A stretch of DNA of 62,121 bases from Pseudomonadota bacterium (GCA_017881315.1 JADGRB010000002.1:1-62121); one strand, 5' to 3'; positions 1 through 62,121 are shown, counted from the first letter of the stretch. Numbers and translations: made by a program. The notes: a model not told the origin generated them from the letters alone.

Positions 1-145
1 AGGGCTTTTCGATGGCCACCCAAGGGAGCGAACGCCGCTGTCGAGCGAGCTCATCGCTCTGCCGGGTCAGCGCCTTCTCTCGCTCCAAGAGCTCCTTGCG
101 AGCCCTCACCCATTCCTCGCGCGTTCCGGTCGGATGCATCGTCAT
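1..145 (-). CDS. DUF899-like thioredoxin-fold protein, N-terminal fragment running off the left edge
   Basis: Minus-strand reading from ATG at 145 (or 139) gives MTMHPTGTREEWVRARKELLEREKALTRQSDELARQRRSLPWVAIEKP. This matches my memory of the conserved DUF899 N-terminus (REEW..AR..LL..EK.LTR..D.LA..RR.LPW). It is not in the ORF track because it is truncated. Confidence 0.55.
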   Translation of the reverse strand, partial: MTMHPTGTREEWVRARKELLEREKALTRQSDELARQRRSLPWVAIEKP

Positions 146-212
146 CGGCGTGTCCTCCGGCCGAAGGTAGATGCGCGAGGGGGAAAAGCCAGTACCGTCG
201 AGCTCTTGCCCC

Positions 213-830
213 CTACCCCGGCCTTCCGCCCGTGAGCACCTCGTCGATGAGGCCGTAGGCCTTGGCCTCGTCCGCCGACATGAAGTTGTCGCGCTCGGTG
301 TCGCGCATGATCCGATCGACCGACTGGCCGGTGTGCTGCGCGTAGAGCGCGTTGATGGTGTCGCGCGCCTTGAGGATCTCGCGCGCGTGGATCGCGATGT
401 CGCTGACCTGACCCCGCACGCCGGCGAGCGGCTGGTGGATCATCACGCTCGCGTTCGGCAGCGCGTTGCGCTTGCCCTTGGCGCCGCTCGCGAGCAGCAG
501 GCTGGCCATCGACGCGGCCTGGCCCACGCAGAAGGTGGCCACCGGGCAGCGCAGGCAGGTCATGGTGTCGTAGATCGCCAGGCCGGCGGAGACCTCGCCG
601 CCCGGCGAGTTGACGTACATCATGACGTCCTTGTCGGGATCCTCCGATTCGAGGAACAGGAGCTGCGCGATGACGACGTTGGCGACCTCGTCGTCGATGG
701 GGCTGCCCAAGAGCACGATGCGATCCTTGAGCAGCCGCGAGAACAGATCCCATCCCCGCTCGCCCCGGTGCGTCTCTTCGACCACCGTGGGGACCAGCGC
801 CCGGGCGATATCCCGCGAATATCTGGTCAT
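213..830 (-). CDS. clpP: ATP-dependent Clp protease proteolytic subunit ClpP
   Basis: 205 aa. ClpP signatures are [10 protein letters not shown] (Ser), VMIHQP (His) and [21 protein letters not shown] (Asp). The ATG overlaps the upstream stop (ATGA at 827-830). No clpX/clpA is adjacent. Confidence 0.95.
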
Positions 831-1303
831 CGCTTCTCCGGTCCGGACAGCCAGGCCACCAGCGCCGCGCGGGAGAAGCGCCAGACCGCGCCCAGCTTTC
901 GCCCCGGCAGCTTGCCCGCCTCGGCCATCTCGATCACGACCGCCTCTTCGATCTGCAAGAATTGCCCGGCCTGTTCGGCGTTGAGGACCTCCGGCGGCAG
1001 CTCCGGCGGCCCCTCCGTCCGCGACTCCGGCCGATCGTACGGCTGGAACGAGTACGAACCGACGGTGGGGCCGGGCCCGCCCGGGTCGGGCGGAAGCTTG
1101 TGGATCGACAGCTTGTGGGTCGAGAGGGTGCCGAGCGCCGTCAGCCCACGGCGGCTGTCGGGATCGACGTACTTCGAGACCAGGCCGGCCACCAGGTCCT
1201 TCTTGCGCATCCCCAGGGCCTCCGCGGCGCGATCGAGCTTGTCGACCGCCGCGGTGGGGAGCCGGACGAAAAGCGCGCTTTCCGGGGGTGCCTTCTTGGA
1301 CAT
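827..1303 (-). CDS. DNA-binding protein: N-terminal ribbon-helix-helix-like segment and C-terminal excisionase/MerR-type HTH
   Basis: 158 aa. [31 protein letters not shown] looks CopG/Arc-like. A Pro/Gly-rich linker follows. [46 protein letters not shown] looks like an excisionase-family HTH. Translationally coupled to clpP. Confidence 0.6.
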
Positions 1304-1429
1304 ATCCAGAAGATATCTAAAAATATCCAGACGTCAACCGGAACGGGCGGTCGAAGGTCCCAAATCGCCGAGACGATTTTGGAGGTCCCGGCCCTCCCCT
1401 CTCCAAATCTCGTGATTAAGAAGATCAGT

Positions 1430-1741
1430 ATGACGAACTGGAAGAGTGGGCTTCTGGGTTTGGCGCTGCTGGGTCTCTCGGGACCCGTCGCTCAGGCGGC
1501 GGTGGTGATCATTCACAACGGTCCGCGCGATCCGCCGCCGGCCGTGGTCGAAGAGCACTACGGTCCGCGCCGCGGCTACGTCTGGGTCGGTGGGCACCAC
1601 GCCTGGCGCCATCACCACTACGTCTGGACGCGGGGGCACTACGTGCGCGAGCGCCGCGGGTACGAATACGCGCCCGGACGCTGGGACCGCCACGAGGACC
1701 ACTACGACTGGCACGACGGCGAGTGGCACCCGCACCGCTGA
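1430..1741 (+). CDS. small secreted His/Trp/Tyr/Arg-rich protein (YXWGXW/WXXGXW-repeat-like), paralog 1
   Basis: Internal ATG at 1430 of ORF 962..1741 gives 103 aa. Signal peptide is MTNWKSGLLGLALLGLSGPVAQA. By my count the roughly 80 mature residues include 13 His. Shares long identical blocks with the 2535..2852 product. Confidence 0.7.
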   Translation: MTNWKSGLLGLALLGLSGPVAQAAVVIIHNGPRDPPPAVVEEHYGPRRGYVWVGGHHAWRHHHYVWTRGHYVRERRGYEYAPGRWDRHEDHYDWHDGEWHPHR

Positions 1742-1771
1742 CGCGGTCGGGATGGTCGGCCGGGGAGGCCG
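1742..1771. repeat. 30-nt motif copy 1 (cgcggtcgggatggtcggccggggaggccg)
   Basis: Repeated with one mismatch at 2444..2473. Each copy lies just 3' of a stop codon (1741 and 2434). Confidence 0.8.
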
Positions 1772-1882
1772 CGCGGTCTGCGACGACTCGGTGGTCAGGA
1801 TTTGCAGGGGGCAGGTGACCGGAACTGGCTCCGAGGCGAAGTCGTCTCTGTTTCGCCGTGCGCAAACCGTTATGATCACCAT

Positions 1883-2434
1883 ATGACTAAACTTCGCTTA
1901 GGTTTGATAGGTTCGTCCCTTAGCTTGTGGTTTGGTTTGTTGAGTTGCGGATCCAGGTCCTTCTCGACCGCATCCGATGGCGGACAGGATCGTTCCAGTG
2001 CCGATCGTCCGGCGGACGCCGTTCCCACGGACGCGGCGGCCTGTCAGTGTGAGCTCGACAACGATGGCGGCATTGGCTTTGGCGGCCTGAGGATCTCGTG
2101 GGCGTGCTATGGCGCGACCTACGGTGGTGGGACTCGGGGAAATTTTTGCGGCATCGGAACTTGGACGTCCGCCTGCGGTCTCGATGTCCACGCCGCCGGT
2201 TCATTCGGCGGCCTGGAGAAGTGGGCTTACGACTCATCCGGCACGTTGGTCGGGGTCCAGCTATCGTCCGAGCCCTCTGATTTCGTCTGCCCCTCGGATC
2301 CCACCAATACAAGCCTGCAGAGCAGCTTCCTGGTATCCGGACAGTTCCCGGACGCCAGCTGCCCGACGATCCCTTGCTCGTGCAGCGACGGCGGGCTCAC
2401 CTGCCCCCCACCGGACGCTGGCTCGGATCACTGA
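1883..2434 (+). CDS. Cys-rich lipoprotein, unknown function
   Basis: ATG at 1883 inside ORF 1802..2434. Signal peptide with lipobox (LWFGLLSCG). About ten further Cys, including the terminal PCSCSDGGLTCPPP. Confidence 0.65.
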   Translation: MTKLRLGLIGSSLSLWFGLLSCGSRSFSTASDGGQDRSSADRPADAVPTDAAACQCELDNDGGIGFGGLRISWACYGATYGGGTRGNFCGIGTWTSACGLDVHAAGSFGGLEKWAYDSSGTLVGVQLSSEPSDFVCPSDPTNTSLQSSFLVSGQFPDASCPTIPCSCSDGGLTCPPPDAGSDH

Positions 2435-2443
2435 CGCCCGCAT

Positions 2444-2473
2444 CGCGGTCGGGATGGCCGGCCGGGGAGGCCG
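2444..2473. repeat. 30-nt motif copy 2 (cgcggtcgggatggccggccggggaggccg)
   Basis: See 1742..1771. Confidence 0.8.
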
Positions 2474-2534
2474 AGCCACTTGAATTGCGGCGCCTAGGCT
2501 CGCCAAGGCGCCCAATCGTGATTACAGAGGTGGG

Positions 2535-2852
2535 ATGAAAAGCTTGAAGATTGGGTTGGTCGGGCTGATGCTCTTGGGGTTCACGGGGATGACGGCATCA
2601 GCCGCCCACGCGGCGGTGGTGGTCATTCACGGTCCCCGCGAGGCGCCACCCGAGCCGCGCGAGGAACATTACGGGCCCCGCCACGGGTACATCTGGGTGG
2701 GCGGCCACCATGAGTACCGGCATCGCCACTACCGGTGGTCGCGCGGCCGCTATGAGCACGAGCGCCCCGGATACGAATACGCGCCCGGCCGCTGGGACCG
2801 CCACGAGGATCACTACGACTGGCACGACGGCGAGTGGCACTCCCACCGCTAG
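2535..2852 (+). CDS. small secreted His/Trp/Tyr/Arg-rich protein, paralog 2
   Basis: 105 aa. Signal peptide ends AHA-AVV. The C-terminal 35 residues are nearly identical to paralog 1 (GYEYAPGRWDRHEDHYDWHDGEWH.HR). Confidence 0.75.
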   Translation: MKSLKIGLVGLMLLGFTGMTASAAHAAVVVIHGPREAPPEPREEHYGPRHGYIWVGGHHEYRHRHYRWSRGRYEHERPGYEYAPGRWDRHEDHYDWHDGEWHSHR

Positions 2853-2907
2853 CGTTCGGTTGACGTGCGGCGTGCCGACGGCCGTCGGATCCGCAACGCC
2901 CGAACGT

Positions 2908-2924
2908 CGGGGCTGTTAGCCCCG
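2908..2924. terminator. GC hairpin between convergent genes (cggggc-tgtta-gccccg)
   Basis: 6-bp stem and 5-nt loop between the stop at 2852 (+) and the stop at 2938 (-). A 14-nt palindrome ccgacggccgtcgg lies just upstream. No U-tract, so weak. Confidence 0.3.
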
Positions 2925-2937
2925 GCTGAGCGCGCGG

Positions 2938-3585
2938 CTACCGCGCCGTGCCGCGGATCTGCCAGCTGAGCGCGAGCTCGTCCTTCACCTTGACGACGCC
3001 CGCCTTCGAGATCGGAGTCATCCCGAAGTCGGTCTGACGAATCGTGGTCGAGCCCGTCGCCTCGAGCGCATCGCCTTTGATTTCGAGGCGCACGCGGATC
3101 GTGAGGGGGCGGGTGACGCCGTGGAGCGTGAGCGCGCCGGCGATGCTCAGATCGCGGCCGCCCTGCGCGGCCTCTCCGACCGCCGCCACGGTTTTCGAAA
3201 CGAAATGAATGGCGGGAAATCGGTGCACGTCCAGGCAGGCCGCGCCGATCATTGCGGCCTGCACCTCGGCCCCGTCGCCCTTGGGCGCGCCCTCGCCCGT
3301 CACGCGCAGGGCCCCGGCCTCGAAGGTCAGGTCCACGGCGGATTGCGCGATCCGATCGGGATCGAAGGTCGCGGTGCCGTGAAAGGTCCCGGCCACGACG
3401 TCGTGCTCGTGGCCGGCGAAGCCGAAAACGCCGCTCTTGCCGACGTGGATCTTGAGCTGGCTGCCCGCGGGGTCCAGCGTGTACCGCCTGGATTGGGCCT
3501 GGGCGCTCGGCGCGACCAGCGCCGCCGCCAGCGGGACCAAGAACGCCAGCGCCGGCAGAAACAGAGGCAGGACGGGTCCGGTCAT
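2938..3585 (-). CDS. YceI-family periplasmic (polyisoprenoid-binding-like) protein
   Basis: 215 aa with a signal peptide. YceI-like blocks: YTLDPAGSQLKIHV, GFAGHEHDV, LDVHRFPAIHFVS, LTLHGVTRPL. Confidence 0.85.
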   Translation of the reverse strand: MTGPVLPLFLPALAFLVPLAAALVAPSAQAQSRRYTLDPAGSQLKIHVGKSGVFGFAGHEHDVVAGTFHGTATFDPDRIAQSAVDLTFEAGALRVTGEGAPKGDGAEVQAAMIGAACLDVHRFPAIHFVSKTVAAVGEAAQGGRDLSIAGALTLHGVTRPLTIRVRLEIKGDALEATGSTTIRQTDFGMTPISKAGVVKVKDELALSWQIRGTAR

Positions 3586-3637
3586 CGCATCAATCTAGGT
3601 ACCGCCGGCCTCGAGACAAGTCGGACGTCGCCCGCGG

Positions 3638-4489
3638 CTACGGCAGGCAGGTGAAGGCGAGGTCCGACGGCAGCTCGGTCGGTGTGGGCAACCGCAGGGT
3701 GGTCGCCATCTGGGCGCCGCCCGCCGGGGTGAGGCCCAGGAGCGCGAAGGTGCCGAACAGGCCGGCGTCCGGAGAGGACACCATCCCGAACGCCAGGACG
3801 TAGGACGTGCCGTCGACCTGGAAGGTCAGAGAGCCGTTGCCGCTCAAGGTCTGCTGGAAATTGGTGATCGTGCGCTGGGCGACGGCGCCCGGCGGGCCGT
3901 AAAATATGGAGATCCCGAGGTCGGTGGAGGTGGAATCACTGTTCAGCGGGACGGTCGCCAAGATGACGTCGCCGTTCGACACGTCGGCGAGGTAGTCGAT
4001 CAGGTTGGGCGTATTGACCACGGTCATGCCGGCTAGCGTGGCGGCGTCGACCAGGGTCAGCGACGTCACGCCCGCCGGCGACTGGTTCAGGAAGGATTTG
4101 GAGTCCGGCGGGCCGAGCGCCATCGCGCTGGCCGTGGACCCTTGCGTCTCGACCAGCAGGTTGCGCGCCGAGGTCGCGTCGGCCGACGGAGCCTCGAACG
4201 TGAAGAGGAATTCATTCGATCCCGATTGGCCGGTGCCGATCACGTGCTGGCGAATCAGCGCGCCGCCGTCCGACACGAAGATGCCGTTCGCCGCGTCGAC
4301 GTAGAGCGTCCCGGAGGCATCCGTCCCGACGCCGACCACCGCGCCCAGCGTGATCGCCTTCGCCGCCAGCGGATCGCAAGCGCTCGCGGTCGCGGCGCCG
4401 GCGCCATTCGAGCTCTTGCAGCCCCCGAGCGACGGCGCCACGGCGAGCAGGAACGCAAATGAGACCACCCTTGGATCGAACATCTTCAT
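3638..4489 (-). CDS. lipoprotein, unknown function
   Basis: 283 aa. Signal peptide with lipobox (APSLGGCKSS). Coding-like composition. No family recognised. Confidence 0.6.
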   Translation of the reverse strand: MKMFDPRVVSFAFLLAVAPSLGGCKSSNGAGAATASACDPLAAKAITLGAVVGVGTDASGTLYVDAANGIFVSDGGALIRQHVIGTGQSGSNEFLFTFEAPSADATSARNLLVETQGSTASAMALGPPDSKSFLNQSPAGVTSLTLVDAATLAGMTVVNTPNLIDYLADVSNGDVILATVPLNSDSTSTDLGISIFYGPPGAVAQRTITNFQQTLSGNGSLTFQVDGTSYVLAFGMVSSPDAGLFGTFALLGLTPAGGAQMATTLRLPTPTELPSDLAFTCLP

Positions 4490-4525
4490 GCTCCGCCAGG
4501 AGCTTACGCCCGAGCGAATCCCGGG

Positions 4526-5158
4526 TCATGTCCAGTCGGTCAGGCCCTCGCGCGCGTAGGTCTCCCGGAACGACGGGCGGGCCTTCATTCGTTGCGCGTG
4601 CGCCTTCAACGCCGGCCAGGTGTCGCTGGGCCGGGGCATGTTGCGGGACCAGCGCATCAGCATGGTCATCAGGAAGTCGGCGACCGAGAGACGCTCGCCC
4701 AGCAGATACGGTCCGCCCGTCTCCAGATGTGCGGCAACGCGCGCCCAGGCCCACTCGATGCGCTCGCGTGCCTGGTGCTTGCTGGCCTCGACGTTGGCCT
4801 CGCCGGCGGGCTCGGTCGGATAGAACCAGGCGCGGTAGGCCGGCTGCAGGGTGTTCGCCAGGAAGAACATCCATTGGTAATACTGCGCGCGCTCGGGCGT
4901 CCCGGGCGCGGGCGCCAACCCACGCCCGGAATAGACATCGCCCAGGTACATCGCGATGGCGGCGGCCTCGCAGATCGGCCGGCCGTCGATCACCAGCGTC
5001 GGGACCACGCCGGCCGGATTGATCTTCAGATATTCGGGGGATTTCTGCGCGCGCGTCTCGAAGTCGAGAGAGCGAATCTCGTGCGGCAAGTCGAGCTCGA
5101 TGAGCAGCCAGTGCACGACCAGCGCCGCCGTGCTGGGCGAGTGGTACAGGATCATCAT
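4526..5158 (-). CDS. glutathione S-transferase family protein
   Basis: 210 aa. N-terminal thioredoxin-like GST fold (LYHSPSTAALVVHWLLIELDLPHE, INPAGVVPTLVIDG) and a C-terminal helical domain. Confidence 0.85.
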   Translation of the reverse strand: MMILYHSPSTAALVVHWLLIELDLPHEIRSLDFETRAQKSPEYLKINPAGVVPTLVIDGRPICEAAAIAMYLGDVYSGRGLAPAPGTPERAQYYQWMFFLANTLQPAYRAWFYPTEPAGEANVEASKHQARERIEWAWARVAAHLETGGPYLLGERLSVADFLMTMLMRWSRNMPRPSDTWPALKAHAQRMKARPSFRETYAREGLTDWT

Positions 5159-5232
5159 GGTCGCGCCAGCATAGGCTCAAACGAACGTGGCTTGGCGTCG
5201 ACGAAGGGAAAGTCCCTAGATCAGAGTGCCCT

Positions 5233-6327
5233 TCACTGCGTGATCGGAACGTGTGGGCAATCGAGCGCCGACGTGTCGTAGCGCGTCCCGCCCGCTACCA
5301 TCTCGAAGTCGCTCGGCATGATCGTCTCCAGATCCCGCGCCCCCAGACCGGTGCCGAGCACGGTGTCCCACTTGGCCGTGGTGTTCTCGTCATCCTCCGA
5401 GGTGAGCGCGATGTTGCCACCGTCGGAGAGGAACATGCCGTAGTCGTGCATCGCCTGGGCGACCACGCGGGCCGCATCGTTCGGGAGCGCCGCCAGCACG
5501 GCGGCGATCCGATCGCCACGAATGCGCAGGTGCGCGCCGTAGGGCACGGCGGTCGCGCCGCCGGACGAGCTCGTCGCGTGCGTCGCCGGATGCACGAAGG
5601 TGTTCTTGGTGATGATGTCGTTCGGAAGGATGAAGCGGATCGCATGGGCGATCAGCTTGGCCGCCACCTCGTCGGCGTCGAACAGCAGGGCGGCCATCGG
5701 GAAGCCGCCGGCGTCGGCGCTGGTGCAGCCGTCTCCTCGCCCAGAGGGCGGGGGCGTCATCGAGGTGTCCCAGATCGCCAGGCAGCCGCCCAGGTAGCTG
5801 CCGCTCGAAAAATCGACCCGCCACTGTTCGTACAGGCGGCTCGACTTCGGCTCGACCACGATCAGGTGGCAGTCGCCGTCGCTCGTGCAGTTGTAGCCGG
5901 ACTCGCCCTCGAGGTGCCCGCCGGCCGGTATCGGCACCGAGGCGCTGTCACAATCCGGACTGTAGAAGTCGCCGGTCTGCGTGAAAGGCATCTTGGGCGC
6001 GCTGCCGTCGGCGTCGCACATCACGTGGATGGACGTGTCGATCTGCATGCGCCCGGCCCCCCAGCCGTGGGTCTGCAGCGAGGCGATGATCGCGGCGGAC
6101 TGGCTGTCGACCGCCATCGAATCGACGCGCGTGTTCCAGGCGGCCGCGGCCGGAAAGTAAGGCCGACGGCAACTGGCGGCATACGGTCCGCTGCCGCCCG
6201 ATCCGGAGCCGCCAGCCGCACCCGCTCCCGTCCCGCCTCCGCCGGTGGTTCCCATTCCACCCCCGCATGCCTGGAGCGCCAAGAGACCCGTCGCAAGCGC
6301 GATCGTCGATACACGCATACCCGACAA
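5233..6327 (-). CDS. secreted lipoprotein with Gly-rich linker, unknown function
   Basis: 364 aa. The likely start is MRVSTIALATGLLALQACGG (6318). A Gly/Ser linker is followed by a roughly 300-aa domain I do not recognise. Confidence 0.6.
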   Translation of the reverse strand: MSGMRVSTIALATGLLALQACGGGMGTTGGGGTGAGAAGGSGSGGSGPYAASCRRPYFPAAAAWNTRVDSMAVDSQSAAIIASLQTHGWGAGRMQIDTSIHVMCDADGSAPKMPFTQTGDFYSPDCDSASVPIPAGGHLEGESGYNCTSDGDCHLIVVEPKSSRLYEQWRVDFSSGSYLGGCLAIWDTSMTPPPSGRGDGCTSADAGGFPMAALLFDADEVAAKLIAHAIRFILPNDIITKNTFVHPATHATSSSGGATAVPYGAHLRIRGDRIAAVLAALPNDAARVVAQAMHDYGMFLSDGGNIALTSEDDENTTAKWDTVLGTGLGARDLETIMPSDFEMVAGGTRYDTSALDCPHVPITQ

Positions 6328-6391
6328 TTGTGCGGCAAAATACTAAATTAGAATACCGATTTCGGCGTCAGAAGGCGTTCGATCACGCGGT

Positions 6392-7783
6392 TCAGAAGAC
6401 GTTCCGGTTGGTCTTCCGACCGACCACCGTCAAGAGGATGATCTTGAGGTCCCAGAGCAGCGTCCACCGCCGGATGTATTCCAGATCGAACCGGATGCGG
6501 TTCTCCATCCAGCTCACCTCGGGGGTCTCGCCCCGCCAGCCGTTGATCTGCGCCCAGCCGGTGATCCCCGGCTTGACCTTGTGGCGCAGCATGTAGCCCC
6601 GGATCAGCGAGCGGTAGGTCTCGTTGTGAACGACGGCGTGGGGGCGCGGCCCCACGATCGACATCTTGCCGGTGATGACTTGCAAGAACTGGGGCAGCTC
6701 GTCCATCGAGGTCCGACGGAGAAACTTCCCCAGCGGCGTGACGCGCACGTCGTCCTTGGTCGCCTGGGGAACGTCGGGACCGTCCTGCATGACGGTCATG
6801 CTCCGGAACTTGAGCACCCGGATCTCCTTGCCGTTCAACCCATAGCGGCGCTGGCGGAAGAAGACCGGACCCTTGGAGGTCAGCTTGATGGCCACCGCGA
6901 TCACCAGCATCGGGATCGAGATGAGGAGGACGATGAAGGAACCGACCACGATGTCCTCGAGGCGCTTGATCCAGCCGTCGACGCCGACGAAGGGGGTGTC
7001 GTGGACGCTGATGAGCGGGATCTCTCCGATGGTGCTCCAGCGCGCGCTCAGCAGGTTGAACATGAAGAAGTCGGCCACCAGGTAAACGGTGGCGGTGGTG
7101 TTGGAGAGCTCCTGCAGGAGGTGGGCGATGCGCGGCTCCGCCCGCAGCGGCAGCGCGATGTAGACGGCGTCGATCTGGTTGGCGCGACAGGCCTCCAGCA
7201 GATCCGCCGAGCTTCCCGAGAAGGGACACCCGGCATCGGCCAGGTTCTCGCGCCGGTCCGGCCCACGGTCGTCGTAGACCCCGAGCACCCGGATGCCCAG
7301 CCAGGGACGCTCCGCGATCTCCGCGCAGAGCTCGCGCGCGTTGGGGGTGGCGCCCAGGACCACCACCTTGCGGGTGTTTCGCCCCCGCGCCCGCTGCGCG
7401 CGCAGGATCAGCCGCACCAGGATCCGCCAGCCGCACAGCAGGAGCGGCGCCAGCACGAACCATCCGAACGAGGCGACGCGGGAGTAGTCGGCCGAGGTCT
7501 TGGTGGCGACGGCGAAGGTATTGAGGACGAAGACGGTGCTCAGCCAGGCCAGGCAGATCATCCGCAGCTCGACCCGAAACTTCTCGATCCGCCAGGGGCG
7601 ATAGAGGCTGCAGAACTCGGCCGCGATGCTGAACACCAACACGGCGGCCAGCGTCGCGTTACTCGATTCGCGCCGCCAGGGCTGGTGGTACGCGTAGATC
7701 GAGATGACGTGCGCGAGGATGATCCACGCGATGTCCGCCAGACGTTGCAGCCGGTGGATGACGTTTTCGTGTTCGCGAAGCAA
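6392..7783 (-). CDS. undecaprenyl-phosphate hexose-1-phosphate transferase (WbaP/WcaJ-type priming enzyme)
   Basis: 463 aa. N-terminal TM bundle and a central Rossmann-like region. C-terminal bacterial sugar transferase domain (SMDELPQFLQVITGKMSIVGPRPH, KPGITGWAQING). Confidence 0.9.
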   Translation of the reverse strand: MLREHENVIHRLQRLADIAWIILAHVISIYAYHQPWRRESSNATLAAVLVFSIAAEFCSLYRPWRIEKFRVELRMICLAWLSTVFVLNTFAVATKTSADYSRVASFGWFVLAPLLLCGWRILVRLILRAQRARGRNTRKVVVLGATPNARELCAEIAERPWLGIRVLGVYDDRGPDRRENLADAGCPFSGSSADLLEACRANQIDAVYIALPLRAEPRIAHLLQELSNTTATVYLVADFFMFNLLSARWSTIGEIPLISVHDTPFVGVDGWIKRLEDIVVGSFIVLLISIPMLVIAVAIKLTSKGPVFFRQRRYGLNGKEIRVLKFRSMTVMQDGPDVPQATKDDVRVTPLGKFLRRTSMDELPQFLQVITGKMSIVGPRPHAVVHNETYRSLIRGYMLRHKVKPGITGWAQINGWRGETPEVSWMENRIRFDLEYIRRWTLLWDLKIILLTVVGRKTNRNVF

Positions 7784-8000
7784 GCCCCGACCTTTGTCCC
7801 CAGACTGCCCCGGATGTTAAAGAGATAGCTGCCGTTCAGAAAAGGTCAGGCGATTTTTTGCGCAAACGACCTGGCACCCCGCCCGATCCAGGAACGCCAA
7901 CGGCCGGCCAAATTCCCGTCCCGGTCATATATCATTCATATCACTAGTTTTTCTTGGGAAAGCGGCCCCGCCAGCGGGTGGACAGAATCGGTCGAGGTTT

Positions 8001-9425
8001 CTATTTCTGACTCTGGGCCAGCCGGGGAATCGGCCGCGTCGTCACGGTGAGCGAAACGTGGACCCAGAGCTGGCGCTGGTGAAAGCTAAAGTCGGGGGTC
8101 GACAGCACCGGCCCACGGTCCGCCCAGAGCCCGCCGACCTCGAGGAACATGTTCTCCGAGACCCGCCGCCGGCCGGACAGGGAGACCGAGAACGCGGTCT
8201 CGTCGAGAGGAATCGGCGGGGGCTGTCCGACGACGGCCGCCTGGAGCGGGGGATCTTTGAGGGCGGTCGCGAAATCGCCGCGCAGGGTGATCGTCCACAG
8301 GGGGATCGCGATCGCCGTCAATCCCGCGCCGGCCTCACCGCGGGGCAGCGCGATGCCGAGGATGGGATCGACGTACAGATCCACCCCGCCCGTGAGGTTG
8401 GACAGCACCGTGATCCCCTCGCGCCGGAAGAGCTGAGAGGTGAGATCGAGAGAGCCGATCGGGGCGGCCGTCGAGCCGGACGATCCGAACGGCGTCATCG
8501 CCCCCGGGGGCGTCGCCAGGGAACGGGCGTAGGTGACCCCCAGGGACAGTCTGAGGCGGTCGAGCGGCGAGATGTGCCTCCTCCAGGTCACGGCGGGCGT
8601 GACGACCAAGAATTCCACGCCGTTGGAGTACGACGCTTCGCCGATGGAGGCGTCGAGGCCGACCCCGTCGCGCGGGGTCAGCGTGAAGAGGGCGCCGGGC
8701 TGGACGGTCACGAAGGTCTGCCCCGTCACCAGCGTCTGCCCGGCCGACGACGTCTGCCCCGCCACCGTCGACGTCGAATCGGGGGCGTTCAAGAACTGCC
8801 AGTGGAAGACCGTCCCGGCCAGGTCCAGCTCCCAGCGCCGGGTCGTCTGGAACTTGACCCGCGCGGCGGCGGTCCCCGAGGCCAGGTTGGCGATGGGCGG
8901 AAGCGCCCCCTGCACGGTGCCCAGCACCAGGGGGAGCGCGGTGTAGTCCGGGCTGCCCACCGATCCGGTCGCGTCCGTCTGGAAGGTGACTCTGGGGGAG
9001 AGCTTGGCGTCGAGGGTGAGGCCGGCCGAGTGCAAGATGAGCGGACCCGAGCTAGAGGTCTGGTTTTGGTTTTGCGAGCGGATCCGCGTCACCGGATCGG
9101 GGGCCAGCAGCTCCGTCGAAAAGCCGGTGATCGGGGCCGGATCCTCCCAGAAGATGCGCGGGCCGTAGAACATCTGGAAGGTGAGGTCGTGCCGGCGCAG
9201 CTCGAGGCCCAGCAGCGGCGTCAGGATCTCGGCCACGAACAGGCGGGGATCCTCCCCGGGTAGCAGGGGCGCTTCGCCGGCGCGCGTTTCGCTGGTCGCG
9301 CTCAGCTGGACGCCAAACGGCCCCAGCCTCAGCGGCGTCTCCCCGAGCCGCGATTGGGTGACCGCGCTCGCCTGGACACCCAGCTCGCCCGAGAAAAGAA
9401 GTAGGGCAACGAACGCCGCGCCCAC
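8001..9425 (-). CDS. predicted outer-membrane beta-barrel protein partnered with the OPX gene
   Basis: 474 aa with a signal peptide. Many alternating hydrophobic/polar strands (RWELDLAGTVFHWQF, RLRLSLGVTYARS, LTAIAIPLWTITLRGDFA, FSVSLSGRRRVSENMFLEVGGLWA). It lies 15 nt downstream of the OPX gene. Confidence 0.5.
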   Translation of the reverse strand: MGAAFVALLLFSGELGVQASAVTQSRLGETPLRLGPFGVQLSATSETRAGEAPLLPGEDPRLFVAEILTPLLGLELRRHDLTFQMFYGPRIFWEDPAPITGFSTELLAPDPVTRIRSQNQNQTSSSGPLILHSAGLTLDAKLSPRVTFQTDATGSVGSPDYTALPLVLGTVQGALPPIANLASGTAAARVKFQTTRRWELDLAGTVFHWQFLNAPDSTSTVAGQTSSAGQTLVTGQTFVTVQPGALFTLTPRDGVGLDASIGEASYSNGVEFLVVTPAVTWRRHISPLDRLRLSLGVTYARSLATPPGAMTPFGSSGSTAAPIGSLDLTSQLFRREGITVLSNLTGGVDLYVDPILGIALPRGEAGAGLTAIAIPLWTITLRGDFATALKDPPLQAAVVGQPPPIPLDETAFSVSLSGRRRVSENMFLEVGGLWADRGPVLSTPDFSFHQRQLWVHVSLTVTTRPIPRLAQSQK

Positions 9426-9440
9426 GGGGATCGCCTGCGC

Positions 9441-10055
9441 CTACTCGGCGACCACGACGTCTCCGTCTTTGAGGCGGAAACTGGTGGCGTGCGGCTCGGC
9501 GGCGGTCAGGTCGCGGGCCTTGAAGCGAATCCGCTGCGACCCCGAGCTGTCGGAACGAATGACGAAGATCTTGTCTCCGTTGGCGAACTCGTTCAGCCAA
9601 CCGGCCGCGGCCAGCGCCGCGAGGACCCCACGGCCGCGCTGCAGCTCGTAGGAGCCGGGCGTGCGAACCTCGCCCACCACGTTGACCCGGACCGACGCGA
9701 TCTTGATGATCGAGACCGTCACCTCGGGCTTGGTCAAGAGATCCTTGAGCCGAGCCTGCAGGTCGGCCGCGACCACCTCGGTGGTCTTGCCCGCCACGCT
9801 GATGGTCCCCAGCGTCGGTTGCAGGTATTCGCCGTGATCGCCGACGGGGAATTCCCCCGAGAGCGCGGTCTGGTTCCGAACCGAGACCAAGATGGTGTCC
9901 CGGTTCTCGATGGTCCCCCGGCTGCTGTCGTCGCCGGCCGGCAGGTTCTCGACCCAGGTGTAGGGACGCTCGGTGGTGGCGCATCCCAGCGCCGAGACCA
10001 GGGCCAGGCCCGCGGCCCAGCGGAGGCTGGCCATATGCTTGGTCGGGGATCGCAT
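9441..10055 (-). CDS. polysaccharide export lipoprotein, short OPX (Poly_export + one SLBB-like domain)
   Basis: 204 aa from the ATG at 10055. Lipobox LVSALGC. Other blocks: ILVSVRNQTALSGEFPVGDHGEYLQPTLGTISVAGKT, VNVVGEVRTPGSYEL, KDGDVVVAE. The ATG overlaps the upstream stop (ATGA). Confidence 0.85.
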   Translation of the reverse strand: MRSPTKHMASLRWAAGLALVSALGCATTERPYTWVENLPAGDDSSRGTIENRDTILVSVRNQTALSGEFPVGDHGEYLQPTLGTISVAGKTTEVVAADLQARLKDLLTKPEVTVSIIKIASVRVNVVGEVRTPGSYELQRGRGVLAALAAAGWLNEFANGDKIFVIRSDSSGSQRIRFKARDLTAAEPHATSFRLKDGDVVVAE

Positions 10056-12052
10056 CAGAACCGATCGCGCCTGCGATCGCGCGTCGAGGTCGCCCGGGAC
10101 ACCACCGTGGCCCCCAGGGTCTGGGAGATCAGACGCCGCGCTTCGCGCAAGACGATCACGATCGACGCGAGCAGCAGCCCGAACAGCAGTCCCAGGCCGC
10201 CGCGCAGCCCGAGGGTGTTCCACTTCTTGGCCCGGTCGAGCCGGGGCGGGGTCAGATCGTAGCGAGACTCCGCCGAGACCTTCTCGAGGTTCAGCTGAAT
10301 CTCGGCCTGCTTCAACTTCGTGAAGAGATCTCCGTGCAGCTGCTTGGTGGAGTCCTGCTTGTGATCGAGCTCGGACAGATGCTGCTCCACCCGGGGCAGA
10401 TCCTGCACGACCCGACGGACCTGACCGAGGCTGCCATCGGTCTCGCCCAGGCTGGCGCGGGCCGCCGCCAGCTCCGCTTGCAGCTTCTCGACCCGACTCT
10501 GAGCCTGCTGATAGTTGGGGTCCGATTCGCGCATCGCGGTCGGCGTCGCCGTCTGCATCTCTTCCTGGGCGAGCGCCTGAACGCGCTGCTTCTCGTCCTT
10601 GAGCTGCTGAACCTCCGGGTGGCCGTCCTTGAGGCCGCGGGCGTACGCTTCGCTCAATTTCTTGTCGATCTCCGTCAAGGACTGTCGGTACGACTCGGAC
10701 CACTGAAATTTCCTCTGGGCCTCGGGCCGGTTACTCTTGAGCTGGCCGAGCTCGGCGTTCAGCTCCCCCTGCAGCTGGTGAACCTGAGCCGAGAGCGTGG
10801 CCCGGCGAGTCTCCAGCTCGAACCGGCTGCTGTGGGTCAGCTCGGAGTCCTCCGGCAGCCGGTCGGCGTTGGCCTCCCGAAAGCCGGCGCGCTGATCGCT
10901 GATGTGCTCCAGATCCTTCTCGACCGACTTCAGCTGATCGCGGAGGAAGTCGACCTTGGCGGAGAGCTCGCGCAACGACTTGCCGATCTCCCACTGGATG
11001 TAGTTCTGCAGGTGGAGGGTCAGGAATTCCAGCGGCGGTGGCCGAGAGTTGGCCTTGTCCTTGTAGGTGGCGCGGAACACGTGATCGCCCGTCTCCTCTA
11101 CCTTTAGTTTGCCCATCACCGCACCAATTTGGCCCTCGACGGGATCGTGTCCGTAGAGCGTCCGCAGCGTAGTCCGGATGAGATCGCGCTGGAGGAGCGC
11201 GCGCTCCGCCCCTTTGACGAATTGAAACGAATCCTGATCGATGTTTTGCCAGCGATCCTCGGCCTGGGGGGCGGACAAGGTCATGTGGGGCAAGAGCTTG
11301 ATCTCGCCGACCGCCGCGACGCCGGGAGGCGACACCAGGATCGAGAGGATCCCCAGCGTGAGGCCGACCGCCGCGAAGGCGGCGATGATCAGCCGGCGGT
11401 CGCGCACGAACCCGTAGACCGCCGCGATCTTGCGGACGATGTCCGCGAGCGACGGCTCTTCTTCGACCCTCGGTTGCGCCGGGTAGGCGTGCGCCGGCGA
11501 CGCCGACATCCTGGGGACGATCATGGGCGGTCTGGTCGTGACCAGCGCCGTGCTCCGTCCGGTCGCCACCCGCTTGAAGGAGTCGGGCAACCGGACCGTC
11601 GCGTTGGTAGGACGGTCGAGCAGAAACAGGAATTCCACGCTGCCGATCGTCACATGATCGCTGTTGCGCAACCCCGACCGCGTGACCCGCTTTCCGCCCA
11701 CGAACGTCCCGTTGGTCGAGTCGAGATCGACGATCTCGAAGCCTTCGGCGCGGTGGATGATCCGCGCGTGGTTCTGGGACACCGAGCCATCGGGGACCTT
11801 CACGTCCGCGTCGTCGGCGCGACCGATGAGGATGACGTTGCGCTTGAGCGCGTAGATCCGCCCCGGCTGATTGCCGGTGAACAGAACGACGTAAGCCAGC
11901 GCCTCGCCCGAGGTCACCGCCCGTTCCAGCTCAGCATCGAGACCCGCGCCCGATGCTGGTGGGTCCCTACCGTCCGCCGCCCGCTCCCAGGCCATGTTGG
12001 TGAAATCGCATAGCTTACCGACGGGCAATATAACACCGGGTACCGGGTGCAT
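10055..12052 (-). CDS. FHA domain fused to a polysaccharide co-polymerase (Wzc/PCP-like) lacking a kinase domain
   Basis: About 665 aa. FHA hallmarks are LIGR, SQNH and STNGT. These are followed by TM1 (LIIAAFAAVGLTLGILSILV), a long coiled-coil-rich periplasmic region, TM2 (GLLFGLLLASIVIVL) and a 30-aa tail. No Walker A. The start is ambiguous (TTG 12055, ATG 12052, ATG 11995). Confidence 0.8.
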   Translation of the reverse strand: MHPVPGVILPVGKLCDFTNMAWERAADGRDPPASGAGLDAELERAVTSGEALAYVVLFTGNQPGRIYALKRNVILIGRADDADVKVPDGSVSQNHARIIHRAEGFEIVDLDSTNGTFVGGKRVTRSGLRNSDHVTIGSVEFLFLLDRPTNATVRLPDSFKRVATGRSTALVTTRPPMIVPRMSASPAHAYPAQPRVEEEPSLADIVRKIAAVYGFVRDRRLIIAAFAAVGLTLGILSILVSPPGVAAVGEIKLLPHMTLSAPQAEDRWQNIDQDSFQFVKGAERALLQRDLIRTTLRTLYGHDPVEGQIGAVMGKLKVEETGDHVFRATYKDKANSRPPPLEFLTLHLQNYIQWEIGKSLRELSAKVDFLRDQLKSVEKDLEHISDQRAGFREANADRLPEDSELTHSSRFELETRRATLSAQVHQLQGELNAELGQLKSNRPEAQRKFQWSESYRQSLTEIDKKLSEAYARGLKDGHPEVQQLKDEKQRVQALAQEEMQTATPTAMRESDPNYQQAQSRVEKLQAELAAARASLGETDGSLGQVRRVVQDLPRVEQHLSELDHKQDSTKQLHGDLFTKLKQAEIQLNLEKVSAESRYDLTPPRLDRAKKWNTLGLRGGLGLLFGLLLASIVIVLREARRLISQTLGATVVSRATSTRDRRRDRF

Positions 12053-12105
12053 CAACGGACCCTGGTGCTGTTTTATTTTCTAGTTTTATCCACTACCCAC
12101 CTCGC

Positions 12106-12140
12106 CACCTATTCAGCTATTCCACCTATTCACCTATTCA
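12106..12140 (-). promoter_or_regulatory. three direct repeats of CACCTATTCA (plus-strand spelling) upstream of the FHA-PCP gene
   Basis: Copies at 12106-12115, 12123-12132 and 12131-12140. They straddle the kinase stop codon and are followed on the minus strand by an AT-rich stretch (12066-12090). Confidence 0.3.
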
Positions 12141-13807
12141 CCTTGGCGGCGGGCCGACGCCTCCAACCCAATCTTGGCGCTTTGGCCACTCTTGCCAATC
12201 TTACGGTGCTGGGCGATCCCGAGGGTGATCACCAGCGCCAGCATCGCCAGCGACGCCCAGAGCAGGAGCGACCGGCCCCCGCTCCCCTTGAGCCAATGCT
12301 TGGCCACCCCCAGGCTCCTCCCGAGCCGGCGCTTGGCCACCCCCAGGCTTCCCTCGAGCCAGCGCTTCGCCACCACGGAAGGGGGAACCCGCTCCGGGAC
12401 GATCAGAATGGTCTTCGAGAATTTTTTCTCGGTGGGGGCGGGCGCCGCGCTGATCACCACCGTGGGGTGCGCGCCCGACGTCGGCGCCGAGACCGCTTCG
12501 GCAACCGCGGCGTCCATCCGGCGGCGGCGCTCGATATCCGCGTCGATGACCTCGCGGCGCATGTATTCGCCGACCGCCGCGGGCGAGACCAGGAGATCGT
12601 TCTCGACGCCGATCCGGAGCAGGGTCTGCGCCATCTCGCCGGCGCTGGCCGGCCGCCCTTGCCGATCGCGGCTCAACGCCCGCAGGCAGATCTGGTCCAG
12701 ACAGGCCGGGGCCCCGAAGGCGCTGGGCGGCTCGATCTCCTTGCGCAGCACGTTCGCGATGATCTGATCATGATCTTCGGCGGCGAACAGCTCGCGGCCG
12801 GCCAGCGCGGTCCACATCATGGTGCCCACCGCGAAGAGGTCGGTGCGGGCATCGAGCGGTTCGAGCAGGACCTGCTCGGGCGCCATGTAGGCCGGCTTGC
12901 CCAGCGTCATCGGATCGGGCGTCCCGGTCTCGCCGAGGCCGGTGAAGCGCGCGCTGCCGAAGTCGGTCAGGCGCGCGACGCCGTCGGTGCCCACCAGCAC
13001 GTTGGGCGCCGAGACATCGCCGTGGACCAGCCCCAGCCACCTCCCTTCTTCGTCGGTGATCTCGTGCGCGCGCTGCAGCCCGCGCAGCACGTCGATCAGG
13101 ATCGAGAGCAGCACGCCGGGCGGGACGCGCCGACCGAAGGAGATCTCCTCCAGGCTGGTCCCCTCGATGTACTGGAGCACCAGGTAGGGTTGGTTCTTGT
13201 ACATGCCGACGTCGACGAGCGACTGCATGTTGGGGTGGTCGAGCAGCACGCCCACCCGGATCTCACGCAGGAAGGATTTCTCGGCCACCTGCTCCTGCCC
13301 GGATCCCTGACGGATGACCTTGAGCGCGAACAGACGTCTGAACCCGGCCGCGCCGGTCCGACGGCAGACGTACACGGAGCCCATCCCCCCCTGGCCGAGC
13401 CGCGAGGCGACCTCGTAGGGCCCCACCCGGAAGAACGGCTCGCCGCTGGTGCCCCGGATGGTGACCTCGGCGGTCTCGACGGGAACCAGCATCCGCCGGT
13501 TGCACAGCGACCGCAGGTGTTGCGCGGTCGCTTCTTCGGACAGGCCAGCCAGCCGCGCCAGTCGCGACACCGAAAGACGCCCGTCCACCAGACCCAGCAG
13601 CAGCCGTTCCTCCGCGCGCATGCCCGGCAACACGACCGTGCCGCCCGCGACTGCCAACCCCGCGGGAAGCTCGCGTCCTCCCTCCGCGACGGCGGGATCG
13701 GCCCGCGAGATCACCCGGGGCGCGAGCGTGAAGACCGTGGTCCGTCGGATCACGAGCCCGTGCGGTTCAGTCTCGCCCGGGCGCTGCGGGTCTGGCGGCA
13801 CTACCAT
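12134..13807 (-). CDS. Hanks-type Ser/Thr protein kinase, membrane-anchored
   Basis: 557 aa. Motifs: LGQGGMGSVY, FALKVIR, catalytic loop VHGDVSAPN (variant of HRDxKxxN), LTDFGSA, YMAPEQ. C-terminal TM is SLLLWASLAMLALVITLGIA. Confidence 0.9.
   Translation of the reverse strand: MVVPPDPQRPGETEPHGLVIRRTTVFTLAPRVISRADPAVAEGGRELPAGLAVAGGTVVLPGMRAEERLLLGLVDGRLSVSRLARLAGLSEEATAQHLRSLCNRRMLVPVETAEVTIRGTSGEPFFRVGPYEVASRLGQGGMGSVYVCRRTGAAGFRRLFALKVIRQGSGQEQVAEKSFLREIRVGVLLDHPNMQSLVDVGMYKNQPYLVLQYIEGTSLEEISFGRRVPPGVLLSILIDVLRGLQRAHEITDEEGRWLGLVHGDVSAPNVLVGTDGVARLTDFGSARFTGLGETGTPDPMTLGKPAYMAPEQVLLEPLDARTDLFAVGTMMWTALAGRELFAAEDHDQIIANVLRKEIEPPSAFGAPACLDQICLRALSRDRQGRPASAGEMAQTLLRIGVENDLLVSPAAVGEYMRREVIDADIERRRRMDAAVAEAVSAPTSGAHPTVVISAAPAPTEKKFSKTILIVPERVPPSVVAKRWLEGSLGVAKRRLGRSLGVAKHWLKGSGGRSLLLWASLAMLALVITLGIAQHRKIGKSGQSAKIGLEASARRQGE
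12293..12391. repeat. 33-nt tandem repeat (about 2.5-3 copies) inside the kinase gene
   Basis: Units are ccaatgcttggccacccccaggctcctcccgag, ccggcgcttggccacccccaggcttccctcgag and a degenerate third. They encode VAKRWLEGSLG / VAKRRLGRSLG / VAKHWLKGSGG just before the TM segment. Confidence 0.8.
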
Positions 13808-13863
13808 CGTCTCTGCTCCAGCGGAGCCGACATCCTACTCCGTTCGCGACCACCAGGCAGCGA

Positions 13864-14877
13864 TCACCCGGCCCCGCTCGGACCTTTGTACTCGATGAGG
13901 CCGCCCTTGCGGCCGGTGGTCCGGTTGATCCAGTAGGTCGCCTGTCCCAGCGCCTGCGGAACCTTTCCGATCGCGCAGAAGAACGCCCCGAGGCGCGCGT
14001 CCTCGATCGAGACACCCCGGCGCCGCAGGTCACGATAGACCCGCGCCCCGAGGACGCCGTAGGCGGTCAGCAGGCCGAGCCCCAGGCCGCCGGTCGGCGC
14101 CGCGACCCCGAGCGCCACGGCCGGCAACGCCAGGCCCCAGGCCCAGTTGCTGCGGGTCTCTCTCACCCAGTGCCGCTCGGCCCCGCTTCCGTGACGGGCC
14201 GCCCCTTCGGCGTACGCATGCCCGGCCCGCACCGACCGCTTCCACCACTGCCCGACGCGGGTCATGTCGGCGTCGTGCATCGTCATCTCCGCGTCGATCC
14301 GCGACACCTTCCAGCCCCGTCGTCGCATGCGCAGGCAGAGATCGGGCTCTTCGCCCGCGATGAGCGAGGCGTCGTAGCCGTCGACGGCGCGCACCGCCTC
14401 GGCCCGCATGAGCGCGTCGCCGCCGCAGGCCTCCGCGGGACCAACCGGCGTGTCCCACTCCAGATCGCAGAGGCGGTTGTAGATCGATCGGTCGGGATAC
14501 CGCTCGCGACGGCGGCCGCACACCACGCCGAGCTGCGTGTCGGCGCCGAGCTCGCGTTCGGCCCGCGCCAACCACCCCGCCACCACCTCGCAGTCGCCGT
14601 CGACGAACTGCACCAGCTCCAGGTTCGGCGCCGCCTCCGAGAGGCGGGCGAACCCGGCGTTGCGCGCGCGCGCGGCGGTGAACGGAACCGCGCGATCGAG
14701 CTCGACCACCAGGACGCCCAGGCCGCGCGCCATCTCGACGCTGCCGTCGGTCGATCCGGAATCCACATAGACCACCGTCCCGGCTTTCCCGATCTGCCCG
14801 ACCAGCGAGCCGAGACAGCGCCGCAGACGCTCCCCTTCGTTCCGGCCAATGGCCACCGCGCCCAGGCGGTCGCTCAC
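13864..14877 (-). CDS. glycosyltransferase family 2
   Basis: GTG at 14877 overlaps the upstream stop (GTGA). Blocks: VAIGRNEGERL, VVYVDSGSTDGS, FVDGDCEV, GGDALMR. C-terminal TM helices. Confidence 0.8.
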   Translation of the reverse strand: MSDRLGAVAIGRNEGERLRRCLGSLVGQIGKAGTVVYVDSGSTDGSVEMARGLGVLVVELDRAVPFTAARARNAGFARLSEAAPNLELVQFVDGDCEVVAGWLARAERELGADTQLGVVCGRRRERYPDRSIYNRLCDLEWDTPVGPAEACGGDALMRAEAVRAVDGYDASLIAGEEPDLCLRMRRRGWKVSRIDAEMTMHDADMTRVGQWWKRSVRAGHAYAEGAARHGSGAERHWVRETRSNWAWGLALPAVALGVAAPTGGLGLGLLTAYGVLGARVYRDLRRRGVSIEDARLGAFFCAIGKVPQALGQATYWINRTTGRKGGLIEYKGPSGAG

Positions 14878-15542
14878 GAGGCGGTTATCCTGGCACCCCC
14901 CACGCGCGTGACCCGAGCCGGAATGCCCACGGCCACCGCCTCTGCCGGGATGTCGTCGCACACCACGGCGTTGGCGCCGATCTGCGCGCCGTCCCCGATG
15001 CGCACCGCGCCGAGCACCTTGGCCCCCGCGCCCACGACCACCCGGTTGCCGAGCCGGGGCGCATCGAACGGGCGATCCAGGCGCCGGTTCCCGAGCGTCA
15101 CGTTCTGCCGGATGACGCAGTCGTCGCCGATCTCGGTATGCCCGTGGATGACGATGCCGCTCTGGTGCTCGATGACGACCCGACGGCCGACGCGCGCCGT
15201 GTAAGGCAGCTCGATGCCGTAGATGTTGCGGACGCGCCGGAAGAGATAGCGGTAGAGCACGCTGAGCGGCGCCCGCAGGACCCTGGGACCGATCCCCATT
15301 CTCCAGGTGCCGAAGCGGTGAACGGCGATCGCCTGGAAACCTGGTCGCGTCACATCGCGCCCATGCGAATTCCAATCCTCCACCAGCATGTCGATCAGGT
15401 TGAGCGATTGCGCCCCGGGCGCGCTGCCCGCCCACGGACCATCTAGAAGTCGACCATGCATATCAATCACATACTCATCCCGAGTGCCGCCGGCTAGGTC
15501 GGTGTCGATTTTCCCACCAGACCGAAACACGACGAACCTCAT
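14874..15542 (-). CDS. serine-acetyltransferase-like (left-handed beta-helix) O-acetyltransferase
   Basis: N-terminal LIDMLVEDWNSHGRDVTRPGFQAIAVHRFGTW, then hexapeptide repeats (IGDDCVIRQNVTLG, VVVGAGAKVLGAVRIGDGAQIGANAVV). The true start may be internal (MHGRLL or MLVEDW). Confidence 0.75.
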   Translation of the reverse strand: MRFVVFRSGGKIDTDLAGGTRDEYVIDMHGRLLDGPWAGSAPGAQSLNLIDMLVEDWNSHGRDVTRPGFQAIAVHRFGTWRMGIGPRVLRAPLSVLYRYLFRRVRNIYGIELPYTARVGRRVVIEHQSGIVIHGHTEIGDDCVIRQNVTLGNRRLDRPFDAPRLGNRVVVGAGAKVLGAVRIGDGAQIGANAVVCDDIPAEAVAVGIPARVTRVGGARITAS

Positions 15543-15619
15543 AGCACGATCGCGTTCGTCGGCGCCGACTCATCCATTGGTGCGGCGTGCCAGGACCACG
15601 CGTCGTGCGATCCGGCGGC

Positions 15620-15649
15620 TTGACAGGCTTGTCGGCCGACTCCTATATG
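15620..15649 (+). promoter_or_regulatory. sigma70-like promoter candidate (TTGACA-N17/18-cTATATg)
   Basis: Perfect -35 TTGACA at 15620-15625. The -10-like TATAT at 15644-15648 abuts candidate start codons at 15647 and 15659. Confidence 0.25.
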
Positions 15650-17278
15650 GTTGCCGGAATGACCGCCTCGGGCTCTGGGCCACCCGGCCGCGAGGTCAGC
15701 GTTCCGGCGCGCGGCGATCGGACCGCGATCGTGGCGATGACGCTGGGCGTGATGGCCGTGGCCGCCCTGGCGGCGGGTTTGTTTCTGCCCCATCAAGCGT
15801 TGTGGATCGACGAGACGACGCAACTCAGCGGCCTCAGTCTCTCGCCCCCGGCGTTGGTTCAGTGGCTAGCCCATCCGGCCGCACACGATTTCGGTGTCCC
15901 CGCCGACCGGATGCCGCCGCTGTCCTACTGGCTCGGATGGCTCTGGTCCCGTCTGTTTGGATTGAACGAGCACTCGTTGCGCGTCTTCGGGCTGATCTGT
16001 GTCGCGGGCGCCGCGGCCCTGGTCGCGTCGGCGGCTCGCCGGGCGTTCGGTCTCGCCGCCGGCCTTTGCGCCGGGCTGTTTCTGGCGCTCTCGCCCAACG
16101 TCTGCGTCACCGCCGTCGAGATCCGCGCCTATCCGCTGTTTCTGCTCACCACGGCCGGCTGCTTGCGCGCGCTGGTCCTGCTGCTGGAGCCGCCTTCGCC
16201 GACCGCCAGCCGCAGGTCCTGGATCGTGCTCGGGGCGTGGTTGATAGCTGGGATGTACACGCACTTCCTGGGGGCGCTCCTGGCGGGGGTGGTGGTGCTC
16301 GCGCTGGCGGTCGACCGCCTCATCAAACGGTCTTCGCTGCGCCCGGTGATCGCGCTGGCGACCGTCGTCGCGATCGGCGTCGCGGGGCTGGTGCCGTTCG
16401 TGATCGCGTCGATCGGCCTGTCCGCCGCCACCGCGCGGGATCGGGTGCACGAGGTCGTCCAGCTCGTGTATCGGCTGATCGGGCACCCCGCGATGTCGGT
16501 GTTCCCGTGGGCGATCGTGCTGGCGTTCGGCGCGGCGGCGGTTCTGGTGTGTGCGGCCTGGTCATTGCCGCGCCAACCGCGGCGTCTGTTTCAGCTGGTC
16601 GCCCTGATGCTGGTGAGTGGGATCGCGATCTCTGCCGCCGCCAACTTCGTGGTGGCCGGCTTCACGGCGGCCAAGGTCAGCTATTCGACCTGGGCGTTGC
16701 CCCTGATCGCCTTCGTGTTGTCGGCGCCCCTGGCGCTGCCGAAGGGACGGTGGTCGCCGGCGGTCCTGGCGGCGGCGGTCGTGTTCGCGATTTGCGAGGG
16801 GACCGGGATCGGCGAGCTCGCCTGGCACGGCGAGTACTTCGCGCACGGACCGCAAAATCACCTGCAGCAGATCCTCGACAAGCTCCAGCGCCAGCATCCG
16901 GCGGTGGTGTACGCCGATCCGGTCGACGACTACGCCGCGGCGTACTTTCCGCTGCGATTCGCCAACGGTCCCGCGCTGGCTCAGTTCGTCTTCGCCGACG
17001 CCGGCGATCGGCCGCCGCTGGGGATCCCGATCGGTTTGCCGGCGGAAACCTGGCGGGAGCGGCTGCGAGGTTATTCACACCTGGTGGTGGTGCGCTCCAG
17101 GGCACAGAACGCCCGCCAGCTGGTCGATCAGATCCGGCACGGCGATCACCCCTTCGACGAGAGCCGCTTGATCACGGCGCTGGAGTCGTCGAGACAATGG
17201 CGCCCGCAGGAGCACGAGCTGTTCGTCTCGTTCGTCGCGGCCGACGTGACGGTGCTGGCGCGCACCGGTCCCGACTAG
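15647..17278 (+). CDS. GT-C fold glycosyltransferase (GT39/PMT_2/ArnT-like), polyprenyl-phosphate-sugar dependent
   Basis: Multi-pass membrane protein. The first extracytoplasmic loop carries LWIDETTQ. C-terminal soluble domain. The ORF opens at 15587; starts at 15647 and 15659 are equally possible. Confidence 0.65.
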   Translation: MVAGMTASGSGPPGREVSVPARGDRTAIVAMTLGVMAVAALAAGLFLPHQALWIDETTQLSGLSLSPPALVQWLAHPAAHDFGVPADRMPPLSYWLGWLWSRLFGLNEHSLRVFGLICVAGAAALVASAARRAFGLAAGLCAGLFLALSPNVCVTAVEIRAYPLFLLTTAGCLRALVLLLEPPSPTASRRSWIVLGAWLIAGMYTHFLGALLAGVVVLALAVDRLIKRSSLRPVIALATVVAIGVAGLVPFVIASIGLSAATARDRVHEVVQLVYRLIGHPAMSVFPWAIVLAFGAAAVLVCAAWSLPRQPRRLFQLVALMLVSGIAISAAANFVVAGFTAAKVSYSTWALPLIAFVLSAPLALPKGRWSPAVLAAAVVFAICEGTGIGELAWHGEYFAHGPQNHLQQILDKLQRQHPAVVYADPVDDYAAAYFPLRFANGPALAQFVFADAGDRPPLGIPIGLPAETWRERLRGYSHLVVVRSRAQNARQLVDQIRHGDHPFDESRLITALESSRQWRPQEHELFVSFVAADVTVLARTGPD

Positions 17279-18213
17279 GGCGCCGGGGTGCCGCCGGCGG
17301 GCGCCTCGCGGCGAATCCGATCGTGGTAGCGATCCGCCGCGCGGCGCTTGCCCATCAGCAACGATTCGCGCTCGAAGCGCCTCAGATAGTCGAGGTAGGC
17401 CTGATCTTCCATGCGCGGCGCCTTCTCGAGGCTGGCCTGGATGTAGCCCCAGAGGATGCCCACCCCGCTCAGCAGGTAGGGCCGCTCCGCCATACGGTAG
17501 AGGGCCACCGCCGCGATGTAGCTGGGCGCCGAGCCCATGAAGTATTTCCCGCGGCCCCAGCGCTTGCGCCCGTTCCACAGGCTGATGTGGCTCGATCCCA
17601 TCTGCCGCAGGTGAATGATGCGCAGCTCGGGATCGTTCACCGATCGGGCCACCCACCCGCGCATGCGGCACATGTGGCCGTCGATGCCGTCCCAGCAGAC
17701 CTCGCGGACGAACCCGCCGATCGCCTTGAAGCAGGCCACCCGATAGAACTTCACCGGGCCGACCGAGTTCTCGTCCCCGGTGCGCTCGACGACCTCCTTG
17801 TTTCCGAAACGCAGGTGGAGCTTGCCCGACAGCGTCCCGAGCCAGGGATCCGCCTCGAAGAGCTCCATGGTCCGCTCGAAGTAGCGGGGCGGCATCTCCA
17901 GGTCACAGTCGAACTTGCAGAGGTAGTCGTAATCGTCGAGGTTGACCTTCGAGAGGCCGTGGTAGAGCGCGTCGATGACGCCCGGGCCCACCGACCGGTG
18001 GCCGCGGTTCTCGCGCCGCACCACCTCGATGTAGGGATATTTGGCGGCGGCCCGGGCCAGAATCTCGGGCGTGGCGTCGGTCGATCCGTCGTCGACGATC
18101 AACCACTTGGTGGGCAGAACCGTCTGCGCGGCCACGGTGTCGATCGTGATCTGCAGGTAGTCCGCTTCGTCGCGACAGGGCGATATGAGGAGATAGCGGC
18201 GGGACAAGACCAC
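17275..18213 (-). CDS. glycosyltransferase family 2
   Basis: 312 aa. Blocks: LLISPCRDEADYL, WLIVDDGSTDATPEIL, CKFDCDLEMPP. Confidence 0.85.
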   Translation of the reverse strand: MVLSRRYLLISPCRDEADYLQITIDTVAAQTVLPTKWLIVDDGSTDATPEILARAAAKYPYIEVVRRENRGHRSVGPGVIDALYHGLSKVNLDDYDYLCKFDCDLEMPPRYFERTMELFEADPWLGTLSGKLHLRFGNKEVVERTGDENSVGPVKFYRVACFKAIGGFVREVCWDGIDGHMCRMRGWVARSVNDPELRIIHLRQMGSSHISLWNGRKRWGRGKYFMGSAPSYIAAVALYRMAERPYLLSGVGILWGYIQASLEKAPRMEDQAYLDYLRRFERESLLMGKRRAADRYHDRIRREAPAGGTPAP

Positions 18214-20154
18214 CTAAGATAGTCCGATTCGGTGCTGGCGGCACCAGTGGAGCAGCACAAAGGGCGCCCAGATGCGGGACCAGTAGATCCCCGGCGCTCC
18301 CGCCCGGAAGGCACGCCAGAGCCGGGCCAGCGCCTCGCTGCGCAGTCCGACGCTCTCGACCAGCGCGCGATCGGCGAACAGCGAATCGATCTCGCCCGCC
18401 AGCTGGTCCTTGGCCCAGACCTCGATCGGAAGCACGAAGCCGGCCTTGGGGCGATCGAAGATGGTCTGGTCGAGCTCGGGCATCGCCAGCGCCTTGAGCA
18501 GTTGCTTCTTGCCGAGGGGGGCGAAGCGGGGCCGGTCCGGGACGGCCAGCGCCGCCTCCACCACTTCGTGATCGAGGAGCGGAACCCGAACCTCCAGAGA
18601 ATTGGCCATGCTCGCGCCGTCGGTGTCGCGCAGGAGGCGCTCGCCGATGAAGAGCGAGAGCTCGAGCAGGCCGACCGCCGCGAGGGGCGTCGCCTCGCGA
18701 ATCAGGTCGGCAAGCTCCGCCGCGCGCTCCGGGGGCAGCCCGCTCGGGGCCATCGCGAGCGTGGGGCTACCCGCCAGCTCCGCCAGGAACTCCTGCGTGT
18801 AGAGGCCGTAGGAGACTTGATAGAGGCCGAGCTCGTCGCCGCCGGTCGCGAGCACGTCGGCGAGCTTCCCCCAGCGGGTCTGGCGGGGGACGCCATCCGG
18901 GTCGCCCCGGTTCCAGCGTCGGACGAGATCCGCCGCCCGCGCCAGGATCGAGCCCGGCAGCAGGCCGGCGGCGCGCCCCACCCGACGTCCGCGCGGAAGA
19001 TCGACGAAGCTGCTGTAGCCCCCGAAGAGCTCGTCGCCGCCCGTGCCGGCCAGCGCGACGGTGAAGCCCGCCTCGCGGACCAGGCGGCTCACGAAGTAGG
19101 TGTTGATGGCGTCGAAGGTCGGTTGGTCCAGGCTGTCGAGGGCCGCGCCGAGGTCGCCCCGAAAGCGATCCTGGGTCAGCTGGAGCTCGAGATGTTCGGT
19201 GCCGAGCGCACCCGCGACCCGGCGGGCGTAGGCCGACTCGTCGAAGCCGGCCTCGGCGAATCCGATGTGGAACGTCTTGACGCGCTGGCCGCCCGCTCGC
19301 ACGGCCAGCGCGGTGACGGCGCTGGAGTCCACCCCCCCGGACAGAAAGACACCCAGCGGGACGTCGCTGACCAGGTGCTGACGGCTCGCCGAGTCGAGGG
19401 CCTCCTTGAGCCCCGCGATCGCCTCCTCTTCGGATTTCAGAGCCCGCGTTGGAAGCGACCAATACTTCTCCGGCCGGGCCTCCGACGAGTGCGCGGAATC
19501 CAGCGAGACCCGCAGCGACGCCCCGGGCGGCAGCAAGGAGACCCCGCGGATCGCCGTGGCGGGTCCGACCATGAATCCGTTCCACATGTACGTGGCGAGT
19601 CCCTGGGGATCGAGCTGCCGCGGCAGGAGGCCGGTGGCCAGGAGCGCCCGCAACTCGGAGGCGAAGAGCAGGACCCGGCCGCCCGGCCGCTGGATCGACG
19701 CGGTGTAGAGAGGCTTGATCCCCATCCGGTCGCGCGCCAGGAGCACTTCTCGCCGGCCGGGATCGTAGAGCGCGAAGCCGAACATGCCGCGCAGGCGACC
19801 GAGCACGCCCGCTCCCCAGCGCGCGTAGCCCTTGAGCAGGACCTCGGTGTCGCCCTTGGAGCGAAACTCCACGCCCTCGGCCGCCAGCTCGCGACGGAGC
19901 TCCGCGTAGTTGTAGATCTCGCCGTTGAACACCACGGCGTTCCCCTGCCGCGAGTCGATCATTGGCTGATGGCCGTCCGTCGACAGGTCGATGATGGCCA
20001 ATCGCCGGAAGCCCAGCACGGCCCCCGGCGTGCCCCCGCTCTGGAAAACACCGGAGTCGTCGGGCCCGCGGTGGGACTCGGCGTCCGACATGGCGCGCAC
20101 GGCTTGCTCGATCCCCGGATCGATCGCGCCGACGGCACCCGCTATTCCGCACAT
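18214..20154 (-). CDS. asnB: asparagine synthetase B-type glutamine amidotransferase
   Basis: Start set at MCGIAG so that Cys is residue 2 (Ntn glutaminase). Synthetase PP-loop is VFLSGGVDSS. The stop abuts the downstream GT2 start with zero gap. Confidence 0.9.
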   Translation of the reverse strand: MCGIAGAVGAIDPGIEQAVRAMSDAESHRGPDDSGVFQSGGTPGAVLGFRRLAIIDLSTDGHQPMIDSRQGNAVVFNGEIYNYAELRRELAAEGVEFRSKGDTEVLLKGYARWGAGVLGRLRGMFGFALYDPGRREVLLARDRMGIKPLYTASIQRPGGRVLLFASELRALLATGLLPRQLDPQGLATYMWNGFMVGPATAIRGVSLLPPGASLRVSLDSAHSSEARPEKYWSLPTRALKSEEEAIAGLKEALDSASRQHLVSDVPLGVFLSGGVDSSAVTALAVRAGGQRVKTFHIGFAEAGFDESAYARRVAGALGTEHLELQLTQDRFRGDLGAALDSLDQPTFDAINTYFVSRLVREAGFTVALAGTGGDELFGGYSSFVDLPRGRRVGRAAGLLPGSILARAADLVRRWNRGDPDGVPRQTRWGKLADVLATGGDELGLYQVSYGLYTQEFLAELAGSPTLAMAPSGLPPERAAELADLIREATPLAAVGLLELSLFIGERLLRDTDGASMANSLEVRVPLLDHEVVEAALAVPDRPRFAPLGKKQLLKALAMPELDQTIFDRPKAGFVLPIEVWAKDQLAGEIDSLFADRALVESVGLRSEALARLWRAFRAGAPGIYWSRIWAPFVLLHWCRQHRIGLS

Positions 20155-20279
20155 GAGGCGGGCAATTTGGTTCAAAGATGGTCTGAAGGCAATGACCGCG
20201 AACGCCGAAAGTTCGAATCGTCACGGCCGAAGACGATAGAGTCTGCGCCGAGCTCCGCCCCACCGACGAGACGGACGAG

Positions 20280-21698
20280 ATGGATCAATACAGCCTCATA
20301 GCCCGGATCTTTCTGGGCCTGTCGATCCCTCTGTCGATCGGGCTCTTCCTCTTCATGCGTCCGCAGCGCGCGGCGCTCGTCATCGTCCTCGGATGCGACA
20401 TGTTCCTTCCCGAGCTGGTGGACTTCAAATTTCCATTCATGCCGCCGCTCACGAAGCAGAACCTGCCTTACCTGTGCATCCTCATCGGGTGCCTCCTGCG
20501 GCGGCGCGCTCGGCTGCTCAAATTTCCGAGGGAGCGCTGGTTCCAGATCCTGACGGTCATGCTCATCGTGGGGGCGACGCTCACCGGGGTCTTGAACGGG
20601 GACCCCATCGTGGTGAAGAAGAATCTCCCCCCGATCGTGGGCCTGGGCATCAAGGACGGGCTGTACCTGGCCGCCTTGAATCTCAGTCAGGTCTCGCTGC
20701 CCTTCTTTCTCGGATGTGCGCTGTTCCGGACCGTCGAGAACTTCCGCACCCTCTTGCTGGGGTTCGCGCTCGCCGTCGTCTGCTACATCCCGTTCGCGTT
20801 GTTCGAGATCCGATTCAGCCCCGTGCTGCATTTCCAGTTTTACGGCTACGGCCAACACGACTACTTCCAGACCCTCCGGGCGGGCGGATTCCGTCCCATG
20901 GCGTTCATGGCCAACGGACTGGCGCTGGCGCGATTCTTGGTCGTGGGCCTTTGCGCGTCGTTCATACTCGGTCGCGCCAAGCGCAAGATTTACGGCCTGC
21001 CCGCGTATCTCGTTGGATCGGTCATCTTTGTCACGTTGGTCCTCTGCAAGAGCATGGGGGCGCTCGCGTTCGCGTTCGTCGCCATTCCGCTGCTCATGTG
21101 GGGTGGCCCCAGGCTGCATCTGCGAATCGCATTGGCTCTGGCTTCGTTCGTCTTTCTGTATCCGGTGCTGCGCACGACGGGGCTCTTGCCCACCGACACG
21201 ATCCTGGACGCGTCGACCGCGATCTTCGGGGCGGACCGGGCCGAATCGCTTGGATTCAGATTCAAGAATGAAAACATGTTGCTCGACAAGGCACGGCAAC
21301 GAATCGTTTTCGGGTGGGGCCAGTACGGCCGCAACTTCGTCGTCGACAAGGCGGACAACATTGCGATCCCCGACGGTTATTGGGTGATCCAGATCGGGCT
21401 GGTTGGCGTGTTTGGCTTCATTACCACCTTTGGCCCTTTGCTCATTCCGATCTTCTTGACCCGGAAACGAATCAAGCTCATCCTCGCGCCCGCCGACCGA
21501 AGGTTGGTTGGGGGCATGACGTTGATCATCGGACTGATAGCGCTCGATTGGGTGCCGAATGGTCTCTTTAGCCCCTATCCCTACCTCCTCGCCGGCGCCC
21601 TCACCGGATTGACGCGCGAGCTGATGTCTGCCAGGCCCGAGGCGGCCTACCAGCAGGAATACCTGCCGCAGCAGCGGGATTTTTTGGTGAGCTCTTGA
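20280..21698 (+). CDS. Wzy-like polymerase / O-antigen-ligase-like membrane protein
   Basis: 472 aa with about 10-12 hydrophobic segments. It is the only polymerase candidate in the locus. Confidence 0.6.
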   Translation: MDQYSLIARIFLGLSIPLSIGLFLFMRPQRAALVIVLGCDMFLPELVDFKFPFMPPLTKQNLPYLCILIGCLLRRRARLLKFPRERWFQILTVMLIVGATLTGVLNGDPIVVKKNLPPIVGLGIKDGLYLAALNLSQVSLPFFLGCALFRTVENFRTLLLGFALAVVCYIPFALFEIRFSPVLHFQFYGYGQHDYFQTLRAGGFRPMAFMANGLALARFLVVGLCASFILGRAKRKIYGLPAYLVGSVIFVTLVLCKSMGALAFAFVAIPLLMWGGPRLHLRIALALASFVFLYPVLRTTGLLPTDTILDASTAIFGADRAESLGFRFKNENMLLDKARQRIVFGWGQYGRNFVVDKADNIAIPDGYWVIQIGLVGVFGFITTFGPLLIPIFLTRKRIKLILAPADRRLVGGMTLIIGLIALDWVPNGLFSPYPYLLAGALTGLTRELMSARPEAAYQQEYLPQQRDFLVSS

Positions 21699-22948
21699 GC
21701 GGCGCCCCCCTCGACCCCGGGCGCGCCGAGCCGAGATTGAACATCGCGTATCTGGTCAATCAGTATCCGCACGTCAGCCATACCTTCATTCGGCGGGAGA
21801 TCGTGGCCCTCGAAGCGCAGGGCCTCACGGTGCACCGGTATTCCATTCGGCCCTCGCCCGAAGAGCTGGTGGATCCCGGCGATCGGGAGGAGAGCCTCAA
21901 GACCCGGGTGGTCCTCAAGGCGGGCGCGATGGGGCTCTTGTTGCCGCTGCTCCACGCCGCCTTGACCAACTTCCGCGCCCTCTTCGCGGCGTTGCGCGCG
22001 ACCGTCCGGCTGGGTCTTCGCTCCGACCGCGGGCTGCTCCGCCATCTGGCGTATCTCGGCGAGGCCGCCGTCCTGATTCGTTGGCTGCGGGCCGACAAGA
22101 TTCGCCACCTGCACGCGCATTTCGGCACCAATCCCGCCGCGGTGGCCATGCTCACCCGCATCCTGGGCGGTCCCAGCTACAGCTTCACGGTCCACGGTCC
22201 CGAAGAGTTCGATCACCCCGTGGAGCTGTCCCTGCGCGAGAAGATCGCCCGCGCGGCCGGGGTGGTGGTCGTGAGCGATTTTGGTCGCAGCCAGATCTAC
22301 CGCTGGATCCCCTATCCCGAGTGGCGGAAGGTTCGCGTGGTCCACTGCGGCGTGGACGCAACCTTCTTGGCGGCCGGTCCGCAACCGGTCGCGGACAATC
22401 GGCGGTTGGTTTGCGTGGGACGACTGACCGAGCAGAAGGGGCAGATCCTGCTCCTGGAGGCCACCGCCGCCCTGGCGGCCCGGGGCGTATCCTTCGAGCT
22501 GGTGCTGGCCGGCGACGGCCCCATGCGCGAAGTCATCGAGGAGCGGATCCGAGCGCTGGGGCTGCAGGCCCAGGTTCGAATCACCGGTTGGATCAGCAAC
22601 GACATCGTGCGGAGCGAGCTGCTGGCCGCCCGGGCGCTGGTGTTGCCCAGCTTCGCCGAAGGTCTGCCGGTGGTCTTGATGGAGGCGCTGGCCCTCGGGC
22701 GGCCGGCCATCAGCACCTACGTCGCCGGGATCCCCGAGCTGATCCAGGATGGGGTCACCGGCTGGCTGATCCCGGCTGGATCGGTCGACGCCCTGGCCCA
22801 GAGCATCGAACGGGTGCTCGAAACCCCCGGCGAAACCCTGGCGCGGATCGGCGCCGCGGGCGCCGCGGCGGTGGCGACCCGACACGACGCGAACCGAGAA
22901 GCCGCTCGCCTCGGAGAGCTGTTTCGCGAGGCCATCTCGGGCATCTAG
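21695..22948 (+). CDS. glycosyltransferase family 4 (WcaL-like, GT-B fold)
   Basis: Blocks: LNIAYLVNQYPHVSHTFIRREI, VCVGRLTEQKG, LPSFAEGLPVVLMEALALGRP. TTG start overlaps the Wzy stop (TTGA). An alternative TTG at 21737 gives MNIAYLV. Confidence 0.85.
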   Translation: MSGAPLDPGRAEPRLNIAYLVNQYPHVSHTFIRREIVALEAQGLTVHRYSIRPSPEELVDPGDREESLKTRVVLKAGAMGLLLPLLHAALTNFRALFAALRATVRLGLRSDRGLLRHLAYLGEAAVLIRWLRADKIRHLHAHFGTNPAAVAMLTRILGGPSYSFTVHGPEEFDHPVELSLREKIARAAGVVVVSDFGRSQIYRWIPYPEWRKVRVVHCGVDATFLAAGPQPVADNRRLVCVGRLTEQKGQILLLEATAALAARGVSFELVLAGDGPMREVIEERIRALGLQAQVRITGWISNDIVRSELLAARALVLPSFAEGLPVVLMEALALGRPAISTYVAGIPELIQDGVTGWLIPAGSVDALAQSIERVLETPGETLARIGAAGAAAVATRHDANREAARLGELFREAISGI

Positions 22949-24957
22949 GGCGTGTATTCGAACGGGCCGAGGTCCCAGCCCGATCCGACGGGTCGGGCCG
23001 CGCCCACCAGATCTTGATAGACCGGCACCATCGCGCCCACGTCGATCGCGGGGCTACCGGGGGAGAGATGGAAAGCGTTGGCGCCGGTGGGATCGGTCGC
23101 GATAAATAGCGGGTCGACGATCAAGCCGCCGGCCCCGATCGCGGCCGCGGGCAGGGTTCCCGACACCTTCGGAGCAAACATCAAATTGTGGTCGACCGTG
23201 TCCGTGCCCTTGTGATCGGAGACCAAGAAGCTCGACTGGGCGCTCGGCACCCCTTCGACGAAGATGTTGTTTTGCGCGATCAGGCTGCCGGTCGTGTTGA
23301 CGTGTACGATGGAATTCATATTGTTGTTCTTGTAGATATCGCCTCCCGTCGGCGGGAGAACGTAATGGATGTTGTTGTAGATCGAGACCTGGTCCACCCA
23401 ATCGGCCGCTATTCCGGTCCCCGCATTGCTGGGATCCTGGCCTTGAACGGCTATCGCGTTGAGCGAGTTGACGAAGATGTTGTTTCGCACGACCACGTGC
23501 TGGGCGGTGACGATGAACCCGGTCTCGTACGCGTATGAGGGCGGCCGCGGGTCGTACAGCAGGTTGCCCTCCAACAAGGCATTGCTGACATGTTCGTTGC
23601 TGCCGCTTCCGGAGGCATTCTGGGGGGCGAAATCACAGACTCGGTTGACGTGGTTGTTTACACAGACGATGTTCTGATCATCGCCGCGGAACGTAAACCC
23701 TTCCACCGCCCCATTGGTATCGTTGGAGAGCACGGTATTCTCGGCGAAATAGCTGTCGATGGCGAGCTGTCCCGCGGAGCTGCCGGTACCACCCTGGATG
23801 CGCACGCCGTGCTCCCCGCCCCCGAAATCATCGATCGTGGTGCCAATCATCGCGAAATGGCTCACCTTGTCGCCGTACAGGCCGTACCCGGCAAAGGTGT
23901 GCTCGTGGCAGTCCACGAAGAACACGGGATTCGCCGTCGCGTCGATGCCGAGGTTGATGCCGCCGCCGGAGACGCTATTGCCCAGCCCCTCGAGCTCGAC
24001 CCGCTCGACCAGCGTATGTGACGAGCTGTCGACCCGGATCCCGGTGGTGGCGACCCCGCCGCTCGAGAGCAGGTGCAGATCGGTCACGCGGACGTCCTGA
24101 CTTCCCGTGACGGTCAGCATGTTGGTGGCGGTGGTGCTCAGCACCGGCGCGGCGCTCGAAGCCGTGGACGGATCGGTGTACGCGCCGAGCAGAAACGGCC
24201 CCTTGACGGACACGGACACCGTCTTGCTGAGGCTGAAGGTGTCACCCCGCCGCAGGAGGATGGACACCTGCGCCGCCGAGTGGGTGAGCGCCGCCGTCAA
24301 CGTCGCCAAGGGCTGCGCCATCGTGGTGCCCGGGTTCTTGTCGTTGCCATTGGCCGCCACGTAGATCGTGGAGCCCCCCATGGCGGCGACGGTGATGGGA
24401 ACCGTGGTGGACCCCGCATGGCCCGCCAGATCCCGGACCCGCACCGAAACCTGGTAGGTCCCCGGAACCTCGAAGACATGAGCCGTCACGAAACCAATGG
24501 TCTGTTCGTGGGCTCCCATGGGGTCGACGTTGGTGGAATCGAAATCCCAACTGAAATTCGCGCCGACATAGTCGCCGCCCATGAGCCCCGTGGTTCCCGT
24601 GGCGTCGAAGAAGACCGCGCACGGGGCCGTGCAGGTCGTCCGCGACGGATTGACCGCCAATGTCAACGGACCCGTACAGGCGCTGGTGTCGTACCGACAG
24701 CTGGCCGCACAGGCGAGGGTGCCGCCCTGGAAACCGATCGACGTGCAGGTTCCGCCGTTTAGATTACCGCCTTCACAATCCTCGCCGGAATCGAGGTGGC
24801 CATTTCCGCAGGTCGTGTTGATTCCGCTGGTGCCAGCCGTGCCAGTCGTGCCCGCCGTGCCCGCCGTGCCCGTGAGCGGCGCAACTCCCACCTTGCCGGA
24901 GCAAGCCCCCGCGGCCAGGGCACAACAAACGAGCAATCCGTAGATCCGTCCTGTCAT
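22945..24957 (-). CDS. secreted lipoprotein: Cys-rich repeat + PKD-like domain + right-handed parallel beta-helix (pectate-lyase-like)
   Basis: Signal peptide/lipobox is MTGRIYGLLVCCALAAGAC. CGNGHLDSGEDCEGGNLNGGTCTSIGFQGGTLACAASCRYDTSAC resembles the myxococcus cysteine-rich repeat. A PKD-like block (FFDATGT..., GTYQVSVRVRDLAGH) follows. Repeated NN.F/NNI.. turns are typical of a beta-helix. Confidence 0.7.
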   Translation of the reverse strand: MTGRIYGLLVCCALAAGACSGKVGVAPLTGTAGTAGTTGTAGTSGINTTCGNGHLDSGEDCEGGNLNGGTCTSIGFQGGTLACAASCRYDTSACTGPLTLAVNPSRTTCTAPCAVFFDATGTTGLMGGDYVGANFSWDFDSTNVDPMGAHEQTIGFVTAHVFEVPGTYQVSVRVRDLAGHAGSTTVPITVAAMGGSTIYVAANGNDKNPGTTMAQPLATLTAALTHSAAQVSILLRRGDTFSLSKTVSVSVKGPFLLGAYTDPSTASSAAPVLSTTATNMLTVTGSQDVRVTDLHLLSSGGVATTGIRVDSSSHTLVERVELEGLGNSVSGGGINLGIDATANPVFFVDCHEHTFAGYGLYGDKVSHFAMIGTTIDDFGGGEHGVRIQGGTGSSAGQLAIDSYFAENTVLSNDTNGAVEGFTFRGDDQNIVCVNNHVNRVCDFAPQNASGSGSNEHVSNALLEGNLLYDPRPPSYAYETGFIVTAQHVVVRNNIFVNSLNAIAVQGQDPSNAGTGIAADWVDQVSIYNNIHYVLPPTGGDIYKNNNMNSIVHVNTTGSLIAQNNIFVEGVPSAQSSFLVSDHKGTDTVDHNLMFAPKVSGTLPAAAIGAGGLIVDPLFIATDPTGANAFHLSPGSPAIDVGAMVPVYQDLVGAARPVGSGWDLGPFEYTP

Positions 24958-25138
24958 GCGCGACACTTCGACACTCGTCACAAAACTGCCGACTCAACTT
25001 ATCCTCCGCGAACAGTCGGTGTCAATCGGCGTCACTGCGGTTTGCGCGTCCGTCATCGGACGAAGATGAGCGATTTTCTGCTGCGTGGCGCCCGGCCCGT
25101 GTCGGCAAAGCGGACGCTCGGTGGGATGTTGCCGCCGG

Positions 25139-26359
25139 TTAGACCACCTGGTTGGACGGCAATGGCGTCGGCATCCGGCTCGCCCGGCGGGGCGACAAAA
25201 ACGCAAACAATCCGCAAGCCAAGAGCTGCGTGACGAGCCGAAGCGGAAGCGGACCATCGGCGCGGGCGATCTGGAAGAGAAGCGCGACGGTCGTCGTCAG
25301 AAGAATGACGGTCGGGAGCGGGCGTCCGTGCGACGCCAGCGCTTTCATGCGGCGGTCGATCCACCTGGACGCGCCGAAGACGACCGGTACCAGCACCAGC
25401 AGCGCGAGCGGAAACGTCACGCCCGGTCTCATCAGGGATTCCGGGTGAAGACCCGCGATCACGGCGTAATGAACGGGCACCAGCACGAAGCTTGCGAGCC
25501 CCGGCAGAGACAGAGCTCCGATCGCCCCGGCAGACGCGCCGCGGACAACCGCCAACACCAGCGAGATTCCAGCCAGCACGGCCGCGAACCCCAGGATGCA
25601 ATAGGCGAACGACATCGCCCCCCACCGAAAAAAGGTTGCGTGGTGCTGGTACATGACCACGCACAGCCCCAATCCGACGGCGGCCGTGACGGCCAGGACC
25701 GACGCACAGCGCCCCCGCGTGGCGCGGATGCGATCGGCGTGGCGAGCCGCGAACCGGCCCACCAGCGAGCCGAAGAGCGGGTACGCCAACCACGGACAGA
25801 TCGGATACGAAGTGGCGATGAGCGCCGTCTTGCCAACCAGGAGATTCAGGCCTTGCGCGGCCACCCCGGTTCCGAGGCGCAGCCCCACCCGGGGCGCCAC
25901 CACGTAGCGGAGCAACAGACAGACCAGCGCCGAAACGGCGGCCACCGCCGCCGGCCACCGCGTTCGGTTCACGATCTCCACCACGACGGTCGACAGCGCG
26001 ATGAATCCCAGAAAGTCCATCCCGAGATGCTGGGTCGGTGAGAGCCAGAGCGTCGCATCGGCCAGGGTGAGGATGAACGCCGTGAGGAGCGGAGCGCGAA
26101 AGGGCCGCGACGCCCCCCCGGGGGCGGACTGGATGCCGCGCCCGATCCCGGTGACCGTGAAGAACAGGACCGGGGCCAGGCTTCCCACGAAGGTCAGCGC
26201 GCCGTCGAGCCCGCCGCGCTCGCCGTGGTCCGGCAGCCAGGCGACGCCGGCGTGGTTGACCACCATGAGGGCGCCCGCCAGCGCGCGAAGCAGGTCCAGC
26301 TCCGCCCAGTGGCGGGCGCTATGCGGCACGTCGGCGGTCGCCACCCGCGCACGATACAT
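25139..26359 (-). CDS. integral-membrane acyltransferase (DUF1624 / heparan-glucosaminide N-acetyltransferase-like or OpgC-like)
   Basis: 406 aa. N-terminal WAELDLLRALAGALMVVNHAG motif and about 10 TM segments. Confidence 0.65.
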   Translation of the reverse strand: MYRARVATADVPHSARHWAELDLLRALAGALMVVNHAGVAWLPDHGERGGLDGALTFVGSLAPVLFFTVTGIGRGIQSAPGGASRPFRAPLLTAFILTLADATLWLSPTQHLGMDFLGFIALSTVVVEIVNRTRWPAAVAAVSALVCLLLRYVVAPRVGLRLGTGVAAQGLNLLVGKTALIATSYPICPWLAYPLFGSLVGRFAARHADRIRATRGRCASVLAVTAAVGLGLCVVMYQHHATFFRWGAMSFAYCILGFAAVLAGISLVLAVVRGASAGAIGALSLPGLASFVLVPVHYAVIAGLHPESLMRPGVTFPLALLVLVPVVFGASRWIDRRMKALASHGRPLPTVILLTTTVALLFQIARADGPLPLRLVTQLLACGLFAFLSPRRASRMPTPLPSNQVV

Positions 26360-26464
26360 CAGTCTGTCGCCCCGCCGATCGCGGGGGCGCTCGAATCACC
26401 TACACCGCAGACGATCGCCTCGCGCTTGAATCTACCGGCGCCGCAGAGTAGGAGAGAAAACTCC

Positions 26465-27088
26465 ATGTCGGGGGCGATCCGAGGACTCCTTCGCGCGCTG
26501 GCGCTGCGGCGAGGTCGATTCACCTCTCTGTTTCTCCGTTTCGGTGCGCCGACCCCGATCGAGTACGCGGACATCTTGCGCCGGAGCGGCCGGTTTCAGT
26601 CCATCGGGCGGGACGTCGGCATCGTCTACGGAACCGAGATCCTGGATCCGGCCTACGTCCGGATCGGAAACAACGTCCTGCTCGCCAACTGCACGCTGGT
26701 GGGTCACGACGGATCGGTGGAGGTCCTGAACCGCGCCTACGGCGTCAAGCTGGACGCCGTCGGGAAGATCGACATTCGAGACAACGTGTTCATCGGGCAT
26801 CGGGCGATCATCCTGCCGGGCGTCACGATCGGTCCGAACGCGCTGGTCGCGGCCGGCGCCGTCGTGACCAAGGACGTGCCGCCCGACTCGGCGGTGGGCG
26901 GCGTGCCGGCCCGCCACATCGGCAGCGTCGCGGAGATCGTGCGCCGCAGGGAAAAGGAGACCGCCGAGCTCCCCTGGGCCGATCTCATCGCGCAGCGGGT
27001 GGGCGCGTTTGATCCGACGTTGGAACCGGAGCTGGTCCGGCGACGGGTCGAGCACTTCTACGGCCCGGCGAAGACCGACGACAAATGA
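26465..27088 (+). CDS. hexapeptide-repeat (LbH) acetyltransferase
   Basis: ATG at 26465 inside ORF 26225..27088. Blocks: IGNNVLLANCTLVGH, IRDNVFIGHRAIILPGVTIGPNALVAAGAVVTKDVP. Confidence 0.85.
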   Translation: MSGAIRGLLRALALRRGRFTSLFLRFGAPTPIEYADILRRSGRFQSIGRDVGIVYGTEILDPAYVRIGNNVLLANCTLVGHDGSVEVLNRAYGVKLDAVGKIDIRDNVFIGHRAIILPGVTIGPNALVAAGAVVTKDVPPDSAVGGVPARHIGSVAEIVRRREKETAELPWADLIAQRVGAFDPTLEPELVRRRVEHFYGPAKTDDK

Positions 27089-27122
27089 GTCGCGCGGAAC
27101 CCGAACCTCGACGCGCCGACGG

Positions 27123-29846
27123 GTGACAAGAGCGGGCGTCTCGATTCTCCTGCTGGTCGGCCTGGCCGTCGGGACGGAAGGACCGCTGAGCTCGGCGCCC
27201 CGGGGATGGATCTGGTGGGAGGCCGAGACCCCCAGGTCCGGAAATTTTCCGGCGGACAATCCATTCCAGCCCGCGGAGGTCGCGGTCGCCAAGGCCCTCT
27301 CGGGCGGCAAGTGGATCGGCGCGGTGCATCCCGGCAAGGCGCTGTTTCTCGAATACGCGATCGAGGTTCCGAAGGGCGCCGACTATTCCTTCTACGCCCG
27401 CAAGTTCTGGCGCCACGGGCCGTTCAAATGGCGTTTCGACGGACAGCCCTGGCGAGAATGTCCGCGCGACGTCCCGCTCCTCGACGACGCGCCCCTCGCC
27501 AAGTTCGTGAACGTCAACTGGGTGCCGCTCGGCGCCGTGAAGCTGGCGGCGGGCAAGCACACGGTCCGGATCGAGCTTCCCGCCGACACCGAGGCGGTCG
27601 CCTTCGATTGCTTCCTGCTCATCGACGGGCCGTTCGAGGCGCACGGACGCATGAAGCCCGGCGAAAAATACGGCGTCGCCCCGGCGGGCTGGTTTCCCTT
27701 CGAGCCGGATCCGGACCCCTTCGGGGACGCCGCCCTCGACCTTCGCTTCCTCAACGAAAAGGCGGCCGGAGACGGCGGGTTCATCCAGGCGCGGGGCGAC
27801 AGCTTCGTCCACCAAAAGACCGGCCAGTCGATCCGATTCTGGGCGATCAACGTCGGTCACGAGGTCCTCGCCTACGACGACGTCGCGCTCGATGGCTTCG
27901 CGCGGCACCTCGCCAAGTTCGGCGTCAACATGGTCCGCCTGCACGGTCCCCTCTGGCGCGAGGACGATCCGTCCCAGCTCGACGGGCGGAAGCTGGCCGG
28001 CCTTCACAGGCTGGTCGCCGCGCTGAAGCGGCAGGGGATCTACCTGGCGCTCTCGTCGTACTTTCCGGTCTGGCTTCAACCGAAGGCCGTTCCGGGGCTC
28101 GACGGCTATGGCGGCGACAAGAGCACCTTCGCGATCGCGTTCTTCAACCCCCGATTCCAGGAGATTCAAAAGGGGTGGTGGCGGGACGCGCTGACCGCGA
28201 AGAGCCCTCAGAGCGGCCTGACGCTGCTCCAGGATCCCACCCTCGCCTTCATCGAGATCCAGAACGAAGACAGCCTGTTCTTCTGGACCTTTTCCCCCTA
28301 CGACAACGTCCCCGCCCCTCAGATGGAGCTGCTCGAGCGGCAGTTCGGCGATTGGCTCAAGGCCAGATACGGGGGGATCGGCGCGGCCCTCGCCCATTGG
28401 AACGGCAAGGGCCTCTTCGGGTGCTGGGGCGGAACCAAGATGAAGGGCGACCTGCCGGCGGCGGGACGGGTGGGGGTGCTGCCACCGGGCGAAATCCTGA
28501 GCCGGCGCGACGGGCGGGCGCAGGACACCGCGGAGTTTCTGGCCGCCCTGCAGCGACGGTTCTACGATCAGACCACCGCCTACCTGAAGAGGGACCTCGG
28601 GTTCAAGGGATCGGTGACTGGATCCAACTGGATCACCGCCGATGCCCGGGTCCTCGGCCCGCTCGACAAGTGGTCGAACGCCGGCTGCGACTTCATGGAT
28701 CGCCACGGCTACTACGGCGGGCCCCACGAGGGCGAGCGCGCCGGCTATCTGCTGTCGGACGGAGATCGTTACAACGACGCCTCGGCGCTGCGCTTCGAAA
28801 CCGGAAAAGGGGGCCAGCCGTCCTTCGAGCTCCCTCTGATGGACCTGGCGTACAACGGCAAACCGTCGACGATCAGCGAGATAAACTGGGCGCCGCCCAA
28901 CCGCTACCGCGCCGAGATGTCGGTGCTGGCCGCGGCCTACGGTTCCCTCCAGGGTTCCGACGCCTTCTTCTTCTTCGCCGGTGGCGAGCTCGGTTGGGCC
29001 GACCATCTGACCAAATTTTCGATTTCGGACCCCGCCGGCGTGGGGCAATTTCCGGCCGCGGCGCTGATCTTCCGCCAGGGGCTGGTGCGAACCGGAGAGC
29101 TGGCTCTGCGCCTGGAAGCCAAGCTCTCCGACCTCTATGCGCTGCGAGGCATTCCCGTCTCCGCGCCGCAGAACCTGGATGGCTTCCGAAAGAAGGATCT
29201 GCCGGCGGGGCAGACGCCCGGCAGCGTCGAATCGGTCGAGTCGATCGATCCGCTCGCCTTTCTCACCGGTCGGGTGGAGGTGAACGTCACGGCGACCGGC
29301 GGAATATCGAAGATGGCCAACCTTTCCGGATTGATCGACCGACAGAGCAAGATCGTCCGCAGCGCGACCGGCGAATTGCGGTGGGACTACGGGCGCGGCC
29401 TGGTGACGATCGATGCCCCTGCCGCGCAGGGGGCCACCGGGTTCCTCTCCAAGGCGGGGACGATCGCGCTCGGGGACGTCACGATCGCGTCGCGGCTCGA
29501 GTACGGATCGATCCTGGTGGTCTCCCTGGACGATCGGCCGCTCAAGACCTCCGGGCGGATGCTTCTCCAGGTCATGAGCGAGGACAACAACTTCGGCTGG
29601 TCGGCGCCGGGGACCGGCCTGCGCGCGATCTCCGACGTCGGCGGCCCACCGATCGTGGTCAAGAAGCTGGAAGGCGAGGTGTCACTCAAACGCGCGGACG
29701 CTCCCGCGCTCAGGGTCAGCCCGCTCGACGACAACGGCTACCGGACAGCGGTGGAAGGGCCGATCGGGGGCGGCCGGAACATCACGCTGCGCCCGACGAC
29801 GCTCTACTACCTCATTGAGGCGGGAGCTCGACGGACGCACGGGTAG
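27123..29846 (+). CDS. secreted glycoside-hydrolase-like protein (clan GH-A TIM barrel with N-terminal CBM-like domain)
   Basis: GTG at 27123 precedes the signal anchor VSILLLVGLAV. CBM-like block: WWEAETP...GKHTVRIEL. TIM-barrel-like blocks: FGVNMVRLHG and LAFIEIQNEDSLFFW (NE acid/base-type motif). Family assignment is uncertain. Confidence 0.6.
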   Translation: MTRAGVSILLLVGLAVGTEGPLSSAPRGWIWWEAETPRSGNFPADNPFQPAEVAVAKALSGGKWIGAVHPGKALFLEYAIEVPKGADYSFYARKFWRHGPFKWRFDGQPWRECPRDVPLLDDAPLAKFVNVNWVPLGAVKLAAGKHTVRIELPADTEAVAFDCFLLIDGPFEAHGRMKPGEKYGVAPAGWFPFEPDPDPFGDAALDLRFLNEKAAGDGGFIQARGDSFVHQKTGQSIRFWAINVGHEVLAYDDVALDGFARHLAKFGVNMVRLHGPLWREDDPSQLDGRKLAGLHRLVAALKRQGIYLALSSYFPVWLQPKAVPGLDGYGGDKSTFAIAFFNPRFQEIQKGWWRDALTAKSPQSGLTLLQDPTLAFIEIQNEDSLFFWTFSPYDNVPAPQMELLERQFGDWLKARYGGIGAALAHWNGKGLFGCWGGTKMKGDLPAAGRVGVLPPGEILSRRDGRAQDTAEFLAALQRRFYDQTTAYLKRDLGFKGSVTGSNWITADARVLGPLDKWSNAGCDFMDRHGYYGGPHEGERAGYLLSDGDRYNDASALRFETGKGGQPSFELPLMDLAYNGKPSTISEINWAPPNRYRAEMSVLAAAYGSLQGSDAFFFFAGGELGWADHLTKFSISDPAGVGQFPAAALIFRQGLVRTGELALRLEAKLSDLYALRGIPVSAPQNLDGFRKKDLPAGQTPGSVESVESIDPLAFLTGRVEVNVTATGGISKMANLSGLIDRQSKIVRSATGELRWDYGRGLVTIDAPAAQGATGFLSKAGTIALGDVTIASRLEYGSILVVSLDDRPLKTSGRMLLQVMSEDNNFGWSAPGTGLRAISDVGGPPIVVKKLEGEVSLKRADAPALRVSPLDDNGYRTAVEGPIGGGRNITLRPTTLYYLIEAGARRTHG

Positions 29847-30903
29847 TGCCGACCCGAGCCTCGTCGTAGTAGATGTCGAAGGAAGAGAACATCCCCACGT
29901 CCCGATACGCCGTCAGGTAGAACTCGAGCTCGGTCTGGGTCGAGTGCATGGTCTGGGTGGAAAGCGTCGTGCAGTTGCAGCTGCTGAAGGTCAGCGGCGC
30001 GCCGTTGACCCAGGCCTCCACCAGACCTTTGCCGTCGTTGGTGTTCGAGAACACCTTGTGGACCAGGAAGTCGACCCACTGGCCGGTGACCAGGTTCGAG
30101 ACCCACGGCTGATCGTGGTTGTACTGATCGCCGCGGTCCATGCTGAACTTGTTGGGGGTGGTGTTGAGATCGAGGAACCACCCGATCGACGGCGAGCCGT
30201 CAAAAGGAGACCCGTAGTCCTCCTGAAAGCAGAAGAACGAAGCAGCCGGGCAGTTGGTGCAGGTGGGATGCGAAGTCGGAACGTAGACCGACCAGGCCTC
30301 CCAGCGATCGTCGCCCGAGTGAAACAGCGGTGGGCTGTCGAGCTCCGCGCGCGGATTGTCGGTCGATGTGCAGGGCGCGACGTCGGTGTCGAGAACGTGA
30401 AACAGGGCTGCGTATTTTCCGCCGCGCGGCGCGGGCGCACCCGCCGGCGCGTTGGCCGTCGAATAAACCTGGATCCGATCGGTCTGGCAGCGTTCGACGT
30501 ACGGCCACTGCGACAGATTGCCGGTCTCGAAATCGCCCACGAAGATCACCTGTCCCGCCGCCGTGCCCGCGGCGCCACCCGCGGAGGATCCGCCCCTGCC
30601 ACCCCGCGCGCCGGCACCGCCGGCACCGCCCGCGCCACCACCGCGACCGCCTTGGCCACCACCGCGGCCGCCGGCACCCGCGGACGAGCCGCCCCTTCCC
30701 GACGACGAGGTGCCGCCGGTTCCCGACGACGAGGTGCCGCCCGTTCCCGACGACGAAGTACCGCCGGTTCCCGACGACGAGGTACCGCCCGTTCCCGACA
30801 GCGCACCCCCGGAGCCCGCCTGGCCACCGTCGGTGCTGCCGATGCTGCCAGCACAGCCGGGCAGAAGGCTCAGCACCATGAGGCTGGTGTAGAACGATCG
30901 CAT
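29812..30903 (-). CDS. lipoprotein with (GTGGTSSS)4 linker and polysaccharide-lyase-like (concanavalin-fold) domain
   Basis: Lipobox LLPGC. Gly/Ser/Arg-rich linker. Domain blocks: FVGDFETGNLSQW, DNPRAEL, VEAWVNG, reminiscent of the Pfam Polysacc_lyase family. Strong RBS AAGGAGG. The 3' end overlaps the convergent GH gene by 35 nt. Confidence 0.6.
   Translation of the reverse strand: MRSFYTSLMVLSLLPGCAGSIGSTDGGQAGSGGALSGTGGTSSSGTGGTSSSGTGGTSSSGTGGTSSSGRGGSSAGAGGRGGGQGGRGGGAGGAGGAGARGGRGGSSAGGAAGTAAGQVIFVGDFETGNLSQWPYVERCQTDRIQVYSTANAPAGAPAPRGGKYAALFHVLDTDVAPCTSTDNPRAELDSPPLFHSGDDRWEAWSVYVPTSHPTCTNCPAASFFCFQEDYGSPFDGSPSIGWFLDLNTTPNKFSMDRGDQYNHDQPWVSNLVTGQWVDFLVHKVFSNTNDGKGLVEAWVNGAPLTFSSCNCTTLSTQTMHSTQTELEFYLTAYRDVGMFSSFDIYYDEARVGTTRASVELPPQ
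30697..30800. repeat. 24-nt tandem repeat, 4.3 copies (tcccgacgacgaggtgccgccggt)
   Basis: Units at 30697, 30721, 30745 and 30769, plus a partial fifth. They encode GTGGTSSS x4 on the minus strand. Confidence 0.9.
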
Positions 30904-30934
30904 TGTTCTTCCTCCTTAGCCTTTGGCCAAACGT

Positions 30935-30940
30935 ATTATA
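30935..30940 (-). promoter_or_regulatory. perfect TATAAT -10 box upstream of the lyase-like gene
   Basis: Minus strand reads ggcgTATAATacgtttggccaaaggctAAGGAGGaagaacaATG. I found no good -35. Confidence 0.3.
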
Positions 30941-31006
30941 CGCCTGTTGTTCCAAGCCGGCGCGATGGTTTTCGCCGCCGGCGTTCGCGCCAGCGTCTCG
31001 ACAGCA

Positions 31007-31753
31007 TCAATCTTTTCGTGAGTGCCCGGCGATCTCGCGCGTCATCAAATACAGAAACTGGGCATTGGTCACCAGGTAGCGCTTCCAGAGCCGGCCGGGT
31101 TCCTGGACCAGCCGAAACAGCCACTCCAGACCGACCCGCTGAATCACGGCCGGCGCGCGCGCCCGCAGCCCGGCCAGCACGTCGAACGATCCCCCGACCC
31201 CGATCGCGAAGGGGACGCGCAAGCGGTCCCAGTAATCCTGGATGAAATATTCCTGGCGCGGCACGCCCATCGCCGCGATCAAGATCTTGGCGCCGCTGGC
31301 GGCGACGGCGGCCACGCGCGCCTCGGTCTCCTCCGGCGAGAAGTAACCGTCCTGCACACCCGACAGGATCAACCCCGGATAACGTTCCGTGAGGCGCGCC
31401 GCCACCTTCTCGACCACCTCCGGTTTTCCGCCGAGCAGATAGACGCCGAAGCCTTCCCGGGCGGCCCGCTCGCACAGACGCTCGACCAGCTCGACGCCGG
31501 CCACCCGTTCGGGCAGCGGGCGCGCCAGCATCCGGGAGCTCCAGATGAGCGGCTGCCCATCGGCCACCACGATCGCCGCGTCGTCCACGAATCGCTGCAG
31601 GCGGGGATCGTCGCGCATCATCATCAGGATCGCGACGTTGACGGTGCAGAGATACCCCCGCTCCCCCGCCTGGATGCGACGGCTCACCAGCTCGACCGTC
31701 TCGTCGAGCGTGATCGGATCGAACCCGGCGTTGAGCAGGCGCACCGAATTCAC
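31007..31753 (-). CDS. WecG/TagA/CpsF-family glycosyltransferase (GT26)
   Basis: GTG at 31753 overlaps the upstream stop (GTGA). Blocks: TVNVAILMMMRDDP, VVADGQPLIWSSR, VYLLGGKPEVVEKV, APAVIQRVGLEWLFRLVQEP. Confidence 0.85.
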   Translation of the reverse strand: MNSVRLLNAGFDPITLDETVELVSRRIQAGERGYLCTVNVAILMMMRDDPRLQRFVDDAAIVVADGQPLIWSSRMLARPLPERVAGVELVERLCERAAREGFGVYLLGGKPEVVEKVAARLTERYPGLILSGVQDGYFSPEETEARVAAVAASGAKILIAAMGVPRQEYFIQDYWDRLRVPFAIGVGGSFDVLAGLRARAPAVIQRVGLEWLFRLVQEPGRLWKRYLVTNAQFLYLMTREIAGHSRKD

Positions 31754-32868
31754 GTCAGCCACGCCTTGCCGAGCAACATCGCGTCGAGAAAGAACTTGGT
31801 GGGCCAGTTGGGAAACGTCAGCCGCGAATAGCGGCCCCAGACCGGCTGGGAGCCCTTGATCGCGCCCCGCACGTCCAGGTTGGAGGTGGCGATGTCCTGC
31901 CAGCTCATCACGTAGCGCAGGGCGCTGGCGGCCGAGCGGCGAAACAGCTCGTCGCCACCCCGGTTGAAGAGGCGCGCCCAGATGATGGCCATCTGGCAAT
32001 TCCCGGTCAGGCAACAGTACGACGCGCGCGGTTCCCCGCTGACCGAGATCGTCCCCGGTAAGAAGCCGTCTCCCCGCAACCGTTGCGTGACGACGCGCGC
32101 GCTGTTCTCGGCAGCCTTGGTGTAACGATCGTCGCCGATCAGCAGGCCCGACTCGAGCAGCCCGCGGATGGCGTAGGCGATCGTGTGCGTGAACGGCGCG
32201 ACATCCGCTTCGAAGGCATTCTGATCGTAGTAGCCGCCCCGCGCCTGCGACAGCGCCCAATCGAGGTTGGCGCGCGCGACGGCCTCGCGGTCGGTCGTGG
32301 GCTTCTGCTGGTGCAGCCGCAGCAGCGCCCAGGCGGTCCGGCTGTTGTACACGTGTGGGATGCCGTTGTGGGTGTTGCGGGTCCAGCGCTTCTCGGCGTC
32401 GGCCACCGTGGTGAGCCAGTCGCCGGCCTTCTCGGCGGCGCGCAAGAATTCCGCTTCGCGGGTCTCTTCGAAACCCCGCACCAACCCGTGCAGCACCTGC
32501 CCGGTGTCGAAGACGATGCCCCGCTTCGCGTCGAAGGCGGGATTCGAGATCGAGCCATCGGCGTTCTGGACGCGGCAGAGCCAGCGGCAGATCCGGATGG
32601 CACGCTCGCGGTAATCCGGCTGCCCGAGCTCGACGGCCAGATCGAAGAACGTCTCCGCGATGTAACCCGAGGTTTCACGATACGGAGGGCGCCACCCGCC
32701 CCGCACCGAGTAGCCGTAGCTGACGCCGCCGTCCTGGCCCTTGTCGTGGGCGCGCAGCAACCAATCTGCCGCCGCCTCCAGGTGTCGTCGCGGCGCCGCG
32801 ACCGGAAACGCCTGACCGAGGAGATCTCGTTTGGTGATAGCCGCGAAGGTGAGAATCGGGAGATCCAT
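31750..32868 (-). CDS. alpha/alpha-toroid-like protein (prenyltransferase/terpene-cyclase-like or glycan epimerase/hydrolase-like), function unknown
   Basis: 372 aa. Repeated helix-pair pattern with aromatic/acidic loops (ETSGYIAETFFDLAVELG, RWLCRVQNADGSISN, FDTGQVLHGLV, THTIAYAIRGLLESG, CLTGNCQMAIIWARL). Confidence 0.45.
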   Translation of the reverse strand: MDLPILTFAAITKRDLLGQAFPVAAPRRHLEAAADWLLRAHDKGQDGGVSYGYSVRGGWRPPYRETSGYIAETFFDLAVELGQPDYRERAIRICRWLCRVQNADGSISNPAFDAKRGIVFDTGQVLHGLVRGFEETREAEFLRAAEKAGDWLTTVADAEKRWTRNTHNGIPHVYNSRTAWALLRLHQQKPTTDREAVARANLDWALSQARGGYYDQNAFEADVAPFTHTIAYAIRGLLESGLLIGDDRYTKAAENSARVVTQRLRGDGFLPGTISVSGEPRASYCCLTGNCQMAIIWARLFNRGGDELFRRSAASALRYVMSWQDIATSNLDVRGAIKGSQPVWGRYSRLTFPNWPTKFFLDAMLLGKAWLT

Positions 32869-32914
32869 GGTCGGGAGCCAGGTGGTGTGAGGTTGGAGGG
32901 TCGAGGGACGAGGT

Positions 32915-34222
32915 TCAGTCGGGGAACGGCATTCCGAAGTTGGGTTTGTCGCGCTGGCCGTTCACCCAGCGGTAGATCTCCAGCATCTGACGCGCCTTCG
33001 CGTCCCAGGTGAAGAACTTGAAGACCCGTTCGCGCGCGCGCTGCCCCATGGCGCGAATCCCGCTGGGATCCGCCGCCAGAGCGCCGAGCGCTTGCCGAAA
33101 CCGCGCCACGACCTCGTCGCGGGTGCCCATCGGGATCCGGTAACCGGTGGTGTCGGTGACCAGCTCATTCGGTCCCCCGTAGTCGGCCACCACCGGCACC
33201 AGCCCGAGCGCCATCGCCTCGAGGACCACGCCGCCTCCGAACTCGCGGATGCTGGGGAATCCGAGCACGTCGGACTCCACCAGACGCTCCTGCATCTTGA
33301 CGTGATCGACCCAGCCGTCGAGCTTCACGCCGCCGGAGATCCCTTGCTCGGCGACGATCCGCCGTAGCTCGCCCATCTGATCGCCGTCGCCAATGATATC
33401 GACGACGACCTTGCCATCGCGCACCAGCGGGGCGGCCGCCTCCAGCAACATGTCGGCGCCCTTGTAGGGGACCAGCCGCCCGACGAAAGCGATGCGCAGG
33501 GGGGAACGAACCGGGCCGCTCACGACCCGGGCGAAGCGGACCGGGTCGACCGCGTTCTCCGGGATGTACACGCAGCGATCGTGGTAGGCGGCCGGCATCT
33601 GTTCCCAGGTGGCCCGCGATCCGATCACGATCGCGGCCGCGGAGCGGCGGGTGGCCCGGTAGAACGGCAACAGCTTGTAGGCGTCGCGCACGTACGTCAG
33701 ATATTCGCCTTCGGCGCGCAGCTGGCGATGGAAACCCGGCGGCCAGGGCACGCCGCCGTTGATGGGTCCCCACACGAAGGGAACCCCGGCGCGCTGGCAG
33801 GCGCCCGCGATCACGCTGGGCGTGGTCGGGCTGAGGGAGGTCACCCGGTGGACGACGTCCCACTGCCGCGCCTTGATGGCGGCGCCGAACATCTTCCAGG
33901 CCCGATACTCGAAGTAGGCGTAGGGGAGCGCGTCGAGCGCGGTGCTGACGGTCCACCCGAGCCCGGTGACCCGGCGCAGGGTCTCGTCGAACTTGGAGAT
34001 CGGCCGCGCCACCGCCTCGGAATCCACCGCCGTGAAGTCCGTCCCCTCCCGCCACCCTTGCCGCAAGAACGCGTCGCGGTTGCGAACCTGCGTGACGATG
34101 TGCGCGTCGAGCGGCTCGGTGAGGCGGTGCAGCGCCTCGCAATGAAACCAACCCACCAGCGGCACGCTGAACCAGTCCGGGTTGCAGGACTCGGCGAGGA
34201 CCAGGACGCGAAGCTTTCTCAC
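32915..34222 (-). CDS. glycosyltransferase family 4 (GT-B fold)
   Basis: GTG at 34222 gives VRKLRVLVLAESCNPDW. C-terminal blocks: FVGRLVPYKGADMLLEA, FPSIREFGGGVVLEAMALGLVPV. Confidence 0.8.
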   Translation of the reverse strand: MRKLRVLVLAESCNPDWFSVPLVGWFHCEALHRLTEPLDAHIVTQVRNRDAFLRQGWREGTDFTAVDSEAVARPISKFDETLRRVTGLGWTVSTALDALPYAYFEYRAWKMFGAAIKARQWDVVHRVTSLSPTTPSVIAGACQRAGVPFVWGPINGGVPWPPGFHRQLRAEGEYLTYVRDAYKLLPFYRATRRSAAAIVIGSRATWEQMPAAYHDRCVYIPENAVDPVRFARVVSGPVRSPLRIAFVGRLVPYKGADMLLEAAAPLVRDGKVVVDIIGDGDQMGELRRIVAEQGISGGVKLDGWVDHVKMQERLVESDVLGFPSIREFGGGVVLEAMALGLVPVVADYGGPNELVTDTTGYRIPMGTRDEVVARFRQALGALAADPSGIRAMGQRARERVFKFFTWDAKARQMLEIYRWVNGQRDKPNFGMPFPD

Positions 34223-34281
34223 CGGCGGCGGCCGATCGTGGGGGCCATTCGTGTCATGCGCGCCAAGCCGCCCATGGCCCG

Positions 34282-35394
34282 CTATGGAGCTCCGGAAGGA
34301 ATCCGGCGCACCTTCGGATCCAACAAGAGATCGGCGACCCGTTCGCCGGCTCGACCGTCGCCGAACGGATTCTGCCAATCTCGCGGGCGGGCCAGCATGG
34401 TGTCCACGGCGGCTTCCAGGTCGCCCGGACTGGTCGAATCGCACAGCAAGTTGGCGCCGACGGTGACGGTCTCCGGGCGTTCGGTGTTGGCGCGCAGCGT
34501 GACGCAGGGGACATGCAGCGTGCACGCTTCTTCCTGGACCCCGCCAGAATCGGTGAGGGTGAGCCGTGCGTCGGCGAGCAGACGCAAGAAGTCCAGGTAT
34601 CCCACCGGCTCCGTCAGGATGAAGGGGGCCTCGGAAAAGCGTTTGGCATCCGCCATGCGGGCGATCGTCGCCTGGGTGCGCGGGTGGGCGGGGAACACCA
34701 GCGCAAGGCCATGGCGCTCCCCCACGGCCAGGAGCGCCCGCATCACCGCCCGCAGCCGCTCCTCGGAGTCGACGTTGGATGGACGATGCAGCGTCACCAG
34801 CGCGTACGGCTTGCCGGACAGGCCGAGCCGCTCGACCACGGTGGATCGCTCGCGCGCACGCGCCGCGCTCTTGAGCGCGGCGTCGACGACGGTGTTGCCC
34901 ACCAGGTAGACCCCGCGCACGATGCCCTCCAGCCGCAGGCGTTCCACCTGGACCTCCGTCGGGCACAGATGCATGGCGGCCAGGCGGCCCGCCAGCACCC
35001 GATTGGCCTCCTCCGGCATCTCCCAGTCGTCGCTGCGCAGCCCGGCCTCGAGGTGGGCGACCGGCAAGCCGAGCTTGAGGGACGCCAGCGCGCCGCCGAG
35101 GACGCTGTTGGTGTCGCCCTGAACCAGCACCCAGCGCGGTTGCAGCTTGGCGAGCGCCTCGGCGGCCCGGATGATGATGGTGCCGAGCTGCTGCGCGGGG
35201 GGCGCAGAGCCCACCTCCAGGTTGGCGGCGGGCTTGGGCAGGCCCAGCTCTTCGAAGAAGATGGCGTCCAGCTGGTAGGAATAGTGCTGACCGGTGTGCA
35301 CGATCGCGAGCGGCGCGCCGCGGGCCGCCAGCGCATCGACGACCGGGGCGATCTTGATGAGCTCGGGGCGGGTCCCGACCAGGAAGGCGATCAT
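34282..35394 (-). CDS. wecB: UDP-N-acetylglucosamine 2-epimerase (non-hydrolysing)
   Basis: 370 aa. Blocks: VGTRPELIKIAPV, HTGQHYSY, VLVQGDTNSVLGGALA, HLEAGLRS, EEANRV, TDSGGVQEEA. Confidence 0.92.
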   Translation of the reverse strand: MIAFLVGTRPELIKIAPVVDALAARGAPLAIVHTGQHYSYQLDAIFFEELGLPKPAANLEVGSAPPAQQLGTIIIRAAEALAKLQPRWVLVQGDTNSVLGGALASLKLGLPVAHLEAGLRSDDWEMPEEANRVLAGRLAAMHLCPTEVQVERLRLEGIVRGVYLVGNTVVDAALKSAARARERSTVVERLGLSGKPYALVTLHRPSNVDSEERLRAVMRALLAVGERHGLALVFPAHPRTQATIARMADAKRFSEAPFILTEPVGYLDFLRLLADARLTLTDSGGVQEEACTLHVPCVTLRANTERPETVTVGANLLCDSTSPGDLEAAVDTMLARPRDWQNPFGDGRAGERVADLLLDPKVRRIPSGAP

Positions 35395-35501
35395 GATTCA
35401 GATCCCGTCGCGCTTCCCCGGGCCGGGCATTGGGTGGTGAAAAATTCCGGACGCTTCATACCGGTGGACGCCCGGTAGCGTATGCGAAAACCGGCAGGGG
35501 C

Positions 35502-36611
35502 TCAACGCAGGCGCTCTTTTATTCGAAGGAAGCGACGTTCGATCAGGTTGTAGCTGACCAAGGCCAGCGACAGCGTGATCCCGAGATAGAGCCCGCAGCG
35601 CAGCGCATATTTGGGGATCCGGGGCCAGCTCTCGATGTTTCGCAGCAGCAGCCCCCAGACCAGGCGCTGCGCCACCATGTGGTAGAGGTAGATCCCGTAG
35701 GAAATGCGCCCGACGTAGGCGAGCGGTGGCCAGGACAGGATCCGCGCCAGGGTGTCGAAGGGTCCGGTCCAAAGCATCCCGACGACCCAGGCAAAGAGCA
35801 GGCAAAGCCAGGGCAAGGCGACCTGATGCACTCGCATCTCATCCATGCGGCCCCCGGCGCACAGCAATGCCAACACGAGATAGCTCGCAACCGTCAGGGA
35901 AACTGCGGTCCAGCGTAATTTCGGCGAGGCAAACCAGCCGAGAACTCTCGCCGGTCGATCGCGCATGTAGAGCGCGAGCGTCGATCCGATGATGATGCCG
36001 ATCCCCCTCGTCGAGAGATTCGACTTCAGCTCCAGCCCGGCTCCCTGGCGAAACCAGAGGACCAGACCCACCAGCAGGAGCCCCACCAGCCAGGGCCGGC
36101 GCAGACGGAGGAGCACCACGCAGAGCGGCGGCCACAGAAAGTAGAACTGCTCCTCGACCGCCAGCGACCACAGATGCAGAGCGAGTGCCTGGTGCGTCCA
36201 GATCCCGCCGGACGGCGCCAGATTCACGAAGTAGAACCAGAGGGCCAGGATGTACTCGCGCGGCGTCCAGCCCCCGAGGGTGTGCAGGTGATCGGCGGGA
36301 CCCAGCAACATCGCGGCGGTCAGAGCGCCCACATACAGCCAATAGATCGGCATCAGCCGCAGGAAACGACGCGCCCAGAACTTCGGGAGCGAGATCCGAC
36401 CATGACGCGCGTATTCGTTGCAGAGCAGCGTCGTGATCAGGAACCCGCTCACGACGAAGAAGATGTCGACGCCCAGCCAGCCCACCTGCAGGAGCGGGAA
36501 CCCGACGTGGACACCCATGACCAGGAGCACCGCGATCGCCCGGACGCCGTCGAGGCTGTTGTTGCGCTCGACGACCACCGCCGCCGCCTGGCCGCCGGCG
36601 GCTTCAGGCAA
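35502..36611 (-). CDS. acyltransferase family 3 (OafA/NolL-like) membrane O-acyltransferase
   Basis: Blocks: LDGVRAIAVLLVMGVHV, GVDIFFVVSGFLIT, FWARRFLRLMPIYW. About 10 TM segments. TTG start. Confidence 0.8.
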   Translation of the reverse strand: MPEAAGGQAAAVVVERNNSLDGVRAIAVLLVMGVHVGFPLLQVGWLGVDIFFVVSGFLITTLLCNEYARHGRISLPKFWARRFLRLMPIYWLYVGALTAAMLLGPADHLHTLGGWTPREYILALWFYFVNLAPSGGIWTHQALALHLWSLAVEEQFYFLWPPLCVVLLRLRRPWLVGLLLVGLVLWFRQGAGLELKSNLSTRGIGIIIGSTLALYMRDRPARVLGWFASPKLRWTAVSLTVASYLVLALLCAGGRMDEMRVHQVALPWLCLLFAWVVGMLWTGPFDTLARILSWPPLAYVGRISYGIYLYHMVAQRLVWGLLLRNIESWPRIPKYALRCGLYLGITLSLALVSYNLIERRFLRIKERLR

Positions 36612-36673
36612 CGGCCGGCCGCTTACTGCCGATCATTGGATCCATTGATCCATCGCCATCGCCATCGCCCGCG

Positions 36674-37900
36674 CTAGACCGCGCTGCCGCGCCAGCTCAG
36701 CTTGAGGTTGAACCAGTAGTTCCAGACCGTGACGATCGCGATCGCGATCAAGTTCGCCAGGTAACGATTGACGTGCAGCAGGTTGAACTGGAGGTTCAGC
36801 AGCACGACGTTCAACGTGAGGCCGATGCCGCAAATGATGTTGAATTTGATGAAGCGGCGAAGCTTGAAGCGGGCACCTTTCTGGTGTCCAACCAGATCGC
36901 GGAACGTCCAGACGTCGTTCCAGAGGAAGTTGTTGACGATGGCGAGCTCCGCGGCGGCCACCTTCGATCGCGTGAGGCCGAAACCGAGGCTGTGGGGATC
37001 GCTCAGGAAGAAGAGCGCCGCCATGTCGACCACCACCCCCGACAGCCCCACCAGTGCGAAGCGGATGAACCGCGCGGCGGCCGGCGTGGTGAGACGGAGT
37101 CGGACCAGATGGCGCAGGTACTGGGGGTAAAGCCGCCAGGTGACCTTGCTCTCCCCCGCGGTCCGTTCTCGAAACACGTAGCCGACCTCGGCGATCGATC
37201 GGATCTTTCCCCGACCGATGACCTCGAGAAGAATCTTGTAGCCGAGGGGGCTGAGCGCGGCGCCCGCGATCGCGCTGCGCCTCACCATGAAGTATCCACT
37301 CATCGGATCGCTGACCCGCCCGAGCACGCCGGGGAGCAGCAAGAGGCCCACGAACTGCGCGCCCCGGGAGAGGATCCGGCGGGGTAAGCTCCAGTCGCTG
37401 ACGCCGCCCCCCTCGACGTGACGGCTGCCCACCGCCAGATCGACGTGGTCTTCCAGAGCGGCGAAGAGCTTGACCGTCACCTCCGGCGGGTGCTGCAGGT
37501 CTGCGTCGATGACCGCCAGGATCTCCCCCCGCGCGGCCTGCCATCCGCGAATCACCGCGGTCGACAGCCCCTTTTCGCCCTGTCGGCGAATCACGCGGAC
37601 CCGGGGGTTGCTGACGGCGATCTCGGCGGCCACCTCCCAGGTGCGGTCCGGGCTGTCGTCGTCCACGACGATGAGCTCGTATTTGTCGCCAACGACCGGG
37701 TCGAGCAGCGCCGTGAGCTGCTTGACCAGCTCGCCGACGTTCTTGCATTCGTTGTAGGTCGGGATGACCAGCGACAGGCGAATCGACGAAGCGGCGTCCG
37801 GGGGGACGGACGGAATCACCAGAGGGCCGCTGGGGCAAGCGATCAACGCCCGATTCGTGGGTGCGGTCGGTGGATTCGACTCGGGCGCGACGCCACTCAT
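36674..37900 (-). CDS. polyprenyl-phosphate glycosyltransferase (Dpm1/GtrB-like GT2) fused to a GtrA-like membrane domain
   Basis: Blocks: LSLVIPTYNE, LIVVDDDSPDRT, AVIDADLQHPPE, DPMSGYFMVRR. A 4-TM C-terminus follows (FALVGLSGVVVDMA...NNFLWNDVWTF...WNYWFN). Confidence 0.85.
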   Translation of the reverse strand: MSGVAPESNPPTAPTNRALIACPSGPLVIPSVPPDAASSIRLSLVIPTYNECKNVGELVKQLTALLDPVVGDKYELIVVDDDSPDRTWEVAAEIAVSNPRVRVIRRQGEKGLSTAVIRGWQAARGEILAVIDADLQHPPEVTVKLFAALEDHVDLAVGSRHVEGGGVSDWSLPRRILSRGAQFVGLLLLPGVLGRVSDPMSGYFMVRRSAIAGAALSPLGYKILLEVIGRGKIRSIAEVGYVFRERTAGESKVTWRLYPQYLRHLVRLRLTTPAAARFIRFALVGLSGVVVDMAALFFLSDPHSLGFGLTRSKVAAAELAIVNNFLWNDVWTFRDLVGHQKGARFKLRRFIKFNIICGIGLTLNVVLLNLQFNLLHVNRYLANLIAIAIVTVWNYWFNLKLSWRGSAV

Positions 37901-37979
37901 GGAGGGGCGTCGACCATACTTGAGACCTCAGCGTGAAGCAATCGCGCGCTCGGGCGGGCGGGGACTGCGCCAGCGGGGA

Positions 37980-39500
37980 CTATCGGGCGACGGAGCGGCG
38001 GGCCGCGAGCTTGTACGATCCCAACCAGAGCGCGGACAGAACGGCGAAGATGGCGGCCCCTTCGACGAAGGCATCCAGGTGGACGTTGGCGATCGGCAGG
38101 TGCAGCTGCCGGTAGCCGGTTCGCACCAGGAGCCCCAGCCCGACCGTGAGCGCGATACCGACCGAAAATCGAAAATCCTGCTGCACGGGACGGAGCCCGA
38201 ACCGGATGCAGGCCTGGGCCGACACCGCGTAACGGACCAGCTCAGACAACGAGAGCGCGAGGATGGCGGCAGAAAATCCGAACAGTCGCGCGCCGATGGG
38301 GAGGAGAACCAGCATTCCGATCAGCTTGGCGGCGTTGCCGAAGGCCAACCATTTGGGCTTGCCCAGCGCCAGCAGGGCGTAGCTGTTGGTGCTCTCGCAG
38401 GCGGCGACCCAGGACCCGATGGCGAGCAGCGGAACGATCAGGCCCGCTTCGGCGGCGCGCCGATCGTAGAGAAAACGGATCAGCGTCGGACCGCCCGCCA
38501 TCAGGCACGCGAAGAGCCACCCGGCCGCAAAGAGCAGCGGCCGGCGCACCTCGCGGAACGAATCGGGCACCGAGCCACCCTGTTCATTCACCCGGCTGAA
38601 CAGCGGGAACAGCACGGTGTTCGACAGATGGCTGATGATGAAGCTGGGGAAGGTCGCCCAGACCAGCGCGATGCTGTAGACGCCCAGCCGGTCTATCGAT
38701 ACCAGCTTTCCGAAGATGAGCCGGTCGGAGTACGAGGCCAAGAACGTGAGGATCGTGCTCAAGAAGATCCAGCGGCCGAAGTGGGATACGGCCCGGACGG
38801 TGTCTCGATCCCAGGCGAACCAATTCCGAATTCCCGGCAGGATCTTGAAGCTGAGCACCAGTCGAATGAGCGGCGAAACGACGGAGCCGACTGCGAGCCC
38901 CCATACCGAATGGGTGTAGTAGCTCCAAACGATCATCACAACGAGACTTCCGCATTGGCTCACGATATCCACCAACGTCAGACGCTTGATGGCGAGCCGC
39001 CGGCTGGCGGTGAAGAGATTGGTCGAGTTGAACGCGCTGACGCCGAAGCCGAGCGCCACCAGAGGGACCAGCTTGGCGAGCGAGGGCTGGTGATAGAACC
39101 GCGCGACCGGAATGGCGGCGATGCAGGCCAGGAAGCAGATCGCCAGCCCGCGCAGGATCTGGAGCGTCCAGATCGTGTTGAGGAACTTCGGATCTTCCCC
39201 CCGCTCGTGCTGCACGACGCTCTGCCCGATCCCGATGTCGGAGAACATGGCCAGCCCCTGGATGAACACGTTCACGATGGCCATCAGCCCGAACGCGTCC
39301 GGGTACAGCAGTCGCCAGAGAATGAAGTTGCTGCCGAGCCGGAGCGAGTATCCGACGGCGTAATTGACGAGCGCCCAGGCCGACCCGCGCGCGAACAACT
39401 TCTTGAACGCGCGCTCCTCCGCGGCCTTCACGGCCCCGACGGAAGGTGCGGCAGGCAGGGCCGCGGGCTCGGGCGCGGAAGGAACGCTCGGGTCGCTCAA
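37980..39500 (-). CDS. Wzx-type oligosaccharide flippase (MOP superfamily)
   Basis: 506 aa with about 12-14 TM segments. N-terminal AWALVNYAVGYSLRLGSNFILWRLLYPDAFGLMAIV. Confidence 0.8.
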   Translation of the reverse strand: MSDPSVPSAPEPAALPAAPSVGAVKAAEERAFKKLFARGSAWALVNYAVGYSLRLGSNFILWRLLYPDAFGLMAIVNVFIQGLAMFSDIGIGQSVVQHERGEDPKFLNTIWTLQILRGLAICFLACIAAIPVARFYHQPSLAKLVPLVALGFGVSAFNSTNLFTASRRLAIKRLTLVDIVSQCGSLVVMIVWSYYTHSVWGLAVGSVVSPLIRLVLSFKILPGIRNWFAWDRDTVRAVSHFGRWIFLSTILTFLASYSDRLIFGKLVSIDRLGVYSIALVWATFPSFIISHLSNTVLFPLFSRVNEQGGSVPDSFREVRRPLLFAAGWLFACLMAGGPTLIRFLYDRRAAEAGLIVPLLAIGSWVAACESTNSYALLALGKPKWLAFGNAAKLIGMLVLLPIGARLFGFSAAILALSLSELVRYAVSAQACIRFGLRPVQQDFRFSVGIALTVGLGLLVRTGYRQLHLPIANVHLDAFVEGAAIFAVLSALWLGSYKLAARRSVAR

Positions 39501-39560
39501 CGGCGCAATACCGTCGCAATCAGGTCGTGAAGCCAGAGCAAGGCGGGCGCGACCTCGGGC

Positions 39561-40397
39561 TCAACCCGGACGGATCCGGGCCTTGGCCCAGGATTTGACC
39601 TGGTCGACCCTTTTCGAAACCCTCTGCCAGGTCTTCTCGAGCGGCATGTAGAGAAAGCCCCGCAGCTTCTCGTTCGGGCGGGCGCGGAAGACCGTCGAGT
39701 GAAATTCACTCCAGCCCGGCGGCGGCTCGAGCGTGTAGTAGTACGCGGCGAACGACTGACGGACACACTCCGCCGAGGGGCCGACCGGGAAAACGCCGTG
39801 ATAGCTGATGTCGCTGGTCTCGAAGATCACGCAGCGGTTCAGCAGCGGGATCGAACGGAAGTGGCAAACCTTGACGTCCTTGTCCCACAGCTCGATGTGC
39901 CCGCCCCACTCCTCCCGCCAGACGGGATTCAGGTAGAGCAGGATGTTCAGCCGCCGGAAGAGCTTTCGTTCTTCCAGCAGATTGAAATCGACGTGCACGT
40001 CGAGCCGACCGCCCGGGCCGGTCAGGTGCATCCCGCCACCCGCGAGCTGGTCATCCGCGAGCAGGCGGGGAATTCCGGTGATGTATTCGAGGTCCGCCAG
40101 AAACTGCGGCGACGAAATGGCGTCGCTGAGCCGGCGCACCGGGCCGGGGAACTTGCCCTGGTCGGTGATCTGGAACTTCTTCTGCTCGTTGACGAAGTTG
40201 AATCCGAAGCCCTGCGCCTGCGCGGTCTCGAACGACGGATACGCGGCCGCCACCTCCTTGGCAAACTCCGGATCCAGGAAGTTGTCGATGGCGACAAACG
40301 GGAACGGCTGCGCGGTCCGAAACTGTTCGCGCAAAGCTTCGCGATCCAGCTTGTTGATCATCCCGTTAGAACTAACACAACTCTCGCCACGGCGCAT
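39561..40397 (-). CDS. 2-oxoglutarate/Fe(II)-dependent oxygenase superfamily protein
   Basis: HxD in LDVHVDFN, distal His in DISYHGV, candidate 2OG Arg in VRQSFAAYYY. The start may be MINKLD at 40361. Confidence 0.7.
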   Translation of the reverse strand: MRRGESCVSSNGMINKLDREALREQFRTAQPFPFVAIDNFLDPEFAKEVAAAYPSFETAQAQGFGFNFVNEQKKFQITDQGKFPGPVRRLSDAISSPQFLADLEYITGIPRLLADDQLAGGGMHLTGPGGRLDVHVDFNLLEERKLFRRLNILLYLNPVWREEWGGHIELWDKDVKVCHFRSIPLLNRCVIFETSDISYHGVFPVGPSAECVRQSFAAYYYTLEPPPGWSEFHSTVFRARPNEKLRGFLYMPLEKTWQRVSKRVDQVKSWAKARIRPG

Positions 40398-40465
40398 CTG
40401 GCCGACCGGACCGGGCGATCGATTTCACGGTTCGTCGAGCGCGTCCTCGTGACGCGCCGTGGAGC

Positions 40466-41644
40466 TCAGAGCGGGGGCAGCGGCGGCAAAGGTGGATTGC
40501 TCGGCTCGAGCTGCATCAGCTTGCGCTCGACGATCTCCTGGATGACGACCTGAGGATGAATCCGGTCGATCGGCTCCACGGCGAATTCGTCCTGCCACAA
40601 GTAGAGGCCGGTCCCGAAGCTCTCGGCCAGCCAGGGGAGCAGGCTGCTGAAGAACGAGTCGCGGAACACCACGACCGCCGGAAGATCCGTTCCGCGCGCC
40701 GAGACGGCGACGGGCCTGACGTCGTCCTGCTCCACGGCCGCCAGGCCCAGCGGCCTTGTGGGCGTGAGGTCCAGCCGCCGTTCCCGAAAGACATCCCGGA
40801 TGCCGATCTGTCTGGTCAGATCCATCCCCTCGGTGTCCCGCTCGGTGCGCTCGAAGCGATCCCAGGGCAAGGCGGTCGCGCCCGACACGGAGGCCGGCAC
40901 GGCCGCCATGATCGCCCGGTACGCCCGGAACGCGCCGCGATCGTTCCAGTGCGTGTCGGTCTTGTGGTAGAGGCGCTCCTCGCCCTTCGCCGCCGTCAAG
41001 ACGCCGCGCAGATCGACCAGGCGAACGTCGGAGTGACCCCGCAGGTAGGTCACCAGCTGGTCGAGTCGGGACTCCGGCGCCACCTGCGTCAACAGCTCCG
41101 GCATCATCTCGCCGTAGATCGTCTCCTTGTTGGGGGCGACGACGAAGAGATAGGCGGCGCCCCGCGCGGCCAGCCAGTTCCGCCGCGCCTCCAGGACCTG
41201 CCGCCACCGTTCGAGCTCGGCCGGGGTGAACAGCTCGGTGTGGCGGTAATAGTCTGTGGAGCGTTCATTCGCCAGGAACAGCCAGCCCTCCTTACCTCGG
41301 GTGACGTCGGGATTGGGGAGGACCCCCAGCAGGCGCAGGCAGAGGAGCCCATGCAGGCGGATGAGCGTGTCGCGAAAGCCGAAATGGTCGGCGAAGTAGT
41401 AGCGGAAGGTCCCCGGGAACGACGCGAGCTCGCGGGGCCGGAGCACCAGGCGCGGTCGCTCGGCGAGATGGCGATTCTCCGACAGCTTCGGACCGCGATC
41501 GAGGTGCAGGATCATGGACCCGAGCGGCGTCGCCAGCGCGAGCAAGAACAGCAGCACCCGGATCGTGTCGCGCCTCCGGTGGCCGGCGGAACTGGCGCCC
41601 GGCGGGAGCGAATGCGACAGCGGAGTGTAGGTGGCTGCGACCAC
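40466..41644 (-). CDS. AlgJ/AlgX-like periplasmic SGNH-type O-acetyltransferase
   Basis: N-terminal membrane anchor. LYHKTDTHWNDRGAFRAY (D-x-H-W motif). It lies 4 nt downstream of the MBOAT gene. Confidence 0.7.
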   Translation of the reverse strand: MVAATYTPLSHSLPPGASSAGHRRRDTIRVLLFLLALATPLGSMILHLDRGPKLSENRHLAERPRLVLRPRELASFPGTFRYYFADHFGFRDTLIRLHGLLCLRLLGVLPNPDVTRGKEGWLFLANERSTDYYRHTELFTPAELERWRQVLEARRNWLAARGAAYLFVVAPNKETIYGEMMPELLTQVAPESRLDQLVTYLRGHSDVRLVDLRGVLTAAKGEERLYHKTDTHWNDRGAFRAYRAIMAAVPASVSGATALPWDRFERTERDTEGMDLTRQIGIRDVFRERRLDLTPTRPLGLAAVEQDDVRPVAVSARGTDLPAVVVFRDSFFSSLLPWLAESFGTGLYLWQDEFAVEPIDRIHPQVVIQEIVERKLMQLEPSNPPLPPLPPL

Positions 41645-41648
41645 GGGC

Positions 41649-43109
41649 CTAGAACCTGAAATAGATGAACGGGCTGTAAGTTCCGGCCGCCGACAACATG
41701 GCCGACAGGAAGAAGACCACCGCCAGGCAGGCCAATCCCCCGGCCTCCGCCGTCGCCACCAGGAGCGCGCGCCCGCCGCCGGACGCGGACAGCGTGGGCG
41801 CGAGCCGCCGGCTCACCGCGCTCGCCAACCCGGGGAGGAGCGGCGCGGCCCCGATCACGCCAGCGATGAGCGCGAGGGTGAGCCGCGGATCGGCATAGAG
41901 GGCCGGGAAGTACTCTCGCCCGCTCGCGCCCGACAGCCCCGCCATCGCCCGCAGGACGCCCAGCGCCCGCGTCAGGGTGTCGGCCCGGAAGAACACCCAG
42001 CCGACCAGGATCACGACCAGCGCGTAGGCGTGCCGCACAAACGACGGGCAGCGCAGCAGGAGACGGCCGAGGCCCACGCGTTCCAGGATCAAGAAAGCGC
42101 CGTGGAAGAGGCCCCACACCACGAACGCCCAGCTCGCCCCGTGCCACAGCCCGCACAGGAAGAACACCACCAGCAGGTTGCGGTAGGTGCGGGCGGCGCC
42201 GGCCCGATTACCGCCGAGGGGCACGTAGAGGTAGTCGCGGAACCAGCCCGACAGCGTCATGTGCCAGCGCCGCCAGAACTCGGTGATGGAGGCCGCGGCG
42301 TACGGATAGTTGAAGTTCTCCGGGAACACGAAGCCGAACATGCGCCCGATGCCGATGGCCATGTCGGAGTAGCCGGAGAAGTCGAAGTAGATCTGGATCG
42401 CGTAACAGACGACGGCCAGCCAGGCGACGCTGGAGGTCAGCGAGCCGGTCGGCGCCGCGAAGATCTGGTCTGTTACCCGCGCGACCGTATTGGCGATCAG
42501 CATCTTCTTGCCGAACCCCAGCACGAAACGCCGCACCCCCTCCGAGAAAGCGGAAAGCGTTTCCCGGCGACCCTCGAATTGGTCCGCAATCAGCTTGTAA
42601 CGAATGATCGGTCCCGCAATGAGCTGGGGGAACAGGGTGATGTAGAGCGAAAAGCTGGCCAGGCCGCGCATGGCCCGCACCTCGCGCCGGTAGATGTCGA
42701 TCAGATAGCTGAGCGCGTGGAACGTGAAGAACGAGATGCCGACCGGGAGATGGAGATCGGGCACCGCCAACGTCGGCCCGGAAACCAGGGCGAGCCCCTT
42801 GTTGAGGTTGATGACGATGAAGTCGGCGTACTTGAAGACCGCGAGACCGTCCAGATTGACGGCGATCCCCGCGATCAGCAGCAGCCGGCGCGCCCGCACG
42901 CTCCGGGGGCGGTCCAGCGCCAGCCCCATCCCGTAGTTGAACAGGATGGACGCCACCATCACCAGGACGAAGAACTGCTCGCCGACGGCGTAGAAATACA
43001 GGCTGCCGACCAGCAGCACCAGGTTCCGCAGCGAGCGCGGCGCCAGATAATAGAGCGCCAGCACCACCGGCAGGAACAGAAATAGAAAACTAGGCTCGGT
43101 GAAGAGCAT
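41649..43109 (-). CDS. MBOAT-family membrane O-acyltransferase (AlgI/DltB-like)
   Basis: Blocks: MLFTEPSFLFLFLPVVL, FDFSGYSDMAIG, FWRRWHMTLSGWFRDYLY, CGLWHGASWAFVVWGLFHG. Confidence 0.9.
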   Translation of the reverse strand: MLFTEPSFLFLFLPVVLALYYLAPRSLRNLVLLVGSLYFYAVGEQFFVLVMVASILFNYGMGLALDRPRSVRARRLLLIAGIAVNLDGLAVFKYADFIVINLNKGLALVSGPTLAVPDLHLPVGISFFTFHALSYLIDIYRREVRAMRGLASFSLYITLFPQLIAGPIIRYKLIADQFEGRRETLSAFSEGVRRFVLGFGKKMLIANTVARVTDQIFAAPTGSLTSSVAWLAVVCYAIQIYFDFSGYSDMAIGIGRMFGFVFPENFNYPYAAASITEFWRRWHMTLSGWFRDYLYVPLGGNRAGAARTYRNLLVVFFLCGLWHGASWAFVVWGLFHGAFLILERVGLGRLLLRCPSFVRHAYALVVILVGWVFFRADTLTRALGVLRAMAGLSGASGREYFPALYADPRLTLALIAGVIGAAPLLPGLASAVSRRLAPTLSASGGGRALLVATAEAGGLACLAVVFFLSAMLSAAGTYSPFIYFRF

Positions 43110-43127
43110 TTCCAGCGACGACCGTCG

Positions 43128-44645
43128 TCATTTCAGCGGGCGAATCTCCTTCACCAGAAGTGGCGCGTCCCCTCCCCAGAGACACTTCCCCCCTTTGCGC
43201 AGATCGAATCGCCAGCCGTGGGCGGTGCAGGTGAGCACGCCGCGTTCGATGACGGCGTACTCGAGATCGCGTCCCCGGTGGGGACAGAACCTCTGGCAGA
43301 CGTATTCCATCTGCTCGTCCTGGATGGTGATGAGCGCCGGGTCGACCCGACGCACCAGATCGAACAGAGCCTCGTCGTGACGATAGTCGAAATGGCTCAT
43401 CAACCGGGGAGAGGCCCGGTCGGGATCCCGATGGATCATCACCTTCTGACCCATCAGAAGATCGTGCCAGGACGCCTTCTGTTGCAGGACCAGGCTCATC
43501 CAGGCGCTCTCCAGCGTCAGGACGTAGCTGGCCGGCTCTTCACATTCGGTGAGATAGCGGAAGGGCTTCTTTCGAAAGTCGACCCACATCGACGGACCGT
43601 CGGACAGGTGGATCTGGACCATGAGGCCCAGGTTCCAGGTCATGTCCTCGAACTGGAACAGATCGCGCAGGTAAGAACGCAGCTCCTTGACCTCGACCGG
43701 CCCGGCCTGCGCGCGCAGCTCTGCCAGCTGATTCTCCCGGGCGGGAGCGCGGGCGCGGCGGTACGCCTCCAGATACTGCCGTTTGTCGGTGTAAGGCCGG
43801 TGTCCGTCGAATTGCCAGGCCCCGTCCTCCCCGACCGCGGCGTCTCCCGGGTAGAGGATCCGGAGGCGTTCGGCCAGCGCCGGCTCCGCGATCGCCGTCT
43901 TGGCCTGGAGCTCGTCGGTGTCGAAGAAGATGCTCCCGCCGAAGTTCAGCTCGAAGCCGCGGTCGTCGAGGAAACAGGGCGGTCCGCCCGGGATCAGGTA
44001 GCGCGCCCCGACCTCCACGGCGGCGCCGACGAAGCGCCGGAAGATCTCCGCCACCTCTTCCCCGACGTGCGCCTTCATCTGATCCGGCGAAAAGTCGTAA
44101 GCCGACGGGAAATAGGAGGCACCCGAAGATTGAACGAAGTGCACCGACGGCTTAATGGCCGCCAGCCGCGCCAACGTCGCGGCGTCGAGCGGGCAGTCAT
44201 TCTGGTTTAGGATGACCTCACCGTCGAGCTCGAGGACCAAGGCGGCGGCCAGGATATGTCGCGTCGACGCGCTCACCACGGTGAGCCGCGCGCCGCCACC
44301 CAGTTCCAGCGGCTGCCAGTCGGGAAGCTCCACCACCTCGGTGAATCCCAGCTGCGCGATCTGGTCCGCCAGGACGCGCGACGGAAACGCTGGAATGACC
44401 ACCCGCACCGTCTTGGGAAACCCGCCCAGCGTCTCGAGGTCGCAGTGATCGGGGCGGGGACTGCTGATGAAGAGCGTGGGCGTGTCGTGGAGATCCTTCG
44501 CCGCGAGATGGCCGTTGTCGGGAAACGGATACCAGCTCCCCAGGTACGCGCCGCGCGCGGACAGCCAGGGATCACAGACGACGCGCGTCGCCCCCAGGCG
44601 GAGATCCAGACCAGCATGGCCGAGGAAGGTGATCGTCGATCTCAT
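43128..44645 (-). CDS. MBL-fold-like domain fused to a C-terminal Rieske [2Fe-2S] domain
   Basis: N-terminal ITFLGHAGLDLRLGATRVVCDPWL, with the metal motif degenerated to SSPRPDHCD. The C-terminus carries CPH-x16-CTAH (CPHRGRDLEYAVIERGVLTCTAHGW). Confidence 0.75.
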   Translation of the reverse strand: MRSTITFLGHAGLDLRLGATRVVCDPWLSARGAYLGSWYPFPDNGHLAAKDLHDTPTLFISSPRPDHCDLETLGGFPKTVRVVIPAFPSRVLADQIAQLGFTEVVELPDWQPLELGGGARLTVVSASTRHILAAALVLELDGEVILNQNDCPLDAATLARLAAIKPSVHFVQSSGASYFPSAYDFSPDQMKAHVGEEVAEIFRRFVGAAVEVGARYLIPGGPPCFLDDRGFELNFGGSIFFDTDELQAKTAIAEPALAERLRILYPGDAAVGEDGAWQFDGHRPYTDKRQYLEAYRRARAPARENQLAELRAQAGPVEVKELRSYLRDLFQFEDMTWNLGLMVQIHLSDGPSMWVDFRKKPFRYLTECEEPASYVLTLESAWMSLVLQQKASWHDLLMGQKVMIHRDPDRASPRLMSHFDYRHDEALFDLVRRVDPALITIQDEQMEYVCQRFCPHRGRDLEYAVIERGVLTCTAHGWRFDLRKGGKCLWGGDAPLLVKEIRPLK

Positions 44646-44671
44646 GCCGACCTGCTAAAAATGCAGCCGAT

Positions 44672-45265
44672 ATGACCCGCCTGATCGTGGCGCCGGTGAC
44701 CCTGGAAGGCCCGCGCCTCCGCCTCGAGCCGCTCACGACCGCCCATCACGCGGCGCTCTGCGCCGCCGGCCTCGACGATGAGCTGTGGCGCTGGGTTCCA
44801 GCCCCGGTGCGCACGCCCGAGGAGATGGCGGCCTACATCGCCTTCGCGCTCCAGGAGCAGGCGGGCGGCCGAGCCTTGCCGTTCGCCGTGGTCGAAAAAT
44901 CCAGCCAGCGGGTCATCGGCAGCACGCGCTACGGCGCCATCGAGCCCACCCACCGAAGGGTCGAGATCGGCTGGACCTGGCTGGGCCGTCCCTGGCAGCG
45001 TACGGCGGCCAACACCGAGGCGAAGTATCTCTTGCTCCAGCACGCCTTCGAGAGGCTGGGCTGCATCCGAGTCGAGCTCAAGACCGATTCTCTCAATGAA
45101 CGATCCCGCGCGGCCATCCAACGAATCGGGGCGCGCGAGGAGGGAATTCTCCGCAATCATATGATTACCGCCAGCGGGAGGATCCGACATACCGCCTACT
45201 ACAGCATCGTTGATTCCGAATGGCCGGAGGTAAAGGCGAGCCTCGAACAAAAGCTTGGCATGTGA
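44672..45265 (+). CDS. GNAT-family N-acetyltransferase (RimJ/RimL-like)
   Basis: 197 aa. Blocks: LRLEPLTTAHHAAL, RVEIGWTWLGRPWQRTAANTEAKYLLLQHAFERLGCIRVELKTDSLNERSRAAIQRIGA. Confidence 0.85.
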   Translation: MTRLIVAPVTLEGPRLRLEPLTTAHHAALCAAGLDDELWRWVPAPVRTPEEMAAYIAFALQEQAGGRALPFAVVEKSSQRVIGSTRYGAIEPTHRRVEIGWTWLGRPWQRTAANTEAKYLLLQHAFERLGCIRVELKTDSLNERSRAAIQRIGAREEGILRNHMITASGRIRHTAYYSIVDSEWPEVKASLEQKLGM

Positions 45266-45307
45266 TCCAAGCTGTCCAAGCTGGTCCGGTTGGCACGCCG
45301 GCGACCG

Positions 45308-45604
45308 TCAGCGAGCGGTCTCGGAAAACGCCTGCCCGAGCCGAACCAGATCGCCGAAGGTCGCGATCTCTCCCAGATTGATTCCGAGTCGCGTGGATTC
45401 CTCCGCGAGGTCGACGTTGAACTCCTCCCCCAGCCGGAGCATGAGCGAAACCAGGGAAAAGGAGTCCAACCCGATATCGTCGCGCAGCGACAGCCCCGGC
45501 CCGAGAGGCCGCTCCGCCGGGGGGTGCAGCGCGTACTCGAGAACCAGGTCGGTGATCTTGGACTCGACGGATTCGGCCGTAGCCGCCGCGCTCAGTTCAC
45601 CCAC
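45308..45604 (-). CDS. acyl/peptidyl carrier protein
   Basis: 98 aa with a GTG start. Phosphopantetheine-site motif DIGLDSFSLVSLMLRLGEEF. Confidence 0.8.
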   Translation of the reverse strand: MGELSAAATAESVESKITDLVLEYALHPPAERPLGPGLSLRDDIGLDSFSLVSLMLRLGEEFNVDLAEESTRLGINLGEIATFGDLVRLGQAFSETAR

Positions 45605-45782
45605 AGTTACCTACCTTTCCCGTCATATCTTCCAAGACCACTCTCTTTCGGAGGAGGCACCTTGATTCAGAGTCGAGGCGTCCGTGACATGTACGTCGAT
45701 TCGGAGATTTATTCCAGGTACTTTTTTGATGTCAGAACTCGAAAATACCCACTAATAACAGCGCGATTTCGCCTTCCGGCTA

Positions 45783-45812
45783 TTGACGGCAAATTCCCGA
45801 CTGCGGTAGTGT
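45783..45812 (+). promoter_or_regulatory. sigma70-like promoter candidate TTGACG-N18-TAGTGT, would give a leaderless transcript
   Basis: -35 at 45783-45788 and -10 at 45807-45812. The ATG at 45820 is 8 nt after the -10. Sits in a conspicuously AT-rich intergenic region. Confidence 0.35.
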
Positions 45813-46821
45813 GCGCCCCATGGCAACGACGTTGGGTCAGGAGTTTGGGATCAGGCGGGTGTACGACGCGACGCCGAAAAAGGGCGCTGGCGTTTCGCTG
45901 CGGTTGAGCGATCGACAGGTGGAGCTGGGGACCCGCGAATTCGACCTTTACGAGAAGGTCTCGGAGCGCGTTCCGGGCATTCGATCGCAAAAGGAAGTCG
46001 CGGCCGAGCTCGGAATGGACCAGGCGGGGCTCGGGCGGCTGCTCGCGGCGCTGCAGAGCGCGGGTCTCGTTTATCGCGCCGACGCCGTTCCGGCGACGTT
46101 GAGCGGCATCGAGCTTCACACGCTTTTCAACAAGATCCTGCCGAGCTGGCTCGACGAGGCGTTCTCGCATCCGTTCTGGGAGCGGATGACCAGCGGCAAA
46201 GGATCGCGCCGGATGTACTCCGGTTGGCTCATCGAGCTCTACCACTACACGCGCAACGCCAACCGGCACATGCCGCTCTCCTGCGCCTACGCGCACGAGA
46301 AGGCCATCAAGAACATGCGCGCCAAGCACTACGCCGAGGAGTGGAACCACTACCATTACTTCCTCAAGGCGCTCAAGGCGCTGGGCTTCTCCGAGGACAG
46401 CGTCATCAAGTCGGTGCCGCTGCCGATGTCGCTGGCCCTCTCGAACTTCATGCGCCAGGCGGCGCGCGACGACATCCTCGCGTACTCGATCTGCTCGGCG
46501 GTTCTGGAAGGCACGACCGTCGACCGCGGCGCCTACAACCCCTACTACGAGACCTGCGCGAAGCTCTACGACCTTCCGGCGGAGTCCATCGCGCCGATCT
46601 ATGCGCACCTCGATCTGGATGTGCAGTACCAGCACTCGGATCTCTTCCTGGACATCCTCGGCAAGGTCGATTCGATTCCGGCCGCCCGGGCGGGTCACAT
46701 TCTCGACTATGGCCACCAGCTGATCGAGCACATCTGGCTCTGGACGGACAGCATCGAGAAGTATTACGGCGTGGAGTCGAATCCGATGCCCCGTCCGGCG
46801 TTTAGCAAGTTGCTCGACTAG
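45811..46821 (+). CDS. PqqD/RRE-like winged-helix domain fused to a heme-oxygenase-like (PqqC/TenA/diiron oxidase-type) domain, paralog 1
   Basis: 336 aa (333 if ATG 45820). Shared blocks with paralog 2: HPFWER, LIELYHY, HYAEEWNH (ExxH), AHLDLDVQYQH (H-x3-D-x4-H). Confidence 0.7.
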   Translation: MRPMATTLGQEFGIRRVYDATPKKGAGVSLRLSDRQVELGTREFDLYEKVSERVPGIRSQKEVAAELGMDQAGLGRLLAALQSAGLVYRADAVPATLSGIELHTLFNKILPSWLDEAFSHPFWERMTSGKGSRRMYSGWLIELYHYTRNANRHMPLSCAYAHEKAIKNMRAKHYAEEWNHYHYFLKALKALGFSEDSVIKSVPLPMSLALSNFMRQAARDDILAYSICSAVLEGTTVDRGAYNPYYETCAKLYDLPAESIAPIYAHLDLDVQYQHSDLFLDILGKVDSIPAARAGHILDYGHQLIEHIWLWTDSIEKYYGVESNPMPRPAFSKLLD

Positions 46822-46856
46822 TCAGCGATGTCAGCGATAACGCGGGGAGAAGCCTG

Positions 46857-47858
46857 ATGGAAATGCAGCATCCAGTCCTCAAGCGCACGGCCAAGGTCGT
46901 GCATGGCAAGAACGACAAGCTCGCCATCCAGTACATGGGTCAGGAGGTGACCCTGGAAGGCGCCGCCGCGAAGCTCTTCGACAAGATGCTGCCGTTCCTC
47001 GATGGCAACACCGGCATCGGCGGGATCGCCGAGCGCATCTCGGAGTCGCCCAAGCGGCTGCAGTCGCTGACCCAGCAGCTCGGCAAGACCGGCGTGCTGG
47101 GCTTCAAGGACGCCGACAACGGCGAGCGCATCACCGGCGAGCAGTTCTACGAGATCCATCGGACCTACGTGAACGACTGGCTGCAGCCGATCTACGATCA
47201 CCCCTTCTGGGAGAGGGTCGTGACCGGCAAGGCGACGCGCGCCCAGGTGCTGGGGTTCGCCTTCGAGAAGTACCACTACATCGAGGGCGCCTTCGAGCAC
47301 ATGGCCATCGCGGCGGCCAACGCGACGCCCGAGATGATGCCGCACCTGGCCCGCCACTTCATCGAGGAGTACAACCACGGTGACATCTACCGGAAGGGGC
47401 TGCAGAGCCTGTTCCCCAACGACCTCATCCTGCGCGCCCAGCCGCTCCCCAGCACGCGCGCGCTGGTCAACTTCCTCAGCGAGTCGGCGGCCCGCAACTC
47501 GTTCGGGTACTACGCGGGGAACGAGCTCCTGCAGATGACCGAGAACACCGGCGAAGACACGGACAACGACTCGATCAACGACTTCTACGATGCGATGCGG
47601 AAGCACTATCCGTACACCGACAAGGTGATCGACGCTTTCATCGCCCACACCAACGCCGACCAGAAGCTGGGACACGAGAACGTCTTCCTCGAGATGTGCC
47701 AGAGCATTCCGCCGCTCACCCGGACCGAGGTGGACGACGCGCTCAACATCGTGCGCTCGATGGCCGAGCACCTCTACCTGTTCATGGACGGCATCGACAC
47801 CTTCTACGCCCGCTTCCCGACGATCCCGCGCGCCCCCTGCGACCTGCTTTCCGAGTAG
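46857..47858 (+). CDS. PqqD/RRE-like winged-helix domain fused to a heme-oxygenase-like domain, paralog 2
   Basis: 333 aa. Blocks: HPFWER, FEKYHY, HFIEEYNH, AHTNADQKLGH. The N-terminus has a beta3-alpha3 pattern ending LTQQLGKTGVLGF. Confidence 0.7.
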   Translation: MEMQHPVLKRTAKVVHGKNDKLAIQYMGQEVTLEGAAAKLFDKMLPFLDGNTGIGGIAERISESPKRLQSLTQQLGKTGVLGFKDADNGERITGEQFYEIHRTYVNDWLQPIYDHPFWERVVTGKATRAQVLGFAFEKYHYIEGAFEHMAIAAANATPEMMPHLARHFIEEYNHGDIYRKGLQSLFPNDLILRAQPLPSTRALVNFLSESAARNSFGYYAGNELLQMTENTGEDTDNDSINDFYDAMRKHYPYTDKVIDAFIAHTNADQKLGHENVFLEMCQSIPPLTRTEVDDALNIVRSMAEHLYLFMDGIDTFYARFPTIPRAPCDLLSE

Positions 47859-47867
47859 GCCTCGGGC

Positions 47868-48455
47868 TTGCCTCCCGGATCGCTCACCTACGGAGAGGCC
47901 GAGTTCCGACGCATTCGAGAGCTCGGCGGGGGTCCGCTCGAGGTGCCCGAGGATCTGCGTCGGGTGCTCGACGGGATCGGCTACCTGGAAGACTGGCGTA
48001 AGGCCTACCGCGTCCAGTCGGTCCAGGCCTCGCTCCACAGCGACAAGATCACCTGCATCGACTCGGCGATCCTGGCCTACGGCCTGCTGGAGCTGCTGTT
48101 CGGCGACGTCAAGCGGCGCCTGCTCGCCATCCACCGCCGCGATCCGGTCTCGGGGGAGGAGGTCGGTCACTGCGTGGCGCTCCACTGGAACGACGCGGGG
48201 AAGGTGGGATCGTTCGCCAAGTCCAACTATCCCGGGCTGGGCCACCGCGACGCGATCTTCGACGACGAGACCGCGATCGCGGCCAGCTACGCGCAGACCT
48301 ACCTCAAGATGGGGTTCCAGCCGCTCTACTTCGGGGTGACCACGCTGGAAGAGTGCGCGCCCGACATCGACTGGCGGTATTCGCCCGACGAGCTCAACAT
48401 CATCTCGGCGCGGATCCAGGAGCACTACGAGTACTCGTTCATGCTGGCGACATGA
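47868..48455 (+). CDS. hypothetical Cys-His protein, papain/transglutaminase-like fold suspected
   Basis: 195 aa with a TTG start 9 nt after the upstream stop. Candidate triad: KITCIDSAILAYGLL (Cys), EVGHCVALHW (His), GSFAKSN or HRD (Asx). The stop overlaps the next ATG. Confidence 0.45.
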   Translation: MPPGSLTYGEAEFRRIRELGGGPLEVPEDLRRVLDGIGYLEDWRKAYRVQSVQASLHSDKITCIDSAILAYGLLELLFGDVKRRLLAIHRRDPVSGEEVGHCVALHWNDAGKVGSFAKSNYPGLGHRDAIFDDETAIAASYAQTYLKMGFQPLYFGVTTLEECAPDIDWRYSPDELNIISARIQEHYEYSFMLAT

Positions 48456-50080
48456 CCCCGCCCGCTTCGGCCCCCCGCCCCATCCCCCGCTTTTCCGACG
48501 TCTCGGAGCTGCTGGCGGCGCTCCGGCAGCTTCCGCCCGAGCGGACGGCCCTGACCTTTTACCAGGGGCGGAACCTGGCGGGTCGCCTCCGCTACGGCGA
48601 GCTGCTCGCCGGCGTGGACCGCTTCACCCGGCGCCTACGCGACGACCTCGGCGTCCGTCCTGGCGATTGTGTGGCCGTGCTGTCGCCGAACCGGCTCGAG
48701 GTCCCGGCCTTGCTGCTGGCGGCCATGCGGCTCGGGGCGGCGATCGTTCCGCTCAACCCCACCACCCTGCCGGCGGACTGGGACTACATCCTCGCGCACT
48801 CCGAGGCGCGTCTGATCTTCGGCGTTCGGGAGCTGCTGGCGCGGCTCGTCCGGCGACCCGACCAGGTTTGCGCCTTCGAGGACGAGCCCGCCCCCACGCC
48901 CGCGCCCGCCGATCTGCCCCGGCAGGATCCCGTGTCCCCGATCGGGTCGCTCGCCGAGACGATGGCGATCGTCCTTTACACCTCGGGCACCACCGGGAAT
49001 CCGAAAGGCGTCGCGCTGGGCCAGAGCAGCCTGCTCGCCAACGCCTGGAGCCTGGCGGTGAATTTCGGGTTCCGAGAAGAGACCCAGTTCGCGGTGCTGC
49101 CCCTCTATCACGCCCACGCGCTGGGGTTCGGCTTGATGACGACCCTGACGACGGGCGGACACCTGGTCTTCACCGATCGATTCGATCCGTTCTCCTGGGC
49201 GGAGGTCCTGCGCGCCGAGTCGGTCACCTTGACCAGCGTCGTTCCGACGTTGCTGACGCCACTGCTTCAGATGGGCGTGCGTCGCGACCGGATCCCCACC
49301 CTGCGTGCGGTCTTGGTTTCGTCGGCCCCCCTCTCGGTGGCGCTCGCGCGGGCGTTCGAGACCAAGACCTCGATCCCGCTGGTCCAGGGGTGGGGTCTGT
49401 CCGAATACACCAACTTCGCCTGCTGCCTCTCGCCCGATCTGCCCGACGACGAGCGTCGGCGCCTGCTCACCGGCGACGAGCTCACATCGATCGGAAGCCC
49501 CCTGCCCGGCACGGAGGTGAGGGTGGTTGGTCCGGACGGCGAGACCGCGTCCGCCGAACAGCGCGGCGAGCTCCAGATCCGGGGACACAGCACCATGCTG
49601 GCCTACTTCCGGGACGCCGCCGCCACCACGGCGGCGATGACCGAGGACGGGTGGCTGCGCACGGGCGACGAGGGTTTCTTTCGTCTCGCCGGCGACGAGC
49701 CGGTCTTCTTCATCACCGGCCGGATCAAGGAGATCATCATCCGCGATGGCGACAAGCTGAGCCCGCTCGCGATCGAACGGCGGATCCTGGCCGATCTACC
49801 CGAGCTGGAAGGGCGGCTGGTGGTCCTCGGGTTCCCGCACGAGGTGCACGGCGAAGAGATCGGCGTCTATATCGAAGGCGACGAGATCGGCGAGGAGCTG
49901 GCGGCCCGCCTCACCAAGACGGCCAGCGACATGCCGGCCGACGCGCGCCCCAAGGTGATCCTGCACGGCGCCGCGCCGATTCCCCGCACGCACACCGGCA
50001 AGATCCAGCGACGAAAGCTGCACCCGACCTTCGCGCCCTTCGGCAACTGCCGCGGCGCGCTCCGGATCGTGCGCGTCTGA
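48452..50080 (+). CDS. ANL-superfamily adenylating enzyme (acyl-CoA/acyl-carrier ligase)
   Basis: ATG at 48452 (ATGA overlap). Blocks: IVLYTSGTTGNPKGV, VQGWGLSEYT, LRTGDEG, GRIKEIIIRDGDKLSP, THTGKIQRRKL. Confidence 0.9.
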   Translation: MTPPASAPRPIPRFSDVSELLAALRQLPPERTALTFYQGRNLAGRLRYGELLAGVDRFTRRLRDDLGVRPGDCVAVLSPNRLEVPALLLAAMRLGAAIVPLNPTTLPADWDYILAHSEARLIFGVRELLARLVRRPDQVCAFEDEPAPTPAPADLPRQDPVSPIGSLAETMAIVLYTSGTTGNPKGVALGQSSLLANAWSLAVNFGFREETQFAVLPLYHAHALGFGLMTTLTTGGHLVFTDRFDPFSWAEVLRAESVTLTSVVPTLLTPLLQMGVRRDRIPTLRAVLVSSAPLSVALARAFETKTSIPLVQGWGLSEYTNFACCLSPDLPDDERRRLLTGDELTSIGSPLPGTEVRVVGPDGETASAEQRGELQIRGHSTMLAYFRDAAATTAAMTEDGWLRTGDEGFFRLAGDEPVFFITGRIKEIIIRDGDKLSPLAIERRILADLPELEGRLVVLGFPHEVHGEEIGVYIEGDEIGEELAARLTKTASDMPADARPKVILHGAAPIPRTHTGKIQRRKLHPTFAPFGNCRGALRIVRV

Positions 50081-50101
50081 CGCCTCGGCGCGTCCAGTCG
50101 C

Positions 50102-51022
50102 TCAGCGCCGCAGGCTCAGAATCAGGCCGGTGCAGAGGATCCAGAGTCCGATGGTGGCGATGAGCGGCTTGTCCTTGAGGAAGACCTCCTCGGGGCTGCC
50201 GCCGGCGTTCTGCGCGTGGGCGAGATAGAGGTATCGGAAGAGCCCGAAGATCACGAACGGAATGGTCAGCATCATCAAGTTGTTGGCGGGAAGCCTGGGC
50301 GAGGTGAAGGTGTAGAGCGAATAGGCCATGATCGTCGACGAGGCCGCGATACTGGTCAGGCTGTCGACCAGGGAGGGCGTATAGGTCTCGAGGTTCTTAC
50401 GATGCTCGCCGGCGGCGCTGTCGAGCAGCAGAAGCTCGTTCCGCCGCTTGGACAGGCCCAGGAACAGCGCCCCCAGCAGCGTCACGATGTAGAGCCAGGG
50501 GGAGATGGCGGCCCCGATCACGACGGCGCCGGAGATCGCGCGGAGCACGAAGCCGATCGCGAGGATGAAAACGTCCAGGAGCACCAGGTTCTTGAGCAGG
50601 AAGATGTAGGCGAACTGCAGGAGCAGGTAGCCGACGGCGATCCCCGCAAAGGCAGGGCTGAGCAGGGTGGCCGCGACCAAGCAGCCCGGCATCAGCAGGA
50701 CGGCGGCCACGACGGCCACGCCGGGACGGAGGTGGCCCGCGGCGACCGGACGGTTTCGTTTGGTCGGGTGCTGCCGATCCTTCTCGGCGTCCAGCACGTC
50801 GTTGAGCAGATAGACGGAGCTGGAGAGGAGGCAGAACAGCCCGAACGTCGCAGCCGACCGCCCCAGCAGATCCCACATCGAAGCCGACAGCGGGCGCCAG
50901 CGTTCGTTGATCGTGAACACGAACGCCGCGAACACCAGCAGGTTCTTGATCCACTGCTTGGGCCGCATCGTGCGGACGAGCGCGAGCCATACCGGGGGGG
51001 CGTCCGATCGGGGTTTCGTCAT
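50102..51022 (-). CDS. UbiA-family polyprenyl-phosphate 5-phosphoribosyltransferase (DPPR synthase, Rv3806c-like)
   Basis: Blocks: MRPKQWIKNLLVFAA, YLLNDVLDAEKDRQHPTKRNRPVAAG. About 8 TM segments. Confidence 0.8.
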   Translation of the reverse strand: MTKPRSDAPPVWLALVRTMRPKQWIKNLLVFAAFVFTINERWRPLSASMWDLLGRSAATFGLFCLLSSSVYLLNDVLDAEKDRQHPTKRNRPVAAGHLRPGVAVVAAVLLMPGCLVAATLLSPAFAGIAVGYLLLQFAYIFLLKNLVLLDVFILAIGFVLRAISGAVVIGAAISPWLYIVTLLGALFLGLSKRRNELLLLDSAAGEHRKNLETYTPSLVDSLTSIAASSTIMAYSLYTFTSPRLPANNLMMLTIPFVIFGLFRYLYLAHAQNAGGSPEEVFLKDKPLIATIGLWILCTGLILSLRR

Positions 51023-51032
51023 ACCTCCGCCG

Positions 51033-52043
51033 TCAGCGTTCGAGGACCAGGCGGTAGCGGACCTGATTTTGCCGAAGCCGCGTCAGGGCGGCGTTGGCCT
51101 CGACCATCGGCATTCGCTGGATCTGCGGGACCACCCCGTGGCGGGTCACGAATCGCAACATCTCGCGAATGATCGCGCGGCCGCCGATGTCGCTCCCGGT
51201 GATCGACCGCTGGCCCGTGATCAGCAGCGACGGCGGGAATTGCATGATCATCCCCGGGGGGATGCCCAGCAGACACAGGGTTCCGTTGGCCCTCAGCGTC
51301 TGAAGATAGGTCGTCCAGTCGAGGCGGGCCGCGACCGTCGAGAGGATCAGATCGAACCGGCCGAAGTGCTTGCGGATCTCCCGCGCGTCGGTGGAGGAGG
51401 CAAAGTCGTGCGCCCCCATCGCCAGGGCCTCGGGCTTCTTGTCGGGTGAGGTCGAAAAGGCCGTGACCTCGGCGCCGAGCGCCCGCAACATCCGGATCGC
51501 CATGTGTCCGAGACCGCCGATCCCGATGACCGCCACGCTGCTGGTGGCGCCGATGCCGTACCGGCGCATCGGCGCGTAGACCGTCACCCCTCCGCAGAGC
51601 AGCGGTGCCGCCGCGGCGCTGTCGAGGTCGGGTGGAAGCGCGAAGGCGAAGCGTCCGTCGATCCGGATCCGATCCGCCAACCCGCCGTGGTGGCCCATGC
51701 AGGTGGCCTGCTGGCGGGGGCAGAGGTTCTCCTCGCCGCCCAGGCAGAGATCGCATTCGAGACAGGCGCTTCGCTGCCACCCGACGCCGACCCGCTGTCC
51801 CAGCTCCAGATGCTTGACCGCGCTGCCCATCGCGCCGACGGTGCCCACGATCTCGTGACCGGGGACCTGCGGATACTTGCTGCGCGACCAGCTGTCGTCG
51901 ATGAGGTGGATGTCGCTGTGGCAGAGGCCGCAGTGCGAGATCTCGATCTCGATGTCGTTGGGGCCGAGCTCTTCCGGCTGGTAGGAAAAATCCTCGAGGG
52001 CGGCGCCCTTCGCCAGCGCGGCCTGCGCCTTGATGACTGTCAT
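51033..52043 (-). CDS. zinc-dependent NAD(P) alcohol dehydrogenase (MDR, YahK/cinnamyl-ADH-like)
   Basis: Blocks: ISHCGLCHSDIH, VPGHEIVG, structural Zn site CLECDLCLGGEENLC, Rossmann VIGIGGLGH. The ATG abuts the upstream stop with zero gap. Confidence 0.9.
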   Translation of the reverse strand: MTVIKAQAALAKGAALEDFSYQPEELGPNDIEIEISHCGLCHSDIHLIDDSWSRSKYPQVPGHEIVGTVGAMGSAVKHLELGQRVGVGWQRSACLECDLCLGGEENLCPRQQATCMGHHGGLADRIRIDGRFAFALPPDLDSAAAAPLLCGGVTVYAPMRRYGIGATSSVAVIGIGGLGHMAIRMLRALGAEVTAFSTSPDKKPEALAMGAHDFASSTDAREIRKHFGRFDLILSTVAARLDWTTYLQTLRANGTLCLLGIPPGMIMQFPPSLLITGQRSITGSDIGGRAIIREMLRFVTRHGVVPQIQRMPMVEANAALTRLRQNQVRYRLVLER

Positions 52044-53870
52044 CTAGGCGGCCCGCGAGGTCAGGTACCGCTGCTTGAGATGATCGGTGATCGCGGTCGC
52101 GACGAAGTCCTGGGCCCACCGGGCCGTGAAGGTATGGTCGGTTCCCTTGACCTCCGTCCGGAGGTAGCCGGACAGCGAGGCCAGCGCACGCATCTCGCGG
52201 CCGTAGTTGGCGTCGACGTAGTCGACCCCCGGATCGTGCTCGGTCACCACCAGGAAGGTATCGACCCCCCGCTCCGCCATGATCCGGAGGCACTTCGGAA
52301 CGTCGTTCTCGCGTGGCTTCTCCGATGAGGAGGGGTCGCCGTCGTTGTGGCGTCCGCCACCCAAAGCTTTGCTGACGGCGCTGCTGACGGCGCGTTTCAG
52401 CTGATCCGCGACCTTGGGAGCGACGATCCGGGCCGCCCGCGCGACGTCCGCGTCACCGCGCAGGAGCTTCTTCAATGAGTCCGTCTGCAAGAGCGATCCC
52501 TGGTACGCGCGCGCCTGCTGATAGGAGTCGACCATGCTGAGATCGTTCACGCAGAACGTCCTCGGGTTGATCATGATCGCGCCAGCCACCCGTGGGTTCC
52601 GAAAGCCGATCTCGAACGTGATGTCGCCACCGGAGCAGAGCCCGGTGAGGATGAACCTGTCGACCTTGATGGTGTCGGACAGGAAATCCATCGCCGCCTC
52701 GACGTCTTCGTCTCGATCGCGCGGATAGGTCAGGTTCTCTTGCGCAGCTGCCGCGACGGGGCTGTCTCCGATTCCGGAGAGATCCATGCGAAACACCGGG
52801 AACCCCAGGGCGGCCCAGCGCCGCGCCATCGGCACGTAGAGCCGGTGCGCGCCGATTCGGTGAATGGATCCCGCGTTGAGCATGATGATCGCGGGTAGGT
52901 CGGGGCGCTTCGCGGCCGGCGCCGGACTGGTCAGAATGCCGAACAGGTGACGTGGGCCGCCGAAGGTGAAGGCGCGCTCCCGCAGGCTGGAAGCCTCGGC
53001 AGCCGGCGCCGCCGCGGTGGCAGCTGACGTCGGGGCGATAGTCGGGCGGGCTTCGAGGGGACATTCTTCGCCGAGCCAGCTGGTGACGGCCTCGATGATG
53101 GCCTGGGGCACCTCTGAATCCTGCGGTCGCGTGATCAAGAACTTCTGACCGGGCATGTGTCGGGTCGTCACGACCCCGCCCAGGCCCGTCAGGTGCGTCG
53201 CGAGCGCGTTCGCCGACGACAGATTGGCCGTGTCGACCACCAAGGTCCGCCGCGCCGGCGATCGCTGGATGCTGAACAGATCGACCGCCGCCAGAGAATC
53301 GACGGTCTGCTTGGTGAGCAGAAAGCCCAGGGCCTCCTGACCCTCGGCCGAGGGTGGTCCCCCGGAGAAGCTGGCGGGCTCGAGCATCGTGTGCATCCGA
53401 TGCGCCTTGGTCGCCTCGGAAACGTACGCGTTGCCGGATTCGTGCGCGCCCCACAGTACGAGCGCCTCCACGCCTCCCAGATCTTCGGCCGCCAATGTCG
53501 CCAGCGTCGCGCCGAGCTTCAGGCCCACCAGCGCCAACGCCTCCACACCACCGCGGACGCGGAGCTCGACCGCCGCCCGTTTGATGTCGGCGCGCCAGGT
53601 CGCGACCCGATCCGGATCGCGCTCATCGCCCGCCGAGTCCCCGGTGCCGTCGAAGTCGAATCTCAGCACGGGAAACCCCGCGTTCGCGAGAGCTTCCGCC
53701 AGATGGCGAAACGCGCGGTGCGCCCGGATCAGGTCATCCCCGACGGGGTTGCACAAGACAACCCCTAGCCGGCGAATCCCTGCTCCGGAAGGCGGATGGT
53801 AAAAACCGAAGAGTGGCCTTTCGGCGGCCCCGAAATAGATCGGGTGCTTTCCGACTGACGGCTGGCCCAT
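52044..53870 (-). CDS. tandem alpha/beta-hydrolase-fold protein (two halves)
   Basis: 608 aa. The N-half elbow reads LVGLKLGATLA (Lys at the nucleophile position). The C-half elbow reads LTGLCSGGD (GxCxG). Confidence 0.7.
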   Translation of the reverse strand: MGQPSVGKHPIYFGAAERPLFGFYHPPSGAGIRRLGVVLCNPVGDDLIRAHRAFRHLAEALANAGFPVLRFDFDGTGDSAGDERDPDRVATWRADIKRAAVELRVRGGVEALALVGLKLGATLATLAAEDLGGVEALVLWGAHESGNAYVSEATKAHRMHTMLEPASFSGGPPSAEGQEALGFLLTKQTVDSLAAVDLFSIQRSPARRTLVVDTANLSSANALATHLTGLGGVVTTRHMPGQKFLITRPQDSEVPQAIIEAVTSWLGEECPLEARPTIAPTSAATAAAPAAEASSLRERAFTFGGPRHLFGILTSPAPAAKRPDLPAIIMLNAGSIHRIGAHRLYVPMARRWAALGFPVFRMDLSGIGDSPVAAAAQENLTYPRDRDEDVEAAMDFLSDTIKVDRFILTGLCSGGDITFEIGFRNPRVAGAIMINPRTFCVNDLSMVDSYQQARAYQGSLLQTDSLKKLLRGDADVARAARIVAPKVADQLKRAVSSAVSKALGGGRHNDGDPSSSEKPRENDVPKCLRIMAERGVDTFLVVTEHDPGVDYVDANYGREMRALASLSGYLRTEVKGTDHTFTARWAQDFVATAITDHLKQRYLTSRAA

Positions 53871-53892
53871 CCCTCCCCTTTTTCTCTGCTGG

Positions 53893-53921
53893 CCCTCGCG
53901 CTGTCAAGCCCTGCGCGAGGG
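53893..53921 (-). other. 9-bp GC hairpin between the small ORF and the hydrolase gene
   Basis: ccctcgcgc-N11-gcgcgaggg. No U-tract. Confidence 0.3.
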
Positions 53922-53932
53922 CTTGGGGCCGC

Positions 53933-54088
53933 TTACTCCGCCAGAACGCCGCGGGGACGAACCGGCACTTCCAGCTTCCGAACCTCGATCTTGAACTCCG
54001 TGTCCGGGCTGGTGGCCGGTGCGGGAAGCCCGTCGGATTGGGTCGTGCTGGTCTCGGTGCCCTCGGTCGTCTTGTCCTTGTTCGCTTC
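53933..54088 (-). CDS. 52-aa acidic/Thr-rich small protein
   Basis: MEANKDKTTEGTETSTTQSDGLPAPATSPDTEFKIEVRKLEVPVRPRGVLAE. RBS GGAGAG lies 8 nt upstream. By my count 44 of 52 codons end in G/C, like bona fide genes here. The ORF track extends it to 54139. Confidence 0.55.
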   Translation of the reverse strand, partial: EANKDKTTEGTETSTTQSDGLPAPATSPDTEFKIEVRKLEVPVRPRGVLAE

Positions 54089-54323
54089 CATGTGAATTCT
54101 CTCCAGGTACGTTGTTATTGAAACTTTGTTTGAACCCATCGCCTGACTCGAGCTGTCAATCGCCCGGTCAGGCCGCCCACACCGAATCTAACGCTGATCT
54201 GTCGCCTTGTTCCCCTCCCCAGAAGATCGGCAGGAACCGAATAATACGGGAACTTCCTGGATAGTAAAAGGGGTAATCCGTGACGCTTCGGAAACGTCGA
54301 GCTACGGACCGGAATCGACCCTT

Positions 54324-55919
54324 TCAGCCGGTCGCGAGGGCGCCCTCTGGGGATTTCTGGAAGGCGGGGGTGGCGACCCGGGCCAGAGGCAGCTCGAGCG
54401 CATCGGCCAGGGCGGCGGCGCTGGCTTCGATGATGTTTTGAGATACCCCGATGGTGCTCCACCGCTCCTCACCGCGGGCCGATTCGATGAGGACCCGGGT
54501 CTTGGCGCGGGTGGCGGCTTCCGGATCCAGGATGCGCACCTTGTAGTCGGCCAGACGGATGTCGCGAACCAGCGGGAAGTTTGGATTGAGCGCCTTGTGA
54601 AAGGCGCTGTCGAGCGCGTGCACGGGTCCCGTCCCCTCGGCGACCGTGTGAACGACTTCCTCTCCGATCCGGAGCTTGACGGTCGCCTCCGCGAACATCG
54701 AGTTGCCGCGCCGGCGCTCGGAGATCACCACCACATCGAGGACCTCGAACGGCGGAACGTAGCCGGGCTGGCTGCGGCGACTGAGCAGCTCGAAGGAGCC
54801 CTCGGCCGCCTCGAACTGGTAGCCCTGGCTCTCGAGCTCCTTGATGCGGTCGAGCACCGTTCGTTCACTCCCCTGCACCTCGATGCCGAGCTCGCTGGCG
54901 CGCATGCGAACGTTGCCGCGACCCGACAGCTCGGAGACCACGATGTGGCGACGGTTGCCGACCCGCTCCGGGACGATGTGCTCGTAGCTGGCGGGGATCT
55001 TCTCGACCGCGGCGACGTGCATCCCCCCTTTGTGGGCGAAGGCCGAGGAACCCACGTACGGCGCGTGCGCGCGCGGACGGATGTTCGCGATCTCGCTCAC
55101 CGAGCGCGAAAGGTCGGTCAGACGCGCCAGGTTCTCCTCGGGCACGCAGGGCCGGCCCATCTTGAGCTGCAGGCCCGCGATGACCGAGATCAGATTGGCG
55201 TTGCCGCAGCGCTCGCCCCAGCCGTTCATCGTTCCCTGGACCTGCTCGCAGCCGGCCTCGATCCCGGCGAACGCGTTGGCGACCGCCACGTCGCAATCGT
55301 TGTGGGTGTGGATGCCGAGCTTGGTGGGGATGGTCTGGCGCACCACCCCGACCACCTCGCGGATGTCCCCCGGCAAGCTGCCGCCGTTGGTGTCGCACAT
55401 CGCGACCCAGTCGGCGCCCGCGGACGCGGCCGCCTTGATGGTGGCGAGCGCGTATTCGCGATCGGCGCGAAAGCCGTCGAAGAAGTGCTCGCAGTCGTAG
55501 ACGACCTCGCGACCCTGCTTCTTGAGAAAGGCGACGCTGTCCGCGATCATCGCCAGATTCTCGTCCAGCGTCGTGCCGACGATCTTGGTGACGTGCATCG
55601 TCCAGGTCTTGCCGACGACGGCCACCACCGGTGTCTCGGCGGCCACCATCGCGGCCAGGATCGGATCAGTCTCGGCGCGCCCGCCTGCCTTGCGGGTCAT
55701 TCCGAACGCCGTCAGCTTGGCGTGACGAAAGGTGACCGACTTGGCGCGCTCGAAGAACTCCACGTCCTTGGGGTTCGACCCGGGGTAACCGCCTTCGATG
55801 AAATGAATGCCGAAGCCGTCCAGCAGACGCGTGATCTTGAGCTTGTCCTCGACCGAGAGAGAGAGACCCTCGCTCTGCATGCCGTCGCGCAGAGTGCTGT
55901 CGAAGAGTTGGACATTCAT
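54324..55919 (-). CDS. cimA: (R)-citramalate synthase / 2-isopropylmalate-synthase family
   Basis: 531 aa. Blocks: LFDSTLRDGMQSEG, HTHNDCDVAVANA, GTMNGWGERCGNANL. C-terminal LeuA-dimer-like regulatory domain. Confidence 0.85.
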   Translation of the reverse strand: MNVQLFDSTLRDGMQSEGLSLSVEDKLKITRLLDGFGIHFIEGGYPGSNPKDVEFFERAKSVTFRHAKLTAFGMTRKAGGRAETDPILAAMVAAETPVVAVVGKTWTMHVTKIVGTTLDENLAMIADSVAFLKKQGREVVYDCEHFFDGFRADREYALATIKAAASAGADWVAMCDTNGGSLPGDIREVVGVVRQTIPTKLGIHTHNDCDVAVANAFAGIEAGCEQVQGTMNGWGERCGNANLISVIAGLQLKMGRPCVPEENLARLTDLSRSVSEIANIRPRAHAPYVGSSAFAHKGGMHVAAVEKIPASYEHIVPERVGNRRHIVVSELSGRGNVRMRASELGIEVQGSERTVLDRIKELESQGYQFEAAEGSFELLSRRSQPGYVPPFEVLDVVVISERRRGNSMFAEATVKLRIGEEVVHTVAEGTGPVHALDSAFHKALNPNFPLVRDIRLADYKVRILDPEAATRAKTRVLIESARGEERWSTIGVSQNIIEASAAALADALELPLARVATPAFQKSPEGALATG

Positions 55920-56035
55920 GATGGCGCTCCCGAGATGAAACGCCCAGCCTAGGCGACTGCCGAATCAATCTCCAGCGATAATTGGCTGCGCCGCGTCGAG
56001 AGCGGACTCGCCGTGACAGCCTGAAACGAGCTGAA

Positions 56036-56587
56036 TCAGCGCGGCAGCGCGGCCTCGGGGATCGCGGCCAGCAGCGGGTTTTCCTGATCCCGCTCCGAGA
56101 CGTTGGCGGTCTTGACCTGCCAGTCGAGGCCCAGCGCCGGATCGTCCCAGCGGACGCCGCGCTCGTCGCTGTTGTCGTAGTACTCGTCGACCAGATAGGT
56201 CATGAACGAATCGACCAGCGCGCAGAATCCGTGCGCGACGCCCTTTGGAATGTAGAGGCCGAAGGGATGATCCTGGCCGAGATCCAGCATCTCCTTCTGT
56301 CCGCGCGTAGGCGACGAAAGGCGGAGGTCGTAGAGCGCCGCGCGCACGTGACCCGACGGGACCAACCAAAAGTCGGCCTGTTTGAGGTGGTAGTGCATGC
56401 CGCGCAGCACACCCGCCTTGGAGAACGACACGTTCCCTTGCACCATGTCGCGCACGCCGGGGATCCACGACCTGCGGAAGCTCTCGAAGAAGTAACCGCG
56501 CTCGTCGGAAAAGGCACGCAGCGGGACGATGTAGACGCCGCCGATTCGCTCGGACGCTCGAGCTGGGTTGGAAGGCATGCCCAGCAC
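56036..56587 (-). CDS. rfbC: dTDP-4-dehydrorhamnose 3,5-epimerase
   Basis: Blocks: FSDERGYFFESF, GVLRGMHYH, QADFWLVPSGHV, YIPKGVAHGF, YYDNSDERGVRWDDP. Confidence 0.9.
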   Translation of the reverse strand: MLGMPSNPARASERIGGVYIVPLRAFSDERGYFFESFRRSWIPGVRDMVQGNVSFSKAGVLRGMHYHLKQADFWLVPSGHVRAALYDLRLSSPTRGQKEMLDLGQDHPFGLYIPKGVAHGFCALVDSFMTYLVDEYYDNSDERGVRWDDPALGLDWQVKTANVSERDQENPLLAAIPEAALPR

Positions 56588-56655
56588 CCTATCAGATTCT
56601 CCCCGCCCCGCGCACGATGGCGGCTGGCCAAAAACGGGCTAGAGTGCCGAACCAA

Positions 56656-57540
56656 ATGAGCGAACCGTCGGCCAAAAAGGTGCGCAAAGCGGTGGTGCCG
56701 GTCGCCGGCCTGGGGACGCGGTTCCTGCCGGCCACCAAGGCCGTCCCCAAGGAGATGTTGCCGCTGGTCGACGTGCCCAGCATCCAGATCATCGTCGAGG
56801 AGTGCGTGGCGGCCGGCATCGAGGAGGTCATCTTCGTCACGGCGCGCGGCAAGTCCGCCATCGAGGATCATTTCGATCGCGCACCCGAGCTTGAAGCCCT
56901 GCTGGCGCGGCGCGGGAAGAAGGAGGACCTGGCGGCGGTGCGGCGATTGACGGAGCTGGCCCGCTTCGTCTCGGTGCGACAGGGCGAGCCCCGCGGCCTC
57001 GGGCACGCGGTCCTCTGCGCCCGGGCCGCCGTGGGCGACGAGCCGTTCGCCGTGCTGCTGGGCGACGATCTGCTCGACGCCGAGGTCCCCGGAATCCGCC
57101 AGCTCATCGACCTGCATGCGCGCACCGGCACGGGCGTGGTCGGCCTCAAGGAGGTGCCGGTCGGACAGGAGCATCTGTACGGCATCATCGACGGCGAGCG
57201 GACCGCGCCCCGCGAGCTGCGGGTCCGTAAGCTCATCGAGAAGCCCGCGCCCGGGACCGCGCCGTCGCGGCTGGCGATCATCGGGCGCTACGTCCTGCCG
57301 CCCGAGATCTTCGAGATATTGGAGACGACGCCCGCCGGGCGCGGCGACGAGATCCAGCTCACCGACGGCCTCGAGACCCTCTGTGCCCGCAAGGGTCTCT
57401 ATGGGCTCGAGGTGGAAGGACAACGCTTCGACGTCGGCGATCGCGCGGGGTACGTGCTGGCGCTGGTTCATTACGCGCTCCGCCGGGACGACATTCGGGT
57501 CGAAGTACGCGCGGGGCTCGAGAAGCTCCTGCGGTCATGA
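56656..57540 (+). CDS. galU: UTP--glucose-1-phosphate uridylyltransferase
   Basis: ATG at 56656. Blocks: KAVVPVAGLGTRFLPATKAVPKEMLP, GLGHAVLCA, VLLGDD, GRYVLPPEIF. Confidence 0.9.
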   Translation: MSEPSAKKVRKAVVPVAGLGTRFLPATKAVPKEMLPLVDVPSIQIIVEECVAAGIEEVIFVTARGKSAIEDHFDRAPELEALLARRGKKEDLAAVRRLTELARFVSVRQGEPRGLGHAVLCARAAVGDEPFAVLLGDDLLDAEVPGIRQLIDLHARTGTGVVGLKEVPVGQEHLYGIIDGERTAPRELRVRKLIEKPAPGTAPSRLAIIGRYVLPPEIFEILETTPAGRGDEIQLTDGLETLCARKGLYGLEVEGQRFDVGDRAGYVLALVHYALRRDDIRVEVRAGLEKLLRS

Positions 57541-57604
57541 CGGCCGCGGCGCGCCGGTCGTCGACGTTGACTTTGAAATTCCGTCCGCGGAAACTCGCGC
57601 GCCG

Positions 57605-58639
57605 ATGAATCTGCTGGTGACGGGTGGCGCGGGCTTCATTGGCTCGTCTTACGTGCGGCTCGCGCGGCGAAAGCGGCCAGACGGCCTGGTGGTCAACGTC
57701 GACGCCCTGACCTACGCGGGCAACCTGGAAAACCTCCGCGACCTCGAGGGCGACGCCCAGCACCTCTTCGTGCGCGCCGACATTCGCGACGGCGCGAAGA
57801 TGCTGGACCTGCTGCGAACGCACGCGATCGAAGCGATCGTGAACTTCGCCGCCGAGAGTCACGTCGACCGCAGCATCATCTCCGCCGAGCCGTTCCTCGA
57901 CACCAACGTGGCGGGGACGCTGCGCCTGCTGGAGGCGGCGCGCGCCGCGGGTGTGCGGCGGTTTCTCCAGGTGTCGACCGATGAGGTCTACGGCTCTCTC
58001 GGACCGAGCGGCGCCTTCGAGGAGACCACCCCGCTCTCGCCGCGCAGCCCCTACTCGGCCAGCAAGGCGGCCGCGGACCACTTCGTGATGGCCTTCCATC
58101 ATACCCACGGCATGGACACAGTCCTCACCCGCTGCTCCAACAACTACGGCCCCTTCCAGTTCCCCGAGAAGCTGATCCCGCTCATGATCCTGAACGCGTT
58201 CGAGGGCAAGCCGCTACCGGTCTATGGGGACGGCCTCTACGTGCGCGACTGGATCCACGTCGAGGATCACTGCGAGGCGGTCGACCTCGTGCTCGAAGGC
58301 GGCGGCGCGGGGGAGGTCTACAACGTGGGCGCCGAGAACGAGCGGCCGAACATGGACGTCGTGCGGACGATCCTGCGCCTGACCGGTCGCGACGAGTCGT
58401 TGATCCGCCACGTTCCCGACCGACCCGGTCACGACCGGCGCTACGCCATGAATGCCCGCAAGATCCGCGAGCAGCTCGGCTGGCGGCCGCGCCACGCCTT
58501 CGACGAGGGGCTCGCCGAGACGGTGGCCTGGTACCGCGCGAACTCCGTCTGGTCCGATCGGATCCGCAGCGGCGCCTACCGCGACTACTACGAAAAACAG
58601 TACGCCGCGCGGCTGGCCGCCTCGAGCTCGGGCGCTTAG
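57605..58639 (+). CDS. rfbB: dTDP-glucose 4,6-dehydratase
   Basis: ATG at 57605. Blocks: LVTGGAGFIGS, FAAESHVDRS, YSASKAAADH, RCSNNYGPFQFPEKLIP, DRPGHDRRYA. Confidence 0.95.
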   Translation: MNLLVTGGAGFIGSSYVRLARRKRPDGLVVNVDALTYAGNLENLRDLEGDAQHLFVRADIRDGAKMLDLLRTHAIEAIVNFAAESHVDRSIISAEPFLDTNVAGTLRLLEAARAAGVRRFLQVSTDEVYGSLGPSGAFEETTPLSPRSPYSASKAAADHFVMAFHHTHGMDTVLTRCSNNYGPFQFPEKLIPLMILNAFEGKPLPVYGDGLYVRDWIHVEDHCEAVDLVLEGGGAGEVYNVGAENERPNMDVVRTILRLTGRDESLIRHVPDRPGHDRRYAMNARKIREQLGWRPRHAFDEGLAETVAWYRANSVWSDRIRSGAYRDYYEKQYAARLAASSSGA

Positions 58640-59922
58640 TTCGCCGGAATGGCGCCGCCGACTTCGATCAGGCGGCGCTGGAGGAAGCGGCGATCGGACT
58701 GGTTGCTCGCCAGCGCCAGCGCCTGCCGATAGGCGGCGGCCGCCTCGGTAAACCGACCGAGGCGGCGAAGCAGGTCGGCGCGCGCGGCGGAAAGCAGGTG
58801 ATAGTCGGCGAGGACGCCGCTGGCCGCCAGCGCGTCGATCCGGCGCAAGCCCTCGGCCGGTCCGGTCGCCATGGCGATCGCGACGGCGTGGTTCAGCGAC
58901 ACCACCGGCGACGGATACAGCTCGGCGAGCAGCGTGTAGAGGCCGACGATCTGCACCCAGTCGGTTTGGTCGGCCCGTTCGCTTTGCGCGTGCACGCCCG
59001 CGATCGCCGCCTGCAGGGCGTAGGGCCCGGGAAACGCGGCGCGCAGCGTGCCGTCGATCAACGCCAGCCCTTCGCGGATCGCCGCGCGATCCCAGCGGGA
59101 GCGATCCTGATCTTCCAGTAAGATCACCTCGCCGTCGGCGCCGGCGCCCACCCTGGCGTCGCGGCGCGCGTCGGAGAGCAGCATCAGCGCGAGCAGCGCG
59201 CGCGCCTCGGCGGCGGGCATCAGCTCGACCAGCAGCCGCCCGAGGCGGATCGCCTCCTCGCAGATCTCGCGGCGAACGGGGGACGATCCGGAGCTGGCCG
59301 CGTACCCTTCGTTGAACACCAGGTAGATCACCGCCAGCACGGCATCCAGGCGCGCCGGCAGCTCGTCGGAATCCGGGACGCGGTAGGGGATGCCGGCCTG
59401 CCGGATCTTGGCCTTGGCCCGCACCAGCCGCTGGGCCATGGTGGCGGCAGGCACCAGAAACGCGCGCGCGATCTCCTCGGTCTCGAGACCGCCGAGCGTG
59501 CGCAGCGTGAGCGCGACCTGCGCCTCGATCGCGAGCGACGGATGGCAGCAGGTGAAGATCAATCGGAGACGGTCGTCCACGGGTTCCTCATGGGCAGGCG
59601 TCGCGTCCGGCGCGGACGCCATCGCCAGCGCCGCCTCCATTTCGAGCGCGGTCCGCTTCTCCTCGAAGAGGGCGCCGCGCCGCAGCCGATCGACCGCCTT
59701 GTTGCGCGCGGCTCGAATCAACCAGGCGCGCGGGTTGTCGGGCGTCCCCTCGGCGGGCCACTGTACGAGCGCCGCCTCGAGCGCGGACGCCAGAGATTCT
59801 TCGGCGACATCGATGTCGCCCACCAGACGGATCAAGGTCGCGAGGATCCGCCCCCGTTCCTCTCGAAAGACCCGCTCGACCGTCTCGATTCCTGAATCCA
59901 TCGCCCGCCCGGAACCCAGCAT
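58636..59922 (-). CDS. ECF-type sigma-70 factor with long C-terminal (TPR-like) extension
   Basis: Region 2: AWLIRAARNKAVDRLRR. Region 4: IARAFLVPAATMAQRLVRAKAKIRQ. An extension of about 200 aa follows. This is the usual pairing with an upstream YciI-like gene. Confidence 0.8.
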   Translation of the reverse strand: MLGSGRAMDSGIETVERVFREERGRILATLIRLVGDIDVAEESLASALEAALVQWPAEGTPDNPRAWLIRAARNKAVDRLRRGALFEEKRTALEMEAALAMASAPDATPAHEEPVDDRLRLIFTCCHPSLAIEAQVALTLRTLGGLETEEIARAFLVPAATMAQRLVRAKAKIRQAGIPYRVPDSDELPARLDAVLAVIYLVFNEGYAASSGSSPVRREICEEAIRLGRLLVELMPAAEARALLALMLLSDARRDARVGAGADGEVILLEDQDRSRWDRAAIREGLALIDGTLRAAFPGPYALQAAIAGVHAQSERADQTDWVQIVGLYTLLAELYPSPVVSLNHAVAIAMATGPAEGLRRIDALAASGVLADYHLLSAARADLLRRLGRFTEAAAAYRQALALASNQSDRRFLQRRLIEVGGAIPAN

Positions 59923-59945
59923 AGCCCCGGGCGGACGCCGCGCGC

Positions 59946-60320
59946 TCAGGCCTTGGGCCGCGGGTAGTCGGCCGGCATCGGCATGACCGGTCGCACCTCG
60001 ATGCTGCCCACGCGCGCTCCGGGGATCCGGGCCGCGAGCTTGGTGGCTTCGTCGAGATCCTTGGCCTCGACCAGGTAGTAGCCGCCGAGCTGCTCCTTGG
60101 TCTCGGCGAACGGACCGTCGGTGGTGAGCGTCTTGCCGTCGCGGACACGCACCGTGGTCGCGCTGGCCGTCGGCTGGAGCGCGTCGCCGGCCTTCATGTT
60201 CCCCGACTTGACGATGCTCGCGGTGAAGTCGCCGTAGGCCTTGAACATGGCCTCCCGGTCGCCCGGCGTGGCGGTCTTCATCCCTTCCTCGTTCCCGTAG
60301 ATGAGCAGCATGTACTGCAT
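59946..60320 (-). CDS. YciI-family (DGPF-motif) protein
   Basis: MQYMLLIY start at 60320 with RBS GGAGAG. Block: DGPFAETKEQLGGYYLVEA. Confidence 0.85.
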   Translation of the reverse strand: MQYMLLIYGNEEGMKTATPGDREAMFKAYGDFTASIVKSGNMKAGDALQPTASATTVRVRDGKTLTTDGPFAETKEQLGGYYLVEAKDLDEATKLAARIPGARVGSIEVRPVMPMPADYPRPKA

Positions 60321-60591
60321 GGAGTCTCTCCTTGGTGGGTGTCGTTGCGGGACCAAAGCGTCCCTGAATCAGTCGATCGGCGCCCGCCCCGATCGACAGG
60401 CCACCGTTTCTTTTTTTAAGCCCGTACGGATTATTTCCGGCACGTAAACACTAGGTTTCGGTGACGTTTCGGATCGATTTAGATTTCGTCAATGAACGCT
60501 TGATCCCGATCCGCCAAGTCGCCAAGATTCGGTCCGCGCGCGCGACCTCGCCGCGCTGCGAGTCACGGCCTTCAGAAAAAAGGATCGCGCC

Positions 60592-62118
60592 ATGGGCATG
60601 CACCGAAATCGAGCGTCGTTGGTCGCCGCGTTGATCGTGGCTGGGTTCACGGTCCTGAGCACCGTCTCGGCCGCTGCCGCGTTTGCGCAGTCTCCCTCGG
60701 TGGCCGCCGCTGCGCCCGCGCCCGATCTGGCGGCACGGGTCGCCGATCTGGAGGCCTACGTGACCAACGGGACGCCCAAGTATCTCTCGTCCCCCGGTCC
60801 CGGCCACAACGCCTGGATGATGACCGCCACCGCGCTGGTGCTGTTCATGACGCTGCCAGGCCTGGCGCTCTTCTACGGCGGGCTGGTGCGGCGCAAGAAC
60901 GTCCTCTCGGTCATGGCGCAGTGTCTGGGGTGCGCCGGCCTGATCACCATCCTATGGTGGGCGGCCGGTTACAGCCTCGCGTTCGATCACGGCGGCCCGT
61001 TCCTGGGCGGACTGAAATTCGCCTGGCTCAAAGGGGTTACCTCGACACCCAACGCCGACTACGGCGCCTGGGTCTCGCAGAACGTCTTCGCGATGTACCA
61101 GCTCATGTTCGCGATCATTACGCCCGCGCTGATCGTCGGCGCGATCGCGGAACGCATGAAGTATTCGGCGATCATGGCCTTCATCGTGATCTGGATGTTC
61201 GTGGTCTACTTTCCGCTGGCGCACATGGTGTGGGGCGCCGACGGCCTCATGAACGGCGTCTGGAATGCCAAGGCGGCGATCCGGTCCATCGACTTCGCGG
61301 GCGGCACGGTGGTTCACATGTCGTCCGGATGGTCGGCCCTGGTGCTCTGCCTGATCCTCGGCAAGCGCACCGGCTTCGGCCGGCGGGCCTTCGTCCCGCA
61401 CAGCATGGTCCTCACCGTGATCGGCACCGGCATGCTCTGGGTCGGTTGGTACGGCTTCAACGCCGGCAGCGCGGTCGCCGCCGACGGCATCGCCGCCACC
61501 GCCTTCACCGCCACCACGCTGGCGACCGCGGTCGCCGCCGCCGTCTGGCCGGGGCTGGAATGGCTCACGCGCGGCAAGCCCACGGTGCTCGGCTTCTGCT
61601 CGGGCGCGGTGGCCGGGCTGGTCGTGATCACGCCGGCTTCGGGGTTCGTCACGCCGGGGAGCGCCGTGATCATCGGCCTCCTCGCGGGCATCGTCCCATT
61701 TCTCGCCTGCACCAAGCTCAAGGCGTTCTTCAAGTACGACGACGCGCTGGACACCTTCGGCGTGCACGGAGTGGGCGGGACCCTGGGGGCGCTCTGCACC
61801 GGCTTCTTCGCCAGCCCCGAGGCCAACCCGAACCTGAGCACCAACCTGGCCGGCATCGTGGGCAAGAGCCTCTGGATCGAGCAGCTCAAGGCGATGGGGC
61901 TGACGCTGGTGCTCTCGGTGGGCGCGACGGCGGTGATCGCGTTCGCGTTGAAGGCAGCCATCGGGCTTCGCCCAAGCGTCGAGAGCGAGGAACAGGGGCT
62001 CGACGACGCCGATCATGGCGAGGCCGGATATCATCCCGACGAGGGTGGCGGACACGGCGAAGCGCTGAGCGAGCCAGCGCTCTCCGCGGCCGCTGGGCTG
62101 GTCAACCCGGCGCACTAG
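60592..62118 (+). CDS. amtB: ammonium transporter (Amt family)
   Basis: 508 aa with a signal peptide. Blocks: NAWMMTATALVLFMTLPGLALFYGG, FAGGTVVHMSSGW, WYGFNAGSA, DDALDTFGVHGVGGTLG. Confidence 0.92.
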   Translation: MGMHRNRASLVAALIVAGFTVLSTVSAAAAFAQSPSVAAAAPAPDLAARVADLEAYVTNGTPKYLSSPGPGHNAWMMTATALVLFMTLPGLALFYGGLVRRKNVLSVMAQCLGCAGLITILWWAAGYSLAFDHGGPFLGGLKFAWLKGVTSTPNADYGAWVSQNVFAMYQLMFAIITPALIVGAIAERMKYSAIMAFIVIWMFVVYFPLAHMVWGADGLMNGVWNAKAAIRSIDFAGGTVVHMSSGWSALVLCLILGKRTGFGRRAFVPHSMVLTVIGTGMLWVGWYGFNAGSAVAADGIAATAFTATTLATAVAAAVWPGLEWLTRGKPTVLGFCSGAVAGLVVITPASGFVTPGSAVIIGLLAGIVPFLACTKLKAFFKYDDALDTFGVHGVGGTLGALCTGFFASPEANPNLSTNLAGIVGKSLWIEQLKAMGLTLVLSVGATAVIAFALKAAIGLRPSVESEEQGLDDADHGEAGYHPDEGGGHGEALSEPALSAAAGLVNPAH

Positions 62119-62121
62119 TCG

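Follow-up and report, generated by a model that had tools for sequence, protein, structure and literature searches.

The coupling of cytoplasmic signals to polymerization and export by polysaccharide co-polymerases (PCPs) of the PCP-2 type is a central question in capsule and exopolysaccharide biology. PCPs are inner-membrane proteins that govern the growth and the export of polysaccharide chains. In the accepted model, PCP-2 function depends on cycles of BY-kinase phosphorylation. The TIGR03007 chain-length determinant pairs with a stand-alone tyrosine autokinase, and a BY-pseudokinase-dependent PCP-2 class is represented by EpsV/EcpK and HfsA/HfsB. This phosphorylation-independent pseudokinase variant of PCP-2 control was added in 2025 from Myxococcus xanthus, where the partner of the BY-kinase-less PCP EpsV is EcpK, a BY pseudokinase without Walker motifs that is not encoded by any gene adjoining epsV and that binds a 25-residue C-terminal extension of EpsV containing two Arg residues (PMC12004946). 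The original prediction for the locus described here took tyrosine phosphorylation as the basis of PCP-2 function. This is correct as the accepted model and not as a universal rule, given the published exceptions in the same phylum (PMC12004946). Because BY-kinase-less PCP-2 proteins have already been published in Myxococcota, the missing BY-kinase at our locus is less surprising; the new part is the coupling of an FHA domain and a Ser/Thr kinase to the PCP.

Within the window, by which we mean the whole 62,121-nucleotide (62-kb) stretch of DNA analysed, three genes follow each other on the minus strand. They encode a tail-anchored Hanks-type Ser/Thr kinase of 557 aa (12134..13807), an FHA-fused PCP (FHA-PCP) of 646 aa plus stop (10055..11995), and a short D1D2-type OPX lipoprotein of 204 aa (9441..10055). 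All elements of this arrangement proposed in the original prediction are present in the sequence. Our best explanation as a whole, which we hold with moderate confidence, is that the three genes form the core for regulation and export in a Wzx/Wzy-dependent exopolysaccharide cluster of an uncultured member of Polyangia (Myxococcota).

The start codon of the OPX gene overlaps the stop codon of the PCP gene as described before, in a TGATG with one base in common, and two other values had to be revised. The PCP starts at the ATG at 11995, which is kept in homologues, giving a protein of 646 aa instead of the earlier estimate of about 665 aa and, consequently, a spacer of 138 nt to the kinase gene instead of 78 nt. 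A start at the TTG/ATG at 12055/12052 was rejected, as these bases make up the -35 hexamer of a promoter that relatives share. This sigma-70-like promoter of the FHA-PCP, OPX and candidate barrel genes (12027..12055, minus strand) was identified by a consensus scan as TTGATG-17-TATATT with an upstream TG, and a TTGA..N17..TGnTAnAnT element occupies the equivalent place in at least ten related loci. Since the PCP gene has its own promoter, strict co-transcription with the kinase gene is not expected.

The middle gene is predicted to encode a PCP-2-like co-polymerase without a tyrosine-kinase domain. In the AF2 model of the protein (pLDDT 77), the first transmembrane helix (TM1, aa 201-221; 11333..11395, minus strand) leads into a periplasmic domain of 373 aa (aa 222-594; 10214..11332, minus strand), composed of an alpha/beta base and very long helices of up to 84 residues, together spanning 225-588. 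TM2 (aa 595-616; 10148..10213, minus strand), defined from the model and the alignment, contains R598, G602 and G606, which are invariant among homologues. It is followed by a basic cytoplasmic C-terminal extension without Tyr (aa 617-646; 10058..10147, minus strand). This agrees with the topology first read from the sequence, namely a TM, a periplasmic region of about 370 aa, a second TM and a 30-aa tail. The earlier statement that Walker A/B motifs and a Tyr-rich tail are missing also stands, as no P-loop domain is present. In homologues the tail has a mean length of 27 aa and a mean of 0.13 Tyr; E618 is invariant, and R620 and R621 are Arg or Lys in about 90% (n = 69). With this tail, the FHA-PCP is like the BY-pseudokinase-dependent class in being a PCP-2 that lacks a BY-kinase and ends in a short conserved cytoplasmic extension. 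The extension is of the kind used by EpsV to bind EcpK, and is a candidate pseudokinase site.

The periplasmic part matches the TIGR03007 chain-length determinant over aa 286-578 (E 4.2e-22), with a score far below the model cutoff (78 vs 279 bits), so that the protein is not an equivalog. The best Foldseek matches of the PCP model are Wzc (9r68_I, E 6.8e-9, and 7nhr) and WzzE, and PDB profile matches to this part are marginal (PslE 0.024, Wzc 0.64). A domain search had been suggested with the original prediction; it returned the FHA family (PF00498) and, at E<=0.01, no match of the PCP to Pfam Wzz (PF02706) or GNVR (PF13807), and the 120 homologues listed have neither on record. The identification as a PCP therefore relies on TIGR03007, Foldseek and topology.

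Bacterial FHA domains prefer pT-x-x-[I/L/V]. The N-terminal ~200 residues of the PCP contain a canonical FHA domain (aa 34-124; 11624..11896, minus strand), predicted to act as a phosphothreonine (pThr) reader. It matches PF00498 with E 3.3e-16 (59.9 bits vs a gathering cutoff of 20.7), and PDB profiles of GarA, Rv1747 and FhaA with E 1e-18 to 1e-14; by PDB profile and Foldseek together, the nearest solved structures are the pThr-binding FHA domains of GarA, Rv1747, FhaA and DgcB. Residues G58, R59, S71, S73, H76, S93, T94, N95 and G96 are invariant in 69/69 homologues, including the canonical pThr-contacting residues R59, S73, H76 and N95 (GR, SxxH, NG). The IGR, SQNH and STNGT motifs had been taken to mark a canonical FHA domain, and every pThr-contacting residue is indeed retained. 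The domain is followed by a disordered linker in the AF2 model (residues 129-180), which holds the motif P-T-N-A-T133-V-R-L-P (11585..11608, minus strand), a candidate phospho-acceptor and FHA ligand. Position 133 is Thr, +1 is I/V/M and +3 is L/V/I in all 69 homologues, and P137 is found in 47 of them. Many distant members have similar T-Phi-x-Phi motifs C-terminal to their FHA domain.

The kinase matches Pfam Pkinase (E 2.4e-30, well over the threshold) and the NCBIfam PknB_PASTA_kin model (E 8e-47, under the model cutoff). Its AF2 model (pLDDT 78.7) has M. tuberculosis PknB as the top Foldseek match (5u94, TM 0.87) and also matches the PknB-GarA complex (6i2p). The motifs from which a membrane-anchored Hanks kinase had been deduced (GQGGMGSVY, ALKVIR, HGDVSAPN, DFG and APE) all occur in the translated sequence. 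Upstream of the catalytic domain, AF2 places a winged-helix-like segment (aa 62-110; 13478..13624, minus strand) with helices 65-73, 80-87 and 91-103 and a strand at 107-109 (pLDDT 83-95). The segment is kept in orthologues; helix-turn-helix matches are weak on this kinase, and HTH_5 is recorded on relatives.

In the catalytic domain (aa 126-402; 12602..13432, minus strand), K163, E182, D264, N269 and D282-F-G are invariant across 62 kinase homologues. The catalytic loop reads H262-G-D-V-S266-A-P-N269. The canonical HRDLKPxN is absent from it, and homologues show H-[GA]-D-V-S-P-x-N (n = 62). Position 263 is G/A/C/S and never Arg, which makes this a non-RD kinase, and S266 occupies the canonical position of the catalytic-loop Lys in 62/62 homologues, an arrangement that we take to be similar to RIO/Bud32-type loops. 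As both the loop Lys and the HRD Arg are missing, kinase activity should not be assumed.

The juxtamembrane segment of the kinase, disordered in the AF2 model (445-475, pLDDT <50), carries the motif F-S-K-T466-I-L-I-(V)-P-E-R (12389..12421, minus strand), a candidate site of autophosphorylation and FHA docking. T466 is Thr in 61/62 homologues, with a hydrophobic residue at +1 in 60/62, I/L/V at +3 in 57/62 and a subsequent Pro in 57/62. Both T133 and T466 fit the pT-x-x-[I/L/V] pattern and are thus candidate ligands of the FHA domain. The predicted C-terminal TM helix (aa 511-539; 12191..12277, minus strand) precedes an 18-aa tail, and this hydrophobic stretch keeps its position in orthologues.

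Only two domains are found in the OPX, Poly_export (E 1e-11) and SLBB (E 8e-11). The protein matches the EpsY model (E 3.3e-39; 134 bits vs a cutoff of 320) as well as the XrtA-system exporter TIGR03027, and almost every related locus has its gene downstream of the FHA-PCP. In nearly all of them it is followed in turn by the gene of a conserved secreted 474-aa protein (8001..9425, minus strand), which has no Pfam or NCBIfam match and which, from its position, is a candidate EpsX-like outer-membrane beta-barrel. The OPX is of the short D1D2 type and probably needs this product as its barrel, by analogy with the described pairing of D1D2-OPX proteins with an outer-membrane barrel (PMC9601211). 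An adjacent 18-stranded outer-membrane beta-barrel is the class criterion for such proteins; the neighbor here is the conserved 474-aa candidate.

Besides the adjacent OPX, the cluster encodes an initiating phosphoglycosyl transferase (PGT) of the WcaJ type (6392..7783, minus strand; Bac_transf and CoA_binding_3 domains; TIGR03023 E 3.7e-157, above cutoff) and a Wzx-type flippase (37980..39500, minus strand; Polysacc_synt_3 E 2.2e-52, MOP flippase model E 2.3e-35). A multi-TM 472-aa protein encoded on the plus strand (20280..21698) may be the Wzy polymerase; it has no family match and is kept in several related clusters.

A kinase orthologue lies upstream of the FHA-PCP gene in 12/12 genome loci and in 18/20 metagenome loci that extend 4 kb or more upstream, 30/32 in total. 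The proposed switch had been made conditional on such synteny in relatives, which holds, and chance adjacency is rejected on the same grounds. In the reverse direction, two of three kinase homologues lead to FHA-PCP/OPX loci (P0320 and P0400). In P0120, a close relative, no kinase gene occurs within 10 kb, and some distant FHA-PCP members have none nearby (L083).

FHA-PCP homologues form 221 database clusters at E<=1e-3. The FHA domain is present in about 95 of the 104 full-length representatives of this PCP clade, at identities as low as 23%, and members that are 27-32% identical are still encoded within OPX/PGT clusters. Judged from these sequences, the fusion is ancient. The homologues are named as Polyangia, Myxococcales and Deltaproteobacteria MAGs, with one 'Bacteroidota' MAG label (P0091/P0375). 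A second database search with the diverse profile A3 led back to this close family, with no cultured organism among the matches; the carriers are soil myxobacteria known from MAGs or metagenome contigs alone. As the original prediction had supposed, no description of an FHA-PCP was found in the literature on FHA domains with PCP, Wzc, Wzz or myxobacterial exopolysaccharide; the Lipocone paper has the FHA domain and Wzz in separate contexts.

The existence of a pThr/FHA-coupled PCP is well supported on these sequence grounds. The domain identities, the intact pThr-binding residues, the two conserved motifs, the gene order and the lack of a nearby BY-kinase are observed directly. It seems rather probable that the coupling between the Hanks kinase and the FHA-PCP controls polymerization and export via the oligomeric state of the PCP. 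All steps of phosphorylation and binding, as well as their consequence for oligomerization, are inferred as follows. The kinase would autophosphorylate T466 in the near-invariant T466-Phi-Phi-Phi-P motif of its juxtamembrane linker, and pT466 would recruit the PCP via its FHA domain. The recruited kinase would then phosphorylate T133 of the PCP (T133-Phi-x-Phi-P). Binding of pT133 by the FHA domain, within one protomer or between neighboring protomers of the PCP ring, would set the oligomeric state, which in turn would control polymerization and transfer to the short OPX and the candidate outer-membrane barrel. Against this mechanism stand the non-canonical catalytic loop of the kinase, the relatives without a kinase gene nearby, the separate promoter of the PCP gene and the basic C-terminal tail, to which a BY pseudokinase that escaped detection may bind; the window also contains no PP2C or other phosphatase gene. 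Myxobacteria encode many kinases, so that cross-talk is possible.

A more specific version, which we put forward tentatively, is a large and old Myxococcota PCP family that uses neither a BY-kinase nor a pseudokinase, where the kinase would write pT133, the FHA domain of the neighboring protomer would read it, and a cytoplasmic ring that determines the oligomeric state of the PCP would form or break as a result. If true, this would be the pThr/FHA analog of the ring formed by the Tyr tail and active site of Wzc, and would define a further PCP-2 subfamily with its own signaling logic.

Other roles for the FHA domain and the kinase were considered. Possibly, though we would not favor it, they are an extra input to a PCP that still needs a BY kinase or pseudokinase encoded elsewhere and bound at the C-terminal extension. 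EcpK, without Walker motifs, binds just such an Arg-containing 25-residue extension in EpsV (PMC12004946), and the FHA-PCP retains a tail of 27-30 residues with its E618 and R620/R621. Although the window appears to span the cluster completely, a P-loop/Rossmann-like BY-kinase signature is absent from all called genes. As predicted, no BY-kinase or Wzb/PHP phosphatase is encoded there: Pfam found no BY-kinase, LMW-PTP, PHP or PP2C domain in the 51 genes called, and tblastn with the E. coli Wzc BY-kinase domain (Wzc-BYK) and Wzb found nothing. The same tblastn queries found no homologues within 6-10 kb of the gene in ~95 related loci, with the limit that these Pfam and tblastn searches are insensitive to Walker-less, EcpK-like pseudokinases. 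No BY-kinase is fused to FHA-PCP family members; the members of ~840-850 aa, considered as such fusions, are PCP-OPX single ORFs. Conservation of the 200-residue FHA module in almost the entire clade also argues for a core, not accessory, role. Of the original proposal that a pThr/FHA switch replaces the tyrosine switch, the FHA fusion and its synteny with the kinase are thus upheld, while the replacement itself is something we infer, because an EcpK-like BY pseudokinase could be encoded outside the window.

It is improbable that the kinase mainly controls another step, such as the PGT, with the FHA domain docking the PCP onto that or another phosphoprotein. The PGT gene does lie between the kinase and FHA-PCP genes in some relatives (L006, L007, L010 and L161), the kinase homologue P0410 adjoins a PGT and has no FHA-PCP within 8 kb downstream, and a study on M. 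xanthus gives a precedent for regulation at the PGT step (PMC12802240). Yet the two best-conserved motifs of the FHA-ligand type are located in the linkers of the kinase and the PCP, and adjacency of the kinase to the FHA-PCP is far more constant than to the PGT. Very improbable is a phospho-independent scaffold like the cytoplasmic domains of T3SS YscD/PrgH, with an unrelated kinase nearby. The Pfam Yop-YscD_cpl model reaches a score as good as that of FHA (E 1.6e-16), but the pThr-contacting GR, SxxH and TNG are invariant in the 69 sequences, the closest solved structures bind pThr, and the kinase is syntenic.

An FHA-PCP beside its own Ser/Thr kinase suggests an undescribed way to switch polysaccharide secretion on and off. 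The family would represent a third logic, in which a eukaryotic-like Ser/Thr kinase writes the signal and an FHA domain fused to the PCP reads it, and would tie the very large kinase repertoire of myxobacteria to a concrete envelope output. The candidate sites T133 and T466 are directly mutable. Should the mechanism hold, it would provide a natural test of what is decisive, control over the oligomeric state of the PCP or tyrosine phosphorylation as such.

The FHA-PCP shares with E. coli Wzc/Wzb/Wza a two-TM co-polymerase with a large helical periplasmic domain, encoded beside an OPX in a Wzx/Wzy cluster and bearing a cytoplasmic phospho-signaling module. Wzc is the best structural match, with marginal sequence similarity. 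In contrast to the C-terminal P-loop kinase and Tyr-rich tail of Wzc, the module is N-terminal and is an FHA reader; the kinase is a separate Hanks-type protein, no phosphatase is encoded nearby, and the OPX is of the short D1D2 type instead of full length. M. xanthus EpsV/EcpK, from the same phylum, likewise has a PCP-2 without BY-kinase, whose periplasmic helices are extra-long and whose C-terminal extension is short and basic. The export genes resemble the EpsY/EpsX translocon (PMC9601211): the OPX has its EpsY match (E 3e-39), a conserved protein of ~450 aa is encoded next to it, and the cluster includes a PGT of the WcaJ/EpsZ type. EpsV differs in its 37-residue N-terminus without FHA domain and in its partner, a BY pseudokinase with no Hanks kinase implicated, whereas no EcpK-like gene was detected in our window or related loci.

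In the PCP-2b systems (S. aureus CapA/CapB and the XrtA/PEP-CTERM system of TIGR03007), the PCP and the signaling enzyme are also separate proteins with adjacent genes, and TIGR03007 is the best curated sequence match of the periplasmic part; the neighboring enzyme in our locus is a Hanks Ser/Thr kinase and not a BY-kinase. An FHA fold on the cytoplasmic side of a secretion machine that spans the envelope is also found in P. aeruginosa T6SS Fha1/PpkA/PppA and in T3SS YscD/PrgH; that of Fha1 is under the control of a membrane Hanks kinase. These are other machines, and YscD-type domains lack the pThr-binding residues invariant in the FHA-PCP. The closest solved homologues of the FHA domain belong to M. 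tuberculosis Rv1747/PknF and to GarA/OdhI with PknB/PknG, actinobacterial systems whose effectors are an ABC transporter or a metabolic inhibitor instead of a PCP. In these systems the FHA domain lies beside a disordered linker with pThr sites, as it does in the FHA-PCP with the candidate site T133, and for Rv1747 the cognate Hanks kinase PknF is likewise encoded adjacent. The binding of pThr by the FHA domain, in cis or in trans, acts there as the switch of activity or self-association.

The genes for the Hanks-type Ser/Thr kinase (12134–13807), the FHA-fused polysaccharide co-polymerase (FHA-PCP; 10055–11995) and the short export lipoprotein OPX (9441–10055) were called by ORF listing and codon-position G+C in a window of 66–70% G+C. 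In agreement with the original prediction, all three lie on the minus strand in the same direction, and the OPX ATG overlaps the FHA-PCP stop codon by a single shared base (TGATG). Alignment of homologues places the FHA-PCP start at the ATG at 11995. The start proposed earlier, TTG/ATG at 12055/12052, was rejected on this ground and falls on the -35 box of a sigma-70-like promoter (12027–12055, minus strand; TTGATG-17-TATATT with an extended -10 TG). The spacer between kinase and FHA-PCP thus measures 138 nt instead of 78 nt. At least 10 related loci have an equivalent of the promoter (TTGA..N17..TGnTAnAnT) at this position, indicating that the PCP and OPX genes have a promoter of their own. 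Two features absent from related loci span the kinase stop codon (12106–12143): 4.6 tandem copies of an 8-nt unit (CACCTATT, plus strand) and an unusually AT-rich segment; the repeat could represent a binding site for a regulator or the result of replication slippage.

The FHA-PCP gene belongs to a 38-kb polysaccharide cluster containing an initiating phosphoglycosyl transferase (PGT) of the WcaJ type (TIGR03023, E 3.7e-157, over cutoff), a Wzx flippase and many glycosyl- and acyltransferases (Pfam, NCBIfam). OPX, of 204 residues, contains Poly_export and SLBB domains only (Pfam) and matches the model of Myxococcus xanthus EpsY (E 3.3e-39). In nearly every relative, OPX is followed by a conserved protein of ~450 residues without family matches. 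Here, this is the product of 8001–9425 (minus strand), a 474-residue protein with an N-terminal signal-like sequence, probably an outer-membrane barrel with 18 strands, of the EpsX type, that forms part of a composite translocon. In several independent clusters (P0062, P0129, P0137, P0138 and P0266), PCP and OPX form a single ORF of ~665–850 residues. These ORFs are either products of sequencing or assembly errors that removed the TGATG overlap, or genuine fusions, in which case the OPX signal peptide would serve as a third TM helix. Elsewhere in this Wzx/Wzy-type cluster, an AlgX-like SGNH protein is paired with an MBOAT (AlgI-like) O-acyltransferase (40466–43109, minus strand), suggesting periplasmic O-acetylation of the polymer. 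On the plus strand, two adjoining paralogous genes for haem-oxygenase-like/TENA-family di-iron proteins (45811–47858) precede a 195-residue protein without matches and an AMP-binding enzyme. Also on the plus strand, 1379–1741 and 2535–2852 encode two small paralogous secreted His/Trp/Arg-rich proteins bearing WXXGXW repeats (GYVWVGGHH...WDRHEDHYDWHDGEWH).

The predicted architecture of FHA-PCP is borne out by Pfam (FHA, PF00498, E 3.3e-16) and by an AlphaFold2 model built from 69 sequences (pLDDT 77.4). The cytoplasmic N-terminus is composed of the FHA domain (residues 34–124) and a disordered linker (129–180). TM1 (201–221) leads to a periplasmic part (225–588) with an alpha/beta base and very long helices of up to 84 residues, followed by TM2 (595–616) and a 30-residue tail. 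The Wzz/GNVR domain search suggested earlier gave no Pfam match at E ≤ 0.01. Residues 286–578 match TIGR03007, the XrtA-system chain-length determinant of NCBIfam (E 4.2e-22), with a score well under the equivalog cutoff that marks FHA-PCP as a relative and not a member. The best PDB matches of the model are Escherichia coli Wzc and Wza–Wzc complexes (Foldseek, E 6.8e-9 to 2.5e-5), followed by FHA domains (GarA, Rv1747, FhaA, DgcB) and WzzE. We conclude that the protein is a PCP-2-like co-polymerase.

The 557-residue kinase matches Pfam Pkinase (E 2.4e-30) and a PknB-type NCBIfam model (E 8e-47, under the equivalog cutoff of that model). Its AlphaFold2 model (62 homologues, pLDDT 78.7) comprises an N-terminal winged-helix-like domain (residues 62–110), the kinase domain (126–402), a helix (409–440), a disordered segment (445–475), a further helix and a C-terminal TM helix (511–539). 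Mycobacterium tuberculosis PknB is the top PDB match (5u94, TM 0.87, rmsd 2.2 Å; Foldseek), and the PknB–GarA complex 6i2p ranks among the best matches as well. K163, E182, D264, N269 and the DFG motif are invariant in the 62 homologues. The catalytic loop reads H-G-D-V-S-A-P-N (residues 262–269, window 13004–13027; H-[GA]-D-V-S-P-x-N in homologues), with an invariant Ser in place of the canonical Lys and without the HRD arginine, a sequence reminiscent of RIO/Bud32 kinases. Kinase activity can therefore not be assumed, although the other catalytic residues are intact. The winged-helix-like domain (13478–13624) is conserved, as is an RTTVLT strand further upstream; with almost no periplasmic part in the kinase, this domain may provide a sensory or dimerisation input. 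Inside the kinase gene, a 33-nt unit repeated in tandem and in frame (2.8 copies; 12281–12374) encodes LGVAKRWLEGS-like units in the helix immediately before the TM segment. The repeat is unique to this organism and is missing from the 75%-identical orthologue at the related locus L001.

FHA-PCP has relatives in 221 database clusters at E ≤ 1e-3. Full-length relatives occur at 14 loci in one-genome-per-species GTDB contigs, all from Polyangia or 'Myxococcales' MAGs, and metagenome contigs add 73 loci. Synteny with a kinase, by which the prediction could have failed, holds: a same-strand orthologue precedes FHA-PCP at 12/12 genome loci with sufficient flank and, among the metagenome loci that extend 4 kb or more upstream, at 18 of 20. 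The remaining two are L111, where the flank is too short, and L128 (P0120), which truly has no kinase within 10 kb. In a reverse look-up, the kinase homologues P0320 and P0400 were traced to FHA-PCP/OPX loci, while P0410 (48% identity) adjoins a PGT only. With only the PCP part as query, a full HMMER search against 1.84 billion representatives yielded 113 clusters at E ≤ 1e-30, and a local FHA HMM detects the N-terminal domain in ~95 of 104 full-length representatives, down to 23% identity. The genes clustered with members at 27–32% identity still include a short OPX, barrel candidate and PGT, and one of these members is preceded by a kinase at a distance of 3.4 kb. Another, a distant 883-residue FHA-PCP at L083 (the P0177 locus), has no kinase within 10 kb, and the gene order is M. 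xanthus eps-like (PGT, OPX, barrel candidate, single-domain response regulator), suggesting that FHA-PCP may be wired to different upstream signals by lineage. P0260, the most distant member inspected (23% identity), is outside any polysaccharide cluster.

The original prediction of no BY-kinase and no Wzb/PHP phosphatase in the 62 kb is upheld. Pfam finds no BY-kinase-type P-loop, LMW-PTP, PHP or PP2C domain in the 51 called genes, and no phosphatase gene lies near FHA-PCP. Searches by tblastn with the BY-kinase domain of E. coli K-12 Wzc and with its phosphatase Wzb gave nothing better than E 0.02 in the window and ~95 related loci. No family member carries a fused BY-kinase; those of 840–850 residues, considered as such fusions, are PCP-OPX single ORFs. 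Tyr in the C-terminal tail averages 0.13 across the family.

The pThr-contacting residues of the FHA domain (R59, S73, H76 and N95) are invariant in 69 sequences, as are G58, S71, S93, T94 and G96. This invariance argues against a phospho-independent scaffold as in YscD. Bacterial FHA domains prefer pT-x-x-[I/L/V], and two candidate ligands fit this preference by sequence. Nine residues past the FHA domain, FHA-PCP contains A-T133-[IV]-x-[LVI]-P (T, 69/69; +1 I/V/M, 69/69; +3 L/V/I, 69/69), with similar motifs in many distant members. The juxtamembrane linker of the kinase contains [FL]-A-[QRK]-T466-Phi-Phi-[IL]-P (T, 61/62; +3 I/L/V, 57/62; P, 57/62). Both motifs stand in otherwise variable, low-confidence linkers. 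PknB/GarA and PknF/Rv1747 are kinase/FHA pairs that serve as a mechanistic model, and the FHA domains of GarA and Rv1747 are among the closest solved homologues of that of FHA-PCP (PDB profile search, Foldseek). By analogy with these pairs, we infer that pT466 of the kinase would dock the PCP, that T133 would be phosphorylated next, and that FHA–pT133 binding, in cis or between protomers, would fix the oligomeric state of the PCP. In Wzc and M. xanthus EpsV, oligomeric state is the variable believed to be under BY-kinase/pseudokinase control (PMC12004946).

The adjacent kinase thus probably couples PCP function to Thr phosphorylation. That such coupling fully replaces a BY-kinase or pseudokinase, as originally proposed, we consider rather unlikely: the fusion, the kinase synteny and the lack of a nearby BY-kinase speak for it, but a precedent limits the claim to replacement. 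EpsV (507 residues), which lacks a BY-kinase, works with EcpK, a Walker-less BY pseudokinase (PMC12004946). An EcpK-like partner of FHA-PCP encoded outside the window would escape the Pfam and tblastn searches. FHA-PCP retains a C-terminal tail comparable to that of EpsV, with E618 invariant and R620/R621 conserved, to which such a partner may bind.

No paper on an FHA-fused co-polymerase emerged from full-text literature searches, consistent with the earlier view that none has been characterised. Many homologues carry the JGI label 'FHA protein / uncharacterized protein involved in exopolysaccharide biosynthesis', and automatic annotations place both COGs on the same proteins; the architecture is therefore visible in databases, though uncharacterised. 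Earlier publications describe PCP-2 proteins of this phylum that are independent of a BY-kinase; what is new is the FHA reader with its cognate Hanks kinase. M. xanthus EpsV has an N-terminus of 37 residues and no FHA domain, whereas FHA-PCP carries its FHA domain at this end.
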